NCBI GenBank assembly: GCA_028713205.1
Contig: JAQTOZ010000002.1
Span: 1 to 45,969 of the forward strand
Reading direction: 5' to 3'
Length of the DNA: 45,969 nt
From: Candidatus Omnitrophota bacterium
GTDB taxonomy: Bacteria; Omnitrophota; Omnitrophia; Omnitrophales; Aquincolibacteriaceae
In this document: positions 1 to 45,969 of the stretch, one piece after another
Layout of the letters: each line of letters starts with the position of its first letter
How positions within the stretch are numbered: position 1 is the first letter of the stretch
Translations under genes and position numbers: made by a program
The notes under the pieces: generated by a model
The model's input: the letters and a program-made list of their open reading frames with translations, nothing else
Told to the model about the DNA's origin: nothing
Databases searched by the model: none

Positions 1-143
1 TACCCGTTTTCCAAGGAGGAGATCAACCCGAAATAATCCTTGATGACCCGGTGCAGGACACTCGGGAAGCGATATTATCATCAGTCATATCAGGTAGCAG
101 GATGAGGGCCGCGGAGCCTTCTCCTGACGGGAAAAATTGTAAG

Positions 144-221
144 AACGCCTTTAAGTTTGAAGTTGTCAGCAGAGACAAAACCGCGCTGTCCGCTTTTAGC
201 TTAAGGGCGTTTTTCTTTTTT
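144..221 (+). terminator. Putative structured terminator of an upstream + strand gene
   Basis: AACGCCTTTAAG (144-155) pairs with CTTAAGGGCGTT (200-211, one G-U pair). An inner hairpin TTGTC-AGCAGA-GACAA is present, followed by TTTTTCTTTTTT (210-221). The long loop makes it atypical. Confidence 0.35.
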
Positions 222-238
222 GAAAGGGGCAAGACATC

Positions 239-568
239 ATGGCCACAGTCGTGTTACTGACCATCTCAAACATTTTTATGACCTTTGCCTGGTACGGGCA
301 TTTGAAGTACAAGAGCTCGCCCTTGTGGATTGCCATCCTGCTGAGCTGGCTGATCGCCTTGGCCGAATATTGTTTTCAGGTCCCGGCCAATCGCATCGGG
401 CACGGCCTTTTTACGGCGGCCCAGCTCAAGACGATCCAGGAAGTGATCACGCTGGCGGTCTTTTGCGTCTTCTCGGTGTTTTATCTCCACGAAGGTTTGA
501 AATGGAATTATATCGTCGGTTTTGTGATGATGATCGGCGCCGTTTTTTTCATTTTTACGAAATGGTAA
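239..568 (+). CDS. Small DMT-superfamily membrane protein (DUF486-like)
   Basis: 109-aa ORF with about 4 hydrophobic helices. The N-terminal TISNIFMTFAWYGHLK and C-terminal hydrophobic segments resemble DUF486/EamA-like half transporters. Confidence 0.6.
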   Translation: MATVVLLTISNIFMTFAWYGHLKYKSSPLWIAILLSWLIALAEYCFQVPANRIGHGLFTAAQLKTIQEVITLAVFCVFSVFYLHEGLKWNYIVGFVMMIGAVFFIFTKW

Positions 569-608
569 ATCGTTTCGTCAAAGCCAGGGTTGAAAGAGAG
601 GATATGAA

Positions 609-1334
609 ATGCAGTTGACGGTTCGTGAAGTTGCCAAGTTGCTGAACGTGACGGAGAAAACGGTTTACCGCTGGCTCCGGGAGGGGACGATCCCGGCCAT
701 GCGGATCCATGATCAATACCGGTTTAATCGTGCCGAGCTTTTGGAATGGGCAAGTACGCGCAAAATGACGCTCGCGCCCGAATTTTTTCAGGAAAATGCG
801 GAAGGCGGAGGTGCGGAAGTTTTACCCAGCCTTTCGGCGGCGCTCAAAACCGGCGGTATTTATTACCGTCTGGAAGGCAACGATGTGCCTTCGGTGCTGC
901 GGGCGATTGTTTCCACGTTGAAGCTGCCCGAGGAAGTCGATCGCGAGGCGCTCCGGCAGGTCTTGCTCGCGCGGGAAGAACTGGCCTCGACCGGCATCGG
1001 CGACGGGATCGCCATCCCGCATGCGCGCAATCCGATCGTGCTCAATGTTCCTTATTCGATGATCGCGTTGTCTTTTTTGAAGCAGCCCGTCGACTTTAAA
1101 GCGCTGGACCGCAAGCCGGTGAATTGTTTTTTCACTTTGGTCAGTCCGACGGCCCGGACGCATTTGCATTTGTTGTCCAAACTGGCGTTTGCCCTTCGCG
1201 ATCCCGCTTTCAAAAAAATCATTTTGCGCCCGGGAACGGCCGAAGAGATTTTAAAAGAAGCCGAGCGCATCGAAATCAATCTTGCGAAGTCCGCGGAACT
1301 CACTCAAAAAAAGAGAAAGGAGAAACGCGTTTGA
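609..1334 (+). CDS. Helix-turn-helix (MerR/excisionase-type) + PTS EIIA type-2 (PtsN-like) fusion protein
   Basis: The N terminus MQLTVREVAKLLNVTEKTVYRWLREGTIPA is a classic excisionase-type HTH. The C-terminal domain carries the EIIA(Ntr) signature STGIGDGIAIPHAR, including the phosphorylatable His. RBS GAGAGGA lies upstream. Confidence 0.7.
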   Translation: MQLTVREVAKLLNVTEKTVYRWLREGTIPAMRIHDQYRFNRAELLEWASTRKMTLAPEFFQENAEGGGAEVLPSLSAALKTGGIYYRLEGNDVPSVLRAIVSTLKLPEEVDREALRQVLLAREELASTGIGDGIAIPHARNPIVLNVPYSMIALSFLKQPVDFKALDRKPVNCFFTLVSPTARTHLHLLSKLAFALRDPAFKKIILRPGTAEEILKEAERIEINLAKSAELTQKKRKEKRV

Positions 1335-3313
1335 ATTTGATTTTGCTTTCGCTGGGGCTCCTTTGTCTGAGCGGCTTTGCCGCGCTCGTGACCAGCGCGT
1401 CGCCCCGATGGACGTCGCGGCTGGGGAGTTGGGGAGTGATACTCTCCTGCGTGATCGGATTGGTTCCTGCCGTCAAGGTCCTGGGCGACGGTCCCGCGCA
1501 GTTTTTTAAAATTCCGTGGGGGATACCGCTCGGATCTTTTGACATTGCGTTAGACGCCCTATCCGCTTTTTTTCTATTGCCGGTTTTTGTCCTTTCGGCA
1601 TTGGCCGCTCTTTACGGGCAAACCTACATGGCCGCGTGGGCCGGTAAAAAACCGCTGGGACCGGTCTGGCTTTTTTTCAATCTGTTGGTCGCAAGCATGG
1701 TGGTCGTCACGTTGTCCCGAAACGGGATTCTCTTTCTGATGGCGTGGGAGATCATGACGCTGGCGTCCTTCTTTCTCGTGACCTTCGAGGATGAACGCGC
1801 CGGGTCACGGCGTGCCGGGTGGATTTATCTGGTGGCCGCGCATATTGGGACGGCCTTTCTGCTGGCGCTTTTTGTGATGCTGTCGCACGGCAATCCTTCT
1901 TTGGATTTTGACCGGTTCAATCTCCCGGCCATGCCGGAGTATGTCAAAGGAATCCTCTTGATCCTAGCCGTGATCGGGTTCGGGACCAAAGCGGGTTTTA
2001 TCCCTTTGCATGTGTGGCTGCCGGAAGCCCATCCCGCCGCGCCGAGTCACGTCTCGAGCCTCATGTCCGGCGTGATGATCAAAATGGGAATTTATGGTTT
2101 GGTCCGCATGGTTTCCTATTTGGGCGTGCTGCCGGTTTGGTGGGGATGGCTTTTGATCGGTATCGGGTTGAGCTCCGGGATTCTGGGCGTTTTGTTCGCG
2201 CTTGCCCAACACGACTTGAAGCGCCTCCTGGCCTATCACAGCGTGGAAAATATCGGCATTATCGCCCTCGGTCTCGGTGTCGGATATTTAGGACTGGCGT
2301 ATCAGCTGCCGCTGGTGGCCGTGTTGGGATTTGCCGGCGGACTGCTGCATGTCATCAATCACGCATTGTTTAAAGGATTATTGTTTTTCGGTGCCGGTGC
2401 CGTGGCGCATGTGACCGGCACACGCGAAATTGATAGTCTCGGGGGTTGTCTCAAGCGTATGCCTTGGACGGGCGTAACTTTTTTAATCGGTGCCGCGGCG
2501 ATTGCCGGCCTGCCGCCGTTGAATGGTTTTGTCAGTGAGTTTCTGATTTATTTCGGGGCGTTTCGCGGGGCTTCTTCGGACGGTTCGCAAGCCCTGGCGA
2601 TGCTGGCCGTGATCGGTGGGCTTGCTCTGATCGGCGGGCTGGCCAGCGCCTGTTTTGCCAAAGCTTTCGGAATTATTTTTCTGGGAGAGCCGCGCACGGA
2701 CCATGCCAGGGCCGCGCACGAGGTCCCTTACGGCATGCGGATTCCGATGGCCCTGCTTGCCGCCGGCTGTGTCGGCGTCGGTCTGGGCGCGCCGTTGGCG
2801 GTGAAAATTCTCATTCAGGTTTTGCCTGTGGCGACCGGTTTGAGTTTGCCGGTCATCCGCGGGGTGTTTCCCGAAGCTGTTCATCCGCTCAATTTCATTG
2901 TCCTCCTTTCAGCCGTTTTGATTGCCCTGGCTTTTTTTATCTTTCTGCTGCGTCATGCCATGCTGACCGGACGGCATGTGCAGAAAGCCGGGACCTGGGA
3001 TTGCGGATATGCCAAACCCGGCGCGCGGATGCAATACACGGCTTCCTCCTTTGCGGATCCGTTGACCGGATTTTTCGGGTTCTTCTTACGGACGCGCCGG
3101 CATCTGGATGCCCCGTCCGGGTTTTTCCCCAAAGAGGCTGCCTTTGAAACCAAAACGCCGGACATCTTTATGGAAAACCTGCACCGGCCGGCGGTGGAAA
3201 AAATTTATGCCGGGCTATCGAAATTACGCTGGTTCCAGCACGGGCGGTTGCAACTCTATATTTTGTACATCGTGATCACCCTTTTGGCTCTGCTGGTCTG
3301 GAAGATGAGGTGA
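1331..3313 (+). CDS. HyfB / NuoL-like proton-conducting antiporter-type membrane subunit
   Basis: Polytopic protein with Mrp/NuoL-family motifs (WEIMTLASFFLV, GFIPLHVWLPEAHPAAPSHVSSLMSGVMIKMGIYG, LAYHSVENIG). I place the start at TTG 1331 (LNLILLSLG...), overlapping the upstream stop. The track ORF start at 1124 overlaps the previous CDS. Confidence 0.8.
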   Translation: MNLILLSLGLLCLSGFAALVTSASPRWTSRLGSWGVILSCVIGLVPAVKVLGDGPAQFFKIPWGIPLGSFDIALDALSAFFLLPVFVLSALAALYGQTYMAAWAGKKPLGPVWLFFNLLVASMVVVTLSRNGILFLMAWEIMTLASFFLVTFEDERAGSRRAGWIYLVAAHIGTAFLLALFVMLSHGNPSLDFDRFNLPAMPEYVKGILLILAVIGFGTKAGFIPLHVWLPEAHPAAPSHVSSLMSGVMIKMGIYGLVRMVSYLGVLPVWWGWLLIGIGLSSGILGVLFALAQHDLKRLLAYHSVENIGIIALGLGVGYLGLAYQLPLVAVLGFAGGLLHVINHALFKGLLFFGAGAVAHVTGTREIDSLGGCLKRMPWTGVTFLIGAAAIAGLPPLNGFVSEFLIYFGAFRGASSDGSQALAMLAVIGGLALIGGLASACFAKAFGIIFLGEPRTDHARAAHEVPYGMRIPMALLAAGCVGVGLGAPLAVKILIQVLPVATGLSLPVIRGVFPEAVHPLNFIVLLSAVLIALAFFIFLLRHAMLTGRHVQKAGTWDCGYAKPGARMQYTASSFADPLTGFFGFFLRTRRHLDAPSGFFPKEAAFETKTPDIFMENLHRPAVEKIYAGLSKLRWFQHGRLQLYILYIVITLLALLVWKMR

Positions 3314-3317
3314 TGAG

Positions 3318-4226
3318 GTGATCGCAGCCTGGCTCAACTTTTTGATCGTTTTGTTCGCGGCACCGTTCCTCCTCGGGATCGTCAACCGGACCAAGGCCTT
3401 TTTCGCCGGCCGCCGCGGACCACCACTGTTGCAGCTTTATTATGATTTGGCCAAGTTGTTGCGCAAAAGCGCGGTGATCAGCCGTACGACCGGTTTCATT
3501 TTCTGGCTGGGTCCCGTGGCCGGATTGGCGGCGGTTTTTTGCGCGGCCATGATGGTCCCGTTTGGCAATGCGCGGGCGCTGGTGGCGTTCAACGGGGACC
3601 TGATCTTGTTTGCCTACCTGCTCGGACTCATGCGTTTTTTTACCGTGATCGCCGCGTTGGACACAGGTTCCGCCTTTGAAGGGATGGGCGCAAGCCGCGA
3701 AGTCCAGTTTGCCGTCCTGGCGGAACCGGCGCTGTTTCTCGGACTGGCGGCGTTGACCCTCCAAACGGGCCATTTCTCTCTTTCGGACATCTATGCTTCC
3801 CTGACATGGGAGACCTGGGGCAAGGCCGGTCCCACGCTGGCGTTGATTGCCGCCGCGTTGTTGATCGTTTTTCTTGCGGAAAACTGCCGCGTACCGGTGG
3901 ACGATCCCAAGACCCATTTGGAGTTGACCATGATCCATGAAGTGATGGTGCTGGACCACAGCGGTCCCGATTTCGCGGCGATCCTTTATTCGGCGGCATT
4001 GAAGTTCTGGATTCTCGGCATGCTGATTGTCCGCCTGGCGGTCCCGGTGACCTTGGGCCATCCTTTGCCGGACGGGATCCTGTTTTTGTCGTCGATGGTT
4101 GTCCTGGCGGTTTTGATCGGCATCATCGAATCGGTCATGGCGCGGCTGCGTCTGACCAAAGTCCCGCAACTGTTGATCGTTGCGATCGCGTTTTCTATTT
4201 TAGCTTTGATTCTCGAGATGAGGTGA
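3318..4226 (+). CDS. HyfC / HycD / NuoH-like membrane subunit
   Basis: 302 aa. The N-terminal RTKAFFAGRRGPPLLQLYYDLAKLLRK is typical of HycD/NuoH. GTG start lies 4 nt after the upstream stop, preceded by GAGGTGA. Confidence 0.8.
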   Translation: MIAAWLNFLIVLFAAPFLLGIVNRTKAFFAGRRGPPLLQLYYDLAKLLRKSAVISRTTGFIFWLGPVAGLAAVFCAAMMVPFGNARALVAFNGDLILFAYLLGLMRFFTVIAALDTGSAFEGMGASREVQFAVLAEPALFLGLAALTLQTGHFSLSDIYASLTWETWGKAGPTLALIAAALLIVFLAENCRVPVDDPKTHLELTMIHEVMVLDHSGPDFAAILYSAALKFWILGMLIVRLAVPVTLGHPLPDGILFLSSMVVLAVLIGIIESVMARLRLTKVPQLLIVAIAFSILALILEMR

Positions 4227-4230
4227 TGGG

Positions 4231-4905
4231 ATGCAGGAGTTGACGGAAATCGTGATGGTGTTTCTCATCCTGGCCAATTTGTGGTTGCTGGCCTCAAGCC
4301 GGTTGATGGTGTGCATTCGTATTGTGGCTTGCCAGGGAATTGTGATCAGCCTGCTGCCTTTTTTGATCAATCGGCATCTGTTGCTGACGGAATTTCTGGC
4401 CGTCGCGGGCGTGACCGCGGCCTTAAAAGGTTTTGTCTTCCCGTGGCTTTTAAGGCGCGCCATGCGCGAAGCCAAAGTGCGCCGGGAGATCGAAACCTCC
4501 GTGCCTTATTCGGTTTCGGTTTTGATCGGGATTCTGATCTTGGCGATTTCGCTCTGGATCAGTTCGCGGTTGCCGATGCCAAAACCCGAGCTGACGGAAC
4601 TGATCGTGCCGGTTTCGTTCTTCACGATCCTGGTCGGGCTTTTTGTGATCGTCAGCCGCGTGATGGCCTTGAGCCAGGTGCTCGGTTATCTCGTCTTCGA
4701 AAACGGCATTTATGCTTTTGGCGTGGCCCTGCTCCTGGAGCAGCCGCTTTGGGTGGAACTGGGAATTTTGCTGGATGTTTTCGTCGCGGTTTTTGTTATG
4801 GGCATTATGATTTTTCATATTAGCCGGGAATTCGACAACATCAATACGGATCAACTGAGTGAATTGGCGGACTGGAATTCCCCGGAGAAGGAAGGTCGCC
4901 GATGA
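4231..4905 (+). CDS. HyfE-like small membrane subunit (NuoK-related)
   Basis: 224-aa hydrophobic protein in the position of HyfE. It has a LGYLVFENGIYAFGVALL-type segment. ATG lies 4 nt after the upstream stop, with GAGGTGA in front. Confidence 0.65.
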   Translation: MQELTEIVMVFLILANLWLLASSRLMVCIRIVACQGIVISLLPFLINRHLLLTEFLAVAGVTAALKGFVFPWLLRRAMREAKVRREIETSVPYSVSVLIGILILAISLWISSRLPMPKPELTELIVPVSFFTILVGLFVIVSRVMALSQVLGYLVFENGIYAFGVALLLEQPLWVELGILLDVFVAVFVMGIMIFHISREFDNINTDQLSELADWNSPEKEGRR

Positions 4906-6383
4906 TTTTGGCCGCCTGTCTCATCCCGTTCGCCGCAGGACTGCTGGCTTTCTTTGTCCCGTGGGACAAACCGCGCCGCGTGCTGCTGATCCTGACGGCG
5001 CTGGCGCATGCGGGCTTGGTGGCGGCGTTTTGGTTTATTCTGCCGGAGCCGAGGGTCGGCGGGTGGTTTGAGCTGGATACGATCGGAAAATATTTTCTGA
5101 GTATCACCAGCCTGTTATTTCTTGCCGCCGCGTGCTACGGCGTGGCTTATCTTTCAGGCGAAGATCGCGGGGACCGTACCGACGTGGAAGAAGGCTTTAT
5201 TTTTCAAAACGCACCGGAGGCCGTGTTCACGGGATGCCTCCTGATGTTTCTGGCGACCATGACGCTGGTGCTGATCAGCCAGCATTTCGGCATTCTCTGG
5301 ATTGCGATGGAGGCCACGACCCTCGTGAGCGCTCCGTTGATTTATTTTCACCGTCATCACCGCTCAATCGAAGCGACATGGAAATATTTGCTGATTTGCT
5401 CGGTGGGCATCGCCCTCGCGCTGTTGGGAAATCTTTTTTTGGTGATTGCCGGTTCTATCGAGGGACAAAAGGCCGTACCGCTTGTGCTCAGCGAGTTGAT
5501 CGGCAGGCACGGGGAATTAAACGTCCTCTGGCTCAAGGCGGCGTTTCTTTTTTTGCTGGTCGGTTACGGCACCAAAATGGGCCTGGCGCCATTGCACACC
5601 TGGTTGCCGGATGCCCATAGCGAAGCGCCGTCGGTCGTCTCCGCGCTTCTTTCCGGCGCGCTTCTGAATTGTGCCTTGGTCGGTATCTTGCGGACGCATC
5701 AGGTCTGCGCGGCGGCGGGATTGGGTGAGATGAGTTCGGAACTGCTGCGCGGGTTCGGGCTTTTGTCGATGTTTTTTGCCGCGCTGTTTATTCTAAGACA
5801 GCCGGATTTCAAGCGCATGCTTGCGTACTCCAGCGTTGAGCATATGGGAATTGTGGCGTTGGGGATCGGGCTGGGCGGCAGCGCGGTGTTCGGCGGTTTG
5901 TTTCACGCCGTGAATCACTCTTTGACGAAGGCCGCCTTGTTTTTCATCGCCGGAAATATCATGGCCGCTTACAATACCAAATCGGTTTCCGGCGTGCAGG
6001 GTTTGCTGCGGATGCTTCCGGTGTCTGGGATTTTATGGATTGCCGGATTTCTGGCGATTACCGGTTCGCCCCCATTCGGTTCTTTTTTAAGCGAATTTAT
6101 CATTTTGAAATCGGCCCTGGACCAGGGCCATTATTACGCGGCCGTGATTTATCTCGTGGTGCTGGCGGCGATCTTTGCGGGCATGGCCATGATTTTTCTG
6201 AACATGGCGCAGGGCGTTCCGGCTCCGGAAATGAAAATGAGCGGCGCTCGAAAGGAATCCGTCATGATGGTTTTTCCGCCGGCGGTCTTTTGCGTGCTGG
6301 TCTTGCTTTTGGGGATTTATATCCCGGAGTTTTTACGGGAAACTTTGCGGGAAGCCGCGCGGTTGTTGGGAGGCCTGGGATGA
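4902..6383 (+). CDS. HyfF / NuoN(M)-like antiporter-type membrane subunit
   Basis: 493 aa with GTKMGLAPLHTWLPDAHSEAPSVVSALLSG and LAYSSVEHMG motifs. ATGA overlap with the upstream CDS. Confidence 0.8.
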   Translation: MILAACLIPFAAGLLAFFVPWDKPRRVLLILTALAHAGLVAAFWFILPEPRVGGWFELDTIGKYFLSITSLLFLAAACYGVAYLSGEDRGDRTDVEEGFIFQNAPEAVFTGCLLMFLATMTLVLISQHFGILWIAMEATTLVSAPLIYFHRHHRSIEATWKYLLICSVGIALALLGNLFLVIAGSIEGQKAVPLVLSELIGRHGELNVLWLKAAFLFLLVGYGTKMGLAPLHTWLPDAHSEAPSVVSALLSGALLNCALVGILRTHQVCAAAGLGEMSSELLRGFGLLSMFFAALFILRQPDFKRMLAYSSVEHMGIVALGIGLGGSAVFGGLFHAVNHSLTKAALFFIAGNIMAAYNTKSVSGVQGLLRMLPVSGILWIAGFLAITGSPPFGSFLSEFIILKSALDQGHYYAAVIYLVVLAAIFAGMAMIFLNMAQGVPAPEMKMSGARKESVMMVFPPAVFCVLVLLLGIYIPEFLRETLREAARLLGGLG

Positions 6384-7903
6384 GCGGCGCTGCCTTTCTT
6401 TCGATCAGGAACGGGGACATTCTCCGGCTGAAAGATGTCCCGCATCTGGCTCCGGCGGAATTCAGAGACCATATTCTCCGGGGCGTCGACAGCGGCTGGC
6501 GTATCGTGAGCCTTTTCGGGAAACCGATTGCCGACCGCTATGTCCGTTTATACGCGGTCATGGCCAATGACCGGCAGGGTTCTTTGTCTTTGTGCTCGGC
6601 GGACGTGACCGACCAATATCCGGCCCTGACGGGTGAATGCCCGCAGGCGCACTGGTTTGAACGCGAAATCGCCGAACAGTGGGGTGTTATTCCGAAAGGA
6701 CATCCTTGGCTTAAGCCAGTCCGCTTTCACGAGGTTTATCGTTTCGGTACGGATGCCTGGGGACGCGATCCCTCAAAAAAAATCCTCCCCGGTGTCACGG
6801 ATTTTTTTCAGGTCCGCGGTGAAGAAGTTCATGAAGTCGCCGTGGGGCCGGTACACGCCGGTGTGATCGAACCCGGCCATTTCCGCTTTCAGTGCCACGG
6901 CGAAAAGGTGTTTCATCTCGAGATCTCATTGGGCTATCAGCATCGCGGCGTGGAGCGTTCTTTGATCGGTGCGCCGGCCAAACGGGTTTTTCATTACATG
7001 GAAACCCTGGCAGGGGACACGACGATCGGACACGCGACGGCCTACGCGCAGGCCATGGAAACCTTGGCGCGCTGCAAGGTGCCGGCGCGTGCGCAGGCCC
7101 TGCGCGGCGTGATGCTCGAGCTCGAGCGTTTGGCGAATCACGCCGGTGATTTGGGCGCGCTGGCCGGTGATGTGGCTTATTTGCCGACGGCCTCTTATTG
7201 CGGACGCATTCGCGGGGATTTTTTAAATTTGTCCGCGCTGATTTGCGGCAGCCGGTTCGGGCGGGGCATGATTTTGCCGGGCGGCGTCCGTTTTGATTTG
7301 GATGAAAAAAATATTGCCGAATTGCTCAGCCGGTTGAACGGTATTTACAAAAATCTTTGCGGCGCCGTGAATTTGTTGTGGGACAGTCCGTCCGTCATGA
7401 ACCGTTTTGAAGGTACCGGGACCCTTTCGGCGGAGGCCTGTGAAAATTTAGGGCTGGTGGGGATCCCGGCACGCGCCTGCGGCCTTGAGCGGGACATCCG
7501 GTTTGATTTTCCGGCGGGGATTTACCGTTTGGCGCAGTTACCTGTATCCACGTATACCTCCGGCGATGTCTTCGCGCGCGCGTATGTGCGCTGGCTGGAG
7601 GTGCAGCGTTCCGTTGATTTCCTGCAAAATCAACTGGCCACGATGCCGGAAGGCCCGGTTTCGGAAACGCTCGCCCATCCTGCTTCGGAGACGCTGACGG
7701 TTTCACTGGTCGAAGGCTGGCGCGGCGAGATCTGCCACGTGGCCATGACCGACAAACACGGCCACATCGCCCATTACAAAGTCGTGGATCCCTCCTTCCA
7801 CAATTGGATGGGGCTGGCGATGGCGTTGCGCGGTGAACCGATTTCGGATTTCCCGTTGTGCAACAAGAGTTTTAATCTTTCCTATTGCGGACATGATCTT
7901 TAA
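6380..7903 (+). CDS. HycE/HyfG-like NuoC-NuoD fusion ('large subunit') lacking the NiFe-binding cysteine motifs
   Basis: The NuoC-like N-terminal part (QAHWFEREIAEQWGV) is fused to a NuoD/HycE-like part (GPVHAGVIEPGHFRF, LGYQHRGVE). ATG 6380 overlaps the upstream stop (ATGA). The track ORF start at 6035 lies inside the upstream gene. The L1 position reads ETLAGDTTIGHA and the C terminus reads DFPLCNKSFNLSYCGHDL. Confidence 0.8.
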   Translation: MSGAAFLSIRNGDILRLKDVPHLAPAEFRDHILRGVDSGWRIVSLFGKPIADRYVRLYAVMANDRQGSLSLCSADVTDQYPALTGECPQAHWFEREIAEQWGVIPKGHPWLKPVRFHEVYRFGTDAWGRDPSKKILPGVTDFFQVRGEEVHEVAVGPVHAGVIEPGHFRFQCHGEKVFHLEISLGYQHRGVERSLIGAPAKRVFHYMETLAGDTTIGHATAYAQAMETLARCKVPARAQALRGVMLELERLANHAGDLGALAGDVAYLPTASYCGRIRGDFLNLSALICGSRFGRGMILPGGVRFDLDEKNIAELLSRLNGIYKNLCGAVNLLWDSPSVMNRFEGTGTLSAEACENLGLVGIPARACGLERDIRFDFPAGIYRLAQLPVSTYTSGDVFARAYVRWLEVQRSVDFLQNQLATMPEGPVSETLAHPASETLTVSLVEGWRGEICHVAMTDKHGHIAHYKVVDPSFHNWMGLAMALRGEPISDFPLCNKSFNLSYCGHDL

Positions 7904-7914
7904 GGAGATTTAAC

Positions 7915-8670
7915 GTGTTCAAAGTTTTGTGGACCCGGTTACAGCAGAAGCGGCGTACCGTTTCTTTTCCCAAAGGGAAGGTGAGCCTTCCGGAAAGATT
8001 CCGGGGCTTGCCGCACATTGATACCGCGCGCTGTCCGGACCACTGCCAGGAATGTGCCAAGGCCTGTCCTCTGGATGCCGTCCGCGTCGACGGCAAGAAA
8101 TTTCAGTGGGACCTCGGGAAATGTTTGTTCTGCGCGGATTGTATGGAGGCCTGTCCCGCGCACGCGATCAGTTATTCCCGCGACTACCGGCTCGCTGTCC
8201 GGAAGAAGGAAAATCTGATTTTGGACGGGCCGACACTCGAGCTTGCGCAATCTCTGGGGAAGGAAATGAAACGTTTGTTTAAACGGTCGCTACGGCTGCG
8301 CCAGGTTAGCGCGGGCGGGTGCAATGCCTGTGAGGCGGACGTGAATGTGCTGACGACGGTCGTGTTTGACCTTGCCCGGTTCGGTATTGATTTTGTTGCC
8401 TCGCCCCGGCATGCGGACGGGCTGCTCATTACGGGTCCGGTCACGGACAATATGAAATTGGCCCTGGAAAAAACTTATCAGGCGGTCCCGCATCCCAAGC
8501 TGGTGATTGCGGTAGGGGCCTGCGCCATTTCCGGCGGGCCGTACCGGGACCATGCCGAAACGCATAACGGTGCCGACAGTGTTGTCCCCGTGGACCTCTA
8601 TATTCCAGGCTGTCCGCCGCACCCGTTGACCACCTTGGACGGACTGCTCCGGCTTTTGGGCCGGCTGTGA
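7915..8670 (+). CDS. Fusion of a 2x[4Fe-4S] ferredoxin (HycF/NuoI-like) and a NuoB/HycG-like small subunit
   Basis: The N-terminal part has CPDHCQECAKACP and CLFCADCMEACP. The C-terminal part has the NuoB signature GGCNACE, GACAISGG and IPGCPPHP. GTG start is preceded by AAGGAG. Confidence 0.8.
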   Translation: MFKVLWTRLQQKRRTVSFPKGKVSLPERFRGLPHIDTARCPDHCQECAKACPLDAVRVDGKKFQWDLGKCLFCADCMEACPAHAISYSRDYRLAVRKKENLILDGPTLELAQSLGKEMKRLFKRSLRLRQVSAGGCNACEADVNVLTTVVFDLARFGIDFVASPRHADGLLITGPVTDNMKLALEKTYQAVPHPKLVIAVGACAISGGPYRDHAETHNGADSVVPVDLYIPGCPPHPLTTLDGLLRLLGRL

Positions 8671-8769
8671 TCTGTGCTTCCGGGCGTAATAGGATCTCTC
8701 GCAAGTTGTAATCCGGTCTTTTTGAATTGCGAGGAATGTGTCATTTTTGATCACGGGGGGTCCCCTTTG

Positions 8770-8793
8770 AATTTTCTCGACGTCGAGAAAATT
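8770..8793. repeat. Perfect 24-bp palindrome AATTTTCTCGAC|GTCGAGAAAATT
   Basis: Read directly from the sequence. It lies in the 233-bp gap between the Hyf-like operon and the pseudouridine synthase gene. No T-run follows. Confidence 0.9.
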
Positions 8794-8903
8794 GGATATC
8801 AGCTGAATTTTGAAGTCGACTGCAGAATTGAACAGCCCCCACCCCCGACAGGCCGGTAAACCGTAGCGCTTTTGGAGATGTTCTGATAATCTGTTAACTC
8901 ATC

Positions 8904-9659
8904 ATGAATGAAAACCTAACTGCCCAATCCCGTTGCCCCGTCCTTTATCGCGATCAGTGGCTCTTGATCGTCAACAAACCGGCGGGCATTCTTTCGCATC
9001 CAAACCCCGTTCGCTCCGGCAAGGGAGCGCCACCGAAAGGGAAGCCGGCGGCGGCCGCGTTTCAGGGAAATTATCATTTTGAAGATCGCCGGTTTGACAC
9101 GCCCGCAGGGCCTGTTTGGCTGATTCACCGGCTGGACCAGGACGTCTCCGGCGTGTTGCTCGCGACATTGGACCGCGAGACGGCACAAAGCTGCCGCGCG
9201 CTTTTTGAAAAACATGAAATTCAGAAGCGCTATCTGGCGCTGGTCGCGGGACGGCCGGTACCCGCCTCGGGAAAATGGCGCGATCACCTTGCGGAAAGGC
9301 GGCAGGCTTCGTTCGTGCGCGGTTTTGTCCGCTCCTCCGCCCATGCGAACGCGGAATTGCGGTACCGCACCCTGAAATTTTTCCAGCGCGAGCAGCTGGC
9401 GCTTTTGGAGATCGAATTGATTACGGGCAAGACGCACCAGATCCGGGTGCAATCGGCTTTTCACCGGCATCCGGTTATCGGCGACGGTGTGTACGGAAAT
9501 TTTATGCTCAACCGTAAACTTCGCAAGGACCTCGGACTCCGGCACATTTTCCTGCATGCGGCCCAACTGGGCCTGAAACATCCCAAGACCGGCCAATTCC
9601 TCATGATCGAGGCCCCGCTGCCGGAAGAATTGCAGAGCGGCCTGGATCGCGCCTACTGA
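8904..9659 (+). CDS. RluA-family RNA pseudouridine synthase
   Basis: HRLDQDVSGVLL (catalytic Asp motif), GKTHQIRVQ and GDGVYG motifs are present. There is no S4 domain. Confidence 0.8.
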   Translation: MNENLTAQSRCPVLYRDQWLLIVNKPAGILSHPNPVRSGKGAPPKGKPAAAAFQGNYHFEDRRFDTPAGPVWLIHRLDQDVSGVLLATLDRETAQSCRALFEKHEIQKRYLALVAGRPVPASGKWRDHLAERRQASFVRGFVRSSAHANAELRYRTLKFFQREQLALLEIELITGKTHQIRVQSAFHRHPVIGDGVYGNFMLNRKLRKDLGLRHIFLHAAQLGLKHPKTGQFLMIEAPLPEELQSGLDRAY

Positions 9660-9780
9660 TTCCGGAACAATACGCTGTTGCGCATGCGCGTTAAGATTGA
9701 TAGAATAACCGGCTTTTTGAGGGAATTTTTCGAATATTTTTCTACGAGTTTGAAACACACGGAATATCAAAGGGGTATTT

Positions 9781-10638
9781 ATGAGTGACGGTTCGCCCAA
9801 AGGGAAAAGCGTCGGTCTTTTGACGGCATTCACGCCCGAAATTTTCAAGAGTGAGTATTTCACCCGCATTATTTCCGGGATCATCGACGCGCTGCGCAAT
9901 ACGGAATTTTCTCTGAAGCTCGTCATGGTCAAGGACGAGGAATACGCGGACCCGAGCCGCAAGATTTTTCGGGAACATTCGCTGGACGGCCTGATGTTGC
10001 TGACGTGGCGGATTCATCCCAAGTATATCGAAGAGGCCATTGCCGGGTCGGAACTCCCCGTCGTCATCATCAATGACTACACGCCGGAACTCAAAGCCAA
10101 TATCGTGTATTGCGATAACAAACTCGGCGTCCGGCTCGCGCTCAGGCATTTGATCAGCCGTGGCTTCCGCAAGGTGGGCATTTTGCAGGGGCCGGACGAG
10201 GCCTCGCTGGACGCGCGCGAGAGATTGCAGCATTGGACCGAGCTCCTGCGGGATTGCGACATGACTTTCGACAGGGAGCATTACCGCAAATGCGATTATT
10301 TTTTTGAAGAAGACGGTTACCTGAAAATGATGGACATCATTCATCACTCCAAAAGCCTGCCCCGCGCCATGCTTTGTTTCAACGATGACATCGCCATCGG
10401 CGCCATCAAGGCGCTCAAGGAATCCTGGATCCGTTGCCCCGAGCAGGTGGCCGTGATCGGCTACGACGGGATCGATAAGGGCCGGTATGTCGATCCGCCG
10501 TTGACCACCATTCGCCAGCCGCTGGAGCGCATGGGTGCCGAGATGGTCAACGTGATGACCGGCTTGATCGAAGGAAAACTGCGCGGGCCCGTGCAAAAAA
10601 TGTTTCAACCCGAACTTGTCGTCCGGCGTTCGTGCTAA
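9781..10638 (+). CDS. LacI/PurR-type periplasmic-binding-fold sensor domain protein without a DNA-binding domain
   Basis: Starts at KSVGLLTAFTPEIFKSEYF, the position just after the hinge in LacI repressors. It continues with DGLMLL, VVIINDY, ICFNDDIAIGAIKAL-like and GYDGI ... TTIRQP motifs. The 120-nt upstream gap has stops in all frames. Confidence 0.65.
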   Translation: MSDGSPKGKSVGLLTAFTPEIFKSEYFTRIISGIIDALRNTEFSLKLVMVKDEEYADPSRKIFREHSLDGLMLLTWRIHPKYIEEAIAGSELPVVIINDYTPELKANIVYCDNKLGVRLALRHLISRGFRKVGILQGPDEASLDARERLQHWTELLRDCDMTFDREHYRKCDYFFEEDGYLKMMDIIHHSKSLPRAMLCFNDDIAIGAIKALKESWIRCPEQVAVIGYDGIDKGRYVDPPLTTIRQPLERMGAEMVNVMTGLIEGKLRGPVQKMFQPELVVRRSC

Positions 10639-10643
10639 AATAG

Positions 10644-10775
10644 ACCCAAGTCTCAAGACCCAGGACAAATGGAAGCAGGATTAAGAAGAACTATAGGGAC
10701 GCCCCTTGCGGGCTCCCGTCATTCGCAGGGTTGCCCGAATATTAGGGCGGGCAGGTACAAGACTTGCCCCGACCA
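10644..10775. repeat. Dispersed intergenic repeat, copy A (GC-rich hairpin core)
   Basis: The core AAGAAGAACTATAGGGACGCCCCTTGCGGGCTCCCGTCATTCGCAGGGTTGCCC (10683-10736) matches 15729-15782 at most positions. It is preceded by one CTCAAGACCCAGGA unit and followed by the hairpin GGGCAGGTACAAGACTTGCCC. Confidence 0.65.
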
Positions 10776-10844
10776 TGGCAGGATGATTTTTCTTTATCCT
10801 ACTCACGGGTCTATCATTCCGGAACGGTTGAACACACTTTTTCT

Positions 10845-12083
10845 ATGACTGAAAAAACATACGATGTGATCGTGATCGGTGCCGGGGCCTCCGGGATCAT
10901 GACGGCGATTTGGGCGGCGAAGGCTTCGCTTCAGGTGCTGCTCCTGGACAGCCGGGACAAGATCGGTTCCAAAATTCTGATTTCCGGCGGCGGCCGTTGC
11001 AATGTGACCCATCGCGACGTGACCGAAAAAGATTATGCCTCCGGGAACCCGAGAACCTTGCGCAATATTTTGAGGACTTTTTCTTCCGCGCAGGCCGTCG
11101 ATTTTTTCCGGGAAGCCGGGCTCGAATTCGTGACGGAGGAAGACGGCAAGTATTTTCCGAAAAGCGGGTCGGCGAGGACCGTGCTGGATGCCTTGACGGG
11201 GATGCTTGAAAAAGTCCCGGTGACGGTTGAGACCGGCCGGAAAGTCGTGCGCGTCACGTTTGACGGGAAACTTTTCCTTGTCGAGGGCAGCGGTTTCGGA
11301 TTTTTCTCCCGGACGTTGGCCGTTTGTACGGGGGGATTGTCTTACCCCGAGACGGGGAGTGACGGGGCGGGATACCTGATTGCGTTCGGGTTCGGCCATC
11401 GCATTGTGCCGACGGCGCCGGTCTTGACACCGCTGACGACCGACGATCCCGATTGGAAAAATTTATCGGGGATCGCGCTTCCCAGCCGGTTGTCCTTTTG
11501 GGCGGGCGGGAAAAAGGTGGTGGCCTCGGAAGGAAATTTTTTGTTCACACATTTCGGTTTTAGCGGTCCCGCGGTGCTGGATATCAGCCGTTGCTGGGTT
11601 TGCGCCGAAGCGGAAGCCAAACCGGAACTCCTGGCGGATTTTCTGCCGGAGGAAGAGGGTGAACATTTGCGCGAAGATTTTATAAACGCAGCGCGGGATT
11701 ATCCGAGGCGGAGCGTCGAACGGTTTTTGTCCGCGAAACTGCCGGAGCGTTTCGTCGGGGTCCTTCTCAAGAAAACCGGGGCTTCACCGGACATGACGTT
11801 GGCACAACTCAGGAAAGAAGACCGCGAATATATTATCCGGTACTTGCATCATTGCCCGTTGAAGATCACGGGCGCTTTGGGATATGAAAAGGCCGAGGTG
11901 ACCGCCGGCGGAGTGGACCTCAACGGGGTCGACTCCAAGACATTGGAATCCAAACTGCAGCCGGGACTTTATTTCGCGGGGGAGGTCCTGGATGTGGACG
12001 GCCGTATCGGCGGCTTCAATTTTCAATGGGCGTGGTCCAGTGCCGTGGCCGTTGCGCGCGCCATAGCCAAACGGTTGGGATAG
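10845..12083 (+). CDS. HI0933/YhiN (BaiN-like) family FAD-dependent oxidoreductase
   Basis: YDVIVIGAGASGIMTA Rossmann motif, then ILISGGGRCNVTH, and C-terminal LYFAGEVLDVDGRIGGFNFQWAWSSA. ATG 10845 is chosen because it lies just before the Rossmann motif. Confidence 0.8.
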   Translation: MTEKTYDVIVIGAGASGIMTAIWAAKASLQVLLLDSRDKIGSKILISGGGRCNVTHRDVTEKDYASGNPRTLRNILRTFSSAQAVDFFREAGLEFVTEEDGKYFPKSGSARTVLDALTGMLEKVPVTVETGRKVVRVTFDGKLFLVEGSGFGFFSRTLAVCTGGLSYPETGSDGAGYLIAFGFGHRIVPTAPVLTPLTTDDPDWKNLSGIALPSRLSFWAGGKKVVASEGNFLFTHFGFSGPAVLDISRCWVCAEAEAKPELLADFLPEEEGEHLREDFINAARDYPRRSVERFLSAKLPERFVGVLLKKTGASPDMTLAQLRKEDREYIIRYLHHCPLKITGALGYEKAEVTAGGVDLNGVDSKTLESKLQPGLYFAGEVLDVDGRIGGFNFQWAWSSAVAVARAIAKRLG

Positions 12084-12093
12084 AGTTATACTG

Positions 12094-12447
12094 GTGCCGT
12101 TTATGCATCCCAAATATCGCAAAATGCTGAGCGTGATGAAGCTGAAGGAAAAAAAGCGGCGGCGTAACAAAGACTCCGAGCTGTGGCATCTTTATATCCT
12201 CCGTTGTCAGGACGGGTCGCTTTACACGGGAGTGACGAAAGATTTGGCGCGGCGGTTCAAAATGCATAATGACGGCAAGGCCTCACGATATACGCGCGTG
12301 CGGCGGCCGGTCGAAATGATCTATCATCAGGAATGCGGGAGCCGGACGCAGGCGTTGGTCCGGGAATGCGCGGTCAAATCGCTTCCGAAAAAAAAGAAAT
12401 TGGAAATCGTGAATGCTGGCAAAGTGAACGTTTCTCAAGGAGGTTAA
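12094..12447 (+). CDS. GIY-YIG domain protein (UPF0213-like)
   Basis: WHLYILRCQDGSLYTGVTKDLARRFKMHNDG ... ECAVKSLPKKKK. The start is uncertain: GTG 12094, ATG 12103 or ATG 12136. Confidence 0.75.
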   Translation: MPFMHPKYRKMLSVMKLKEKKRRRNKDSELWHLYILRCQDGSLYTGVTKDLARRFKMHNDGKASRYTRVRRPVEMIYHQECGSRTQALVRECAVKSLPKKKKLEIVNAGKVNVSQGG

Positions 12448-12455
12448 AGCAATCG

Positions 12456-13073
12456 ATGAGTTCAGCCGTGGACACACTTACCGAACAATTAAGAGGCAAA
12501 GCCCTGGAGACGGTCAAGCGCCACAAGGCGTCCTGGATTGAGCTGGGGCAATACCTCGTGACGATCAATAAAGACAAGCTTTACAAAACCTGGGGTTTTT
12601 TGGCCTTCGACGCTTATTGCAAAAAAGAACTGCACATCAATCCGGCGACGGCGGCGAAGATGCTGAAATCCTATGCCTTTCTGGAAAAGGAAGAGCCCAG
12701 GATCGTCGCGACCGAATTCCCGCAAACGGAAAATCCCCGGGCGATTCCGAATTACGAGTCCGTGAATCTTTTGCGGCTGGCCAAGGAGAACAAAGCCATC
12801 ACCACACAGGAATTCGCCGGTCTGCGGGAAGCCGTACTGAACGAGGCCCGGGAACCCAAAGACGTCCGCGCGCGCGTGAAGGAAATTCTTTCGGACAAGG
12901 ATGAACGCGACGAAGTGGAGGTGCGCCGGGCCCATCGCAATACCGTGATCAAGCGTTTGGTCACGATGCTTGCCGGCGCCAGGCGGGAATTCGAAAGCGA
13001 GAATCTTCTTCCGGATTATCTCCTGAAGCAAATGAGCGAGCTGACGAAAAAACTCGAAGATCAGATGGAATGA
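12456..13073 (+). CDS. Hypothetical protein, possible HTH DNA-binding domain (DUF3102/ParB-HTH-like pattern)
   Basis: ATG 12456 is preceded by AAGGAGG. WIELGQYLVTINKDKLYKTWGFLAFDAYCKKELHINPATAAKMLKSYAFL has the look of a KorB/ParB-type HTH. The C-terminal half is charged and helical. The track ORF start at 12333 overlaps the GIY-YIG gene. Confidence 0.5.
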   Translation: MSSAVDTLTEQLRGKALETVKRHKASWIELGQYLVTINKDKLYKTWGFLAFDAYCKKELHINPATAAKMLKSYAFLEKEEPRIVATEFPQTENPRAIPNYESVNLLRLAKENKAITTQEFAGLREAVLNEAREPKDVRARVKEILSDKDERDEVEVRRAHRNTVIKRLVTMLAGARREFESENLLPDYLLKQMSELTKKLEDQME

Positions 13074-14059
13074 AAAACGAAATCCGGTCCAAAGCGGAAA
13101 GTTTTAAGGCAAAGTTCTTCGGTAATATCCGCCGGACATCTCCTTTATTGGTCCTGAGACTTTTGACGGCGATCATTGTCCTTTCGCCGTGGCTTGCCTT
13201 TTCGCTGTTCATGAGCTGGCTGAAAATGAATCACTGGCGCAAACCGAAGGTCTGCCGCGATTTTGTGGAGCGGCACAAACTGGCCTTCGAGGGCGTGGAC
13301 CCGGCGACGCTGACGGTCGAGGCGCGCTCGGGCGGAGTCAGCAATTCCAACGAGATTTGGCATTGCCGGAAAATCAGCGGCGAGGAAACCGGGTATTTTG
13401 TCAAAATTTTCGTTTCGGTCGGAAGTTTTTGGGCCAAACATCTTTCGCTGGTCAGTCCTTTTCCCCCGATTTACGGCGGCCGGACACATGAGCGGTTTAT
13501 CATCGACATGGTCAGCCGCGTCCAACTTGCCGAGTGCGGAATCCCGGTGCCGAAATTGATCGTGTATGATGCCGTCGCCAAAGTCATGGTGACGGATTTC
13601 CTGCGCGGCGAAACGGTCGATGATGCCCTGAAGCGGATCGCGGGCAAAGACGTGGTGGACCCGGACGACGTGGATATTATCCGCCAATGCGGGATTGGTT
13701 TGGCGAAAGTGCACAGGGCCGGGTTTTCGTTGATCGATACACAACCCGCGAATTGTATCTGGGTCAAAGCGGAGAAAAAGGTCTATTTCACGGACCTCGA
13801 GTTTTGCACGCGCCAGGACAAAAGGGTTTGGGACGTCGGATTTTTTCTTTGTTTTCTGGCGTTACGGTTGACGGGGAGCGTCAAGAAACTCATTCAGGAA
13901 ATCTTTCTGCAGAATTACCAGATTGAGCGGCAGCTGAATTTGACCGAGGTGGCCGAAATTCAGCATCAGATGCGCGAATATTTGCCGATCTTTCAAACAG
14001 TGCTGGATTTGCGGCAGTATACGCCCGAAGAGTTGTTGACCGAGCTGGTGAGCGGGTAA
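13070..14059 (+). CDS. Membrane-anchored protein-kinase-like fold phosphotransferase (APH/choline-kinase/LPS-kinase type)
   Basis: N-terminal TM segment (LLVLRLLTAIIVLSPWLAFSLF). Motifs: GGVSNSNEIW (Gly-rich loop), YFVKIF (Lys), LIDTQPANCIW (catalytic loop) and YFTDLEF (metal-binding Asp). ATGA overlap with the upstream CDS. Confidence 0.55.
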   Translation: MKNEIRSKAESFKAKFFGNIRRTSPLLVLRLLTAIIVLSPWLAFSLFMSWLKMNHWRKPKVCRDFVERHKLAFEGVDPATLTVEARSGGVSNSNEIWHCRKISGEETGYFVKIFVSVGSFWAKHLSLVSPFPPIYGGRTHERFIIDMVSRVQLAECGIPVPKLIVYDAVAKVMVTDFLRGETVDDALKRIAGKDVVDPDDVDIIRQCGIGLAKVHRAGFSLIDTQPANCIWVKAEKKVYFTDLEFCTRQDKRVWDVGFFLCFLALRLTGSVKKLIQEIFLQNYQIERQLNLTEVAEIQHQMREYLPIFQTVLDLRQYTPEELLTELVSG

Positions 14060-14121
14060 ATCGCTGCTCCTGATCCGATAAAGGCCGTGTCTTTGCCAAA
14101 CTCAAAGAGCAATCTTGAAAC

Positions 14122-15489
14122 ATGAAATGTGAAACCATAACCTATCCGGTCCTTTTTGCCTTCCTCCTTTTATCGCTTCCGCTCCTTAGCGGCGCCAAAT
14201 TTTTCGAGATAACCGCCGACCCGCGTTTGAATGAAGAAGCAACCGCGCAAAAAAAAGAGCGACAGTCGGAACAGTTGGAAAAGGCCCGACTCAGCCAACT
14301 TTTTCAAGCCATCACCGAAGAAAAATTCATTGCATTCAGCCGGGTGTATCAATGCCACCCGGAAAGGGCGACGAGTTTCGGGGAGATCTCCAGATTGAGC
14401 AGTTTGACGCGCGCGGATATCATGCTCATCCTCAAAAACTTCGATGTGATCAATAAAAAGTATGCCGATGTCCCTTTTCAGTGCGAGGACGGACTTTCGG
14501 TCCCCTGTCTGCCCCGTGAAGATGTTGAGATGATCAAATCGAACTACAAGAACGGCAAGCCCGAACGGGTCATCGCGTATCAGAGCGGCAAGCTGAACGG
14601 TGTGAGCAAATTTTTTCATGAGAGCGGAAAGCTCCAGGAGGTGCGGGACTATAAAGCCGACAAGCTGCAGGGGCAGGTCAAGACTTACAATACGGACGGA
14701 AAGCTCGAGGAAGTCCGCAGTTACCAGGCGGACCTCCTGGACGGTCCCAGCAAGACCTATGGTGCCAACGGGATGCTTGAGGAAATACGGAATTACAGGA
14801 AAGGCCTCCTGGACGGCCAAAGCCGGTTTTATCGTCCGGACGGAAAGCTCGAGGAAACCAAAACTTACCGGCAAGGTCTCTTGAACGGTGTCAACCGGAT
14901 TTACGGACCGGACGGCCGTTTGGAAGAAGTCCGTTGCTATAAAAATGATGTGTTGGACGGGGTCTGCAAACATTTCTACGAGACCGGGAAGTTGGAGTGG
15001 GTGATGCATTACAAAAACGGCGTCTTGAGCGGTTTGAGCAAATCTTATAATTTCTACGGCCGGCTGGAACAAGCGCGGCGTTATGACAAGGACCGTCTGA
15101 ATGGCGTCAGTGAATTTTATGATGAATTGGGGCGCTTGCGGGAAATCATAACGTACAAGGACGATCAATTGAACGGACTAACCGAATTCTATAATCCGAT
15201 CGGGCAGCCGGAATGGTCCATGAATTATAAGAACGGAAAATTGGACGGTCTGGTCAAACGCTACAATGCATACGGCCGGGAAGAGCAGGTGATGACTTAT
15301 AAAGAAGGCAAGCTCAACGGCCAATCGACGGCCTACTACCGGGACGGCTCCCTCAAGGCCGAACTCAACTATAAAGATCAGGCCATGGACGGTCTGGTAC
15401 GCTACTACCGGCTTGGCAAATTGATTGCCGAAGAAACTTATCAGAACGGAAAGTTGATCGGCAATACGAATTACCGTCCGCAGCATTGA
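14122..15489 (+). CDS. Secreted MORN-variant (YwqK-type) repeat protein
   Basis: Signal peptide MKCETITYPVLFAFLLLSLPLLSGA. About 13 consecutive 23-residue units follow, of the type Y-x-x-G-K-L-[ND]-G-x-x-K-x-[YF]-x-x-x-G-K-L-E-E. Confidence 0.75.
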   Translation: MKCETITYPVLFAFLLLSLPLLSGAKFFEITADPRLNEEATAQKKERQSEQLEKARLSQLFQAITEEKFIAFSRVYQCHPERATSFGEISRLSSLTRADIMLILKNFDVINKKYADVPFQCEDGLSVPCLPREDVEMIKSNYKNGKPERVIAYQSGKLNGVSKFFHESGKLQEVRDYKADKLQGQVKTYNTDGKLEEVRSYQADLLDGPSKTYGANGMLEEIRNYRKGLLDGQSRFYRPDGKLEETKTYRQGLLNGVNRIYGPDGRLEEVRCYKNDVLDGVCKHFYETGKLEWVMHYKNGVLSGLSKSYNFYGRLEQARRYDKDRLNGVSEFYDELGRLREIITYKDDQLNGLTEFYNPIGQPEWSMNYKNGKLDGLVKRYNAYGREEQVMTYKEGKLNGQSTAYYRDGSLKAELNYKDQAMDGLVRYYRLGKLIAEETYQNGKLIGNTNYRPQH

Positions 15490-15625
15490 TGAAGCGATCA
15501 GCGTTCTGCTTTCAGCCTTCGGCCAAAGAGGATCCAGGACGCGCGACGACAGACAACCGACCACCGACTCCAGACCTAAAAAACAATCGGCAGGAGGCAG
15601 TCGGCAATTTTGGACGCAGCGAGAC

Positions 15626-15701
15626 GAAACTCAAGTCCCGAAACTCAAGTCCCGAGACTCAAGTCCCGAGACTCAAGTCCCAGGACTCAAGACCCAAGAC
15701 C
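15626..15701. repeat. 14-bp tandem repeat, about 5.4 copies (GARACTCAAGTCCC)
   Basis: Units at 15626, 15640, 15654, 15668 and 15682 (the last degenerate, AGGACTCAAGACCC), plus a partial unit. Confidence 0.9.
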
Positions 15702-15790
15702 TGCCTGCCGGCAGGCGGGCGCAAGACCAGAAGAACCGTAGGGGCGCCCCTTGTGGGCGCCCGTAATCCGAATGGTTGCTCCTGCCTTCC
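15702..15790. repeat. Dispersed intergenic repeat, copy B (GC-rich hairpin core)
   Basis: Palindrome CCTGCCGGCAGG, then the core AGAAGAACCGTAGGGGCGCCCCTTGTGGGCGCCCGTAATCCGAATGGTTGCTCC (15729-15782). GGGCGCCC-CTTGT-GGGCGCCC can form an 8-bp GC hairpin. Confidence 0.65.
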
Positions 15791-15952
15791 GTCTTTGGGC
15801 TTGATCACAGGATATGGATTAAGATAGACTGAAGCCTTGTCGTATATATATATGGGCATCATTCCTGGTCTTACGACGACGTCAGCTAGAAGATTTCTTT
15901 TAATCACGAAGGTTTTTATAACCACGCTCTTATTTGCAGAGCTTAGGATATT

Positions 15953-18900
15953 ATGAGTTCATTCCAGTCCGTGATCGATAAAGCTCGCCAGAAGCTGCTT
16001 GCCCAAAAGGATCAAACCGAGGGCCGGAATCCGCCGGCTCCGCCAAGTGCAGAACCTCAAATCTTCGCCGGCTGGAATCATATGCTGGGGGAACTCGGCT
16101 TGTTGCTGGAGTCCTTTGAATCCGTGATTCAAGAGATCGATTCCGAGAAATCCTTTATTCAAAAAATCCGGAATCTCGACGGGAAAAGTGTCCCGGCCTC
16201 CCGTTTTAAAATGGAATCCCTGCGGAAATCGCTGAAGGATGCGATCTTTACCGCGGAGGCCCTGGCGGCGCTCGAAACCCGCCAGATTTTGACCAGCCAT
16301 AGCCGTTTGGAATCGGCCGAGGAGGCCGTCCGGGATTTGGAGAAGAAACTTGGCGAAAATTCGTTTGGCTCGACCCGGGAGGTCGCGCAACTGCGCGAGG
16401 AGCTGAAAAAATCCCGGGAACAAACGGATGATTTGCGCCGCCGGCTGGCGGCATCGGAAACCGATCAGCGCCAGGCCAAAGACCAGATGACGGCTTTGGA
16501 ACTTCGCAAAAACCGTTTCGAAGCCGAACTCCAGGAAATTCGCGGGCAAAGCGGTGACTTCGAAGAAAAATCCGCCGAACTTTTAAAGCAAATCGAAACG
16601 CTGGAATCGGAAAAACACGAGCTTGAATCCAAACACACCCGGTTGGAATTGGAGAAGGCCGAGCTCAAGAGGTCCTTGCTTCAGAAGCAGACGGAGTATG
16701 CGCGTTTTGTGGAAGACAGTGTCCGTTTGCGTCATGAACTTGAAGCGGAGCTTGGCAAGGTGCGCAATGAATCCATTAGCCTGAAAAACGAAGCGAAGGG
16801 CTTGCGAGCGCTCCTGGATATTGTCGAAGCGGACAAACGCGGTCTTGCGGAACAAAAGTCGGCAGCGGAAAAGCAAAAGGCCGAAATCGAAAAAGCCTTT
16901 GCGGATAAAGAACAGGAGTACCGCAGCCGGATGGACGAGAGCGCGCGTTTAAGCGGCGAATTTGAAAGAAAGCTTCTTGCCAAAGAAAAGGAATACGGGG
17001 AACTCGTCGAAGAGAGTTCCCGCACCCAAGGTGCGCTTGAGGCCGAGTTGATTCCGTTGCGCCAGGACATCGAGAAATGGAAAGCGCGTGCCGGAGAACT
17101 TTGGATGCAAGTGGAGACGCTGGAAAAGGGCAGGCAGGAAACCGATTCCACCCGCGCCGCTCTTGAAAAAGAAAAAGCGGATATTCAATCCGAACTCTTC
17201 CGGTTGCGTGACGAGGCCCGGACTTGGCAATCCAAGCATGATGAGATGGCTAACCGCATCGGACTTTTGGAGGTTGTCCGCAGGGATCTCGAAGCCGGTC
17301 AAGCGGCGGTTGCGGAAGAGAAGGGCAGGCTTGAAGCGATGCTCAAAGGGAAGGAAGCCGAGTGTCAGGGGTTGACGGAAGAAAATGCGCGCATGCGGGG
17401 GGAGATCGAGTCCGGGCTGCATGAATCCCTGGATAGGGTAAGGCAGTGGAAGTCTCGGTCCGAAGAATTGAGCAAAGAACTTGAGTCTTTGGAAGCGCAG
17501 AAGCGCGAACTCGAGGAGCAGCGGATCAAATTTGAATACGAAAAGGATGAGCTGCTGCAAAGGTTTAAAATTAAAGACGCGGAATACCGGGAAGTCGTCG
17601 AGCGCAGTGCCCAAATGCAGGGACGGCTTGAAGAAGATCTGCTGCGGTCGCGTGAACAGACCGGTGTTTGGCAAAGCAAGGCCGAAGAACTTTTAAGACA
17701 AATCGAATCTTTGGAAAAGACAAAACTGGAAATCGAGGCGAAGCTTGCGGACGCCCTCCGAGACAATGAAGCGCTCGCTCAGCAGCTGCAGGCGAAGAAT
17801 GCCGAACATCAGAATTTGGTAGAAGAGAGCGCGCGTATCCGGACAGAACTTGAGCGTGCTCTCGGGGATTCCCGGGAGGAATGCGGCAGCTGGAAAAGCA
17901 AGGTCGAAGAGCTGGTCCGGCAGCTTGAGGCGGAAGATGTGCTTAAGCGGGAAATCGAAGCCGATCGTTCTGCGAGAGCTCGGGAGAAAGAGTCCTTTGA
18001 GGAAATGCTCGCGGCCAAAGATGAGGAATACCGGCGCACGGTTGAGGAAAGCGCCCGTTTGCGGGCCGAGTTTGAGGCGGAGCTCCAGAAAACGCGCGAG
18101 GAATCCGGAAACTGGAAGATGAAAGCCGAGGAATATGTTCAGCGGCTTGAACGGATCGAGATCCAGGAACGTGAAATCGAAAAGCAACGGGCTTTTATCG
18201 AAAGCGAAAAGGCCGGGATCGATGAAAAACTTCTGGCCAAAGATTCGCAATATCTGCGTTTACTCGAAGACGGGGCGCAGGGGCGTTCTGCGCTCGAAGA
18301 CGAGCTCCGGCAATCCCGGGAAGAGACGACGGAATGGAAGGGCAAAATCAACGGTTTGGTCAAACAGCTCCAGGCCGTGGAATCCGCCAAGCGGGAGCTT
18401 GAAGAAAAGAAGTCCTTGATGGAAAGGACCGCGGCAGCCGCGGAGGCCAAGTTAGCCGTTCGCGAAGAAGAATTCCGCCGTGCGGGAGAAGAGAGCGCAA
18501 AACTGCGCGGGGCCCTTGAAAATGAATTATGGCAAGTCCGCCGGGACTCGAAGAAATGGGAAAGCGCGGCCGAGAAAGTGATGGTGGAGCGCCGTTTGTT
18601 TGAGCTCGAGAAACAGAAGCTCCAGCGTATCCTGATCAAGGGGCACCAGACGATCGAGGAGTGGCAAAACCGGTATAAAGAGGCCGTGATCGAGCTGGAG
18701 GCATTACGGAAGAATACGGCACCGGGACGGGAGCGGGAACAAAATCTATTTGATGCGCAAAACCGTGAAATCAACAAGTGGAAAGAGGCCTGCCAAGTCC
18801 TCGAGAAAAAGATGGCGGTCGCGCGTGATTTGTTCGTGCAACGTTTAGGCGATTGCGCCGAGGAGATTGATTCTTGGAAGCGTAAGGCCCAGGCGGCGGC

Positions 18901-19168
18901 CGATGCATTGCAAAAGGCATTGGAAAAAGAGAAGCCCCAGGCGGGCCAGGCCGCCAATGAATTCCGGCCGCGACCGGCGCGGGAAAATGTTTATGTGCTG
19001 ACAGAATCAGCGGCGGTTAAGGAAGCGAAGCGGAAGCTTGCCGAGAAAACAGAGAAAGAAGATATCCATAAGATGCAGCCGGTGGCGCCCAATGCGGATT
19101 CGGACAAAGGCAGCCGCAGCAGTATTTTTGAATTGCGCCGCTTTCAGGATATCATCGAAGGGGAATAA
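15953..19168 (+). CDS. Giant coiled-coil protein with tandem 74-residue modules (no recognisable enzymatic domain)
   Basis: Uninterrupted 1071-aa ORF, E/K/R/L/A/Q-rich, with no signal peptide or TM helix. The periodic motifs are described in the findings. Confidence 0.8.
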   Translation: MSSFQSVIDKARQKLLAQKDQTEGRNPPAPPSAEPQIFAGWNHMLGELGLLLESFESVIQEIDSEKSFIQKIRNLDGKSVPASRFKMESLRKSLKDAIFTAEALAALETRQILTSHSRLESAEEAVRDLEKKLGENSFGSTREVAQLREELKKSREQTDDLRRRLAASETDQRQAKDQMTALELRKNRFEAELQEIRGQSGDFEEKSAELLKQIETLESEKHELESKHTRLELEKAELKRSLLQKQTEYARFVEDSVRLRHELEAELGKVRNESISLKNEAKGLRALLDIVEADKRGLAEQKSAAEKQKAEIEKAFADKEQEYRSRMDESARLSGEFERKLLAKEKEYGELVEESSRTQGALEAELIPLRQDIEKWKARAGELWMQVETLEKGRQETDSTRAALEKEKADIQSELFRLRDEARTWQSKHDEMANRIGLLEVVRRDLEAGQAAVAEEKGRLEAMLKGKEAECQGLTEENARMRGEIESGLHESLDRVRQWKSRSEELSKELESLEAQKRELEEQRIKFEYEKDELLQRFKIKDAEYREVVERSAQMQGRLEEDLLRSREQTGVWQSKAEELLRQIESLEKTKLEIEAKLADALRDNEALAQQLQAKNAEHQNLVEESARIRTELERALGDSREECGSWKSKVEELVRQLEAEDVLKREIEADRSARAREKESFEEMLAAKDEEYRRTVEESARLRAEFEAELQKTREESGNWKMKAEEYVQRLERIEIQEREIEKQRAFIESEKAGIDEKLLAKDSQYLRLLEDGAQGRSALEDELRQSREETTEWKGKINGLVKQLQAVESAKRELEEKKSLMERTAAAAEAKLAVREEEFRRAGEESAKLRGALENELWQVRRDSKKWESAAEKVMVERRLFELEKQKLQRILIKGHQTIEEWQNRYKEAVIELEALRKNTAPGREREQNLFDAQNREINKWKEACQVLEKKMAVARDLFVQRLGDCAEEIDSWKRKAQAAADALQKALEKEKPQAGQAANEFRPRPARENVYVLTESAAVKEAKRKLAEKTEKEDIHKMQPVAPNADSDKGSRSSIFELRRFQDIIEGE
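16463..18907 (+). repeat. At least 10 tandem 222-nt (74-codon) protein-level repeats inside the coiled-coil CDS
   Basis: TGG codons at 17225, 17447, 17669, 17891, 18113, 18335, 18557 and 18779 are each exactly 222 nt apart. The lattice extends upstream to the TTC codon at 16559. Confidence 0.85.
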
Positions 19169-19220
19169 CCGGACGAACGGTTTGTCCTCATGCCCTCGAA
19201 TTTCAAATAACCGACAACGT

Positions 19221-20195
19221 ATGACCAAAACTTTTTTTCTGATCTATTTGGCCCTTTTTCTTTTCAGTTCTGCCGATTTTGCTTACGGCGGTGCGGCGGA
19301 CCCGCGGCGGCTCAAGGCGGCGAAAGAAGCTCGGGCCCAGGCGGCTTTGATGCGGGCGCAGGCGGCGCAGGGGCAGCTTTCCCCGGAAATGGTGGCTGCG
19401 TATCAGGCCCAAGCGCAGGGGGGCCCCTCCACCGGGGGTGCGGCGACAGCCCAAAAACCCGGGACTTATGAATCACGTGTTTCGGGGCTTCCCAAACCTT
19501 CGGCTTCTTCGAAATTTCAAATGACGCCGGCGAAACCGGCGCAAAAACAAAGCTCCTTCCCGGTCGCAAAGACAAGTTCGGCTCCGGTGACCGTTTCTGC
19601 GGCACCCAAAGTGACAGTCGTTTCACCCTCTCCGGCGAAACCATCGGAAAGTACCGAGCCGTCTCCTTCGAAAACACAGCAGGTGATTGTCATCCCTCGT
19701 TCGGCCGGTTCTCCGGCCGGTTCGGGTGCGGGAACGCCGACGCAAGCGGTTCAACCCGTCACACCGAAGACGATTGTGTCGGCCTCGAGTCCGGCGACCG
19801 CCGCAAAACCCATTCCGGTGCCCAAGCCGGTGTCTCCCCCGACGTCTTCCGCGCCGGACATTGCCAAAGCGGTTCAGCAAATGAAAGTTACGAGTACCAA
19901 CTGGGGACGGATTCAAAGTCAGGAGACAAAGACGGCCATTGCGGGCTATTTCATCGCGGAATACAAACGGCGGGGCGTGATGATCAAAAACACACCGGAA
20001 TATTACGCCGGTGCGATTGACGAAATGACGCGGCAAAACCCGGATTTTCTTTCACAACCCTTCGACAAACTCCTTCGGTTTGTGTCGGTCATCGACTACG
20101 ATTATGACAACGGGCAAGACAAAGATCAGATGGTGTTACAGTTTCTGGGTCCCGAAGGTGCTAAACGTAACCGTCAGCGGCTTGGCTTGGAGTAA
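19221..20195 (+). CDS. Secreted protein with a long Pro/Ser/Ala/Thr-rich linker and a C-terminal globular domain of unknown function
   Basis: ATG 19221 gives the signal peptide MTKTFFLIYLALFLFSSADFAYG. About 200 aa of low-complexity PSAT-rich sequence follow, then WGRIQSQETKTAIAGYFIAEYKRRG...DYDYDNGQDKD. The track ORF start at 19038 overlaps the upstream gene. Confidence 0.6.
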   Translation: MTKTFFLIYLALFLFSSADFAYGGAADPRRLKAAKEARAQAALMRAQAAQGQLSPEMVAAYQAQAQGGPSTGGAATAQKPGTYESRVSGLPKPSASSKFQMTPAKPAQKQSSFPVAKTSSAPVTVSAAPKVTVVSPSPAKPSESTEPSPSKTQQVIVIPRSAGSPAGSGAGTPTQAVQPVTPKTIVSASSPATAAKPIPVPKPVSPPTSSAPDIAKAVQQMKVTSTNWGRIQSQETKTAIAGYFIAEYKRRGVMIKNTPEYYAGAIDEMTRQNPDFLSQPFDKLLRFVSVIDYDYDNGQDKDQMVLQFLGPEGAKRNRQRLGLE

Positions 20196-20205
20196 GGCGG
20201 TCCGG

Positions 20206-20679
20206 TCAATTCGATAGTTTGCACACGGACACTTTGATGAGCCCGGACCGGGTGTCCGCGATTTTTTGGAAGGCCCCCTTGGTCAAATCAATCAACCGGT
20301 TGAGACGTCTTGCCGGTCCCCGGTCGTTGACGACGCAGATCACCGATTTCCCGTTTTTCAGATTGGTGATTTTCAGGCGGGTCCCAAAAGGAAAATTCCA
20401 CGAAGCGCAAGTCATCCGGGAATCGTCAAAAATTTCCCCGTTCGCGGTTCTCAGGTTGATCATCGGATCGGATTCGCTGTACCAGGAAGCGACCCCGTAA
20501 TATCTCCGGACGGGTTTTACGATTTTGATGATCTTGGGTTTTTCGACTTTTTCCGGAAGCATCTGGATTCGCGGTATGGGGGGTAAGGTTTCCTGTAAAA
20601 CGGAAATCGGTTCCGCGGAGACAAGCGGAACCGCGATCAACATCATTGTTGCCAACGATCGTTTGATGCCAACTTTCAC
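20206..20679 (-). CDS. rlpA: RlpA-like (DPBB domain) septal-ring lytic transglycosylase family protein
   Basis: GVASWYSE...TANGEIFD...MTCASWNFPFGTRLKITNLKNGKSVICVVNDRGP is the RlpA double-psi beta-barrel signature. GTG 20679 is preceded by GGAAAGGAAAA and gives the signal peptide (M)KVGIKRSLATMMLIAVPLVSA. The ORF could extend to 20718. Confidence 0.75.
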   Translation of the reverse strand: MKVGIKRSLATMMLIAVPLVSAEPISVLQETLPPIPRIQMLPEKVEKPKIIKIVKPVRRYYGVASWYSESDPMINLRTANGEIFDDSRMTCASWNFPFGTRLKITNLKNGKSVICVVNDRGPARRLNRLIDLTKGAFQKIADTRSGLIKVSVCKLSN

Positions 20680-21151
20680 GAAAAGTTTTCCTTTCCGGCA
20701 ACCCAACCTCCCGCACACGAGATGTTTTTCGTGTGGTAGGGATTGTGGCTTTGCGTCTCCTGATTTCTCAGGATTTGCCCTTAATTAAAACTTAACATAA
20801 GATTTTAACTTTAGCAAATATCCGGGGTAACAAAACGGTTTATCTTTGAAAAAAGTCATGTGTTCTTTCGATTTTAAAGATCTTTAGTGTCAGGAGCGGG
20901 GCGCATGACTGACAGCATGGGACGTTGGTTTTTCATCCCGGCAGACGTGCCGGGAGATCCGCTTATTCGGGACTGATTTCCATGAATTCGCTGAGGCCGT
21001 CATGTCTGTATCATCATTCATGATCATGAGATACGTGAACAGATGGCCCCTCAGAGTAGATATTTCCCTCACGAAAATAAAACAGACTTGAAGGCCGGTG
21101 GAAGCCGGCATCGGCCATGTTAAAATCAAATCTGATATTAGAACTCCTTTG

Positions 21152-21160
21152 TGGTAAAAT
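21152..21160 (+). promoter_or_regulatory. Possible extended -10 element (TGGTAAAAT) immediately upstream of typA
   Basis: TGnTAAAAT lies at 21152-21160, only 9 nt before the ATG at 21170. No Shine-Dalgarno sequence is visible, and the -35 is weak. Confidence 0.3.
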
Positions 21161-21169
21161 CCGCAACTT

Positions 21170-23017
21170 ATGCCGCATCAAAAGCGAAGAAAAAATGTCC
21201 GCAACATCGCCATCGTCGCGCATGTCGACCACGGTAAGACTACGCTTGTCGACGCCCTTTTAAGGCAATCCGGGGCCTACGAGTTTAAAGAGGGCGAAGT
21301 GACGGTGATGGATTCCAATCCTTTGGAAAAGGAGCGGGGCATTACGATTTTTTCCAAGAACGCTTCCTTTAGTTATAAAGACACACTTTTCAATATCGTG
21401 GATACTCCCGGCCATGCTGATTTCGGAAGCGAGGTCGAGCGTATTCTCAAAATGGTGGACGGTGTGTTGCTGTTGGTCGATGCCTTTGACGGCCCGATGC
21501 CGCAGACGAAATTCGTATTGCGGAAATCCCTGGAACTCCATCTCAAACCGATTCTCGTCGTCAACAAGGTGGACCGGCCCAATGCCAGACCGCATGAAGT
21601 GGTGGATATGACTTTTGATCTTTTTTGCGAGCTCAATGCCAGCGATGAGCAGCTTGATTTTCCCATTGTGTTTGCCTCGGCCAAAGAAGGGTGGGCCACC
21701 CTCGAGATGGATGAACCTTCCAAGGATATGAAGCCGCTCTTGGACACCATTCTTCACCGTGTCCTTCCGCCGATCGCGGACCCCGAGCTGCCTTTTCAGA
21801 TGTTGGTGACGATGCTGGATTATGATTCTTATGTCGGGCGTATGGCCATCGGCAGGATTTTCCACGGCAAAGTGCGTGTCGGTGATTCCTTGGCGCTGGT
21901 CAAACGCGACGGTAGCCTCGGCCGCGGGACCGTCACGAAAATTTTCAAATACCGCGGGCTCAAAAGAGTGGAGGCGGAATCCGCGGAGGCCGGCGATATT
22001 GCGACCATCACCGGCGTGGAAGATGTGCGCGTTGCCGATACCCTGGCCGATCCCGAAAAACCGGAAGCGATTTCCGCCGTTAAAATTGATGAGCCCACGA
22101 TTTCCATGAATTTTGCGCACAGTACCAGCCCTCTCGCGGGAAGGGACGGGGGACGTTTTTTGACCTCCCGGCACATTCGCGAACGGCTCATGCACGAAGC
22201 GATGATGAATGTCGGAATCCGCGTGGAAGAGGTCGCCGGCGAAGACCGCTTCAAAGTTTCGGGACGCGGCGAGTTGCATCTTTCGATCCTGATCGAAACG
22301 ATGCGCCGTGAGGGTTATGAGCTTGAAGTCTCGATGCCGGAGGTGATTATGAAGGAAGTGGACGGCGAAAAACTGGAGCCGGTCGAAGAGGTGGTGATCG
22401 AAGTCGATCCCGGTTATCAGGGGGCGGTGATTGAGGCCCTGGGCGTGCGCAAGGCCGAGATGAAGCAAATGCAGACGAGTGCCGTCGGGACGATACGCCT
22501 GGAATTTCTGATCCCTTCGCGGGGCCTTTTGGGATTTCGAAGCGAACTCCTGCTGATGACCCGCGGGACGGGGATCATGTGCCAGAATTTTTATGACTAC
22601 CAGAAATTCAAGGGAGAAATTACGGACCGCCAAAAAGGTGTGTTGATTTCGCAGGGGTCCGGGAAGACCGTGGCCTATGCGCTTTGGGGATTGCAGGAAC
22701 GCGGGGAAATTTTTATCCATCCGGGCGATGAACTCTACGAAGGTATGATCGTCGGTGTCAATAACAAGGGGCCGGACCTTGTGGTCAATGCCGTTCGCGA
22801 AAAGAAACAAACCAACATGCGTGCGGCCGGTTCCGATGAGGCCATCCAGCTCATCCCTCCGCGCGAAATGACTTTGGAGTTTGCGCTCGAATTTATCACG
22901 AAGGACGAACTCGTCGAAATCACTCCTAAAAATGTACGGCTTCGCAAACGGTATCTCACCGACAATGAACGCCGCATCAAGGCCCGCGGCGGGCACAGCC
23001 GGATGGGGAAGCCGTGA
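21170..23017 (+). CDS. typA: Translational GTPase TypA/BipA
   Basis: NIAIVAHVDHGKTTLVDALL, DTPGHADFGSEVER and NKVDR G-motifs, plus the full-length EF-G-like architecture typical of BipA (615 aa). Confidence 0.95.
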   Translation: MPHQKRRKNVRNIAIVAHVDHGKTTLVDALLRQSGAYEFKEGEVTVMDSNPLEKERGITIFSKNASFSYKDTLFNIVDTPGHADFGSEVERILKMVDGVLLLVDAFDGPMPQTKFVLRKSLELHLKPILVVNKVDRPNARPHEVVDMTFDLFCELNASDEQLDFPIVFASAKEGWATLEMDEPSKDMKPLLDTILHRVLPPIADPELPFQMLVTMLDYDSYVGRMAIGRIFHGKVRVGDSLALVKRDGSLGRGTVTKIFKYRGLKRVEAESAEAGDIATITGVEDVRVADTLADPEKPEAISAVKIDEPTISMNFAHSTSPLAGRDGGRFLTSRHIRERLMHEAMMNVGIRVEEVAGEDRFKVSGRGELHLSILIETMRREGYELEVSMPEVIMKEVDGEKLEPVEEVVIEVDPGYQGAVIEALGVRKAEMKQMQTSAVGTIRLEFLIPSRGLLGFRSELLLMTRGTGIMCQNFYDYQKFKGEITDRQKGVLISQGSGKTVAYALWGLQERGEIFIHPGDELYEGMIVGVNNKGPDLVVNAVREKKQTNMRAAGSDEAIQLIPPREMTLEFALEFITKDELVEITPKNVRLRKRYLTDNERRIKARGGHSRMGKP

Positions 23018-23099
23018 AGTCCGCCGGAAAAAAATTTCAAACGGGCCGGTGAGGATTTAACCGGGTACAGAATCTTGCGGGCCGGACGATAATTTCAAC

Positions 23100-24461
23100 A
23101 TGCGGACCCTTTCAAAACGGACACTGGATTCATTCATCGTTTTTCTTGCCCTTTCTTTGATCGCATCCGGTTGCGTGACCTACAAGCCGCATGCGCCTTC
23201 CGAAACCCCGTTTATGGAGCGGGCGCAAACGCAAACCGACGGGCAGGTCCGCGTGACCGCCGCCGTCTTGAGCGACAAAGAAAGCAAGAAAATTTTCGGC
23301 GTGGCCGTCGCGAAAAAGGGCATTCAGCCGGTTTGGCTCGAGATTGAGAACAAAGAAGCCATCCCCTATATCTTTGTGCCGCGCAGCGTGGACCCGAATT
23401 ATTATTCCTATGAAGAGGCGGCCTACCGCAGTCATCTCAAGAAAATGAAATATTTTGTGGAATACGGCATTCTCGGCATTTTGTTTTTTCCGCTTCTCCT
23501 CGGGATTCCCATCAATATGCTGAATGTCAATTCCAAAAATAAAAAGATGGACCGCTTTTTTAAAGAGCAAGCCTTCCGCCAGAAGGTCATCATGCCGGGT
23601 GAGAAAGGGGCGGGATTTATTTTTGTCACCCTGGATGAAGGGACCAAGATTGTGCCGCTGGAGTTGTTCAGCTCCAAGGGGGTCAGAAATTTTCGCTTTA
23701 CCATCAATGTGCCCGGTGTGACACCGGATTATACGACAAAGGATTATGAAGCCCACTATGCCGAGGAAAAAATAGAGAATTATGACGATGAGGGACTTTA
23801 CCAGGCCTTGCTCAAAATGCCTTGCTGCACGACCAATAAAAAGGGGAACAAGTACGGCGATCCTCTGAATGTTGTGATGATCGGTGATATTGAAAACGTG
23901 GTGGCGGTCCTTGCGACGGCGAGATGGGACCAGACCGAATCGTTGTCGGTCCGGTCGGGGACGGCCATGGCCAAGGCGCTGTTCACGGGGGGGGAGAACC
24001 GCTATTCGCCGATCAGCCCGCTTTATTTTGACGGCCGCAGCCAGGATGTTTCGTTTCAAAAAGCGCGCGAAACGATCAATGAGAGATTGCACATGCGTCT
24101 ATGGTATACGCCGCTGCGTTACCATTCCAAACCCGTATGGTTGGGAACCATCAGCCGTGATATCGGGGTGCGCATGACGTGGCGGACCTGGTATTTTACG
24201 ACACACAAAATCGATTCCGATATTGATGATGCCCGGGACTATCTGCTCGCAGACCTGGCCAGTGCAAGCAACGTCGCCCATTACGGATTTATCCGCATCG
24301 GGCACGCGGTCCCGCCCAGCCATCCCTTCAAGAATTTAACCGGCGATCCTTACTTCACCGATGATTTGCGGATTGTTCTTGATATTTCACCTCAGGATGT
24401 TCCGATGACAACCTTCCCCTGGGAACACTCGATCGAAGATGTGAGCGCCGATAAAGCTTGA
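23100..24461 (+). CDS. Probable lipoprotein with an LssY-like C-terminal domain
   Basis: Signal/lipobox-like FLALSLIASGC. The C-terminal part (GDPLNVVMIGDIENVVAVLATARWDQTE ... RLHMRLWYTP) resembles the LssY_C family. Confidence 0.5.
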   Translation: MRTLSKRTLDSFIVFLALSLIASGCVTYKPHAPSETPFMERAQTQTDGQVRVTAAVLSDKESKKIFGVAVAKKGIQPVWLEIENKEAIPYIFVPRSVDPNYYSYEEAAYRSHLKKMKYFVEYGILGILFFPLLLGIPINMLNVNSKNKKMDRFFKEQAFRQKVIMPGEKGAGFIFVTLDEGTKIVPLELFSSKGVRNFRFTINVPGVTPDYTTKDYEAHYAEEKIENYDDEGLYQALLKMPCCTTNKKGNKYGDPLNVVMIGDIENVVAVLATARWDQTESLSVRSGTAMAKALFTGGENRYSPISPLYFDGRSQDVSFQKARETINERLHMRLWYTPLRYHSKPVWLGTISRDIGVRMTWRTWYFTTHKIDSDIDDARDYLLADLASASNVAHYGFIRIGHAVPPSHPFKNLTGDPYFTDDLRIVLDISPQDVPMTTFPWEHSIEDVSADKA

Positions 24462-24587
24462 GCGCTCAAGTCCGCAAACCTTGATTTCCGGTCTTCCGCA
24501 ATGCTACTCTATGGCACACTCCTGTTCACGCGGAGTTCATCGGATGTACGGAACCGTGATCAAAACCTTGAGCGAGACTGAGAAAGT

Positions 24588-26744
24588 ATGAACTACGCTG
24601 TCTTATCCGCGATGGTCAATGGCATCACCAGCCTCTCGGTTGCGGTATTGGTATTCGCAAGAAACCGCAAAGACCCCATTCACCGTTGTTTTTTCGTTTT
24701 TGCTTTCAGTGTCAGTCTTTGGGCCTTCGGTTGTGTGTTGTGGCAATTGAGTACGGCGAGGGAGAGTGCCTTGTTCTGGATCCGTTTTGCCACGGTCGCG
24801 TCGATCATCATACCGGTCGTCTTTTTTGAATTTATCCTCAGATTGCTTGATTTGACCGCGTTCCCGGCTTGGCTTCGCCGGGTCAATTATGGTGTGGCGG
24901 GACTGATTGCCGCCGTGTCTTACAGCCCCTGGTTTATTCAAGACATCAAACCTGTTTTGGATTTCCCGTTCTGGCCGGTACCGGGCATTGCCTTTTATTT
25001 TTTCCGTGTGTTTTTCGTTGTGAACATACTCGTGGCCTATGTCCTGATGGCGGCGAGATGGAAATGTGTTCCCCCGCCGAACCGGGAAAAAATATTGTTT
25101 GTTTTTGTCGCGACGGCCATCGGTCTGCTCGGGGGCATGGCCAACCATTTCCTGTGGTTCGGGGCCAAATTTTTCCCGATCGGCAACGTCGGGGTCACCG
25201 TCAGTATTTTGATTTTGGCCTGTGCGGTCGCAGTCCATTGCCTCCTGGATATCGAGTTTTTCATCAAAAAGTCCCTTGTCTTTGCGGGATTGTTTGTCGG
25301 GATGATGGGCGTCGTGGCGATCGTGACGGCGGTGACGCAAGGGCTTCTGGGGCGGTATTTCCAGATCCCTTCGCTGGTCTCCAGATCGATCAGCGTTTTG
25401 ATCGCCATTCTGCTTTACGATCCGGTGCGACGATGGCTGGTGCATTTGACGGAGGACGTCCTGTTTCAGCAGGAGGTTGATTATGAGGCGATCGACCATG
25501 AGATTGCGGACCAGATCCAGATCACGGACCTCGCCCGGCAGGTGAAAAACATTGTCGGCAATTTCGAATCGGAGTTTGCGCTTGAGAATGCGGCCATTTT
25601 TATTTTTGACGAGGGGAAAAAGGAATTTCGCCTGGCCCATGGTATCGGCTACGACGCGGATTTGGAGGGGAGCGCTCTCCCCGGTCATCATCCGTTGGTT
25701 GCGTTTTTGAGTGAACATTCCGAGGGGGTCCTTCTCACAAGCCTATTTTCGGAGAACGCGCCGGCGGTGGTCAGAGATTTTTTCGCGTTTTGGAAAGCGG
25801 AAGTCTGCTGCAAAATCCCTTTCAAGGGCGCCGTGATCGGTATCCTTTTATTGGGCAAGAAAAAATCCGATCGTGATTTTACGCAAAAGGACATGGACTT
25901 TCTCGACCGTGTGGTGAAAAATCTCGGGGTCTCGATCAACAACGCAAAGTCCTTTAAATTCAAGGAAGATTATTATGCGTTGATGGCCGAGAAAAACAAA
26001 ACGGATGTCCTGGCGCGTTTAAGCGAAGGGATCGATCATGAAATCAAAAACCCTTTGAATGCCATCAAACCGGCGGCGCAACGGATCCAATCGATTCTGG
26101 GAAAAGGTCCCGCGATGCAGGACCCCGAAGCGCAAGCGAAGGTCCGGGAATATTTGGAGATGATTATCCGCAATACCGACCGGATCAACGGGATCATGAC
26201 GCGCCTCAGAAATTTTGCCAGGCCCGTGCGGACCTCGGACGGATTCAAGCTGGTCCCGATCCGTTTGCGGGACCTTGTCGAAGAGGCCATCGGTTTGGGC
26301 AACGCCCGGCAGTTCGAGACCGATGGGATTGTGATTGAAAACAATGTCCCGGAGGAGATTTATATTTTTGGGGATCACGCCTCGGTGGTCCAGGTCTTTT
26401 GGAATTTGATTGTGAATGCCTATCATGCCATCGATCAAACGGGCCGGATCACCATCGCGGCCCGGTTTTCCGAGGCGGACGGCAAGGTCCTGGCGGAAGT
26501 GACGGACACCGGAAAGGGGATTGCCTCCGAAAATATGGACAAAATATTCACTCCTTTTTTTACGACCAAACCGACCAACGTGGCACCCGACGGCGGGATG
26601 CGTTTTACGGGGACTGGGCTTGGTTTGTGTTATGTCAAACAATATGTCGAAAATTTGGGCGGTCATATCCGGTGCGCCAGTCAACTGAATGAAGGGACGT
26701 CCTTTTATCTAAAATTTTTGAGGGCCGATGCACCCAGAACCTAA
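24588..26744 (+). CDS. Sensor histidine kinase: N-terminal 7-TM module, GAF-like domain, HisKA, HATPase_c
   Basis: Seven hydrophobic helices in the first ~280 aa. H-box LSEGIDHEIKNPLNAI, N-box NLIVNAYHAI, G1 DTGKGI and G2 GTGLGL. Confidence 0.85.
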   Translation: MNYAVLSAMVNGITSLSVAVLVFARNRKDPIHRCFFVFAFSVSLWAFGCVLWQLSTARESALFWIRFATVASIIIPVVFFEFILRLLDLTAFPAWLRRVNYGVAGLIAAVSYSPWFIQDIKPVLDFPFWPVPGIAFYFFRVFFVVNILVAYVLMAARWKCVPPPNREKILFVFVATAIGLLGGMANHFLWFGAKFFPIGNVGVTVSILILACAVAVHCLLDIEFFIKKSLVFAGLFVGMMGVVAIVTAVTQGLLGRYFQIPSLVSRSISVLIAILLYDPVRRWLVHLTEDVLFQQEVDYEAIDHEIADQIQITDLARQVKNIVGNFESEFALENAAIFIFDEGKKEFRLAHGIGYDADLEGSALPGHHPLVAFLSEHSEGVLLTSLFSENAPAVVRDFFAFWKAEVCCKIPFKGAVIGILLLGKKKSDRDFTQKDMDFLDRVVKNLGVSINNAKSFKFKEDYYALMAEKNKTDVLARLSEGIDHEIKNPLNAIKPAAQRIQSILGKGPAMQDPEAQAKVREYLEMIIRNTDRINGIMTRLRNFARPVRTSDGFKLVPIRLRDLVEEAIGLGNARQFETDGIVIENNVPEEIYIFGDHASVVQVFWNLIVNAYHAIDQTGRITIAARFSEADGKVLAEVTDTGKGIASENMDKIFTPFFTTKPTNVAPDGGMRFTGTGLGLCYVKQYVENLGGHIRCASQLNEGTSFYLKFLRADAPRT

Positions 26745-27138
26745 AAGCAAAGCCAAAATTTTGATCGCTGACGATGAACCGGACACGCTCACTCTTTTCC
26801 GCGACGCGTTCGAGGAGGAGGGCTATCAGGTTTTTACCGTGTCCAATGGGACCGATGCCCCGCGGGTGATTCAGGCGGAAAGACCGGATGCGATCATCCT
26901 GGACCTTAAAATTCCGGGGACGGACGGTGAAACGATTCTTGCGGATCTCTTGCGTGAAAAGCCGGTCCAAGCGGCAAAAGTTTTTATCATGACGGGATTC
27001 AATGATTTTGATGTCACCAAAACGCGGGTCCGGAATCAATTTGGAGCGATTATTGCCGATTACTTAGAAAAGCCCGTGGATATTCATCAGGTCGTTGCAA
27101 TGATCAAATATCACCTGGGAGGGGAAAATCAATCATGA
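26728..27138 (+). CDS. Single-domain response regulator (receiver only)
   Basis: KILIADDEPD, AIILDLKIPGTDG and a conserved Lys region. 136 aa with no output domain. Overlaps the kinase gene by 17 nt. Confidence 0.85.
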   Translation: MHPEPKSKAKILIADDEPDTLTLFRDAFEEEGYQVFTVSNGTDAPRVIQAERPDAIILDLKIPGTDGETILADLLREKPVQAAKVFIMTGFNDFDVTKTRVRNQFGAIIADYLEKPVDIHQVVAMIKYHLGGENQS

Positions 27139-27923
27139 AGCGAATTGTCATTATCGATGATGAACTCGATAGCTTGCAAGTCATGCGGGATGTTTTGGAA
27201 GAATATGCCTGCCGCGTCTACACGGCGACGACGGGCAAACAGGGATTGAAATTGGTCGAGGAAGCGCAGCCCGATCTGGTTTTTCTCGATTTGCGGCTTC
27301 CCGATACGGACGGTGAAGAACTCCTGCCGAAGATCAAGGCCAAATATCCGCAGGCGAAAGTCGTCATCGGGACGGCTTACGGTGACCAGGCGAAGCGCGA
27401 AGCCCTTCTTTCGGGCGGGGCCGACGGTTTTTTCGATAAGCCGGTCGACCTTAATGCCTTTGAGAAGAAGGCACATGAACTCATCGGGCCTTTGAGCGAG
27501 ATCAACCTGCTGATGATTGATGATGAACCAGAATTTTGCCAGACGTTCAAGGACATTCTGGAAAATGAGCCGCGCACCCAATGGCGGGTGTCTGTCGCCC
27601 CGAACGGCGTCGAAGGGGTCCATCAAGCGGAAACGTTGATGCCGGATTTGATCTTGCTGGATATCTCTCTGAATTTGGAAGGGGATGTGCGGCCGCTTTC
27701 GACCGGTTTGGAAGTTTATCGCGAGCTCAAACGGCGCGGTTCTCAAATCCCGGTGATTGTGCTGGCCCCCTTTATCGATTCTTCGAATGCGGATGACCTG
27801 AACAAAGAGGGGTTGGGAACGATCTATTCCAAGTCGGACCTGATGGGTTTGGAAAACATGACGCATTTTTTAAACGTCCTCAAACGGATTGCCCTCCGGA
27901 GCGGTCAAAGTATTCGGAAGTAA
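27135..27923 (+). CDS. Response regulator with two tandem receiver domains and no output domain
   Basis: REC1: IVIIDDE ... LVFLDLRLPDTDG. REC2: LLMIDDE ... LILLDISL. ATGA overlap with the upstream gene. Confidence 0.8.
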   Translation: MKRIVIIDDELDSLQVMRDVLEEYACRVYTATTGKQGLKLVEEAQPDLVFLDLRLPDTDGEELLPKIKAKYPQAKVVIGTAYGDQAKREALLSGGADGFFDKPVDLNAFEKKAHELIGPLSEINLLMIDDEPEFCQTFKDILENEPRTQWRVSVAPNGVEGVHQAETLMPDLILLDISLNLEGDVRPLSTGLEVYRELKRRGSQIPVIVLAPFIDSSNADDLNKEGLGTIYSKSDLMGLENMTHFLNVLKRIALRSGQSIRK

Positions 27924-27968
27924 TATAGGAGTCGCATTCCGGGCGTCCCAGGTGTTATATTAAAGTCC

Positions 27969-29270
27969 ATGCCTGACCGACGTCATATTCTTCGTTCTCA
28001 AATCAAGGCCACGGCGGGGGTATGGTCCGATATCCAAAAGGAACAAGGGCCTGTCGACCGCTGGCTGGCCAATTATTTCTACCGGTTCCGCAAGCAGTTC
28101 GGTTCCCGCGACAAAAAATTTATTTCCACGGTCATTTACGCGCTCTTCCGCCACAAAAGTTTGCTGACGGCGTGGGCCGGGAAATTTTCGGAAACTTCTG
28201 CCGGGGAGCCCATCGTTATTTTGACCGCGGCCGCCGAGAATTGTATCTCGGAGAACGATTTCCGAAGTGAAATAACTCCTTATTGCCGGAAAACGCCGTT
28301 TCATTCCGGGATCTATTCGATGCTTCAGGCCTATCATTTGCCGGACACGGTCAGGTTCGATTCCCCCGAAGAGGAAATGGCGCTCAAATTCTCATTCCCG
28401 CTCTGGCTGGTCAAACGCTGGATCGCCGCTTTCGGCCTGCAGGAAGCACGCCGGATGTTGGAGGCCTCACAAACGCGTCCGCCCTTGGTGGTCCGTTCCA
28501 ATCCGCTGAAGATCACGAGGGAAATGTTGATCGAAAGATTTAAGGGGGCCGGATTTGATATTTCCCCGACGATGCGTTCGCCGTTCGGGATTGTCTTTCG
28601 CGAGCGCGTCAATGTTTTTGACTCGGACGAGTTCCGGAACGGTTTTTTCGAAATTCAGGATGAAGGCAGCCAGCTCGTTTGCGTGACGATCGATCCGAAG
28701 CCCGGTGAAATGATTTGGGATGTCTGCGCCGGAGGGGGCGGTAAAACGCTTTTGATGGCGGCCCTGATGCAGAATAAAGGCCGGCTTGTTGCCACCGACC
28801 TTCGGTCCTGGAAACTCGGCGAACTCAAAAAACGCGCGCAACGTGCGGGCGCTTATAATATTTTCCCGGCGGACCTCAATCGCATGGACGAGATCAATGC
28901 CGCACGGCACGGTTTTGACAAAATCCTGGTGGATGCCCCGTGTTCGGGGACCGGGACGCTCCGGCGGAATCCCGATGCCAAATGGAAGTTAAGCGATGCG
29001 GAGTTTGAACTCAATCATAAGGACCAAGTCGCCATCCTTGAAAAATCATTGCCTTATCTCAGAGCGGGCGGAAAAATTTATTATGCGACCTGTTCGGTCG
29101 ACCCCGTTGAAAATGAAGGGGTGATTCAAGAAGTTTTAAGCCGGCATCCGGAGCTTGCGGTGGAAAGAATTTCCGACCGTCCGGACGGCCATTTCCATTT
29201 ATTGCCGGCTAAAGACGGTACGGACGGTTTTTTTATGGCGGCCATGACTCAGCGTTCCGAAAAAATATAG
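27969..29270 (+). CDS. rsmB: 16S rRNA m5C methyltransferase, RsmB/Sun family
   Basis: NusB-like N-terminal domain, then FEIQDEGSQL, DVCAGGGGKT, ILVDAPCSGTGTLRRNPD and YATCS motifs. Confidence 0.8.
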   Translation: MPDRRHILRSQIKATAGVWSDIQKEQGPVDRWLANYFYRFRKQFGSRDKKFISTVIYALFRHKSLLTAWAGKFSETSAGEPIVILTAAAENCISENDFRSEITPYCRKTPFHSGIYSMLQAYHLPDTVRFDSPEEEMALKFSFPLWLVKRWIAAFGLQEARRMLEASQTRPPLVVRSNPLKITREMLIERFKGAGFDISPTMRSPFGIVFRERVNVFDSDEFRNGFFEIQDEGSQLVCVTIDPKPGEMIWDVCAGGGGKTLLMAALMQNKGRLVATDLRSWKLGELKKRAQRAGAYNIFPADLNRMDEINAARHGFDKILVDAPCSGTGTLRRNPDAKWKLSDAEFELNHKDQVAILEKSLPYLRAGGKIYYATCSVDPVENEGVIQEVLSRHPELAVERISDRPDGHFHLLPAKDGTDGFFMAAMTQRSEKI

Positions 29271-29402
29271 TTCTCCGGGCTATTGTAATTCGGGAGGGGA
29301 TTGGGTAAAGTTAAAGTAGGAAGAAAAAGAGAGAAGCTTCGAAAAGGCAGGCTGTTGGTGAGTTAAAAAAGCTAATGAGTGAGTGAGCAATCACAAACTC
29401 AA

Positions 29403-29454
29403 GCAACCCGGAAAACCGGGGAACAACTCAAACAATAGGTTGCCTTTTTTGTTT
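29403..29454 (+). terminator. Terminator-like hairpin inside a long non-coding gap
   Basis: GCAACC (29403-29408) pairs with GGTTGC (29438-29443), with an inner CCCGG-AAAA-CCGGG hairpin, followed by CTTTTTTGTTT. Confidence 0.35.
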
Positions 29455-29984
29455 ATCGAGCTGTTTTGAGAGCCGTTGTCCCTTCCAGTTAATGGAACCG
29501 AACGCAAGACTGCATGAGTATTTCTCCGTTGTCTCCCGCCTGCCGGATCATCCTGTCATGCCCGGATCGCTTTGCCGGCAAACAGGTCGGACATTCATTA
29601 TCGCGATACCCACCGAATACTTGCGGGAATGGCTATGCTTAATCGATTTCCGTCGCTGGTATCGGGTGAGATGCCGACTGTGCCTGGTATGACAAAATGC
29701 CGAAAAATCGCAATAACCCACCGAATCTTGCCGGGGAGGGACGTCCGGTTCCTCCCTGAGCCCCCTCAGTAAATTCTTGTAATTTTTTTCCACTTACGGA
29801 TAATAATACCCCTGCTTGGAGGATGACGGGCTTGAAAGAGGTTTGGTGCCGTCCAGGTAGGATAGAACCCGGTCTCAATATTTCCAGGGGATATACGATA
29901 AATTCAATTGTTAAGCTTGGTTGCGCAATGGTCGTTCTAAAGGGGCATGGTGTGACGGGCTTCTTAAGATAAGGAGAAACAGCA

Positions 29985-30992
29985 ATGGTTTCGTACAAAG
30001 AACTTGGTTTCGTGAATACGCGTGAGATGTTCAAAAAGGCCGTGACGGGGGGATACGCCATTCCGGCATATAACTTCAATAATATGGAGCAAATCCAGGC
30101 GATTGTGATTGCCTGCGTGGAAACCCAGTCACCGGTCATCATGCAAGTATCGAGTGGGGCACGCAAATATGCGAATCAAACCCTCCTCAAATATTTAGGG
30201 CAGGGTGCCGTTGCCATGATGAGAGAGCACGCCAAAGAAAAAGGCCTCAAAGAGATCCCCATGGCGCTTCACCTGGACCATGGCGACACTTTCGAGTTGG
30301 CCAAGTCCTGTATCGAATCCGGATTTTCATCGGTGATGATTGACGGTTCTCATCATCCCTATGATAAAAACGTCGAATTGACCAAACAGGTGGTTGATTT
30401 CGCCCATCAGCATGATGTCACCGTCGAAGGGGAACTTGGCGTCCTTGCCGGGATCGAAGATGATGTGAAAGCCGAGATGTCCACCTATACCCGTCCCGAA
30501 GAGGTCGTGGACTTCGTCAAGAAGACGGGCGTGGATTCCCTGGCGATTTCAATCGGGACCTCGCATGGCGCGAACAAATTTAAACCTTCTCAATGCACGA
30601 AGAATGCGGACGGCATTTATATCCCGCCGGAGCTTCGCTTTGATATTTTGAAGGAAATCGAGAAAAAGATCCCCGGATTTCCGATTGTGCTTCACGGGGC
30701 TTCGTCGGTCCCGGTGGAGGCCGTGAAGATGATCAATGAATGCGGCGGTGCGCTTAAAGATTCTGTCGGGATTCCGGAAGAACAGATCCGCCGGGCCGCA
30801 AGCTCTGCGGTGTGCAAAGTGAATATCGATTCCGACGGCCGGCTTTGGATGACGGCTTCGATCCGGAAAGTTTTTAAAGACAAACCGGCGGAATTTGATC
30901 CGCGCAAATATTTGGGGCCGGCTCGAGATGCGTTGATTACCATGTATAAGCATAAAAACGAGCAGGTGCTCGGTTCGGCCGGTAAGGCTTAA
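29985..30992 (+). CDS. fba: Class II fructose-1,6-bisphosphate aldolase
   Basis: GYAIPAYNFNNMEQ, PVIMQVS, LHLDHG and GELG ... SIGTSHG motifs. RBS AAGGAGA upstream. Confidence 0.9.
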   Translation: MVSYKELGFVNTREMFKKAVTGGYAIPAYNFNNMEQIQAIVIACVETQSPVIMQVSSGARKYANQTLLKYLGQGAVAMMREHAKEKGLKEIPMALHLDHGDTFELAKSCIESGFSSVMIDGSHHPYDKNVELTKQVVDFAHQHDVTVEGELGVLAGIEDDVKAEMSTYTRPEEVVDFVKKTGVDSLAISIGTSHGANKFKPSQCTKNADGIYIPPELRFDILKEIEKKIPGFPIVLHGASSVPVEAVKMINECGGALKDSVGIPEEQIRRAASSAVCKVNIDSDGRLWMTASIRKVFKDKPAEFDPRKYLGPARDALITMYKHKNEQVLGSAGKA

Positions 30993-31044
30993 GGGATGGC
31001 CGGTTTTAATCAGAAGGAACAACTGAAACAAAAAGGAGGAAGTC

Positions 31045-31386
31045 ATGAGAGCACTCACTGTGGTATTGGTTATCTTCGCAATCGTTCTTGCTCCGGCGTT
31101 ATCGTTTGCCGCGAGTCCTTGGACCGAGGAAGATACGTACGGTAAGCAAATTGGTTCGAAACTTCAGTTCGGGTTGGTCAATACCCTTCTCGGGTGGACA
31201 GAGATTATCAACGAACCGAACAGGGCGTTGAATGAGAAAACAGACAGCTTGACCGGTCTCGGTAAAGGTGTCTCGAATGCATTGGTGGATACCGTGGGTG
31301 GTGTTCTGCATCTTGTGACTTTCCCGATTCCCCAATTGGATATTCCGCTTCCCAATAACGGTGTCAATATTGGGAAAAAGGCTTAA
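31045..31386 (+). CDS. Small secreted protein, TIGR04073-like (exosortase-system-associated family), paralogue 1
   Basis: Signal peptide ending SFAASPW. KLQFGLVNTLLGWTEI and GVSNALVDTVGGVLHLVTFPIP match my memory of the KLGRGLxN..GW.EIP / G...E.VTFP pattern of that family. Confidence 0.6.
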   Translation: MRALTVVLVIFAIVLAPALSFAASPWTEEDTYGKQIGSKLQFGLVNTLLGWTEIINEPNRALNEKTDSLTGLGKGVSNALVDTVGGVLHLVTFPIPQLDIPLPNNGVNIGKKA

Positions 31387-31403
31387 ACCGTCAGTTTGAT
31401 ATG

Positions 31404-31452
31404 TTTGAGGGGCTTCGTTTGATCGACAAGCGCAGCCCCTCAAATCTTTTTT
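31404..31452 (+). terminator. Intrinsic terminator
   Basis: TTTGAGGGGCT (31404-31414) pairs with AGCCCCTCAAA (31434-31444), followed by TCTTTTTT. Confidence 0.6.
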
Positions 31453-31498
31453 GGACATTCCGAATACCAAGCCTATTTTGATCACAACCTTATTTCCC

Positions 31499-32125
31499 AT
31501 GCAAATTTCAATCCTTCTCGCACATCCCGACAAAAATAGTTTCAATCATGCGATTGCCAAGACGGCGCGGCAGGTGTTGCGCCGCCTGGGTTATCACGTC
31601 ATCTATCACGACCTTTATGCGGAGGGTTTTGATCCGGTTTTTACAAAGAGGGAATTGTCCGGAAAGGGGCCACTTGCTTTAGGGATCAAAACCCATTGTG
31701 AAGAAATTAGCCGGGCTGATGGCATTATTGTTGTTCATCCGAATTGGTGGGGGCAGCCGCCGGCGGTTTTAAAAGGCTGGGTGGACCGCGTTTTACGGGA
31801 TGGGGTCGCCTATCGATTCAACGAAGGGGACAATGGCGAAGGTGTCCCTGTCGGGCTTCTGCGGGCAAAGACCGCTATGATTTTTAATACCTCCAATACT
31901 CCCATCCAAAGGGAAAAGGACGTGTTTGGGGATCCGCTCGAGCAGCTGTGGAAATACTGTATTTTTCATTTTTGCGGGGTATGCCATATTTTCAGAAAAA
32001 CCTACGGCGTGATTGTGACCAGTACCCCGGCTGAGCGCAAACGATGGTTGGAAGATGTGGGCCGAAGCATTGCCGAGCAATTCCCGCCTGTGAAATCAAA
32101 TAAAAAAAGACAGCCCCGAAGATAA
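31499..32125 (+). CDS. Flavodoxin-like-fold NAD(P)H-dependent oxidoreductase (NQO/KefG-type)
   Basis: MQISILLAHPDKNSFNHAI ... DLYAEGFDP ... IIVVHPNWWGQPPAVLKGWVDRV. ATG 31499 is chosen because the track start at 31451 lies inside the upstream terminator. Confidence 0.75.
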   Translation: MQISILLAHPDKNSFNHAIAKTARQVLRRLGYHVIYHDLYAEGFDPVFTKRELSGKGPLALGIKTHCEEISRADGIIVVHPNWWGQPPAVLKGWVDRVLRDGVAYRFNEGDNGEGVPVGLLRAKTAMIFNTSNTPIQREKDVFGDPLEQLWKYCIFHFCGVCHIFRKTYGVIVTSTPAERKRWLEDVGRSIAEQFPPVKSNKKRQPRR

Positions 32126-32181
32126 AATCAACGGCCTGCATCCCGCACGGCCGAAACCGAATGCTATCTTCGAGGCTGTCT
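32102..32181. terminator. Long inverted repeat between convergent genes (possible terminator, best for the - strand gene)
   Basis: AGACAGCCCCGAAGATA (32108-32124) and TATCTTCGAGGCTGTCT (32165-32181) are complementary with one mismatch. An A7 run on the left flank gives a U-run for minus-strand transcripts. Confidence 0.4.
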
Positions 32182-32211
32182 TCTTCAATCCATTCCGTTT
32201 AAAGGGTCAGA

Positions 32212-32706
32212 TTATTTCTTCACGTAACGCATGGCGTCGTGTTTCTGCACAACGACGGGTTCCGGTGTCATGACCACAGGCTGCGTATTGGCAACGCTCG
32301 GTTGCGGTGCTACCATCACCGGAGCGGGAGCAATTTCCTGCGGCTGTTCTTCGCACAAGAGGCAGTTGGCATAGGATTTATTCACGGGAAACCCGTTGAA
32401 TCCGGGAACCCAGAATGTTGCCACATCCAATGCACCGGAAAGGGCTCGAAGGCTGGTGCAGCCGATACCGCCGCCTAAGCCCGTGAGTGTCCCAAGGAGA
32501 GGCGGACCCTTCTTGGTCCCTTCGACCGTTTGAACCAGAATGTCAACAAAGCAGGTTACGCAATTAAGCAATCCGCGACCAAGCATGCCGCCCACTTTTT
32601 GGCCGTAGCGGTCAGATTCAGCCATCTGCCATACGTCCGCGGCAGAGGCAATCGGCATCGCAACCAACAATAGTGCGGCAGTCAAAATAAGAAATCTCTT
32701 TTTCAT
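32212..32706 (-). CDS. TIGR04073-like secreted protein, paralogue 2, with Cys-rich core and Pro/Val-rich C-terminal extension
   Basis: Signal peptide MKKRFLILTAALLLVAMPIASA. YGQKVGGMLGRGLLNCVTCFVDI and GGGIGCTSLRALSGALDVATFWVP parallel the other two paralogues. The extra tail is CEEQPQEIAPAPVMVAPQPSV... Confidence 0.5.
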   Translation of the reverse strand: MKKRFLILTAALLLVAMPIASAADVWQMAESDRYGQKVGGMLGRGLLNCVTCFVDILVQTVEGTKKGPPLLGTLTGLGGGIGCTSLRALSGALDVATFWVPGFNGFPVNKSYANCLLCEEQPQEIAPAPVMVAPQPSVANTQPVVMTPEPVVVQKHDAMRYVKK

Positions 32707-32953
32707 TACCGAGCTCCTTTTCGATGTAACTTAAGGTTCGTTATCGTAGCGGTTATCTGAAATTCTCAATAATAGGGTTCACTCTAGCGTACAGAAAATG
32801 GCATAATACACGCGTAAAGAATATTACATTTGAGTTTAAGAATCAAGCAAACTATTTCATGGGCCGAACCGGATTTTGACGGGGTATTGACGGGTCTGAA
32901 TGCTTTTTTCAGTTTGCCGACCTTTTTCATTTCAACGCAAGGGATATCAAAAA

Positions 32954-33661
32954 ATGATAACGGTGCGTAAATCTGCGGAACGCGCGCATTACAATTACGG
33001 GTGGCTGGATACCCGGCATACCTTTTCTTTCAATGAGTATTATGATCCGAGTTATGTCGGATTCCGGAGTCTGCGGGTGCTGAATGAAGACCGGATCCAA
33101 GGCGGGACCGGCTTCGAAGAACATTCCCATCAGGATATGGAAATTATTACTTATGTGATCGAAGGGGCGCTGAAGCACCAGGACAGCACGGGGTTTAGCA
33201 CGGTGATTCGCGCGGGGGAGCTTCAGAGGATGAGCGCGGGGCGCGGTATTACGCATAGCGAGTACAATGAGTCGAAAACCGAGCCCGCCCATTTCCTGCA
33301 AATATGGATTATCCCCGACCGACAAGGACTCGAACCGAGTTATGCCCAACACGCATCCCTGTCAAAAATCAAGCACGGACGGTGGGAATTGTGTGCGGCA
33401 CCCGGCGGCTCCAAATACGAGAATGCGCTGGTCATTCACCAAAATGTTTCTCTATGGTATGCGCGGCTCAAAGCCCGCGAACATTTGATGTACCGGATTT
33501 GTCCCAAACGCTGCGTTTGGATTCAGGTCGTGCGCGGCGGCGTCGGTTTTAACAAGCTCTTTCTTGAGGCCGGTGACGGTGCGGCGATTTATGCGGAAAA
33601 CCGGCTCGATATTCAAAGCGGTCGGGAGGATTCGGAGCTGTTGCTTTTTGACCTCGCATAA
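32954..33661 (+). CDS. Pirin family protein
   Basis: GWLDTRHTFSF, GFEEHSHQDMEIITYVIEGALKHQDS and RMSAGRGITHSE are classic bicupin pirin motifs. ATG 32954. Confidence 0.9.
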   Translation: MITVRKSAERAHYNYGWLDTRHTFSFNEYYDPSYVGFRSLRVLNEDRIQGGTGFEEHSHQDMEIITYVIEGALKHQDSTGFSTVIRAGELQRMSAGRGITHSEYNESKTEPAHFLQIWIIPDRQGLEPSYAQHASLSKIKHGRWELCAAPGGSKYENALVIHQNVSLWYARLKAREHLMYRICPKRCVWIQVVRGGVGFNKLFLEAGDGAAIYAENRLDIQSGREDSELLLFDLA

Positions 33662-33780
33662 TGCGCGGTCCTTAAATGGAGTTGAAGTGCGCGTCAAAAT
33701 TTGCCGATGAGTCAGCCGCGGACTCCGGGGAGTTTTTCCGGAGGCCGGAGATCGGTGATAAAAACGCGGAAAGGTCCGAT

Positions 33781-34530
33781 ATGAAAATTCTGTATGCTGG
33801 GGATAGCGACGTTGGCGGTTCCGCCAATTATCTTTTAAGTATTTTAAATTTCCTGAAAGCCGATTTTTTGCATGTCCCGCCTTTCCGGACACTGAAACCG
33901 AATGTGTTCAGCAAACGATTTGATGCGATTGTGCTGAGTGATTTTTCAAGAAGGAATCTTCCCCTTCCAGCGGAAAGGGCGATCCTCCGGCAGGTCGAAA
34001 AGGGAACAGGCCTTCTCATGGTGGGCGGGTGGGGCTCTTTTTCCGGGCCCTTCGGATATTGGCACGGTTCGGGTATCGAATCCATTCTGCCGGTTCACTG
34101 TCTCGGCCGTGATGATCGGGTCAATTTCCCAAGCGGCGGACTGATGATCCCCAAAATGAAACATGCCGCCCTACGGGACGTCCGTTTCGAAGCGCCGCCG
34201 GCGATTATGGGTTTGAATCAGGTACGGCCGAAAAAAACAGGGCTTACCGTTTTGAGTGCGCAAAAAATACGGGCGCGTCAAAAATCAAAAAGGTTGTCCT
34301 ATGCCGTGACTTTGGACAAGAGCGAATACCCCTTGCTGGTCGTCGATCGGGATCCCGATCGAAAAGTCGCTGCTTTGACCACCGATTTGGCGCCGCATTG
34401 GTGCGGCGGGCTTGTGGATTGGGGCGGTTCGTTGATGACACTCAAGGTCAACCGGACAGCTTCCGTCCAAGTCGGTTATCTTTACGTGCGTTTTGTTGCC
34501 AATCTGCTGAAGTGGTTAGTGCGGACTTGA
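33781..34530 (+). CDS. Class I glutamine-amidotransferase-like fold protein (DUF1355/ThuA-like)
   Basis: MKILYAGDS...FDAIVLSD...GTGLLMVGGWGSFSG pattern. ATG 33781 is chosen over the track start at 33676. Confidence 0.45.
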   Translation: MKILYAGDSDVGGSANYLLSILNFLKADFLHVPPFRTLKPNVFSKRFDAIVLSDFSRRNLPLPAERAILRQVEKGTGLLMVGGWGSFSGPFGYWHGSGIESILPVHCLGRDDRVNFPSGGLMIPKMKHAALRDVRFEAPPAIMGLNQVRPKKTGLTVLSAQKIRARQKSKRLSYAVTLDKSEYPLLVVDRDPDRKVAALTTDLAPHWCGGLVDWGGSLMTLKVNRTASVQVGYLYVRFVANLLKWLVRT

Positions 34531-34629
34531 GATTTATTCACTGTGCTTTTCCCGTTTTCTCCGGAAGGGAAAATATCGGAGCGACTCAAAACGAGCCGGC
34601 AGGTTATTAAAAATAGAGGAGGCGATCAT

Positions 34630-35163
34630 TTGATTCGTGAAGAAACGATTAATTCCGAAACCGTCAGGGATGTGGCCCGCAAAATGTTAATGGCGGCACG
34701 TACGGCTCCCAAAGGCCGCGGGGAAGACAACATGGTCTTAGCGCTGGTCGAGGGAGATGAAATCAAACGGATTTCTCAGAAATTAGCGGAAATGGGCAAG
34801 CAATATGATATGCCCGGTTTCAAACGTGACGCGGAAAATATTTTGTCCGCCGCGGTCATGGTTTTGTTCGGCACGCGAATTAAATCCATGGGACTCAGAA
34901 AGTGCGGCATGTGCGGTTTCGCGAATTGCGATGAAAAGAACGGGCACCCCGATATTCCCTGCGTCTTTAACCCCGGCGATCTGGGGATTGCGATCGGTTC
35001 AGCGGTGAGTGTTGCGATGGATTGCCGTGTGGACAATCGGCTGATGTACAGTGTCGGGCAAGCCGTCCTGGCCCTGGGCCTGCTGGGCCCGGAAGTGAAA
35101 ATTGCTTATGGCGTTCCTTTGAGTGCGACGGCTAAAAACCCTTTTTTTGATAGAAAACCCTGA
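34630..35163 (+). CDS. DUF2148-like protein (ferredoxin-domain-containing, COG4739-like)
   Basis: ARTAPKGRGEDN ... CGMCGFANC ... GIAIGSAVSVA pattern. TTG 34630 is preceded by AGAGGAGG. Confidence 0.55.
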   Translation: MIREETINSETVRDVARKMLMAARTAPKGRGEDNMVLALVEGDEIKRISQKLAEMGKQYDMPGFKRDAENILSAAVMVLFGTRIKSMGLRKCGMCGFANCDEKNGHPDIPCVFNPGDLGIAIGSAVSVAMDCRVDNRLMYSVGQAVLALGLLGPEVKIAYGVPLSATAKNPFFDRKP

Positions 35164-35173
35164 AACACCGGTC

Positions 35174-36124
35174 ATGCGTCAATATTTCCCCGCTTGTTAT
35201 CTGATTGTGGCGCTAGCGATGGGCCATTGGTGCGTAAGTGCGGCCGATGTGCCACAAAACCCTGCCCCTGTCCACGATGCTTCAAACCAATCTAAAAATT
35301 ACAAATTCACAGCGGATTGGGTATCCTCGAATGTCCCGGTTTGGGAGAAAGTGCTTGCCCCTTACAAGGGGGCGCCCGGTGTGAACTATTTGGAAATCGG
35401 TGTTTGGGAAGGGCGGTCGGCGATCTGGATGCTGGAAAATATTTTGACCGACCCGTCATCCAGGATGACGGCCCTTGATATTTTTCCGCCGGAATCTCAC
35501 GCCCGGTTTCTCTCCAATCTGGAAAAGTCCGGGGTTAAAGATAAAGTCACTGTGATCAAGGGATATTCGCAAATAGAGCTTCGAAAGCTTCCGCTGGATT
35601 CCTTCGATATTATCTATGTCGATGGCAGTCATATGGCAGGGGATGTCCTTGCCGATGCCGTTTTGAGCTGGCCGCTGTTGAAAAACGGCGGGATTTTGAT
35701 TTTCGATGATTATCAATGGGAACGTCCCTATCCCGATGATTTGTTGCCCAAAACGGGTATCGATTCGTTTATAACAGCCTTCCGCCTCCAAACCATAATC
35801 GTGCACCAGGGGTATCAGATGATTTTGAAAAAAAACGCGAATTCCGTCGAATTCACGGATACCTTTCGCATGGGGCCGTATATCTATTTTTGGAAAAAGG
35901 GAAAGCTGTCACTGGCCAATCCCAGGAGACCGGTCCCCGTGACCCGTCAGGAAAAAAAATATATTAAGCGGTTAATCTTATCAAGGCCTTATGGCGTGTC
36001 CCGAATTCCTTACAATGAAGCGTTAAAGAGTCCCGATGCGGCCTATGCTCTTTTTGTACGGCGGTTGTTAAAGGGAGAATTGAAGGTACAGGAACAGCCG
36101 GAGGCTCAAAAAACAACCGGCTAA
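35174..36124 (+). CDS. Class I SAM-dependent methyltransferase (Methyltransf_24/O-MT-like) with a hydrophobic N-terminal signal/anchor
   Basis: NYLEIGVWEGRSAIWM (motif I), TALDIF and DIIYVDGSHMAGDVLADAVLSWPLLKNGGILIFDDY. The N terminus is MRQYFPACYLIVALAMGHWCVSA. Confidence 0.7.
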   Translation: MRQYFPACYLIVALAMGHWCVSAADVPQNPAPVHDASNQSKNYKFTADWVSSNVPVWEKVLAPYKGAPGVNYLEIGVWEGRSAIWMLENILTDPSSRMTALDIFPPESHARFLSNLEKSGVKDKVTVIKGYSQIELRKLPLDSFDIIYVDGSHMAGDVLADAVLSWPLLKNGGILIFDDYQWERPYPDDLLPKTGIDSFITAFRLQTIIVHQGYQMILKKNANSVEFTDTFRMGPYIYFWKKGKLSLANPRRPVPVTRQEKKYIKRLILSRPYGVSRIPYNEALKSPDAAYALFVRRLLKGELKVQEQPEAQKTTG

Positions 36125-36207
36125 TCCGTTTGGGTGATTGAAAAACAGGGGCTTTGCTGAAATTCAACATAGGATTCCAACAGAGGGCTTCTCCGAGAGA
36201 GGATGCG

Positions 36208-36978
36208 ATGATGAAAAGAATTCTTCAAAAACTTCGGTCGGTCAAGATTCAATTTGCCGCTTTCTTGGTTTTGTTTGCCGTTTATTTGGCATGGAAGGAC
36301 GAGGAACCGGTTTTCCTTCTGGTGATGCTGCTAGCGATCGCTTCGTGCCTGCTTTTTGAAGCGGTTTTCAGCTATTGGCGGGAAAAGAAATGGGACATTT
36401 CCAGCAGTGCCTGGATTACCGGATGTATTCTTGGATATGTGCTTTCAGCCGATCAACCCTGGTGGATTTTTCCGGTTGCGGCTTTTCTGGCCATCGTTTC
36501 CAAGTTTTTGATTCGCGTGAATAAAAAACACCTTTTTAATCCCGCCGCTTTAGGCACGTTTTTGGTGATTGCCTTTTTGGGGGCCACGACCCAATGGAGG
36601 GGGACCTATCTTTGGTATATCCTGGCACCGTTTGGGTTTTATTTTGTGTATAAATTCAGAAAATTGGAATTGCTGGCAAGTTATGGGGTGGTGGCGCTTG
36701 CTCTTTTTGCAGCGCGTGCCTTGAGTCAAAAGGTCCCGCTTTGGGACATTTTCGGGTATCTGAGCTATTTTTTTATTTTTATCATGCTGATCGAGCCCAA
36801 AACAACACCGGTAAAGCCTTTGGGAAAGATGATTTTCGGGGCCGGTGTTGCGGCGCTGATTTTTATCCTGACTGAAGCGGGCGTTCAATTCGATGCCGAG
36901 TTGGGTGCTTTGCTGATTTTTAATCTGACCGTGCCGCTTTTGAACAAATTGCCGGCTTTGAAAGGAGTCAAATCATGA
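36208..36978 (+). CDS. Stand-alone RnfD/NqrB-like polytopic membrane protein
   Basis: About 8 TM helices. KHLFNPAALGTFLVIAFL resembles the NPFNPAMIGYVVLL motif of RnfD/RsxD. No other Rnf/Nqr subunits are nearby. Confidence 0.55.
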   Translation: MMKRILQKLRSVKIQFAAFLVLFAVYLAWKDEEPVFLLVMLLAIASCLLFEAVFSYWREKKWDISSSAWITGCILGYVLSADQPWWIFPVAAFLAIVSKFLIRVNKKHLFNPAALGTFLVIAFLGATTQWRGTYLWYILAPFGFYFVYKFRKLELLASYGVVALALFAARALSQKVPLWDIFGYLSYFFIFIMLIEPKTTPVKPLGKMIFGAGVAALIFILTEAGVQFDAELGALLIFNLTVPLLNKLPALKGVKS

Positions 36979-37325
36979 GAAAATTTTTAATTTTCCTTAC
37001 TTTGAACATCGTTTACCTATTCACGGCTATTGCGGTCTATGCCCACCCGCCTGTGAAGATTGACTTGACGTTCGCCCCGGCAACGGAAACCTTAACAGCT
37101 GTGATCTCGCATCCGGTCAGTAATCCCGAGGTTCACTACATCGAAAAGGTGGAAGTCAAAAAGAATAACCAGGTTATTGCGAAACAAGAGTTTACAAAAC
37201 AAGACAATCATCAGACCCAAATTGCCAGCATCCAAATTCCGGATGCAAAGAAGGGTGATGTTTTGACCCTGCAGGCTTTTTGCTCGATCAGCGGGAGTTT
37301 GAAGAAAAAGCTAGCGGTTCAATAG
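36975..37325 (+). CDS. Small exported protein resembling the iron-binding beta-sandwich of superoxide reductase/desulfoferrodoxin
   Basis: Signal peptide ...FTAIAVYA|HPP. HPPVKI, SHPVSNPEVHYIEKVEV and AFCSISG line up with KHVPVIE, HPMEEKHYIEWIEL and YCNLHG of Dfx/SOR. ATGA overlap with the RnfD-like gene. Confidence 0.4.
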   Translation: MRKFLIFLTLNIVYLFTAIAVYAHPPVKIDLTFAPATETLTAVISHPVSNPEVHYIEKVEVKKNNQVIAKQEFTKQDNHQTQIASIQIPDAKKGDVLTLQAFCSISGSLKKKLAVQ

Positions 37326-37646
37326 AGGAACTGCGTGGCAATAGCCTGATTGCAGGAATCGAGATTCGGGTGACTTGTGGCAACCTGTCATTCAAATATC
37401 GGGCTAAAGTGTGGTGCATAGTTTTGTTATGCCCAGATTATCCGTTCTAGGTTTTGCCTAAAATTTATAGTGCAAATTATATTTTCCGTGGGTAAAATAC
37501 GGTTCGCTAGGTAAATTGGTTGGCGACAAAAAAGGATATATAGTTCCAGAAAGTGTTGCCGATAGGTATATGGATGTTTTAGTGTTGAGGAACTTGATAG
37601 AAACTGCAGATTTCGGTTTTTCAACTCAACAATAGGGAGGAAAACA

Positions 37647-37976
37647 ATGAGGAAATTTCTAGCGCTAGCGATTTTGCTATTTGTAGCGATTACACCGACG
37701 CTTGCTTTTGCCGCAAGTCCTTGGACGGAAAAGGAGACTTACGGTGACAGAGTGGCAGGCAAACTAGAATTCGGCTTGAAGAACGTTCTGTTGGGCTGGG
37801 TGGATCTTGCTTATGAACCCAACAAGGCGTTGACCGACAATAAGAATTTGTGGGGAGGCCTTGGCAAAGGCATTACGGATACGGTCATGAATGAAGTCGG
37901 CGGTGCTGTTCAGCTCGTGACTTTCATGATTCCCGTTGATCTTCCGCTCCCTGACAATGGAGTTGATTTGGGATAG
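37647..37976 (+). CDS. TIGR04073-like small secreted protein, paralogue 3
   Basis: AFAASPWTEKETYG, KLEFGLKNVLLGWVDL, GGAVQLVTFMIP and LPLPDNGVDLG are collinear with paralogue 1 (31045..31386). RBS GGGAGGAAAA. Confidence 0.6.
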   Translation: MRKFLALAILLFVAITPTLAFAASPWTEKETYGDRVAGKLEFGLKNVLLGWVDLAYEPNKALTDNKNLWGGLGKGITDTVMNEVGGAVQLVTFMIPVDLPLPDNGVDLG

Positions 37977-38002
37977 TTTTTAAGCAGTCAGGTATTACAA
38001 AA

Positions 38003-38037
38003 ATAGCCACCGGTATTTCACCGGTGGCTATTTTTTT
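38003..38037 (+). terminator. Intrinsic terminator
   Basis: ATAGCCACCGGT (38003-38014), loop ATTTC, ACCGGTGGCTAT (38020-38031): a perfect 12-bp stem followed by T7. Confidence 0.85.
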
Positions 38038-38346
38038 GTCTCGAGATCCATGATCAAGATGTCCCGCGAAACACCTTGTGCTACACCGGAACCCCACTGA
38101 ACGTCCGACCTCCCGCTGCTCAAGTTACGGTCTTGTTTTCTTGAGTGCCCCCGCGCTTAGCTCAATCGCCAACGGGCGTCACGACTTCCATATATTCTGT
38201 TGCTGCCCCTATTCTTTGATTGCCAAGTGATTGGGGGAAGGTTAAAATACCGCACGTTTTGGTCCAAGGGAGGCATGGGCTCGTCTTTCCTTACATTCGC
38301 CATCTCCCCATGCAGAATAAAATTCTCACACGGAGGTTATCAATTT

Positions 38347-39804
38347 ATGAGCGGCGTATTCGGGATTGTTTCCAAAAGTGATTGCATCAATGACCTTTTC
38401 TATGGGACAGACTACCACTCGCATATGGGCACTGAATTCGGCGGGATCGCGGTCCTGGGAGAGGAATTCACCAGGCAGATCCATAATATCAGTCAAAGCC
38501 AATTCAAATCAAAATTTTATGAAGAGTATCAGTACATCAAAGGGAATAAGGGGATCGGGGTTATCAGCTCTTTTGATGAGCAGCCGATTTACGTCAGATC
38601 CAAATTCGGCGAATTTTGTGTTGTGACCTATGGCCTTATCGATAATGCCGATGCGTTGGTCCAGGATCTATTGAAAAAAGGAGTTTCCTTTACCGAAGTC
38701 AGCCACAAAGGAGCGGTCAATTTGACAGAGCTTGTGGCGAAGATGATCAATCAGGGAGATGATTTAATTGACGGCATCGAGAAGACGTTCAGCAAGATCG
38801 AAGGGTCCTGCTCATTGCTGCTTCTAAACCGGGATGGTGTGTATGCTGCCCGCGACCGTTTTGGTTATACGCCCCTTGTGATCGCGAAACGGGAAGATGC
38901 CTACGCCGTGGCGTCCGAAACATCCGCGTTTCCCAACGGCGGATTTAAGGTGGTCAAGTATTTAGAACCGGGCGAGATTGTTCTTATTCGTGAAAACGGT
39001 ATGGTGTCGAAAGCTCCCGGAAGACCGACGAACCAGATCTGCTCATTCCTTTGGATCTATACGGGATTTCCGGCTTCCAGCTATGAAGGGATTAATGCCG
39101 AAATTGTGCGTGAACGGTGCGGACGCTTTCTGGCCAAGCAGGACAAAGATATCGAGGTGGATGTGGTGTCCGGTGTCCCGGATTCGGGTACCGCACATGC
39201 CATTGGTTATGCGATGGAAAGCGGTAAGCCCTTTCGGCGGCCGCTCATCAAATATACACCGGGTTATGGACGAAGTTACACACCCCCTTCCCAGGAAACG
39301 CGTGATTTGGTCGCCAGGATGAAATTGATTGCGATCAAAGAGATTATTCAAGGGAACCGCATTGTCATTTGTGAGGACTCCATCGTGAGGGGAACCCAGC
39401 TCAAGAATTTTACGATTCATAAGATGTGGGATTGCGGCGCGAAGGAAATCCATGTCCGGCCTGCCTGCCCCCCTCTGATGTTTCCATGCAAATTTTGTTT
39501 GTCCACGCGCAGCATCAGCGAGCTTGCCGCGCGCAAAGCGATCCGCCATATTGAAGGACGCGATATCGAAGATATTTCGGAGTACGTGAATCCGCGCTCT
39601 AAAAAATATCAAAAGATGGTTGATTGGATTGCCAAAGATTTGGAAGTGACGACTCTTCGCTATCAAACGGTCGACGATATGGTCGAAGCTATCGGACTGC
39701 CGAAAGAACAATTATGCCTTTACTGCTGGACGGGACAGTGTCCGAAGTCGGACCATGCGTCGTCGCAGAAGAAAACGGAAGCGTTGTGCCCCGCGGGCAC
39801 TTGA
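38347..39804 (+). CDS. Amidophosphoribosyltransferase (PurF)-like protein with a divergent N-terminal glutaminase domain
   Basis: PRTase motif RIVICEDSIVRGTQL. Fe-S-type Cys contexts are ICSFLWIYTGFP, FPCKFC and LCLYCWTGQCP. The N terminus is MSGVFGI rather than MCGI(V/F)GI. ATG 38347 is preceded by GGAGG; the track start at 38200 is unsupported. Confidence 0.8.
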   Translation: MSGVFGIVSKSDCINDLFYGTDYHSHMGTEFGGIAVLGEEFTRQIHNISQSQFKSKFYEEYQYIKGNKGIGVISSFDEQPIYVRSKFGEFCVVTYGLIDNADALVQDLLKKGVSFTEVSHKGAVNLTELVAKMINQGDDLIDGIEKTFSKIEGSCSLLLLNRDGVYAARDRFGYTPLVIAKREDAYAVASETSAFPNGGFKVVKYLEPGEIVLIRENGMVSKAPGRPTNQICSFLWIYTGFPASSYEGINAEIVRERCGRFLAKQDKDIEVDVVSGVPDSGTAHAIGYAMESGKPFRRPLIKYTPGYGRSYTPPSQETRDLVARMKLIAIKEIIQGNRIVICEDSIVRGTQLKNFTIHKMWDCGAKEIHVRPACPPLMFPCKFCLSTRSISELAARKAIRHIEGRDIEDISEYVNPRSKKYQKMVDWIAKDLEVTTLRYQTVDDMVEAIGLPKEQLCLYCWTGQCPKSDHASSQKKTEALCPAGT

Positions 39805-40346
39805 GTTTCGCCATCGTTTTGTCGTGAATCCGGCGTAAAAAGCCCGTGGATCGGTCTGCTTGCCTGGGTGAGAGGGACCGGTTTCCTTCATTTTATCATT
39901 ATGCCTTTTCACGGCAACTCTGATTTTGTTTACTCGGAATGATCCATAAGATCTGGCTTGCGCGCCGGGGATAAGCCGGGGGCGTTGAAGGACAGACCGA
40001 TGAATAAACATTGTGCGATTTATGCCCGTTTGAGTTTATTCCGGTTAGTCGCAAGTCTTGCTTTCGCGGGCTTTTAGTGTTTACCCCCAATAGATTGATT
40101 TATTGTCTTTGGCTTGCTCAATACAATGGGGTGCGGATTCGTAATTCTGATCGAAAGGGGGGATCTCGTTAGATCGTCAAATCAAATAAAGCATTTTCCC
40201 GTAAAAAAACCTATCGCAATTGCTGCTTTTGTAATATATTATACTTCTGTTCCGGCCTTAATTCTTTAGTAATTTCATTCTCTTGTAGTCAAAAAGCAAC
40301 ATCATTTTCGATGTGTGGTGTTTTTTAGTCAATAAGGAGATCAGCG

Positions 40347-41399
40347 ATGCCTTGGTTTCGAGGGAAAAAGAAGGCCGGTAACGGAAATAGCGCAAAAAAT
40401 AAAAAAGAAGGCAAAGAAGTTCCGGAAAAGAAAGAAACAGTCAATAAAAGAAGTTTGGCTTTTAAAGCAGCCACTCGCCAACCCAAAAGCATGCCGCCTT
40501 CGCCCCCTGCGAAGAAACCAGAAAAAAAAGCAGAGGAAGCTTCTGCGCCGCGTGTCGCTACCACACAAATGGAAATGCCCAAGCGCGAGCCGCTGAGTGA
40601 ATTGCCGTGGAATTACGGCGACAATCAAATTTACTTGATGGTGAGGGACCCCTACTGGCTTTTTTCCTATTGGGAAATTCAGAAAGATCATCAGGAAAAA
40701 AAGTTGAAGGAACTCGGCGGAAGTTGGGATGGGGTTTGTTCGGTCGTGCGTGTTTACGATGTCACCGAGCAAAGAAGAAACGCTCCGTTTTTCGACATTG
40801 TGCTTCAGGGGAACGCGCACAATTGGTATGTCAATGCTCAACCCAACCACAGCTATTTTGTTGAGATAGGTTTGCTCCATCGCGACGGCCGTTTTGTCGC
40901 ACTTGCCCGATCCAATGAGATCACCACGCCGCGGGCCGGGATGTCCGAAGTCATCGATGAACAATGGATGGGCATCGATTTTGACAAGATGTATGCCCTC
41001 TCCGGCGGATTTGAAGTCGGAAAAAGCTCCATGGAATTGAAGCAGCTCATGGAAGAGCGGCTCCGGGGGGCGATTTCCTCAGGGTCCGGCGGTGTGATTT
41101 CAAGCTTGGCCAGTCCGGTCAAGATCCATAAGAAAAGAGGCTTTTGGTTTATCCTTGATTGCGAACTGATTGTGTACGGAGCCACGGAACCGGATGCCAA
41201 AGTGACGGTGCAGGGTAAGGAAGTTAAATTGCGGCCGGATGGAACATTTACGCTACGATTTGCCCTTCCCGATGGCAAATATGTCATCGATGCGCACGCT
41301 GAATCAGCGGATGGAATCGAAGAGCGAGTGATTATTCCGATTGTTCAGCGGCATACAGAAAGACCAGCTCCCATTTTTAAATCGAAAGACAAGAAATAA
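40347..41399 (+). CDS. DUF4912 domain protein with a Lys-rich low-complexity N terminus
   Basis: LPWNYGDNQIYLMVRDPYWLFSYWEI is the DUF4912 hallmark. RBS AAGGAG. Located directly upstream of a GH57 gene, as is common for this family. Confidence 0.7.
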   Translation: MPWFRGKKKAGNGNSAKNKKEGKEVPEKKETVNKRSLAFKAATRQPKSMPPSPPAKKPEKKAEEASAPRVATTQMEMPKREPLSELPWNYGDNQIYLMVRDPYWLFSYWEIQKDHQEKKLKELGGSWDGVCSVVRVYDVTEQRRNAPFFDIVLQGNAHNWYVNAQPNHSYFVEIGLLHRDGRFVALARSNEITTPRAGMSEVIDEQWMGIDFDKMYALSGGFEVGKSSMELKQLMEERLRGAISSGSGGVISSLASPVKIHKKRGFWFILDCELIVYGATEPDAKVTVQGKEVKLRPDGTFTLRFALPDGKYVIDAHAESADGIEERVIIPIVQRHTERPAPIFKSKDKK

Positions 41400-41428
41400 T
41401 TCCGAAGCAGGTCTCGAGGTAACACAAA

Positions 41429-43012
41429 ATGGAAAAAGGGTTGTTGTCTCTTGTTTTGCATGCCCACTTGCCGTTTGTCCGGCATCCGGAGCATGAATAT
41501 TTTCTGGAAGAAAACTGGCTTTACGAAGCGATCACGGAAACCTACATTCCGTTGATCCATATGTTCGAGGGCCTGCTGAAAGATCATGTGCCCTACCGCA
41601 TCACGATGTCGCTGACGCCTCCCTTGATTTCGATGTTGAAAGATCCTCTTTTGCAGGAACGCTACATCAAGCATCTGGACAAACTGATCGAATTGGCCAA
41701 CAAAGAAATTGATCGCACCCGTTTTCAGCCGGCCTTCCATGAAGTTGCGCTGCACTATTACTGGCAATTGACGCAGGCACGGGAGACTTTCGTAAACCGG
41801 TATTTCCGGGATCTTACCTGGGCGTTCAAAAAGTTTCAGGATTTGGGACATCTCGAAATTATCACATGTTCCGCGACGCACGGTTTTTTGCCGCTGATCA
41901 ATCGTACCGAGGCCGCTGTGCGGGGACAAATTGTCACCGCGGTTAAACAATACGAGGGTGTTTTTGGGAGAAAACCCCTCGGTATTTGGCTTCCCGAATG
42001 CGGTTATTTCCCCGGTGTCGACCGGTTTTTGAAAGATGTCGGTATCCGCTATTTCCTAACGGACACACACGGGATTCTCCACGCATCGCCGCGTCCGAAA
42101 TTCGGCGTTTACGCGCCCATCTATTGTCCGTCCGGAGTGGCGGCTTTCGGGCGCGATATGGAATCCTCCAAGCAGGTTTGGTCTGCCGTGGAAGGGTATC
42201 CCGGTGATTATGATTACCGCGAGTTTTATCGTGACATCGGTTTCGACCTCGATTACGAATACATTCGCCCCTATATTTCCCCTGACGGATTGCGTATCAA
42301 CACCGGTATCAAATATTACCGCATCACGGGTGATACGGATGACAAGCAGCCCTATGTGCGGGCCTGGGCGCTTGAGAAAGCGGCGTATCATGCAGGGAAC
42401 TTTATGTTCAACCGTGAAAAGCAGTGCGAGTTTTTGCATGATTTTATGGGGAGAAAACCGATGATCGTTGCCCCGTACGATGCCGAGCTTTTCGGGCACT
42501 GGTGGTATGAAGGTCCCGAATTTCTGAATTTCCTCATTCGTAAGATGGCCTTTGATCAAAAAACGGTCCGGTTGGTGACCCCTTCGGATTATCTTAGGAT
42601 ATATCCCGTGAATCAGGTCTCAACCCCTTCGATGTCGAGTTGGGGTTGGAAAGGATATGCCGAAACCTGGCTTTCGGGGGCTAATGACTGGATCTATTTT
42701 CATTTGCATAAGGCGACCTTAAGGATGACAGAATTGGCGAACCGTTTTCAGGGGCAAAACGGCGTGGTGCAACGCGCGTTGAACCAAGCCGCCCGTGAAT
42801 TATTCCTGGCCCAATCCAGCGATTGGGCCTTCATCATGCATACCGGAACCATGGTGCCCTATGCCGTGCGAAGGACCAAAGAACATTTGCTGAATTTCCT
42901 TAGGTTATATGAAGATATGATGAATAACCGGCTTGATGAGGGCTGGTTGAATTACCTTGAGAGTAAGAGCAATATTTTCCCGCATATGGATTACCGGTTG
43001 TTCCAGGAATAA
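41429..43012 (+). CDS. GH57-family 1,4-alpha-glucan branching enzyme (GH57 + DUF1957)
   Basis: LVLHAHLPFVRHPE, WLPECGY, PYDAELFGHWWYEG and QSSDWAF motifs. Confidence 0.85.
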   Translation: MEKGLLSLVLHAHLPFVRHPEHEYFLEENWLYEAITETYIPLIHMFEGLLKDHVPYRITMSLTPPLISMLKDPLLQERYIKHLDKLIELANKEIDRTRFQPAFHEVALHYYWQLTQARETFVNRYFRDLTWAFKKFQDLGHLEIITCSATHGFLPLINRTEAAVRGQIVTAVKQYEGVFGRKPLGIWLPECGYFPGVDRFLKDVGIRYFLTDTHGILHASPRPKFGVYAPIYCPSGVAAFGRDMESSKQVWSAVEGYPGDYDYREFYRDIGFDLDYEYIRPYISPDGLRINTGIKYYRITGDTDDKQPYVRAWALEKAAYHAGNFMFNREKQCEFLHDFMGRKPMIVAPYDAELFGHWWYEGPEFLNFLIRKMAFDQKTVRLVTPSDYLRIYPVNQVSTPSMSSWGWKGYAETWLSGANDWIYFHLHKATLRMTELANRFQGQNGVVQRALNQAARELFLAQSSDWAFIMHTGTMVPYAVRRTKEHLLNFLRLYEDMMNNRLDEGWLNYLESKSNIFPHMDYRLFQE

Positions 43013-43069
43013 ACCGGATACCCCGGAAGCGGGTTTCACAACACCCAGATAGGAAGGAGAAAGATCGAA

Positions 43070-43294
43070 ATGCTTGAACAATACTACGCAATCGGCGAAA
43101 TGGCAGGGAAAATTTATAAAACGCTTGAGAAAAACGGTCCGACGACCATGGTGAAATTGCAGACCGAAACGGGGACTTCGGATGAAGCTCTTTTTAATCA
43201 AGCCTTAGGTTGGTTGGCCAGAGAAGATAAACTTAGTTTTACAAAATCGGGTCGGACCACCAAAATTTCGCTTTTGACGGCCAAAATCGGATAA
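43070..43294 (+). CDS. Small winged-helix protein (DUF2582-like)
   Basis: 74 aa: IGEMAGKIYKTLEKNGPTTMVKLQTETGTSDEALFNQALGWLAREDKL. RBS GGAAGGAGA. Confidence 0.6.
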   Translation: MLEQYYAIGEMAGKIYKTLEKNGPTTMVKLQTETGTSDEALFNQALGWLAREDKLSFTKSGRTTKISLLTAKIG

Positions 43295-43377
43295 ATCGAA
43301 TTCCGATTTCCCTGAATTCGGCGAGATTGTCTTGCGACCGGATATCCCGGTTGTTTCGCTGGAAAAGCTATTTTATA

Positions 43378-43430
43378 AACGGCTGTTTTTAGTTTGGGAT
43401 GTGAATCCAACTAAAGACAGCCGTTTTTTC
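43378..43430 (+). terminator. Intrinsic terminator
   Basis: AACGGCTGTTTTTAGTT (43378-43394) pairs with AACTAAAGACAGCCGTT (43409-43425): 17 bp with one mismatch, followed by TTTTTT. Confidence 0.75.
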
Positions 43431-43577
43431 TTAAGAGATCACCGATCGCAAGGTGATTTAGGAACGGTGGCTTGGGAATCCGTTGCCGTCCGATAGATCC
43501 CGAACCGGCGGGGCGCAGGGTCCTCAGGCCCCTAACGGCAGGCATATGGTTTTCGTCCGGTTCCCTATAACTTGTTC

Positions 43578-43586
43578 TGGTATAAT
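43578..43586 (+). promoter_or_regulatory. Possible extended -10 promoter element TGGTATAAT
   Basis: TGnTATAAT at 43578-43586, about 113 nt upstream of the GH13 start. The -35 is poor. Confidence 0.35.
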
Positions 43587-43698
43587 ACCTTGGCGTTTGC
43601 CGCGATCTGCTATGAGAAGTTTTTCCGGGTTTAAGCCGATATTATTATTTACGAGTTTTAAAATACAGACTATATAGAGGGAACCTGACGGGGATACC

Positions 43699-45180
43699 AT
43701 GATTCGAAAATATCCGCATTTGCTGCAAGTGAATGCCTCTTTTTTGCTTTCCAGGATGAAAGCGAAATATGGGCAACCTCTTCTTACCCTGGCGACGATC
43801 CCCGATGAAGAATGGGAAGCGTTTGCCGACGCGGGTTTCGATTTCGTGTGGCTCATGGGGATTTGGGAGCGCAGTCCGAAAGCGCGAACGCATGCGTTGA
43901 CGGAACCCAATTTGATTCAGGCTTATAATCTGCTTTTGCCGGATTGGAACCAAAATGATGTGGGGGGATCGCCTTATTCGATTTATGGATATCATCTGGA
44001 TCCTTTTCTGGGTGATACCGATACGCTTGCGGCACTGAAGACGAAACTGCATTCATTCGGATTAAAGCTTATTGTGGATTTTGTGCCGAATCATCTGGCA
44101 TTCGATCATCCATGGACTTTGACGCGGCCGGGTTGCTTTGTGCGCGGAACGGCCAAACAGGTGAAAGCCCATCCGGAGTGGTATTTTATGACGGAACGCG
44201 GGGTCTCTCTGGCGCACGGACGTGATCCCTACTTCCCTCCTTGGATCGACACTGTCCAGATCAATTTTTATGCTTCGATGGCCCGCAAAATGCTGATTCA
44301 CGAACTCCTTAAGATCGCGAAAATCGCGGACGGAGTACGTTGCGATATGGCGATGCTCGGGCTGAACGGTATTTTTGAAAAGGTTTGGGGGCGTTTTATC
44401 CGAAACGGTAAATCCAAAACTGAATTTTGGGACGAGGCGATCCCTGAAGTGAAAAACCAAAATCCGGACTTTGTTTTCATTGCGGAGGTCTATTGGGATC
44501 TTGAATGGGATTTGCAACAACTCGGATTTGATTTTACCTACGACAAACGCCTTTATGACCGGCTTCTTTTGGCCAAAGCCGCGGACGTTCGCGGGCATCT
44601 TAAGGCCGACCTTGATTTTCAGGCGAAAAGCATGCGTTTTCTCGAAAATCATGATGAAGACCGTGCCATCACGACCTTTGGTTATGAGAAATCAAAAGCG
44701 GCCGCGGTGGTTGCGGCGACGATCCCGGGACTGCGCTTTTTTCAGGACGGACAACTTCAGGGCAAAAGAATACGAATGCCGATTCACCTGCGCCGTGAAG
44801 CCGTGGAGCCCGTTGATTCCGGCATCCTTGATTTTTATACGCGCCTGATGAAGTACGCCGGTTCACCCGCGTTGCACGATGGGACCTGGGAACTGTTGGA
44901 ACTGGCATCTGCGTGGGAATGGAATCAAAGTCATCAGAACGTCATGGCCTGGTGTTGGCGATATCCGCATGATTGGAAAATCATCGTGGTGAATTATTCC
45001 GATGCGAGATCCCAGGGAAGGGTCAAGATCAAAATGGCTTGGGATGAAAACGAGAACTACATTCTCTTCCGTGACCGGATGACCGGGGAGATTTTTATGC
45101 AGGACCGCAACGAGCTTGAATCTTTCGGGCTTTATGTGGATTTGGCCCCCTGGCAAGCTCATTTGTTTGAGCCCACGTGA
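43699..45180 (+). CDS. GH13 alpha-amylase-family glycoside hydrolase (cytoplasmic)
   Basis: LIVDFVPNHLAFDHPW (region I), DGVRCDMAM (nucleophile), FIAEVYW (acid/base) and FLENHDE (region IV). No signal peptide. Confidence 0.8.
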   Translation: MIRKYPHLLQVNASFLLSRMKAKYGQPLLTLATIPDEEWEAFADAGFDFVWLMGIWERSPKARTHALTEPNLIQAYNLLLPDWNQNDVGGSPYSIYGYHLDPFLGDTDTLAALKTKLHSFGLKLIVDFVPNHLAFDHPWTLTRPGCFVRGTAKQVKAHPEWYFMTERGVSLAHGRDPYFPPWIDTVQINFYASMARKMLIHELLKIAKIADGVRCDMAMLGLNGIFEKVWGRFIRNGKSKTEFWDEAIPEVKNQNPDFVFIAEVYWDLEWDLQQLGFDFTYDKRLYDRLLLAKAADVRGHLKADLDFQAKSMRFLENHDEDRAITTFGYEKSKAAAVVAATIPGLRFFQDGQLQGKRIRMPIHLRREAVEPVDSGILDFYTRLMKYAGSPALHDGTWELLELASAWEWNQSHQNVMAWCWRYPHDWKIIVVNYSDARSQGRVKIKMAWDENENYILFRDRMTGEIFMQDRNELESFGLYVDLAPWQAHLFEPT

Positions 45181-45254
45181 TCGCAACCGTTGCGATGGGA
45201 CACAAACCCGGCAGGCGGTTCCGAGCTTGAACAAGGGCGGCCTTTTATGGTTGC

Positions 45255-45969
45255 ATGGGAGTTTTAAAGGTGATACCTCTTTACCAAGAAAAAACAAATA
45301 TTACCAAACACGCACGAAAGATCCTGAGATTCCTTGAAGCGAAAAAGGAAAGTATCTCGCCGCTTCTGATCGTCACCCACGATTATCCGGACCCCGATGC
45401 CTTGGCGAGCGCCTTTGCGCTTCAATATCTTGCGGAGAACTTTTATGGGGTCGCTTCGAAGATCGTTTATGGAGGGATCGTCGGGAGGGTTGAGAATCGG
45501 GCGATGGTGGGCATTTTAAAAATGCCGGTCCATAAGCTGAAGGCGGCGGATTTTAAAAAATACAATCGCGTAGCCTTGGTGGATACGCAACCCGTTTTTG
45601 AAAATAACGCCTTCCCGAAAAACCGGAAAGCGACCCTCGTGATCGATCAGCATCCATCCGTGGAGAGGCCTGCGGCGGAGCTTAGCATCGTGGATACCGA
45701 ATGCGGTGCGACATCCACGATCCTTGCGCAATGTTTGCTTTTGCTGCGGATCGAGATCCCCGTCAGAATTGCAACCGCGCTGGCCTACGGGATTTTGACG
45801 GACACCATGAATCTCTATCGCGCAAAGCATGCCGAGGTGATTGACATTTATCTGGACATTTTGTCACGGAGCGATCTCTGGGTTCTCGCGCACATTCAAA
45901 ATCCTCCCCGCTCACGGCGTTTTTTCATGACCTTAGGGCAGGGGATACAGAACGCCGCGGTGCGAAGAG
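45255..45969 (+). CDS. DHH-family phosphoesterase (NrnA-like), 5' partial, running off the window
   Basis: My own translation from ATG 45255: MGVLKVIPLYQEKTNITKHARKILRFLEAKKESISPLLIVTHDYPDPDALASAFAL...ATLVIDQHPS... The frame is open to the window end. It is absent from the ORF track because it has no stop codon. Confidence 0.7.
   Translation, partial: MGVLKVIPLYQEKTNITKHARKILRFLEAKKESISPLLIVTHDYPDPDALASAFALQYLAENFYGVASKIVYGGIVGRVENRAMVGILKMPVHKLKAADFKKYNRVALVDTQPVFENNAFPKNRKATLVIDQHPSVERPAAELSIVDTECGATSTILAQCLLLLRIEIPVRIATALAYGILTDTMNLYRAKHAEVIDIYLDILSRSDLWVLAHIQNPPRSRRFFMTLGQGIQNAAVRR

Follow-up and report, generated by a model that had tools for sequence, protein, structure and literature searches.

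A Geobacter-type ehr operon in a Candidatus Omnitrophota bacterium: a hydrogenase-like large subunit without NiFe cysteines and a conserved seventh gene

Introduction

What can a membrane-bound relative of the group 4 [NiFe] hydrogenases do when its large subunit offers no cysteine to a NiFe centre? The question is raised by a locus on contig JAQTOZ010000002.1 of a Candidatus Omnitrophota bacterium, within the 45,969 nucleotides analysed here (the window). A sequence-only reading of this DNA had described six coupled genes and assigned them to the energy-converting hydrogenase related (Ehr) class. The Ehr family, whose name is also expanded as Ech-hydrogenase-related, was first described about two decades ago; it was reportedly named by Coppi (2005) and is said to have been generalised by Marreiros et al. 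(2013). Its definition and subunit names have been published (PMC6349859, PMC10284858, PMC7894505), the named ehr cluster being that of Geobacter sulfurreducens (GSU0739-0745; subunit names in PMC7894505), and papers up to 2023 still call its function unknown (PMC6349859, PMC10284858, PMC7304191). By identity and gene order, the cluster belongs to this described and very widespread family, found in at least 597 species. Its large subunit, EhrL, is 56-59% identical to those of the Geobacter, Geomonas, Pelobacter and Geothrix loci, it shares its gene order with the Geobacter cluster, and all four NiFe ligands are absent, which upholds the earlier assignment. The organism of the window, from a landfill metagenome, is absent from the set of species genomes scanned, where the best match reaches 65%; across the database, the top match is 70%.

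The operon and its seventh gene

On the plus strand, ORF calls and a check of the sequence itself place six tightly coupled coding sequences at 1331-8670, at the positions previously read, with ATGA overlaps at 4902 and 6380 and other gaps of 4, 4 and 11 nt. Their products were assigned with Pfam, NCBIfam and BLASTP against E. coli references: HyfB-, NuoH/HyfC-, HyfE- and HyfF-like membrane subunits, a NuoC plus NuoD/HycE-like large subunit, and a HycF-HycG fusion. With E-values of 1e-35 to 1e-189 and a layout common to thousands of homologues, the resemblance is far beyond chance. The NCBIfam scores of all subunits fall below the equivalog cut-offs, and the Ehr subunits are therefore homologues, not orthologues, of those of Hyf. 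The TTGA junction at 1331-1334 is the overlap of the ehrA start with the stop of a further gene at 609-1334 (plus strand), missed by the sequence-only reading: the six coding sequences stand as placed, but in most lineages the conserved unit comprises seven genes, including this one. Judged from gene content and order, the window holds a complete Geobacter-type ehr operon, regulator-ehrA-B-C-D-L-S, coding for a complex of six subunits that is related to complex I and to the group 4 hydrogenases.

The 609-1334 gene encodes a 241 amino-acid protein in which an N-terminal HTH_17 domain (excisionase/MerR-like and DNA-binding; Pfam 5.9e-17) is followed by a PtsN/EIIA-Ntr-like PTS EIIA-2 domain (PTS_EIIA_2, 1.8e-25). 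The phospho-acceptor His138 sits in an I-P-H motif, whose P137 and H138 are invariant in the homologue alignment. The gene lies inside the ehr cluster at 41 of 52 genome loci, and, in the reverse test, ehrA is directly downstream at 53 of the 57 metagenome loci found via the regulator; both counts come from the 80 loci that matched best in each scan and hence describe close relatives. In most scorable loci, the stop codon of the regulator lies directly against the start of ehrA or overlaps it, and clustering of all ORFs within ±10 kb at 80 loci leaves the regulator as the sole conserved neighbour. This conservation marks it as the seventh gene of the cluster. At least 6576 homologues share its PF12728 plus PF00359 architecture; the sole name given to them in the sources is 'PTS nitrogen regulatory IIA'.

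The membrane arm and the iron-sulfur subunit

EhrA (1331-3313, plus strand, TTG start) is a 660-residue antiporter-type subunit of the HyfB/HycC/NuoL kind. It scores 631.7 bits against NCBIfam HyfB (cut-off 667), its best PDB match is HycC (7z0s_C, 1.7e-75, residues 63-594), and it is 38% identical to E. coli HyfB (BLASTP, E 5e-118). The W-E pair of TM5 and the lysines of TM7 (GFGTKAG), TM8 and TM12 are conserved among 72 homologues. The second antiporter-type subunit, EhrD (4902-6383, plus strand, 493 aa), is HyfF/NuoM/N-like (NCBIfam HyfF 1.1e-106; 38% identity to E. coli HyfF by BLASTP) and conserves the TM5 glutamate and the TM7 (GYGTKMG) and TM12 lysines among 68 homologues. EhrB (3318-4226, plus strand, 302 aa; Pfam NADHdh 7.8e-35) is the NuoH/HycD/HyfC-like subunit that sits where the two arms meet. 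It is 31-33% identical to E. coli HycD and HyfC (31% for HycD alone; BLASTP) and 42% to Rhizobium HyqC, and its acidic loop, E..R.P.DDP.THLELTMiHEvMvLDh, is conserved in 63 homologues. EhrC (4231-4905, plus strand, 224 aa) is a small HyfE-like subunit (NCBIfam HyfE 4.3e-22, 79 bits, and a BLASTP match to E. coli HyfE) with a NuoK-like C-terminal half and conserved membrane glutamates in GYL..ENG and VE.G.LLD. By residue conservation, the membrane arm is intact: EhrB and EhrC accompany two antiporter-like subunits that retain the canonical set of Glu and Lys residues.

EhrS (7915-8670, plus strand, 251 aa), identified by PDB matches and cysteine conservation, fuses a HycF/NuoI-like domain with two [4Fe-4S] motifs (residues about 1-105; 7915-8229) to a HycG/NuoB-like domain (residues about 113-250; 8251-8664). 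Residues 113-250 match HycG (7z0s_G, 6.2e-34) and residues 11-102 match HycF (7z0s_F, 1.3e-14); by BLASTP against E. coli, residues 1-102 match HycF and 109-251 match HycG/HyfI at 42-45%. The HycF-like half retains eight cysteines, as Cx3Cx2Cx3CP and CxxCxxCxxxCP, and the NuoB-like half the four proximal-cluster cysteines noticed earlier, now numbered C136, C139, C203 and C233. All 12 are 90-99% conserved in 69 homologues. The three-cluster wire is therefore intact, the HycF-like half contributing two [4Fe-4S] motifs and the NuoB-like half an N2-like cluster.

The large subunit

EhrL (6380-7903, plus strand) is a 507-residue fusion of a NuoC-like and a NuoD/HycE-like domain. Its best PDB sequence match is HycE (7z0s_E, 2.4e-46; phmmer against PDB chains), and it is 28% identical to E. 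coli HycE and HyfG (BLASTP). The AF2 model (pLDDT 84, pTM 0.89) superimposes best on 7z0s_E (TM 0.84), followed by E. coli NuoCD (TM about 0.8).

The columns of the metal ligands were located twice, by phmmer against PDB chains and by MAFFT with E. coli HycE, HyfG and NuoCD. At L1, HycE DRVCGICGFAH corresponds to EhrL ETLAGDTTIGH (residues 208-218; 7001-7033, plus strand), and A211 and T214 occupy the columns of HycE C241 and C244. At L2 (residues 490-507, DFPLCNKSFNLSYCGHDL; 7847-7900, plus strand), HycE DPCYSCTDR corresponds to NLSYCGHDL: S501 and G504 occupy the columns of C531 and C534, while C503 falls between them. Among 82 EhrL relatives, no cysteine is found in any of the four columns; column 211 is A, S or G and column 214 T, S, A or V. 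The Cys-less C-terminal tail, in few variants, recurs in all 120 database relatives. EhrL stops exactly at the column where HycE is processed and where NuoCD, too, has its C terminus, and none of the 82 homologues has a C-terminal extension. The earlier claim that all four metal ligands are missing is thereby confirmed, and on these alignments EhrL cannot hold a NiFe centre by the four canonical cysteines.

The β1-β2 loop forms part of the wall of the NiFe site in hydrogenases and of the Q site in complex I. In EhrL (residues 154-171, AVGPVHAGVIEPGHFRFQ; 6839-6892, plus strand), it retains the hydrogenase-type E-P-G-H-F, and H159, I163, E164 and H167 are invariant in the 82 sequences. Alignment with T. 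thermophilus Nqo4 places I163 at His38 and G212 at Tyr87; EhrL thus also lacks the Tyr and His quinone ligands of complex I. Invariant as well are G212, D213 and H218 around L1, N495, K496, S501, Y502, G504 and D506 around L2, and the hydrogenase second-sphere residues E164, H218 and R448. Across the 82 homologues, from many phyla, residues 154-171 are the most conserved stretch and 492-503 the second; the former active-site loops are thus under the strongest conservation in EhrL.

Comparison with known systems

The Geobacter sulfurreducens Ehr has the same subunits in the same order: EhrA (NuoL-like), B, C (HyfE-like), D, L and S. EhrL proteins of the Geobacter group carry identical ETxAGDTT and FPLCNKSFNLSYCG.DL motifs, and Geobacter-type loci also include the HTH-EIIA gene. 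These loci differ in having a second ehrA, with regulator-ehrA1 divergent from ehrA2BCDLS, whereas the window has one ehrA in a single co-directional seven-gene unit.

E. coli FHL-1 (Hyc, PDB 7Z0S) and Hyf (hydrogenase 4), both of group 4a, are the top matches for every subunit, by sequence as well as by structure. The window shares with hyf the B-C-(D)-E-F-G-H-I order, and with both systems the EPGHF loop and a CxxC in the NuoB-like subunit. Unlike them, it lacks the NiFe cysteines, the C-terminal extension for HycI cleavage and nearby HycB/HyfA, FdhF, HycH/HyfJ and Hyp genes; its HycF and HycG are fused, and identities reach only 27-45%. With complex I (NuoB, CD, H, K, L/M/N; PDB 7Z7T, 4HEA) it shares the core architecture of Q-module and P-module, the C terminus of the large subunit, the absence of NiFe ligands and the Glu/Lys pattern of the antiporter-like subunits. 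The NuoB-like part of EhrS has a CxxC, in contrast to the tandem CC of complex I NuoB; NuoA, NuoJ and NuoEFG are missing, and EhrL is only 21-24% identical to NuoCD.

Pfam, applied to 29 ORFs (20 of them outside the cluster), detects no hyp, hycI, hycH, hycB, formate dehydrogenase or nuoEFG gene in the window, in agreement with the first reading as to hyp/hycI, hycB and formate dehydrogenase. Likewise, tblastn with E. coli HypA/B, HycI/H/B, HyfA/J and NuoE/F/G finds none in the whole window or at 160 related loci. Since the loci encode no partner module, the simplest reading is that a soluble donor reduces the HycF-like domain directly.

Proposed electron path and alternative readings

The balance of evidence tilts towards a ferredoxin-fed, ion-translocating oxidoreductase with a non-metal pocket, encoded by a Geobacter-type ehr operon with its regulator, as the best reading. 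Electrons would enter at the exposed HycF-like domain from reduced ferredoxin or another low-potential carrier, as they do in Ech, Mbh and FHL. From there they would reach the proximal cluster and finally an acceptor in, or next to, a pocket lined by hydroxyls and carboxylates (D213, T214, T215, S501, N495, K496 and Y502). The reaction would power the movement of H+ or Na+ by way of EhrB, C, D and A, or would operate in the opposite direction. For this subfamily, donor and acceptor alike are put forward purely by inference. Menaquinone is the leading guess for the acceptor, although somewhat more apt to be wrong than right: it conflicts with the absence of the Tyr and His ligands, and with reports of Ehr-bearing lineages devoid of quinone biosynthesis, namely Riflemargulisbacteria (PMC6349859) and CPR bacteria (PMC7304191), both of which fall in other Ehr subclades.

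The same machine might instead reduce a hydrophilic small molecule at or beside the proximal [4Fe-4S] cluster. The polar character of the pocket, the missing quinone ligands and the reportedly quinone-less lineages are consistent with this, and the same superfamily offers a precedent in archaeal MBS, for which such a reduction of polysulfide has been proposed and iron-sulfur-cluster-catalysed reduction of sulfane sulfur is reported (PMC7684303). Similarity to MbsL is weak, however (6u8y_L, 1.1e-15), and ORF clustering at 80 loci yields no candidate substrate from gene context. The two to three antiporter-like subunits moreover imply a sizeable free-energy drop, which favours ferredoxin-to-quinone over most soluble couples. 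This alternative is judged unlikely.

Less probable still is a non-canonical H2:quinone oxidoreductase of the 'endo-hydrogenase' type, in which the Cys-less EhrL would make or consume H2 with a cofactor or site independent of the classical CxxC pairs. The model is the sister subfamily Hyq of Azorhizobium caulinodans and other rhizobia, whose hyqRBCEFGI genes likewise begin with a regulator gene and continue in the order B-C-E-F-G-I. HyqG (504 aa) is also a NuoC::NuoD fusion lacking both CxxC motifs, Rhizobium HyqG has the GD[ST][ST] motif and the FPLCNKSFNxSYxGHDL tail of EhrL, and HyqI has the four proximal-cluster cysteines. Azorhizobium genetics in vivo support both H2 uptake and evolution: in a hup-minus background, hyq deletion loses about 80% of microaerobic H2 evolution, and it slows diazotrophic growth (PMC2650096, PMC3357923). 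To this extent, the earlier statement that no donor or acceptor is established for the Ehr class needs qualification. The invariance of E164 and R448, proton-relay and 'canopy' residues in hydrogenases, fits this alternative, and the rise of Geobacter Ehr subunits on formate (PMC7894505) could indicate a formate- or H2-linked role instead. Yet an H2 phenotype is reported for Hyq only; it comes from genetics on whole cells, with no assay of the enzyme, and the Hyq authors regard a NiFe site as 'uncertain, if not unlikely'. HyqG and EhrL are only 35-36% identical. HyqI (177 aa) is NuoB-only and lacks the two-cluster HycF-like domain, HyqR (104 aa, XRE/HTH_3) has no relationship to the HTH_17-EIIA protein of the window (BLASTP E = 53), and Hyq operates under NifA/sigma-54 control in aerobic diazotrophs. 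The 82 sequences without a ligand cysteine, and the absence of hyp and hycI from the window and 160 related loci, also argue against H2 chemistry.

It is improbable, too, that the complex performs no net catalysis and serves as a sensor or as an Mrp-like cation/proton antiporter, either gated by redox state or purely secondary, with Fe-S clusters that register the redox state and do nothing more. In favour of this reading, a recognisable substrate site is absent, the membrane subunits are Mrp-like, and the cluster also encodes a PtsN-like EIIA domain; in enterobacteria, K+ transport is under EIIA-Ntr control. Against it, the whole 12-Cys wire is conserved, and no part of EhrL is better conserved than the former active-site loops, a degree of constraint that suits a site of catalysis or coupling better than a relic. 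Finally, an ordinary group 4 [NiFe] hydrogenase, its cysteines lost to an alignment or frame artefact, has nothing beyond overall homology to HycE and HyfG in its favour and is rejected as next to impossible: the EhrL ORF is unbroken and runs to the conserved C terminus, and both independent alignments, 82 of 82 homologues and the tails of 120 of 120 relatives agree on the missing cysteines.

Proposed regulation and significance

The locus is a further, quite typical member of a known family and poses a known puzzle, not a new one. For the ferredoxin-fed, ion-translocating oxidoreductase preferred here, the dedicated HTH-EIIA protein probably sets ehr expression. Its DNA binding would respond to phosphorylation of His138 through a PTS relay of the HPr/NPr type; no operator is evident in the window itself, and the EIIA protein might instead be a partner or subunit of the complex, not a transcription factor. 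If the regulatory proposal is true, the pump would be tied to the carbon/nitrogen (PEP) status of the cell.

Organisation of the ehr gene cluster

Six co-directional ORFs spanning 1331-8670 (+) encode the subunits EhrA, EhrB, EhrC, EhrD, EhrL and EhrS. The TTG start of ehrA (1331) overlaps the stop codon of the preceding gene in a TTGA tetranucleotide, ATGA overlaps join ORF 4231-4905 to ORF 4902-6383 and the latter to ehrL (6380-7903, 507 residues), and the remaining junctions are gaps of 4, 4 and 11 nt. These ORF calls match the coordinates and overlaps of the six tightly coupled genes recognised earlier by a sequence-only reading. Its six structural genes stand, while a seventh conserved gene, a regulator at 609-1334 (+), had been missed. 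Its HyfB-, HyfC-, HyfE-, HyfF-, HycE/HyfG- and HycF+HycG-like assignments agree with Pfam, NCBIfam and BLASTP.

According to Pfam and NCBIfam, EhrA is a HyfB-like antiporter-type subunit (631.7 bits with the HyfB model, just under the cut-off of 667), EhrB belongs to the NuoH family, EhrC is HyfE-like and EhrD is a HyfF-like antiporter-type subunit. EhrL is a large subunit of NuoC+NuoD type, with the Pfam domains Complex1_30kDa and Complex1_49kDa, and EhrS (7915-8670, 251 residues) combines an N-terminal ferredoxin domain for two [4Fe-4S] clusters with a C-terminal NuoB domain. BLASTP against E. coli K-12 genes gives identities of 38% for EhrA with HyfB, 31-33% for EhrB with HycD and HyfC, 38% for EhrD with HyfF, 28% for EhrL with HycE and HyfG, and 42-45% for EhrS with HycG and HyfI, its first 102 residues being 33% identical to HycF. 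The best matches among solved structures all belong to the E. coli formate hydrogenlyase 7Z0S (HycE, 2.4e-46; HycC, 1.7e-75; HycG, 6.2e-34; HycF, 1.3e-14). The cluster encodes NuoB-like Fe-S, NuoH-like and Mrp/NuoL-type antiporter-like subunits, and the full core set of complex I, which includes NuoA, NuoJ and NuoEFG, is not present among its six structural genes. A scan of window 1-9200 for sigma-70 promoters and terminators returned background levels only.

Electron wire and membrane arm

All 12 Cys of EhrS are 90-99% conserved in 69 homologues. Eight lie in the HycF-like half, in the motifs Cx3Cx2Cx3CP and CxxCxxCxxxCP, and the other four, C136, C139, C203 and C233 of the NuoB-like half, are the proximal-cluster ligands that had already been read as intact. 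In the membrane arm, EhrA and EhrD retain the TM5 Glu, TM7 Lys and TM12 Lys, and EhrA the TM8 Lys as well; the HyfE-like EhrC retains two membrane glutamates and the NuoH-like EhrB an acidic loop. Outside the pocket of the large subunit, the Ehr machine looks functional from its sequence; it is no decaying relic.

The pocket of the large subunit

EhrL is homologous to the large subunits of group 4 [NiFe] hydrogenases and to NuoD, its match to HycE (7z0s_E) reaching 2.4e-46 with phmmer and a TM score of 0.84 with Foldseek. A MAFFT alignment of EhrL with E. coli HycE, HyfG and NuoCD places ETLAGDTTIGH opposite DRVCGICGFAH of HycE/HyfG at the L1 position, with A211 and T214 in the two Cys columns, and NLSYCGHDL opposite DPCYSCTDR at the L2 position, with S501 and G504 in the Cys columns; the phmmer alignment to HycE agrees. 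In this MAFFT alignment, EhrL has neither the L1 pair R-x-C-G-x-C-x-x-x-H nor the L2 pair D-P-C-x-x-C-x-x-H/R of the group 4 [NiFe] enzymes. C503 lies between the L2 Cys columns, outside the ligand columns, and is replaced by A or S in 7/82 homologues. In all 82 homologues, drawn from 80 species genomes, the four ligand columns are free of Cys; they are occupied by A/S/G at 211, T/S/A/V at 214, and an invariant S501 and G504. The claimed loss of the four canonical metal-ligand Cys is thus borne out by both alignments, the one with HycE, HyfG and NuoCD placing no Cys in the L1 or L2 ligand columns, and by 82 of 82 homologues. That a canonical hydrogenase was misread through misalignment is ruled out by two independent alignments and by the family counts. 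EhrL ends at the same column as the HycE processing site and the NuoCD terminus, so that nothing is left for an endopeptidase to cut off; no C-terminal extension occurs in any of the 82 homologues.

The quinone site of complex I gives a second comparison. His38 and Tyr87 of the 49-kDa/NuoD subunit (Nqo4, T. thermophilus numbering) are the ligands of the quinone head group, and the corresponding columns of EhrL hold I163 and G212, both invariant in the 82 homologues. As the NiFe Cys and the quinone ligands are both missing, the EhrL site is neither hydrogenase-like nor complex-I-like. Over the 82 sequences, which span many phyla, conservation is highest in the beta1-beta2 loop (residues 154-171, AVGPVHAGxIEPGHFRFQ) and in residues 492-503 (PLCNKSFNLSYC). 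These two elements form the lining of the NiFe site in hydrogenases and, in complex I, of the Q site. G212, D213, H218, R448, N495, K496, Y502 and D506 are invariant. Judged by this conservation, the former active-site pocket of EhrL is the region under the strongest selection.

AlphaFold modelling of EhrL with 20 close homologues gave a poor result (pLDDT 62), which was set aside. With 120 homologues, the model reaches pLDDT 84 and pTM 0.89, and its best match is HycE (TM 0.84), followed by E. coli NuoCD (TM about 0.8). The pocket loops 157-166 and 497-504 fall below pLDDT 50, so no conclusion is drawn on pocket geometry.

Distribution and assignment to the Ehr family

A protein search with EhrL yields at least 8000 scored relatives, the best 120 of which are 64-70% identical and come from NC10, Verrucomicrobiota, Omnitrophota, Kryptonia and Deltaproteobacteria. 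Their source names are 'Ni,Fe-hydrogenase III large subunit' or 'NADH-quinone oxidoreductase subunit C'. In a scan of one genome per species, Ehr is found in at least 597 species of Verrucomicrobiota, Planctomycetota, Geobacterales, Acidobacteriota, Spirochaetota, Gemmatimonadota, Omnitrophota and others, with Geobacter, Geomonas, Pelobacter, Geothrix, Elusimicrobia and Chlamydiota also represented.

The term Ehr has been defined for group-4-related complexes without Ni/Fe-coordinating residues or cysteines (PMC6349859, PMC10284858), and the named complex is the one encoded by GSU0739-0745 of Geobacter sulfurreducens, whose subunits include EhrA, C, L and S (PMC7894505). Related loci of Geobacter, Geomonas, Pelobacter and Geobacteraceae (L024, L035, L037, L041, L044) share the gene order of the window and identical motifs, with EhrL 56-58% identical, a synteny taken from the best 80 loci, a set that does not include G. 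sulfurreducens itself. Geobacter-type order, this level of identity and the missing ligand Cys, taken together with the published definition, show that the initial classification as Ehr is right and that the system was already known. The window operon is another case of a known, very common family, the function of which metagenomic papers as late as 2023 call unknown (PMC6349859, PMC10284858, bioRxiv 10.1101/765248, PMC7304191).

Many lineages carry a second ehrA. In the Geobacter type (L024, L035, L071), a regulator-ehrA1 pair is transcribed divergently from ehrA2BCDLS, and in the Opitutae type (L055, L058, L066, L070, L075, L077), a divergent regulator (24-28% identity) lies between two ehrA copies.

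The HTH-EIIA regulator

The product of 609-1334 (241 residues), encoded directly 5' of ehrA, joins an HTH_17 DNA-binding domain to a PTS EIIA-2 (PtsN-like) domain, as assigned by Pfam. The order regulator-ehrA(-ehrA2)-B-C-D-L-S recurs among 80 genome loci. The regulator lies inside the ehr cluster in 41 of the 52 loci with enough upstream sequence, 35 of these 41 having it on the same strand directly 5' of an ehrA; conversely, when metagenome contigs were scanned with the regulator alignment, an ehrA-like gene followed immediately in 53/57 loci with at least 600 nt downstream. Each scan comprises the best 80 matches, so that 41/52 and 53/57 describe the closer relatives. The phospho-acceptor motif I-P-H of the EIIA domain (His138) is invariant. 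The same pairing of domains occurs in at least 6576 database relatives, whose source names do not go beyond 'PTS nitrogen regulatory IIA component' or 'PTS sugar transporter subunit IIA'. No description of the link between this regulator and ehr, nor of the pocket chemistry, was found in the searchable literature.

Within 200 nt 5' of the regulator, TGGACA/TGTCCA and TTGACA are over-represented, each present in 46/115 regions (about 11 expected) among loci L001-L160, and 86/113 TGTC[CA]A sites fall between -80 and -20. In a recurrent layout, seen for example in L004, L009 and L086, T[GT]GACA stands near -77 and is followed by a pair of TGTCCA sites 10 nt apart, at about -49 and -39; it may represent a promoter plus an operator. 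This layout is absent from window 369-608, because here a small gene for a DMT_6/DUF486 membrane protein (239-568, +) ends 40 nt before the regulator. Only these 40 nt separate the two genes, and the ehr operon may therefore be co-transcribed with this neighbour, which is not conserved elsewhere; a terminator-like hairpin (191-209) lies just 5' of it.

In PTS-controlled transcription factors that contain an EIIA domain, phosphorylation of the EIIA His by HPr or NPr alters DNA binding. By analogy, the ehr regulator most likely acts in the same way, and phosphorylation of its His would tie the pump to carbon/nitrogen status.

Gene neighbourhood

When the ORFs within +-10 kb of 80 loci were clustered all against all, the regulator was the only conserved neighbour besides shadow ORFs. 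E. coli Hyp, HycI/H/B, HyfA/J and NuoEFG as tblastn queries gave nothing relevant in the window and 160 related loci: NuoE/F/G were not found in either, and Hyp maturation genes and the endopeptidase were found neither in the 46-kb window nor within +-6-10 kb of the 160 loci. The earlier statement that hyp, hycI and hycB are missing from the window thus holds under a search with E. coli queries. In one long-read contig (L166), the HTH-EIIA/ehr cluster is preceded at a distance of a few kb by a gene for DabA (DUF2309, CO2 uptake; 5459-7743, -); the ehr genes of this cluster are broken by frameshifts, probably assembly errors.

Elsewhere, the window encodes housekeeping and regulatory functions. 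The gene for a membrane protein of the RnfD/NqrB family (36154-36978, +; Pfam NQR2_RnfD_RnfE, 1.7e-22) is an orphan, with no other rnf or nqr gene nearby. A ligand-binding protein of the LacI family (Peripla_BP_3; 9781-10638, +) apparently lacks the N-terminal HTH: no upstream extension of the ORF is possible, and NCBIfam matches start at about profile position 59-68. A highly charged coiled-coil protein of 1071 residues with a long periodic repeat (15953-19168, +) is followed by a Pro/Ser/Ala-rich ORF (19038-20195). Window 24588-27923 (+) encodes a 7TM-receptor histidine kinase (HisKA_7TM + HATPase_c), then a two-receiver protein without output domain. A glucan-metabolism group (40347-45180, +) begins with a DUF4912 protein (Pfam) and comprises, as assigned by eye, a putative GH57-type enzyme (41429-43012) and a putative alpha-amylase-like protein (43699-45180). 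The source, an uncultured bacterium, is seen in landfill metagenomes, and sludge, lake and wetland metagenomes give weaker matches; all runs found to contain the locus are of DNA, none of RNA.

Probable mechanism of the complex

The complex combines an intact Fe-S wire, an intact ion-translocating arm and a conserved non-metal pocket with a dedicated PTS-type regulator, and has no adjacent partner or maturation genes. Most probably, electrons would enter, as they do in Ech, Mbh and FHL, at the exposed HycF-like domain, reduced by a low-potential soluble carrier, most simply ferredoxin, and would go from the proximal cluster to an acceptor at the EhrL pocket. The conserved beta1-beta2 and C-terminal loops would couple this step to H+ or Na+ movement via EhrB, C, D and A. 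A tentative proposal, rather unlikely to hold as a whole, is that the PTS-phosphorylatable HTH-EIIA protein, co-transcribed and apparently translationally coupled with ehrA, governs the Ehr complex of this subfamily, that the pump is switched by the PEP/nitrogen-PTS state, and that the Cys-less pocket, with its invariant Asp, Thr/Ser, Asn, Lys and Tyr, genuinely serves catalysis or coupling, with a substrate so far unconsidered in the superfamily.

Menaquinone is the best-placed single acceptor, at somewhat less than even probability. The number of antiporter-like subunits, two to three, points to a reaction with a sizeable driving force and so speaks for ferredoxin-to-menaquinone transfer, and such a reaction would presumably serve ferredoxin-producing anaerobes, for example Geobacter, that need to reoxidise ferredoxin. 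However, the Tyr/His quinone ligands are missing in EhrL, and quinone synthesis is reportedly lacking in some Ehr-bearing lineages of other subclades (PMC6349859). A hydrophilic acceptor might instead be reduced near the proximal cluster in an MBS-like manner; this reading is clearly less probable than menaquinone.

That Ehr is a non-canonical hydrogenase, as claimed for Hyq, is more improbable still. Degli Esposti groups 'ehr' and 'hyq' as group 4 subtypes without NiFe ligands (PMC4758237). In Azorhizobium caulinodans, hyqRBCEFGI is a NifA-dependent respiratory 'endo-hydrogenase' operon; its complete deletion slows diazotrophic growth, and in a hup-minus background abolishes ~80% of the very high microaerobic H2 evolution (PMC2650096, PMC3357923). 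H2 uptake and evolution in vivo and membership of the nif regulon derive from A. caulinodans genetics only. The Hyq authors themselves remark that HyqG (504 residues) has no CxxC motif at either site, Cys-258, -491 and -497 being conserved, and call a NiFe site 'uncertain, if not unlikely'. HyqG encoded on plasmid pTA1_4 of Rhizobium ruizarguesonis, used for comparison, is 35-36% identical to the window EhrL, with RTSGDSTVAY at the L1 position and the C terminus DFPLCNKSFNCSYSGHDL, in which C491 and C497 are as published. The B-C-E-F-G order and the Cys-less large-subunit motifs are common to both operons. In contrast, HyqI is NuoB-only whereas EhrS is a HycF-NuoB fusion, and HyqR is a 104-residue XRE-type HTH protein whereas the window regulator is HTH_17 + EIIA; homology between these two regulators is ruled out (BLASTP E = 53, HyqR being HTH_3/XRE). 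The window thus has neither the short HyqR nor the NuoB-only HyqI, and the common gene order and Cys-less motifs at ~35% identity make Hyq a sister subfamily of the window Ehr. Some genomes carry two adjoining Ehr-type clusters (L035, 4870-12292 and 13251-20569; L047, 2250-9986 and 9812-12262), the second having a large subunit ~35% identical to the window EhrL, with Hyq-like SGDTT/SGDSS and no Cys at the C503 position. These second clusters share with Hyq the Ser-for-Cys C-terminal tail SYSG; one of the two tails keeps a single Cys and the other none. Least probable, by a small step, is a non-catalytic, redox-gated antiporter or sensor.

Implications for the Ehr family

Few uncharacterised members of the complex I / hydrogenase superfamily are as widespread as Ehr, and the frequent mis-annotation of Ehr as a hydrogenase or NADH-quinone oxidoreductase subunit can skew predictions of H2 metabolism from metagenomes. 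The window adds no new type of system; the family-wide analysis yields two usable handles. The conserved PTS-type regulator points to the conditions that induce the operon, and the defined invariant residues of the pocket are targets for mutagenesis. Knowledge of the Ehr donor and acceptor would close a gap in the understanding of anaerobic bioenergetics and of the origin of complex I.

Follow-up and report, generated by a model that had tools for sequence, protein, structure and literature searches.

What maintains an exact 74-residue repeat along a long coiled-coil protein, and is its register read by anything in the cell? The question is raised by a gene for a 1071-residue product (P0001) in a 45,969-nt stretch of Candidatus Omnitrophota DNA (contig JAQTOZ010000002.1, hereafter the window; Table 1). 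To our knowledge, long coiled-coil rods with a super-period over heptads are rare in bacteria, Scy/FilP being the main described case. Our analysis points to a cytoplasmic structural protein, a two-stranded coiled-coil scaffold or filament rod of 74-residue modules with helical ends, an explanation to which we give about an even chance of being right.

Table 1. Positions in the window of the P0001 gene, the parts of its product and the adjoining gene
Feature	Residues	Coordinates	Strand	Basis and remarks
Whole gene	1071 aa	15953..19168	+	ORF listing and translation; acidic, 124 kDa, pI 5.4
Shine-Dalgarno-like AGGA		15945..15948	+	Read from the sequence; 4 nt 5' of the ATG
N-terminal region	1-157	15953..16423	+	Colinear with aa 44-200 of P0002 (BLASTP)
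Rod	158-897	16424..18643	+	Ten 74-residue lattice periods; autocorrelation, Fourier analysis, unit HMM, AF2
Rearranged double unit	306-453	16868..17311	+	Unit HMM phase offsets 0, +25, 0; Trp positions
C-terminal helical hairpin	856-992	18518..18928	+	AF2 on two-sequence alignment A5
Disordered tail	993-1055	18929..19117	+	AF2 pLDDT < 50; poorly conserved and gapped against P0002
Conserved C-terminal peptide		19118..19165	+	Alignments A3 and A5; AF2 short helix; hydrophobic moment
Downstream gene		19221..20195	+	Starts 53 nt past the stop of the P0001 gene; signal peptide present

The Trp lattice and its age

The initial annotation had drawn attention to eight TGG codons in steps of exactly 222 nt, and their coordinates were confirmed (17225, 17447, 17669, 17891, 18113, 18335, 18557 and 18779). 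They encode W425, W499, W573, W647, W721, W795, W869 and W943, spaced by exactly 74 residues; when 14 Trp were placed at random, none of 20,000 trials put eight in one phase of period 74. The two sequence blocks that it had described are present as well, one around the lattice Trp (W-K/Q-x-K/R...E-E-L) and one 28 residues before it (Y/F...V-E-E-S-A-R...E-x-E-L). Its upstream extrapolation also stands, with F203 and L277 occupying the lattice positions of the first two units of the rod in place of Trp, and L277 aligned with W342 of the homologue P0002. BLOSUM62 autocorrelation over aa 150-1000 gave peaks only at lags 74, 148, 222, 296 and 370 (heights 0.66-0.90, against at most 0.17 at other lags).

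The 74-residue lattice is real, but it does not occupy the whole of aa 171-985 with at least 10 modules; that count is a little too high, as the last Trp is part of the C-terminal region. W943 is not the Trp of a canonical unit: aa 898-971 are unmatched by the unit HMM and lie within the conserved C-terminal region, so the canonical lattice ends at 869. From 203 to 869 it spans nine intervals, consisting of eight regular units and a rearranged pair. The P0002 counterpart of W943 sits 86, not 74, residues past the preceding Trp.

The rearranged pair is the unit that had been described as split 25+49. W376 lies 25 residues beyond a lattice point and is, with W384, off the lattice within this double unit, where the unit HMM reads columns 1-36, then columns 5-73 at +25, then columns 25-72 back at 0. 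A block of 25 residues (about columns 11-35) occurs twice in one unit and is missing from the next (99 + 49 = 148), which restores the phase of the lattice.

The units of P0001 are only 45% identical in nucleotides and 30% in amino acids, so the repeat must be old. Where residues agree between units, the third-position identity is 0.41, and no DNA tandem repeat was detected in the gene by TRF. Together with the preservation of the lattice in P0002 at 22% identity, these values bear out the earlier view of an old periodicity rather than a recent duplication or an artefact.

A distant homologue with the same lattice

P0002, a metagenomic protein of 1323 aa, was the only homologue found; public proteins, those of magnetotactic genomes among them, yielded no other, and the BipA locus of 80 related genomes carries no orthologue. 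In line with the annotation, which could place the protein in no known family, P0001 has no real match in Pfam, NCBIfam, PHROGs, PADLOC, PDB sequences or a Foldseek fold search, and a profile scan of 1.84 billion proteins gave no real match either, nor did phage and plasmid searches. Alleles of P0002 from three samples differ by four synonymous changes and one non-synonymous change.

The two proteins are colinear at both ends, and their best-conserved region is that of the C-terminal hairpin (28% over 230 aa). In P0002, seven Trp lie on one 74-residue phase across 740 residues, and the hydrophobic period (3.525) equals the 74/21 of P0001. Comparison of column hydrophobic profiles between the two proteins gives r = 0.85 at zero shift and no more than 0.56 at other shifts, and the unit HMM built from P0001 alone finds five matches in P0002 at phase 0 and one at -14. 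Common to both proteins are the 74-residue, 21-turn repeat, the core Trp at column 46, the N-terminal block and the motifs LFVQRL..C..EI..WKR and LRxFQ. P0001 and P0002 constitute a family that is new and very rare, though of a known kind.

The lattice might be no more than a relic of tandem 222-nt duplications in a coiled coil that is generic and dispensable, with a register that nothing reads. The units are 30% identical within P0001 and 17.6% between the two proteins, a difference that suggests lineage-specific expansion or homogenisation; members of the family are extremely rare and missing from the BipA loci of close relatives, and coiled coils resist out-of-phase indels anyway. However, the units of P0002 are near saturation (16% identical among themselves against 11% in an out-of-phase control), yet Trp phase, stutter position and column profile all persist. 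Indels do happen between the proteins, whose N-terminal alignment has gaps of 21, 25 and 14 residues, and the two phase shifts supported by the HMM are each undone exactly (+25 then -25 in P0001, -14 then +14 in P0002). We consider a register without a reader improbable.

Judged from the two sequences, a lattice surviving in nearly dissimilar P0002 units, with its phase restored after shifts, is the signature expected when axial register is read, for example in a staggered assembly, by a chain that folds back or by a partner with a periodicity of its own. It also makes the idea of a segmented rod or ruler, raised in the initial annotation, appear more plausible. In its strongest form this idea holds that the lattice is itself functional, P0001 being a molecular ruler or periodic docking scaffold in which one equivalent site per 11-nm module spaces or counts copies of a partner, phase is restored and length changes by whole modules. 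Functional analogues are tropomyosin on actin and the axonemal CCDC39/40 ruler. The exact lattice in both proteins at 22% identity, with P0002 units only 16% identical, agrees with it, as do the compensated local shifts, which keep distal units in phase. Furthermore, the charged columns R29, E33, R40, E42, K47, E61 and E68 are conserved and surface-exposed in every unit of both proteins, and the homologues differ in the number of unit intervals (9 vs 11), as expected for length tuning by whole modules. But unequal recombination also yields gain and loss of whole units without any ruler function, the Trp is buried in the core rather than exposed on the surface, and the two loci have no conserved neighbouring gene in common and offer no candidate partner. 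The ruler, which includes a variant in which the rod lies along a periodic polymer, is on balance unlikely, though worth keeping in view; it would refine the preferred scaffold or filament explanation and not exclude it. Cells of Omnitrophota are reported to measure only about 0.2-0.3 um in width. If the ruler reading and the small cell size are both true, a rod of 100-120 nm would reach across a large part of the cell, and it could define one of the cell's dimensions or the spacing of an array inside it.

Predicted geometry of the rod and its helical ends

The hydrophobic Fourier peak of the rod lies at 3.52, that is 74/21, and each unit comprises 21 hydrophobic turns, equivalent to nine heptads plus one hendecad. 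A single 4-4 spacing occurs per unit (columns 28-32-36), in line with the regular stutters foreseen from the period. The lattice Trp occupies core position d (column 46); d positions are dominated by Leu (L/I/V/W), while a positions hold L/K/S/A, with conserved Lys or Ser at several of them. There is one Pro in the 740 residues of the rod. AF2 predicted P0001 to be nearly all helix (a full-length model of low confidence, pLDDT 59 at an alignment depth of 2), with rod helices of 265 and 299 residues that each run through 3-4 units without per-unit turns. One period measures about 11 nm and the whole rod about 100-110 nm.

Attractive g-to-e' (i+5) charge pairs exceed repulsive ones in both proteins (18 vs 8 in P0001, 11 vs 4 in P0002), and the i+5 attractive count is the highest among all registers in each. 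This charge pattern is that expected for parallel in-register dimers and, as far as sequence can tell, favours them; charge-stagger analysis gave no stagger common to the two proteins. A simple parallel in-register dimer alone leaves the restoration of phase after indels unexplained.

In the N-terminal region, which also holds a Pro-rich linker, an amphipathic helix (aa 3-20) and a W41/GEL...FE block are conserved. Helices 82-135 and 141-198 may pair as a hairpin (AF2 pLDDT 64-82 across aa 90-190); no PDB sequence relative was found for the N-terminal 206 aa. At the other end, AF2 on the two-sequence alignment predicted helix 856-921, turn NTAPG and helix 926-992 (pLDDT about 90), a putative hairpin which bears W869, W904, W943 and W975 and contains the conserved motif LFVQRL..C..EI..WKR. 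Its two helices of about 66 residues would pack antiparallel. The protein ends with the peptide SSIFELRRFQDIIEGE (LTQLRYFQEVVE in P0002), a short amphipathic helix at aa 1057-1068 according to AF2 and the hydrophobic moment, which is likely a docking motif.

Taken together, P0001 would form a long two-stranded alpha-helical coiled-coil rod, probably parallel, about 100-110 nm in length and assembled from modules of about 11 nm, each with nine heptads, one hendecad and a Leu-rich d stripe including one conserved core Trp. The rod would be capped by helical ends, the N-terminal region on one side and the Trp-bearing hairpin on the other, with a disordered tail carrying the conserved docking peptide at the far end. 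Such a scaffold or filament-forming, coiled-coil-rich protein would be IF-like or Scy-like in a functional sense; its rods would pair with each other or with a partner in a register-dependent way, and selection on this association would maintain the 74-residue lattice. We infer the oligomeric state, the orientation, the self-assembly and the scaffold role from these features. If axial register is indeed read, the family would allow the selection of coiled-coil register to be studied in a clean natural system, and would give a first handle on the internal architecture of uncultivated, ultra-small Omnitrophota; if it is not, a well-defined orphan coiled-coil family is left, mainly of descriptive value.

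Restoration of phase would also follow from a register-dependent antiparallel architecture, either a fold-back like an SMC arm without heads or two antiparallel chains. With antiparallel pairing distant units face each other, so indels must be compensated, and compensated shifts require a long-range reader of register. The C-terminal 137 residues (pLDDT about 90, two helices of about 66 residues and a 4-residue turn) fit this arrangement, the N-terminal helices offer a possible second hairpin in the model, and AF2 breaks the rod at 471-474 and 774-775. These breaks, however, are of low confidence and fall at non-conserved Gly, and the i+5 complementarity favours parallel in-register pairing. 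Similarly, Trp residues of P0001 are symmetric about the turn (904 + 943 = 2 x 923.5), but this symmetry is absent from P0002 (35 + 51). Neither hinge nor head domains were found, and an antiparallel rod seems to us a rather poor bet.

Location, neighbourhood and relation to known coiled coils

P0001 is predicted to be cytoplasmic and all-helical. Neither a TM nor a signal segment was found (maximum 19-residue Kyte-Doolittle hydropathy 0.89), nor any wall or membrane anchor motif; the N-terminus is hydrophilic, and no Pfam domain, enzymatic domains included, was matched. The original statement that ATPase head, signal peptide and TM segment are lacking therefore holds, the SMC match being confined to the arm.

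The gene is flanked by a gene for a secreted protein and an RlpA-like gene, with a secreted MORN_2 repeat protein among the flanks. The product of the downstream gene is a secreted protein for which no family match was obtained; it has a signal peptide, a linker rich in P/S/A and, at its C-terminus, a domain of about 110 aa. No terminator-like site separates the two genes, which are possibly co-transcribed, and their adjacency is not conserved, a response regulator taking that position at the P0002 locus. P0002 is surrounded by response regulators, PilZ and a cyclase. The neighbourhood is not conserved and shows no link to cytoskeletal or cell-division genes.

Repetitive coiled coils with non-heptad breaks make up many surface fibrils, and secreted proteins are encoded on both sides of the gene (the MORN_2 repeat protein and the downstream signal-peptide protein). 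P0001 could accordingly be pictured as an M-protein-like fibril, secreted or at the surface, or as a contact-dependent effector, of an Omnitrophota cell that may be epibiotic or predatory. This is very hard to reconcile with the lack of signal peptide, TM segment and anchor motif, with the absence of secretion-system genes from the 46-kb window and with the position of P0002 among cytoplasmic signalling genes; we regard it as highly improbable, and membership of the M-protein-like fibrils was rejected on the same features of the N-terminus and hydropathy. A phage tape-measure protein was also rejected: PHROGs gave no match, tblastn found none among 50,697 phage records and none in IMG/VR, and the neighbours in the window are chromosomal housekeeping genes.

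The proposed scaffold or filament rod resembles tropomyosin and the myosin/paramyosin rods, which are parallel two-stranded coiled coils with a functionally read super-period over heptads. In tropomyosin the super-period consists of actin-binding periods, and in myosin of 28/196-residue charge repeats with skip residues. They are a model for how the 74-residue lattice could matter, without homology: the period is 74 here and about 39 or 28/196 there, and no conserved charge stagger was found. Tropomyosin itself was rejected, as there is no PF00261 match and no autocorrelation peak near lag 39.

The spectrin repeat and the bacterial spectrin-like EzrA resemble P0001 in their tandem helical repeats with a conserved Trp per unit. 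Spectrin units are, however, three-helix bundles of about 106 residues with loops, and the spectrin repeat was rejected because the unit here is 74 residues, PF00435 is not matched, the rod has one Pro per 740 residues and its helices are unbroken for 265-299 residues.

With intermediate filament-like proteins (crescentin, lamin, keratin) P0001 shares the head-rod-tail order and an acidic rod in which stutters interrupt the heptads. The tripartite layout was found (head aa 1-157, rod 158-897, tail 993-1071), a loose architectural criterion and not evidence of homology. The rod lacks coil 1A/1B/2 and linkers and has a stutter every 74 residues rather than a single one, and Filament PF00038 was not matched. 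The best PDB sequence matches of the unit profile, lamin A/C and keratin 10 coil 2, were non-significant (E = 0.016-0.07).

The only database matches of P0001 are weak ones to coiled-coil arms of the SMC/Rad50/DndD type. TIGR02168 scored 42.6 bits against a cutoff of 567 bits and aligned only at model positions 202-477, within the arm, while the arms of DndD and LmuB scored about 20 bits. SMC/Rad50 membership was rejected, since neither SMC_N nor AAA was matched in Pfam and the head halves (Walker A/B) are absent; no hinge domain was found by Pfam.

Scy/FilP of Streptomyces are cytoskeletal coiled-coil proteins whose long rods are of a non-heptad type (Walshaw et al. 2010, cited in PMC9858780). 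P0001 is like them in being bacterial and cytoplasmic, with a rod in the range of 1000 or more residues, a regular higher-order repeat, short ends and no enzymatic parts. The rods of Scy/FilP are hendecad-based (about 3.64-3.67 residues per turn) with Ala-rich cores and a DivIVA-like N-terminal domain (PMC9858780). In contrast, P0001 has a period of 3.52, one hendecad per 74 residues and a Leu-rich core with one Trp per unit; no DivIVA Pfam match was found at E <= 1, and there is no sequence homology to Scy/FilP.

Mad20, Mad25 and Mad26 are coiled-coil scaffolds that organise intracellular structure in deep-branching magnetotactic bacteria, including Omnitrophota (PMC12748827). Neither mam nor mad genes occur in the 46-kb window. 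Coming from a group that includes the same phylum, the Mad proteins show what such coiled-coil rods can do.

The 74-residue lattice of the rod

The window protein (1071 aa) is encoded by an uninterrupted ORF with AGGA 4 nt 5' of its ATG. Eight of its 14 Trp residues (425, 499, 573, 647, 721, 795, 869 and 943) are spaced by exactly 74 residues, which agrees with the eight TGG codons (17225 to 18779) reported in the initial annotation at exact 222-nt intervals, and when the 14 Trp were placed at random 20,000 times, eight never fell in one phase. Autocorrelation (BLOSUM62, aa 150-1000) revealed peaks at 74, 148, 222, 296 and 370 only, so the periodicity goes beyond Trp. The in-register consensus of the 74-residue units (ExEKxxLxxxLxAKxxEYRRxVEESARLRxELExELxxSREESGxWKSKAEELxxQLExxExxKRELE) contains both conserved blocks described earlier, with Tyr/Phe 28 residues ahead of Trp. 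Identity between units is 45% at the nucleotide and 30% at the amino-acid level, codons for identical residues agree at the third position in only 41% of cases, and TRF found no DNA tandem repeat in the gene. As judged from this divergence, the repeat is therefore old and neither a recent duplication nor an assembly artefact, as had been proposed. The extent first assigned to the lattice was only partly upheld. The stretch from F203 to W869 is canonical (nine intervals), while the unit of W943 is excluded, since aa 898-971 gave no match to the unit HMM and W943 is part of the C-terminal hairpin region; the corresponding residue of the homologue P0002 lies 86, not 74, residues past the preceding Trp.

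A single proline occurs among the 740 residues of the rod (aa 158-897), whose net charge is -30; in the Fourier spectrum of its hydrophobicity, one peak, at 3.52 residues (74/21), dominates. The strongly hydrophobic unit columns (7, 11, 18, 21/22, 28, 32, 36, 46, 53, 57, 60 and 67; Trp is column 46) follow 3-4 spacing except for a single 4-4 step at 28-32-36. The unit is thus composed of nine heptads and one hendecad, equivalent to ten heptads with a four-residue stutter, in line with the regular stutters expected from a period of 74. The lattice Trp occupies a d position; d positions are mostly Leu, and at the a positions Leu is mixed with conserved Lys (columns 4, 14 and 64) and Ser/Ala (columns 25, 39, 43 and 50). 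Charge pairs from g to i+5 are attractive in 18 cases and repulsive in 8, the attractive count being the highest of all registers. Leu at d, polar a positions and these g pairs form a sequence pattern that points to a parallel, in-register two-stranded coiled coil. At 0.1485 nm per residue, the computed length is 11.0 nm for the unit and about 97-110 nm for the rod. The full-length AF2 model, of low confidence (mean pLDDT 59, alignment depth 2), is predicted as almost pure helix, and it contains individual helices, 265 and 299 residues long, that cross several units with no per-unit turns, by which spectrin-like bundles are disfavoured. The maximum Kyte-Doolittle value over 19 residues is 0.89, a level without any hydrophobic segment, so the protein has neither TM helix nor signal peptide, as previously noted.

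The 25+49 split noticed in one unit is real, and its first description was less specific than the arrangement found here: one unit carries two copies of a 25-residue block (about columns 11-35) and the next carries none, giving abnormal units of 99 (74 + 25) and 49 (7 x 7) residues. The unit HMM phase offsets across this double unit are 0, +25 and 0. The 25-residue block holds the stutter, which accounts for the lengths of the two abnormal units, and heptad phase is kept throughout.

A distant homologue and the reach of the searches

Full-length word-index search of 5.8 billion clusters, in which the best 8000 candidates were scored, obtained one real relative, P0002, a metagenomic protein of 1323 aa (E = 1.2e-8, 22% identity). 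It is present in three metagenome assemblies, whose copies differ by 4 synonymous changes and 1 non-synonymous change. By BLASTP, the N-terminal 410 and C-terminal 215 residues are colinear with the window protein, and F203 and L277 of the latter align with L268 and W342 of P0002. Seven Trp of P0002 (342, 564, 638, 712, 860, 934 and 1082) fall in one 74-phase over 740 residues (0 of 20,000 random placements), and of all periods from 30 to 129, none gathers more Trp in one phase than 74 (together with 37, which divides it). Hydrophobic residues of P0002 recur with a period of 3.525 (74/21). After phasing on Trp, the column hydrophobic profiles of the two proteins correlated at r = 0.85 at zero shift and at most 0.56 elsewhere. 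With a unit HMM built from the window protein alone, five matches to P0002 were obtained at phase 0 and one at -14. Unit identity is 16% within P0002 and 17.6% between the proteins (11% in the out-of-phase control), and the lattice has therefore outlived most sequence similarity. With nine lattice intervals in the window protein and 11 in P0002, their lengths differ by whole modules.

The earlier view that the protein belongs to no known family was borne out. Pfam gave no family (best E = 0.25) and PHROGs no match; NCBIfam SMC matches (42.6 bits vs the 567-bit cutoff) and PADLOC matches to DndD, LmuB and PbeC (about 20 bits) were rejected as coiled-coil arm noise. PDB sequences matched the unit profile with lamin and keratin at best (E >= 0.016), and no PDB relatives were found for the end domains. 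Foldseek against PDB returned no E below 0.4 for the full-length model and a single match (E = 9.4) for the C-terminal model. The search with a single-unit profile proposed in the initial annotation was run with HMMER over 1.84 billion representative proteins, using a profile from eight units, and matched no characterised repeat family: it recovered the protein itself and P0003, P0004 and P0005 only. These three were rejected as relatives, as they consist of tandem repeats, about 55, 35 and 75 aa long, whose copies are nearly identical, and reached E <= 1e-3 solely by summing many weak matches, a caution for repeat-profile searches. Since the same profile failed to retrieve P0002, a genuine homologue, at E <= 1e-3, the absence of further matches carries limited weight. 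Word-index searches, which are also limited by coiled-coil low-complexity words, returned only P0002 itself when P0002 was the query, and nothing, not even either input protein, with the C-terminal profile A3 (best 8000 candidates scored in each). Scans for loci with profiles A3/A4 gave zero matches in genome contigs and zero in viral contigs; the lone match in metagenome contigs was rejected as a spurious high-GC coiled coil. No match was found in phages and plasmids by tblastn. The literature searched contained no mention of a 74-residue repeat; on coiled-coil proteins of Omnitrophota, only the magnetosome Mad proteins were relevant. The window protein and P0002 form a new and very sparsely populated family of coiled-coil rods with a long period. 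That the family is very rare can be stated safely; a count of two members is not proven, because the unit profile missed P0002 and word searches score the best 8000 candidates.

Rod ends and long-range register

In the AF2 model of aa 855-1071, helices 856-921 and 926-992 (about 66 residues each, pLDDT about 90) are joined by NTAPG; beyond them come a disordered tail and, at the terminus, a short helix. The two helices are read as a probable antiparallel hairpin, and in the window protein W904 and W943 lie symmetrically on either side of the NTAPG turn. The conserved C-terminal peptide of the window protein is SIFELRRFQDIIE; the motif LFVQRL..C..EI..WKR and a terminal LRxFQ peptide are common to both proteins (BLASTP).

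Like the doubled and missing block of the window protein, P0002 contains a compensated shift: 14 residues are missing ahead of W402, W402 and W476 lie at -14, and after fourteen extra residues (505-518) the next unit is back at phase 0. An apparent +11/-11 Trp shift at W797 was rejected as a compensated indel, with no HMM evidence that the rest of the unit is shifted; W797 may be a relocated Trp. Phase restoration is the most informative clue to mechanism. An isolated parallel homodimer does not need global register, because an indel sits in both chains. Exact compensation in two lineages and a lattice surviving at 16% unit identity imply, as far as sequences can tell, that register is read over long range by something. 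Candidates for such a reader are the association of rods with one another, staggered or antiparallel, a chain that folds back on itself, and a periodic partner for which the rod would be a ruler. An inter-rod charge-complementarity scan found no preferred stagger common to both proteins, its sole recurring signal (+/-4 residues) being the intrahelical salt-bridge pattern. The conceptually nearest systems are the rods of tropomyosin and myosin, in which a partner or a stagger reads the super-period. The functionally nearest known proteins are bacterial coiled-coil cytoskeletal proteins, namely Scy/FilP (PMC9858780), which have non-heptad super-repeats, and IF-like proteins. The window protein fails the defining tests of SMC, spectrin, DivIVA/Scy, tropomyosin, M-protein-like fibrils and tape-measure proteins. 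We consider it about equally probable, right or wrong, that the protein is a structural scaffold or filament-former of the cytoplasm, with a two-stranded, probably parallel rod about 100 nm long, ends that would be capped by hairpins and a terminal peptide that would serve for docking. The lattice evidence is clean and unusual.

Genomic context

The window is ordinary chromosome, with genes for an Mbh/Mrp-like hydrogenase cluster, RluA-type pseudouridine synthase, HI0933-like oxidoreductase, BipA (89% identical to BipA of Omnitrophica MAGs), RsmB, class II aldolase and GH57 branching enzyme, in addition to the features collected in the table. The BipA identity places the organism in Candidatus Omnitrophota.

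Features around the gene of the window protein
Feature	Position	Strand	Remarks
Group-4 [NiFe] hydrogenase-like cluster (membrane-bound, Mbh/Ech-type)	1124-8670	+	Mrp-antiporter-like subunits; two Proton_antipo_M proteins, NADHdh protein, fused 30-kDa/49-kDa subunit, 20-kDa subunit fused to 4Fe-4S ferredoxin domain
Unknown ORF	12333-13073		overlapped by next ORF (4 nt)
329-aa ORF	13070-14059	+	N-terminal hydrophobic segment; weak PADLOC PD-T4-6 match (E = 5e-4)
MORN_2 protein, 455 aa	14122-15489	+	signal peptide, many repeats (PF07661, E = 6e-32); directly upstream of window protein gene
Window protein gene	15953-19168	+	1071 aa
Secreted-protein gene	19221-20195	+	start 53 nt past preceding stop; no terminator-like site between
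RlpA-like DPBB_1 gene (lytic-transglycosylase-like)	20206-20718	-	converges on window protein operon; riboswitch upstream
Terminator-like hairpin	20633-20608	-	after riboswitch
c-di-GMP-I riboswitch	20694-20789	-	RF01051, 63.7 bits, E = 2.8e-10
Histidine kinase	24588-27923	+	N-terminal 7TM domain (HisKA_7TM), then three receiver-like stretches, 26755-27123, 27132-27491 and 27504-27815 (tblastn, response regulators of P0002 locus as queries)

The window protein gene and the secreted-protein gene may be co-transcribed. The product of the latter has a signal peptide, a P/S/A/Q-rich low-complexity linker of roughly 190 aa and, at the C terminus, a domain of about 110 aa, and gave no Pfam, PHROGs or PADLOC match. 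The BipA neighbourhood is poorly conserved among 80 related-genome loci (Omnitrophota and Nitrospirota), and no homologue was found at any of them (0/80; tblastn and unit HMM on six-frame ORFs). The P0002 locus (L083 1-16368, P0002/P0006; GC 51.5%, close to the 52.1% of the window) is densely packed with signalling genes and encodes five receiver-domain proteins, DUF6901, CBS-PilZ, HAMP-guanylate/adenylate cyclase, PG_binding_1 and MEDS proteins, and no neighbours beyond generic receiver domains are common to the two loci. With neither a conserved nor a shared neighbourhood, context gives no functional assignment.

The window protein gene is preceded by 460 nt of intergenic DNA, in which a 14-nt tandem repeat (CGAGACTCAAGTCC, 5.4 copies, 91% matches) was detected at 15625-15700, with no Rfam match there. 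A c-di-GMP link is present at both loci, through the riboswitch in the window and the c-di-GMP-binding CBS-PilZ protein beside P0002, and is regarded as a thematic coincidence.
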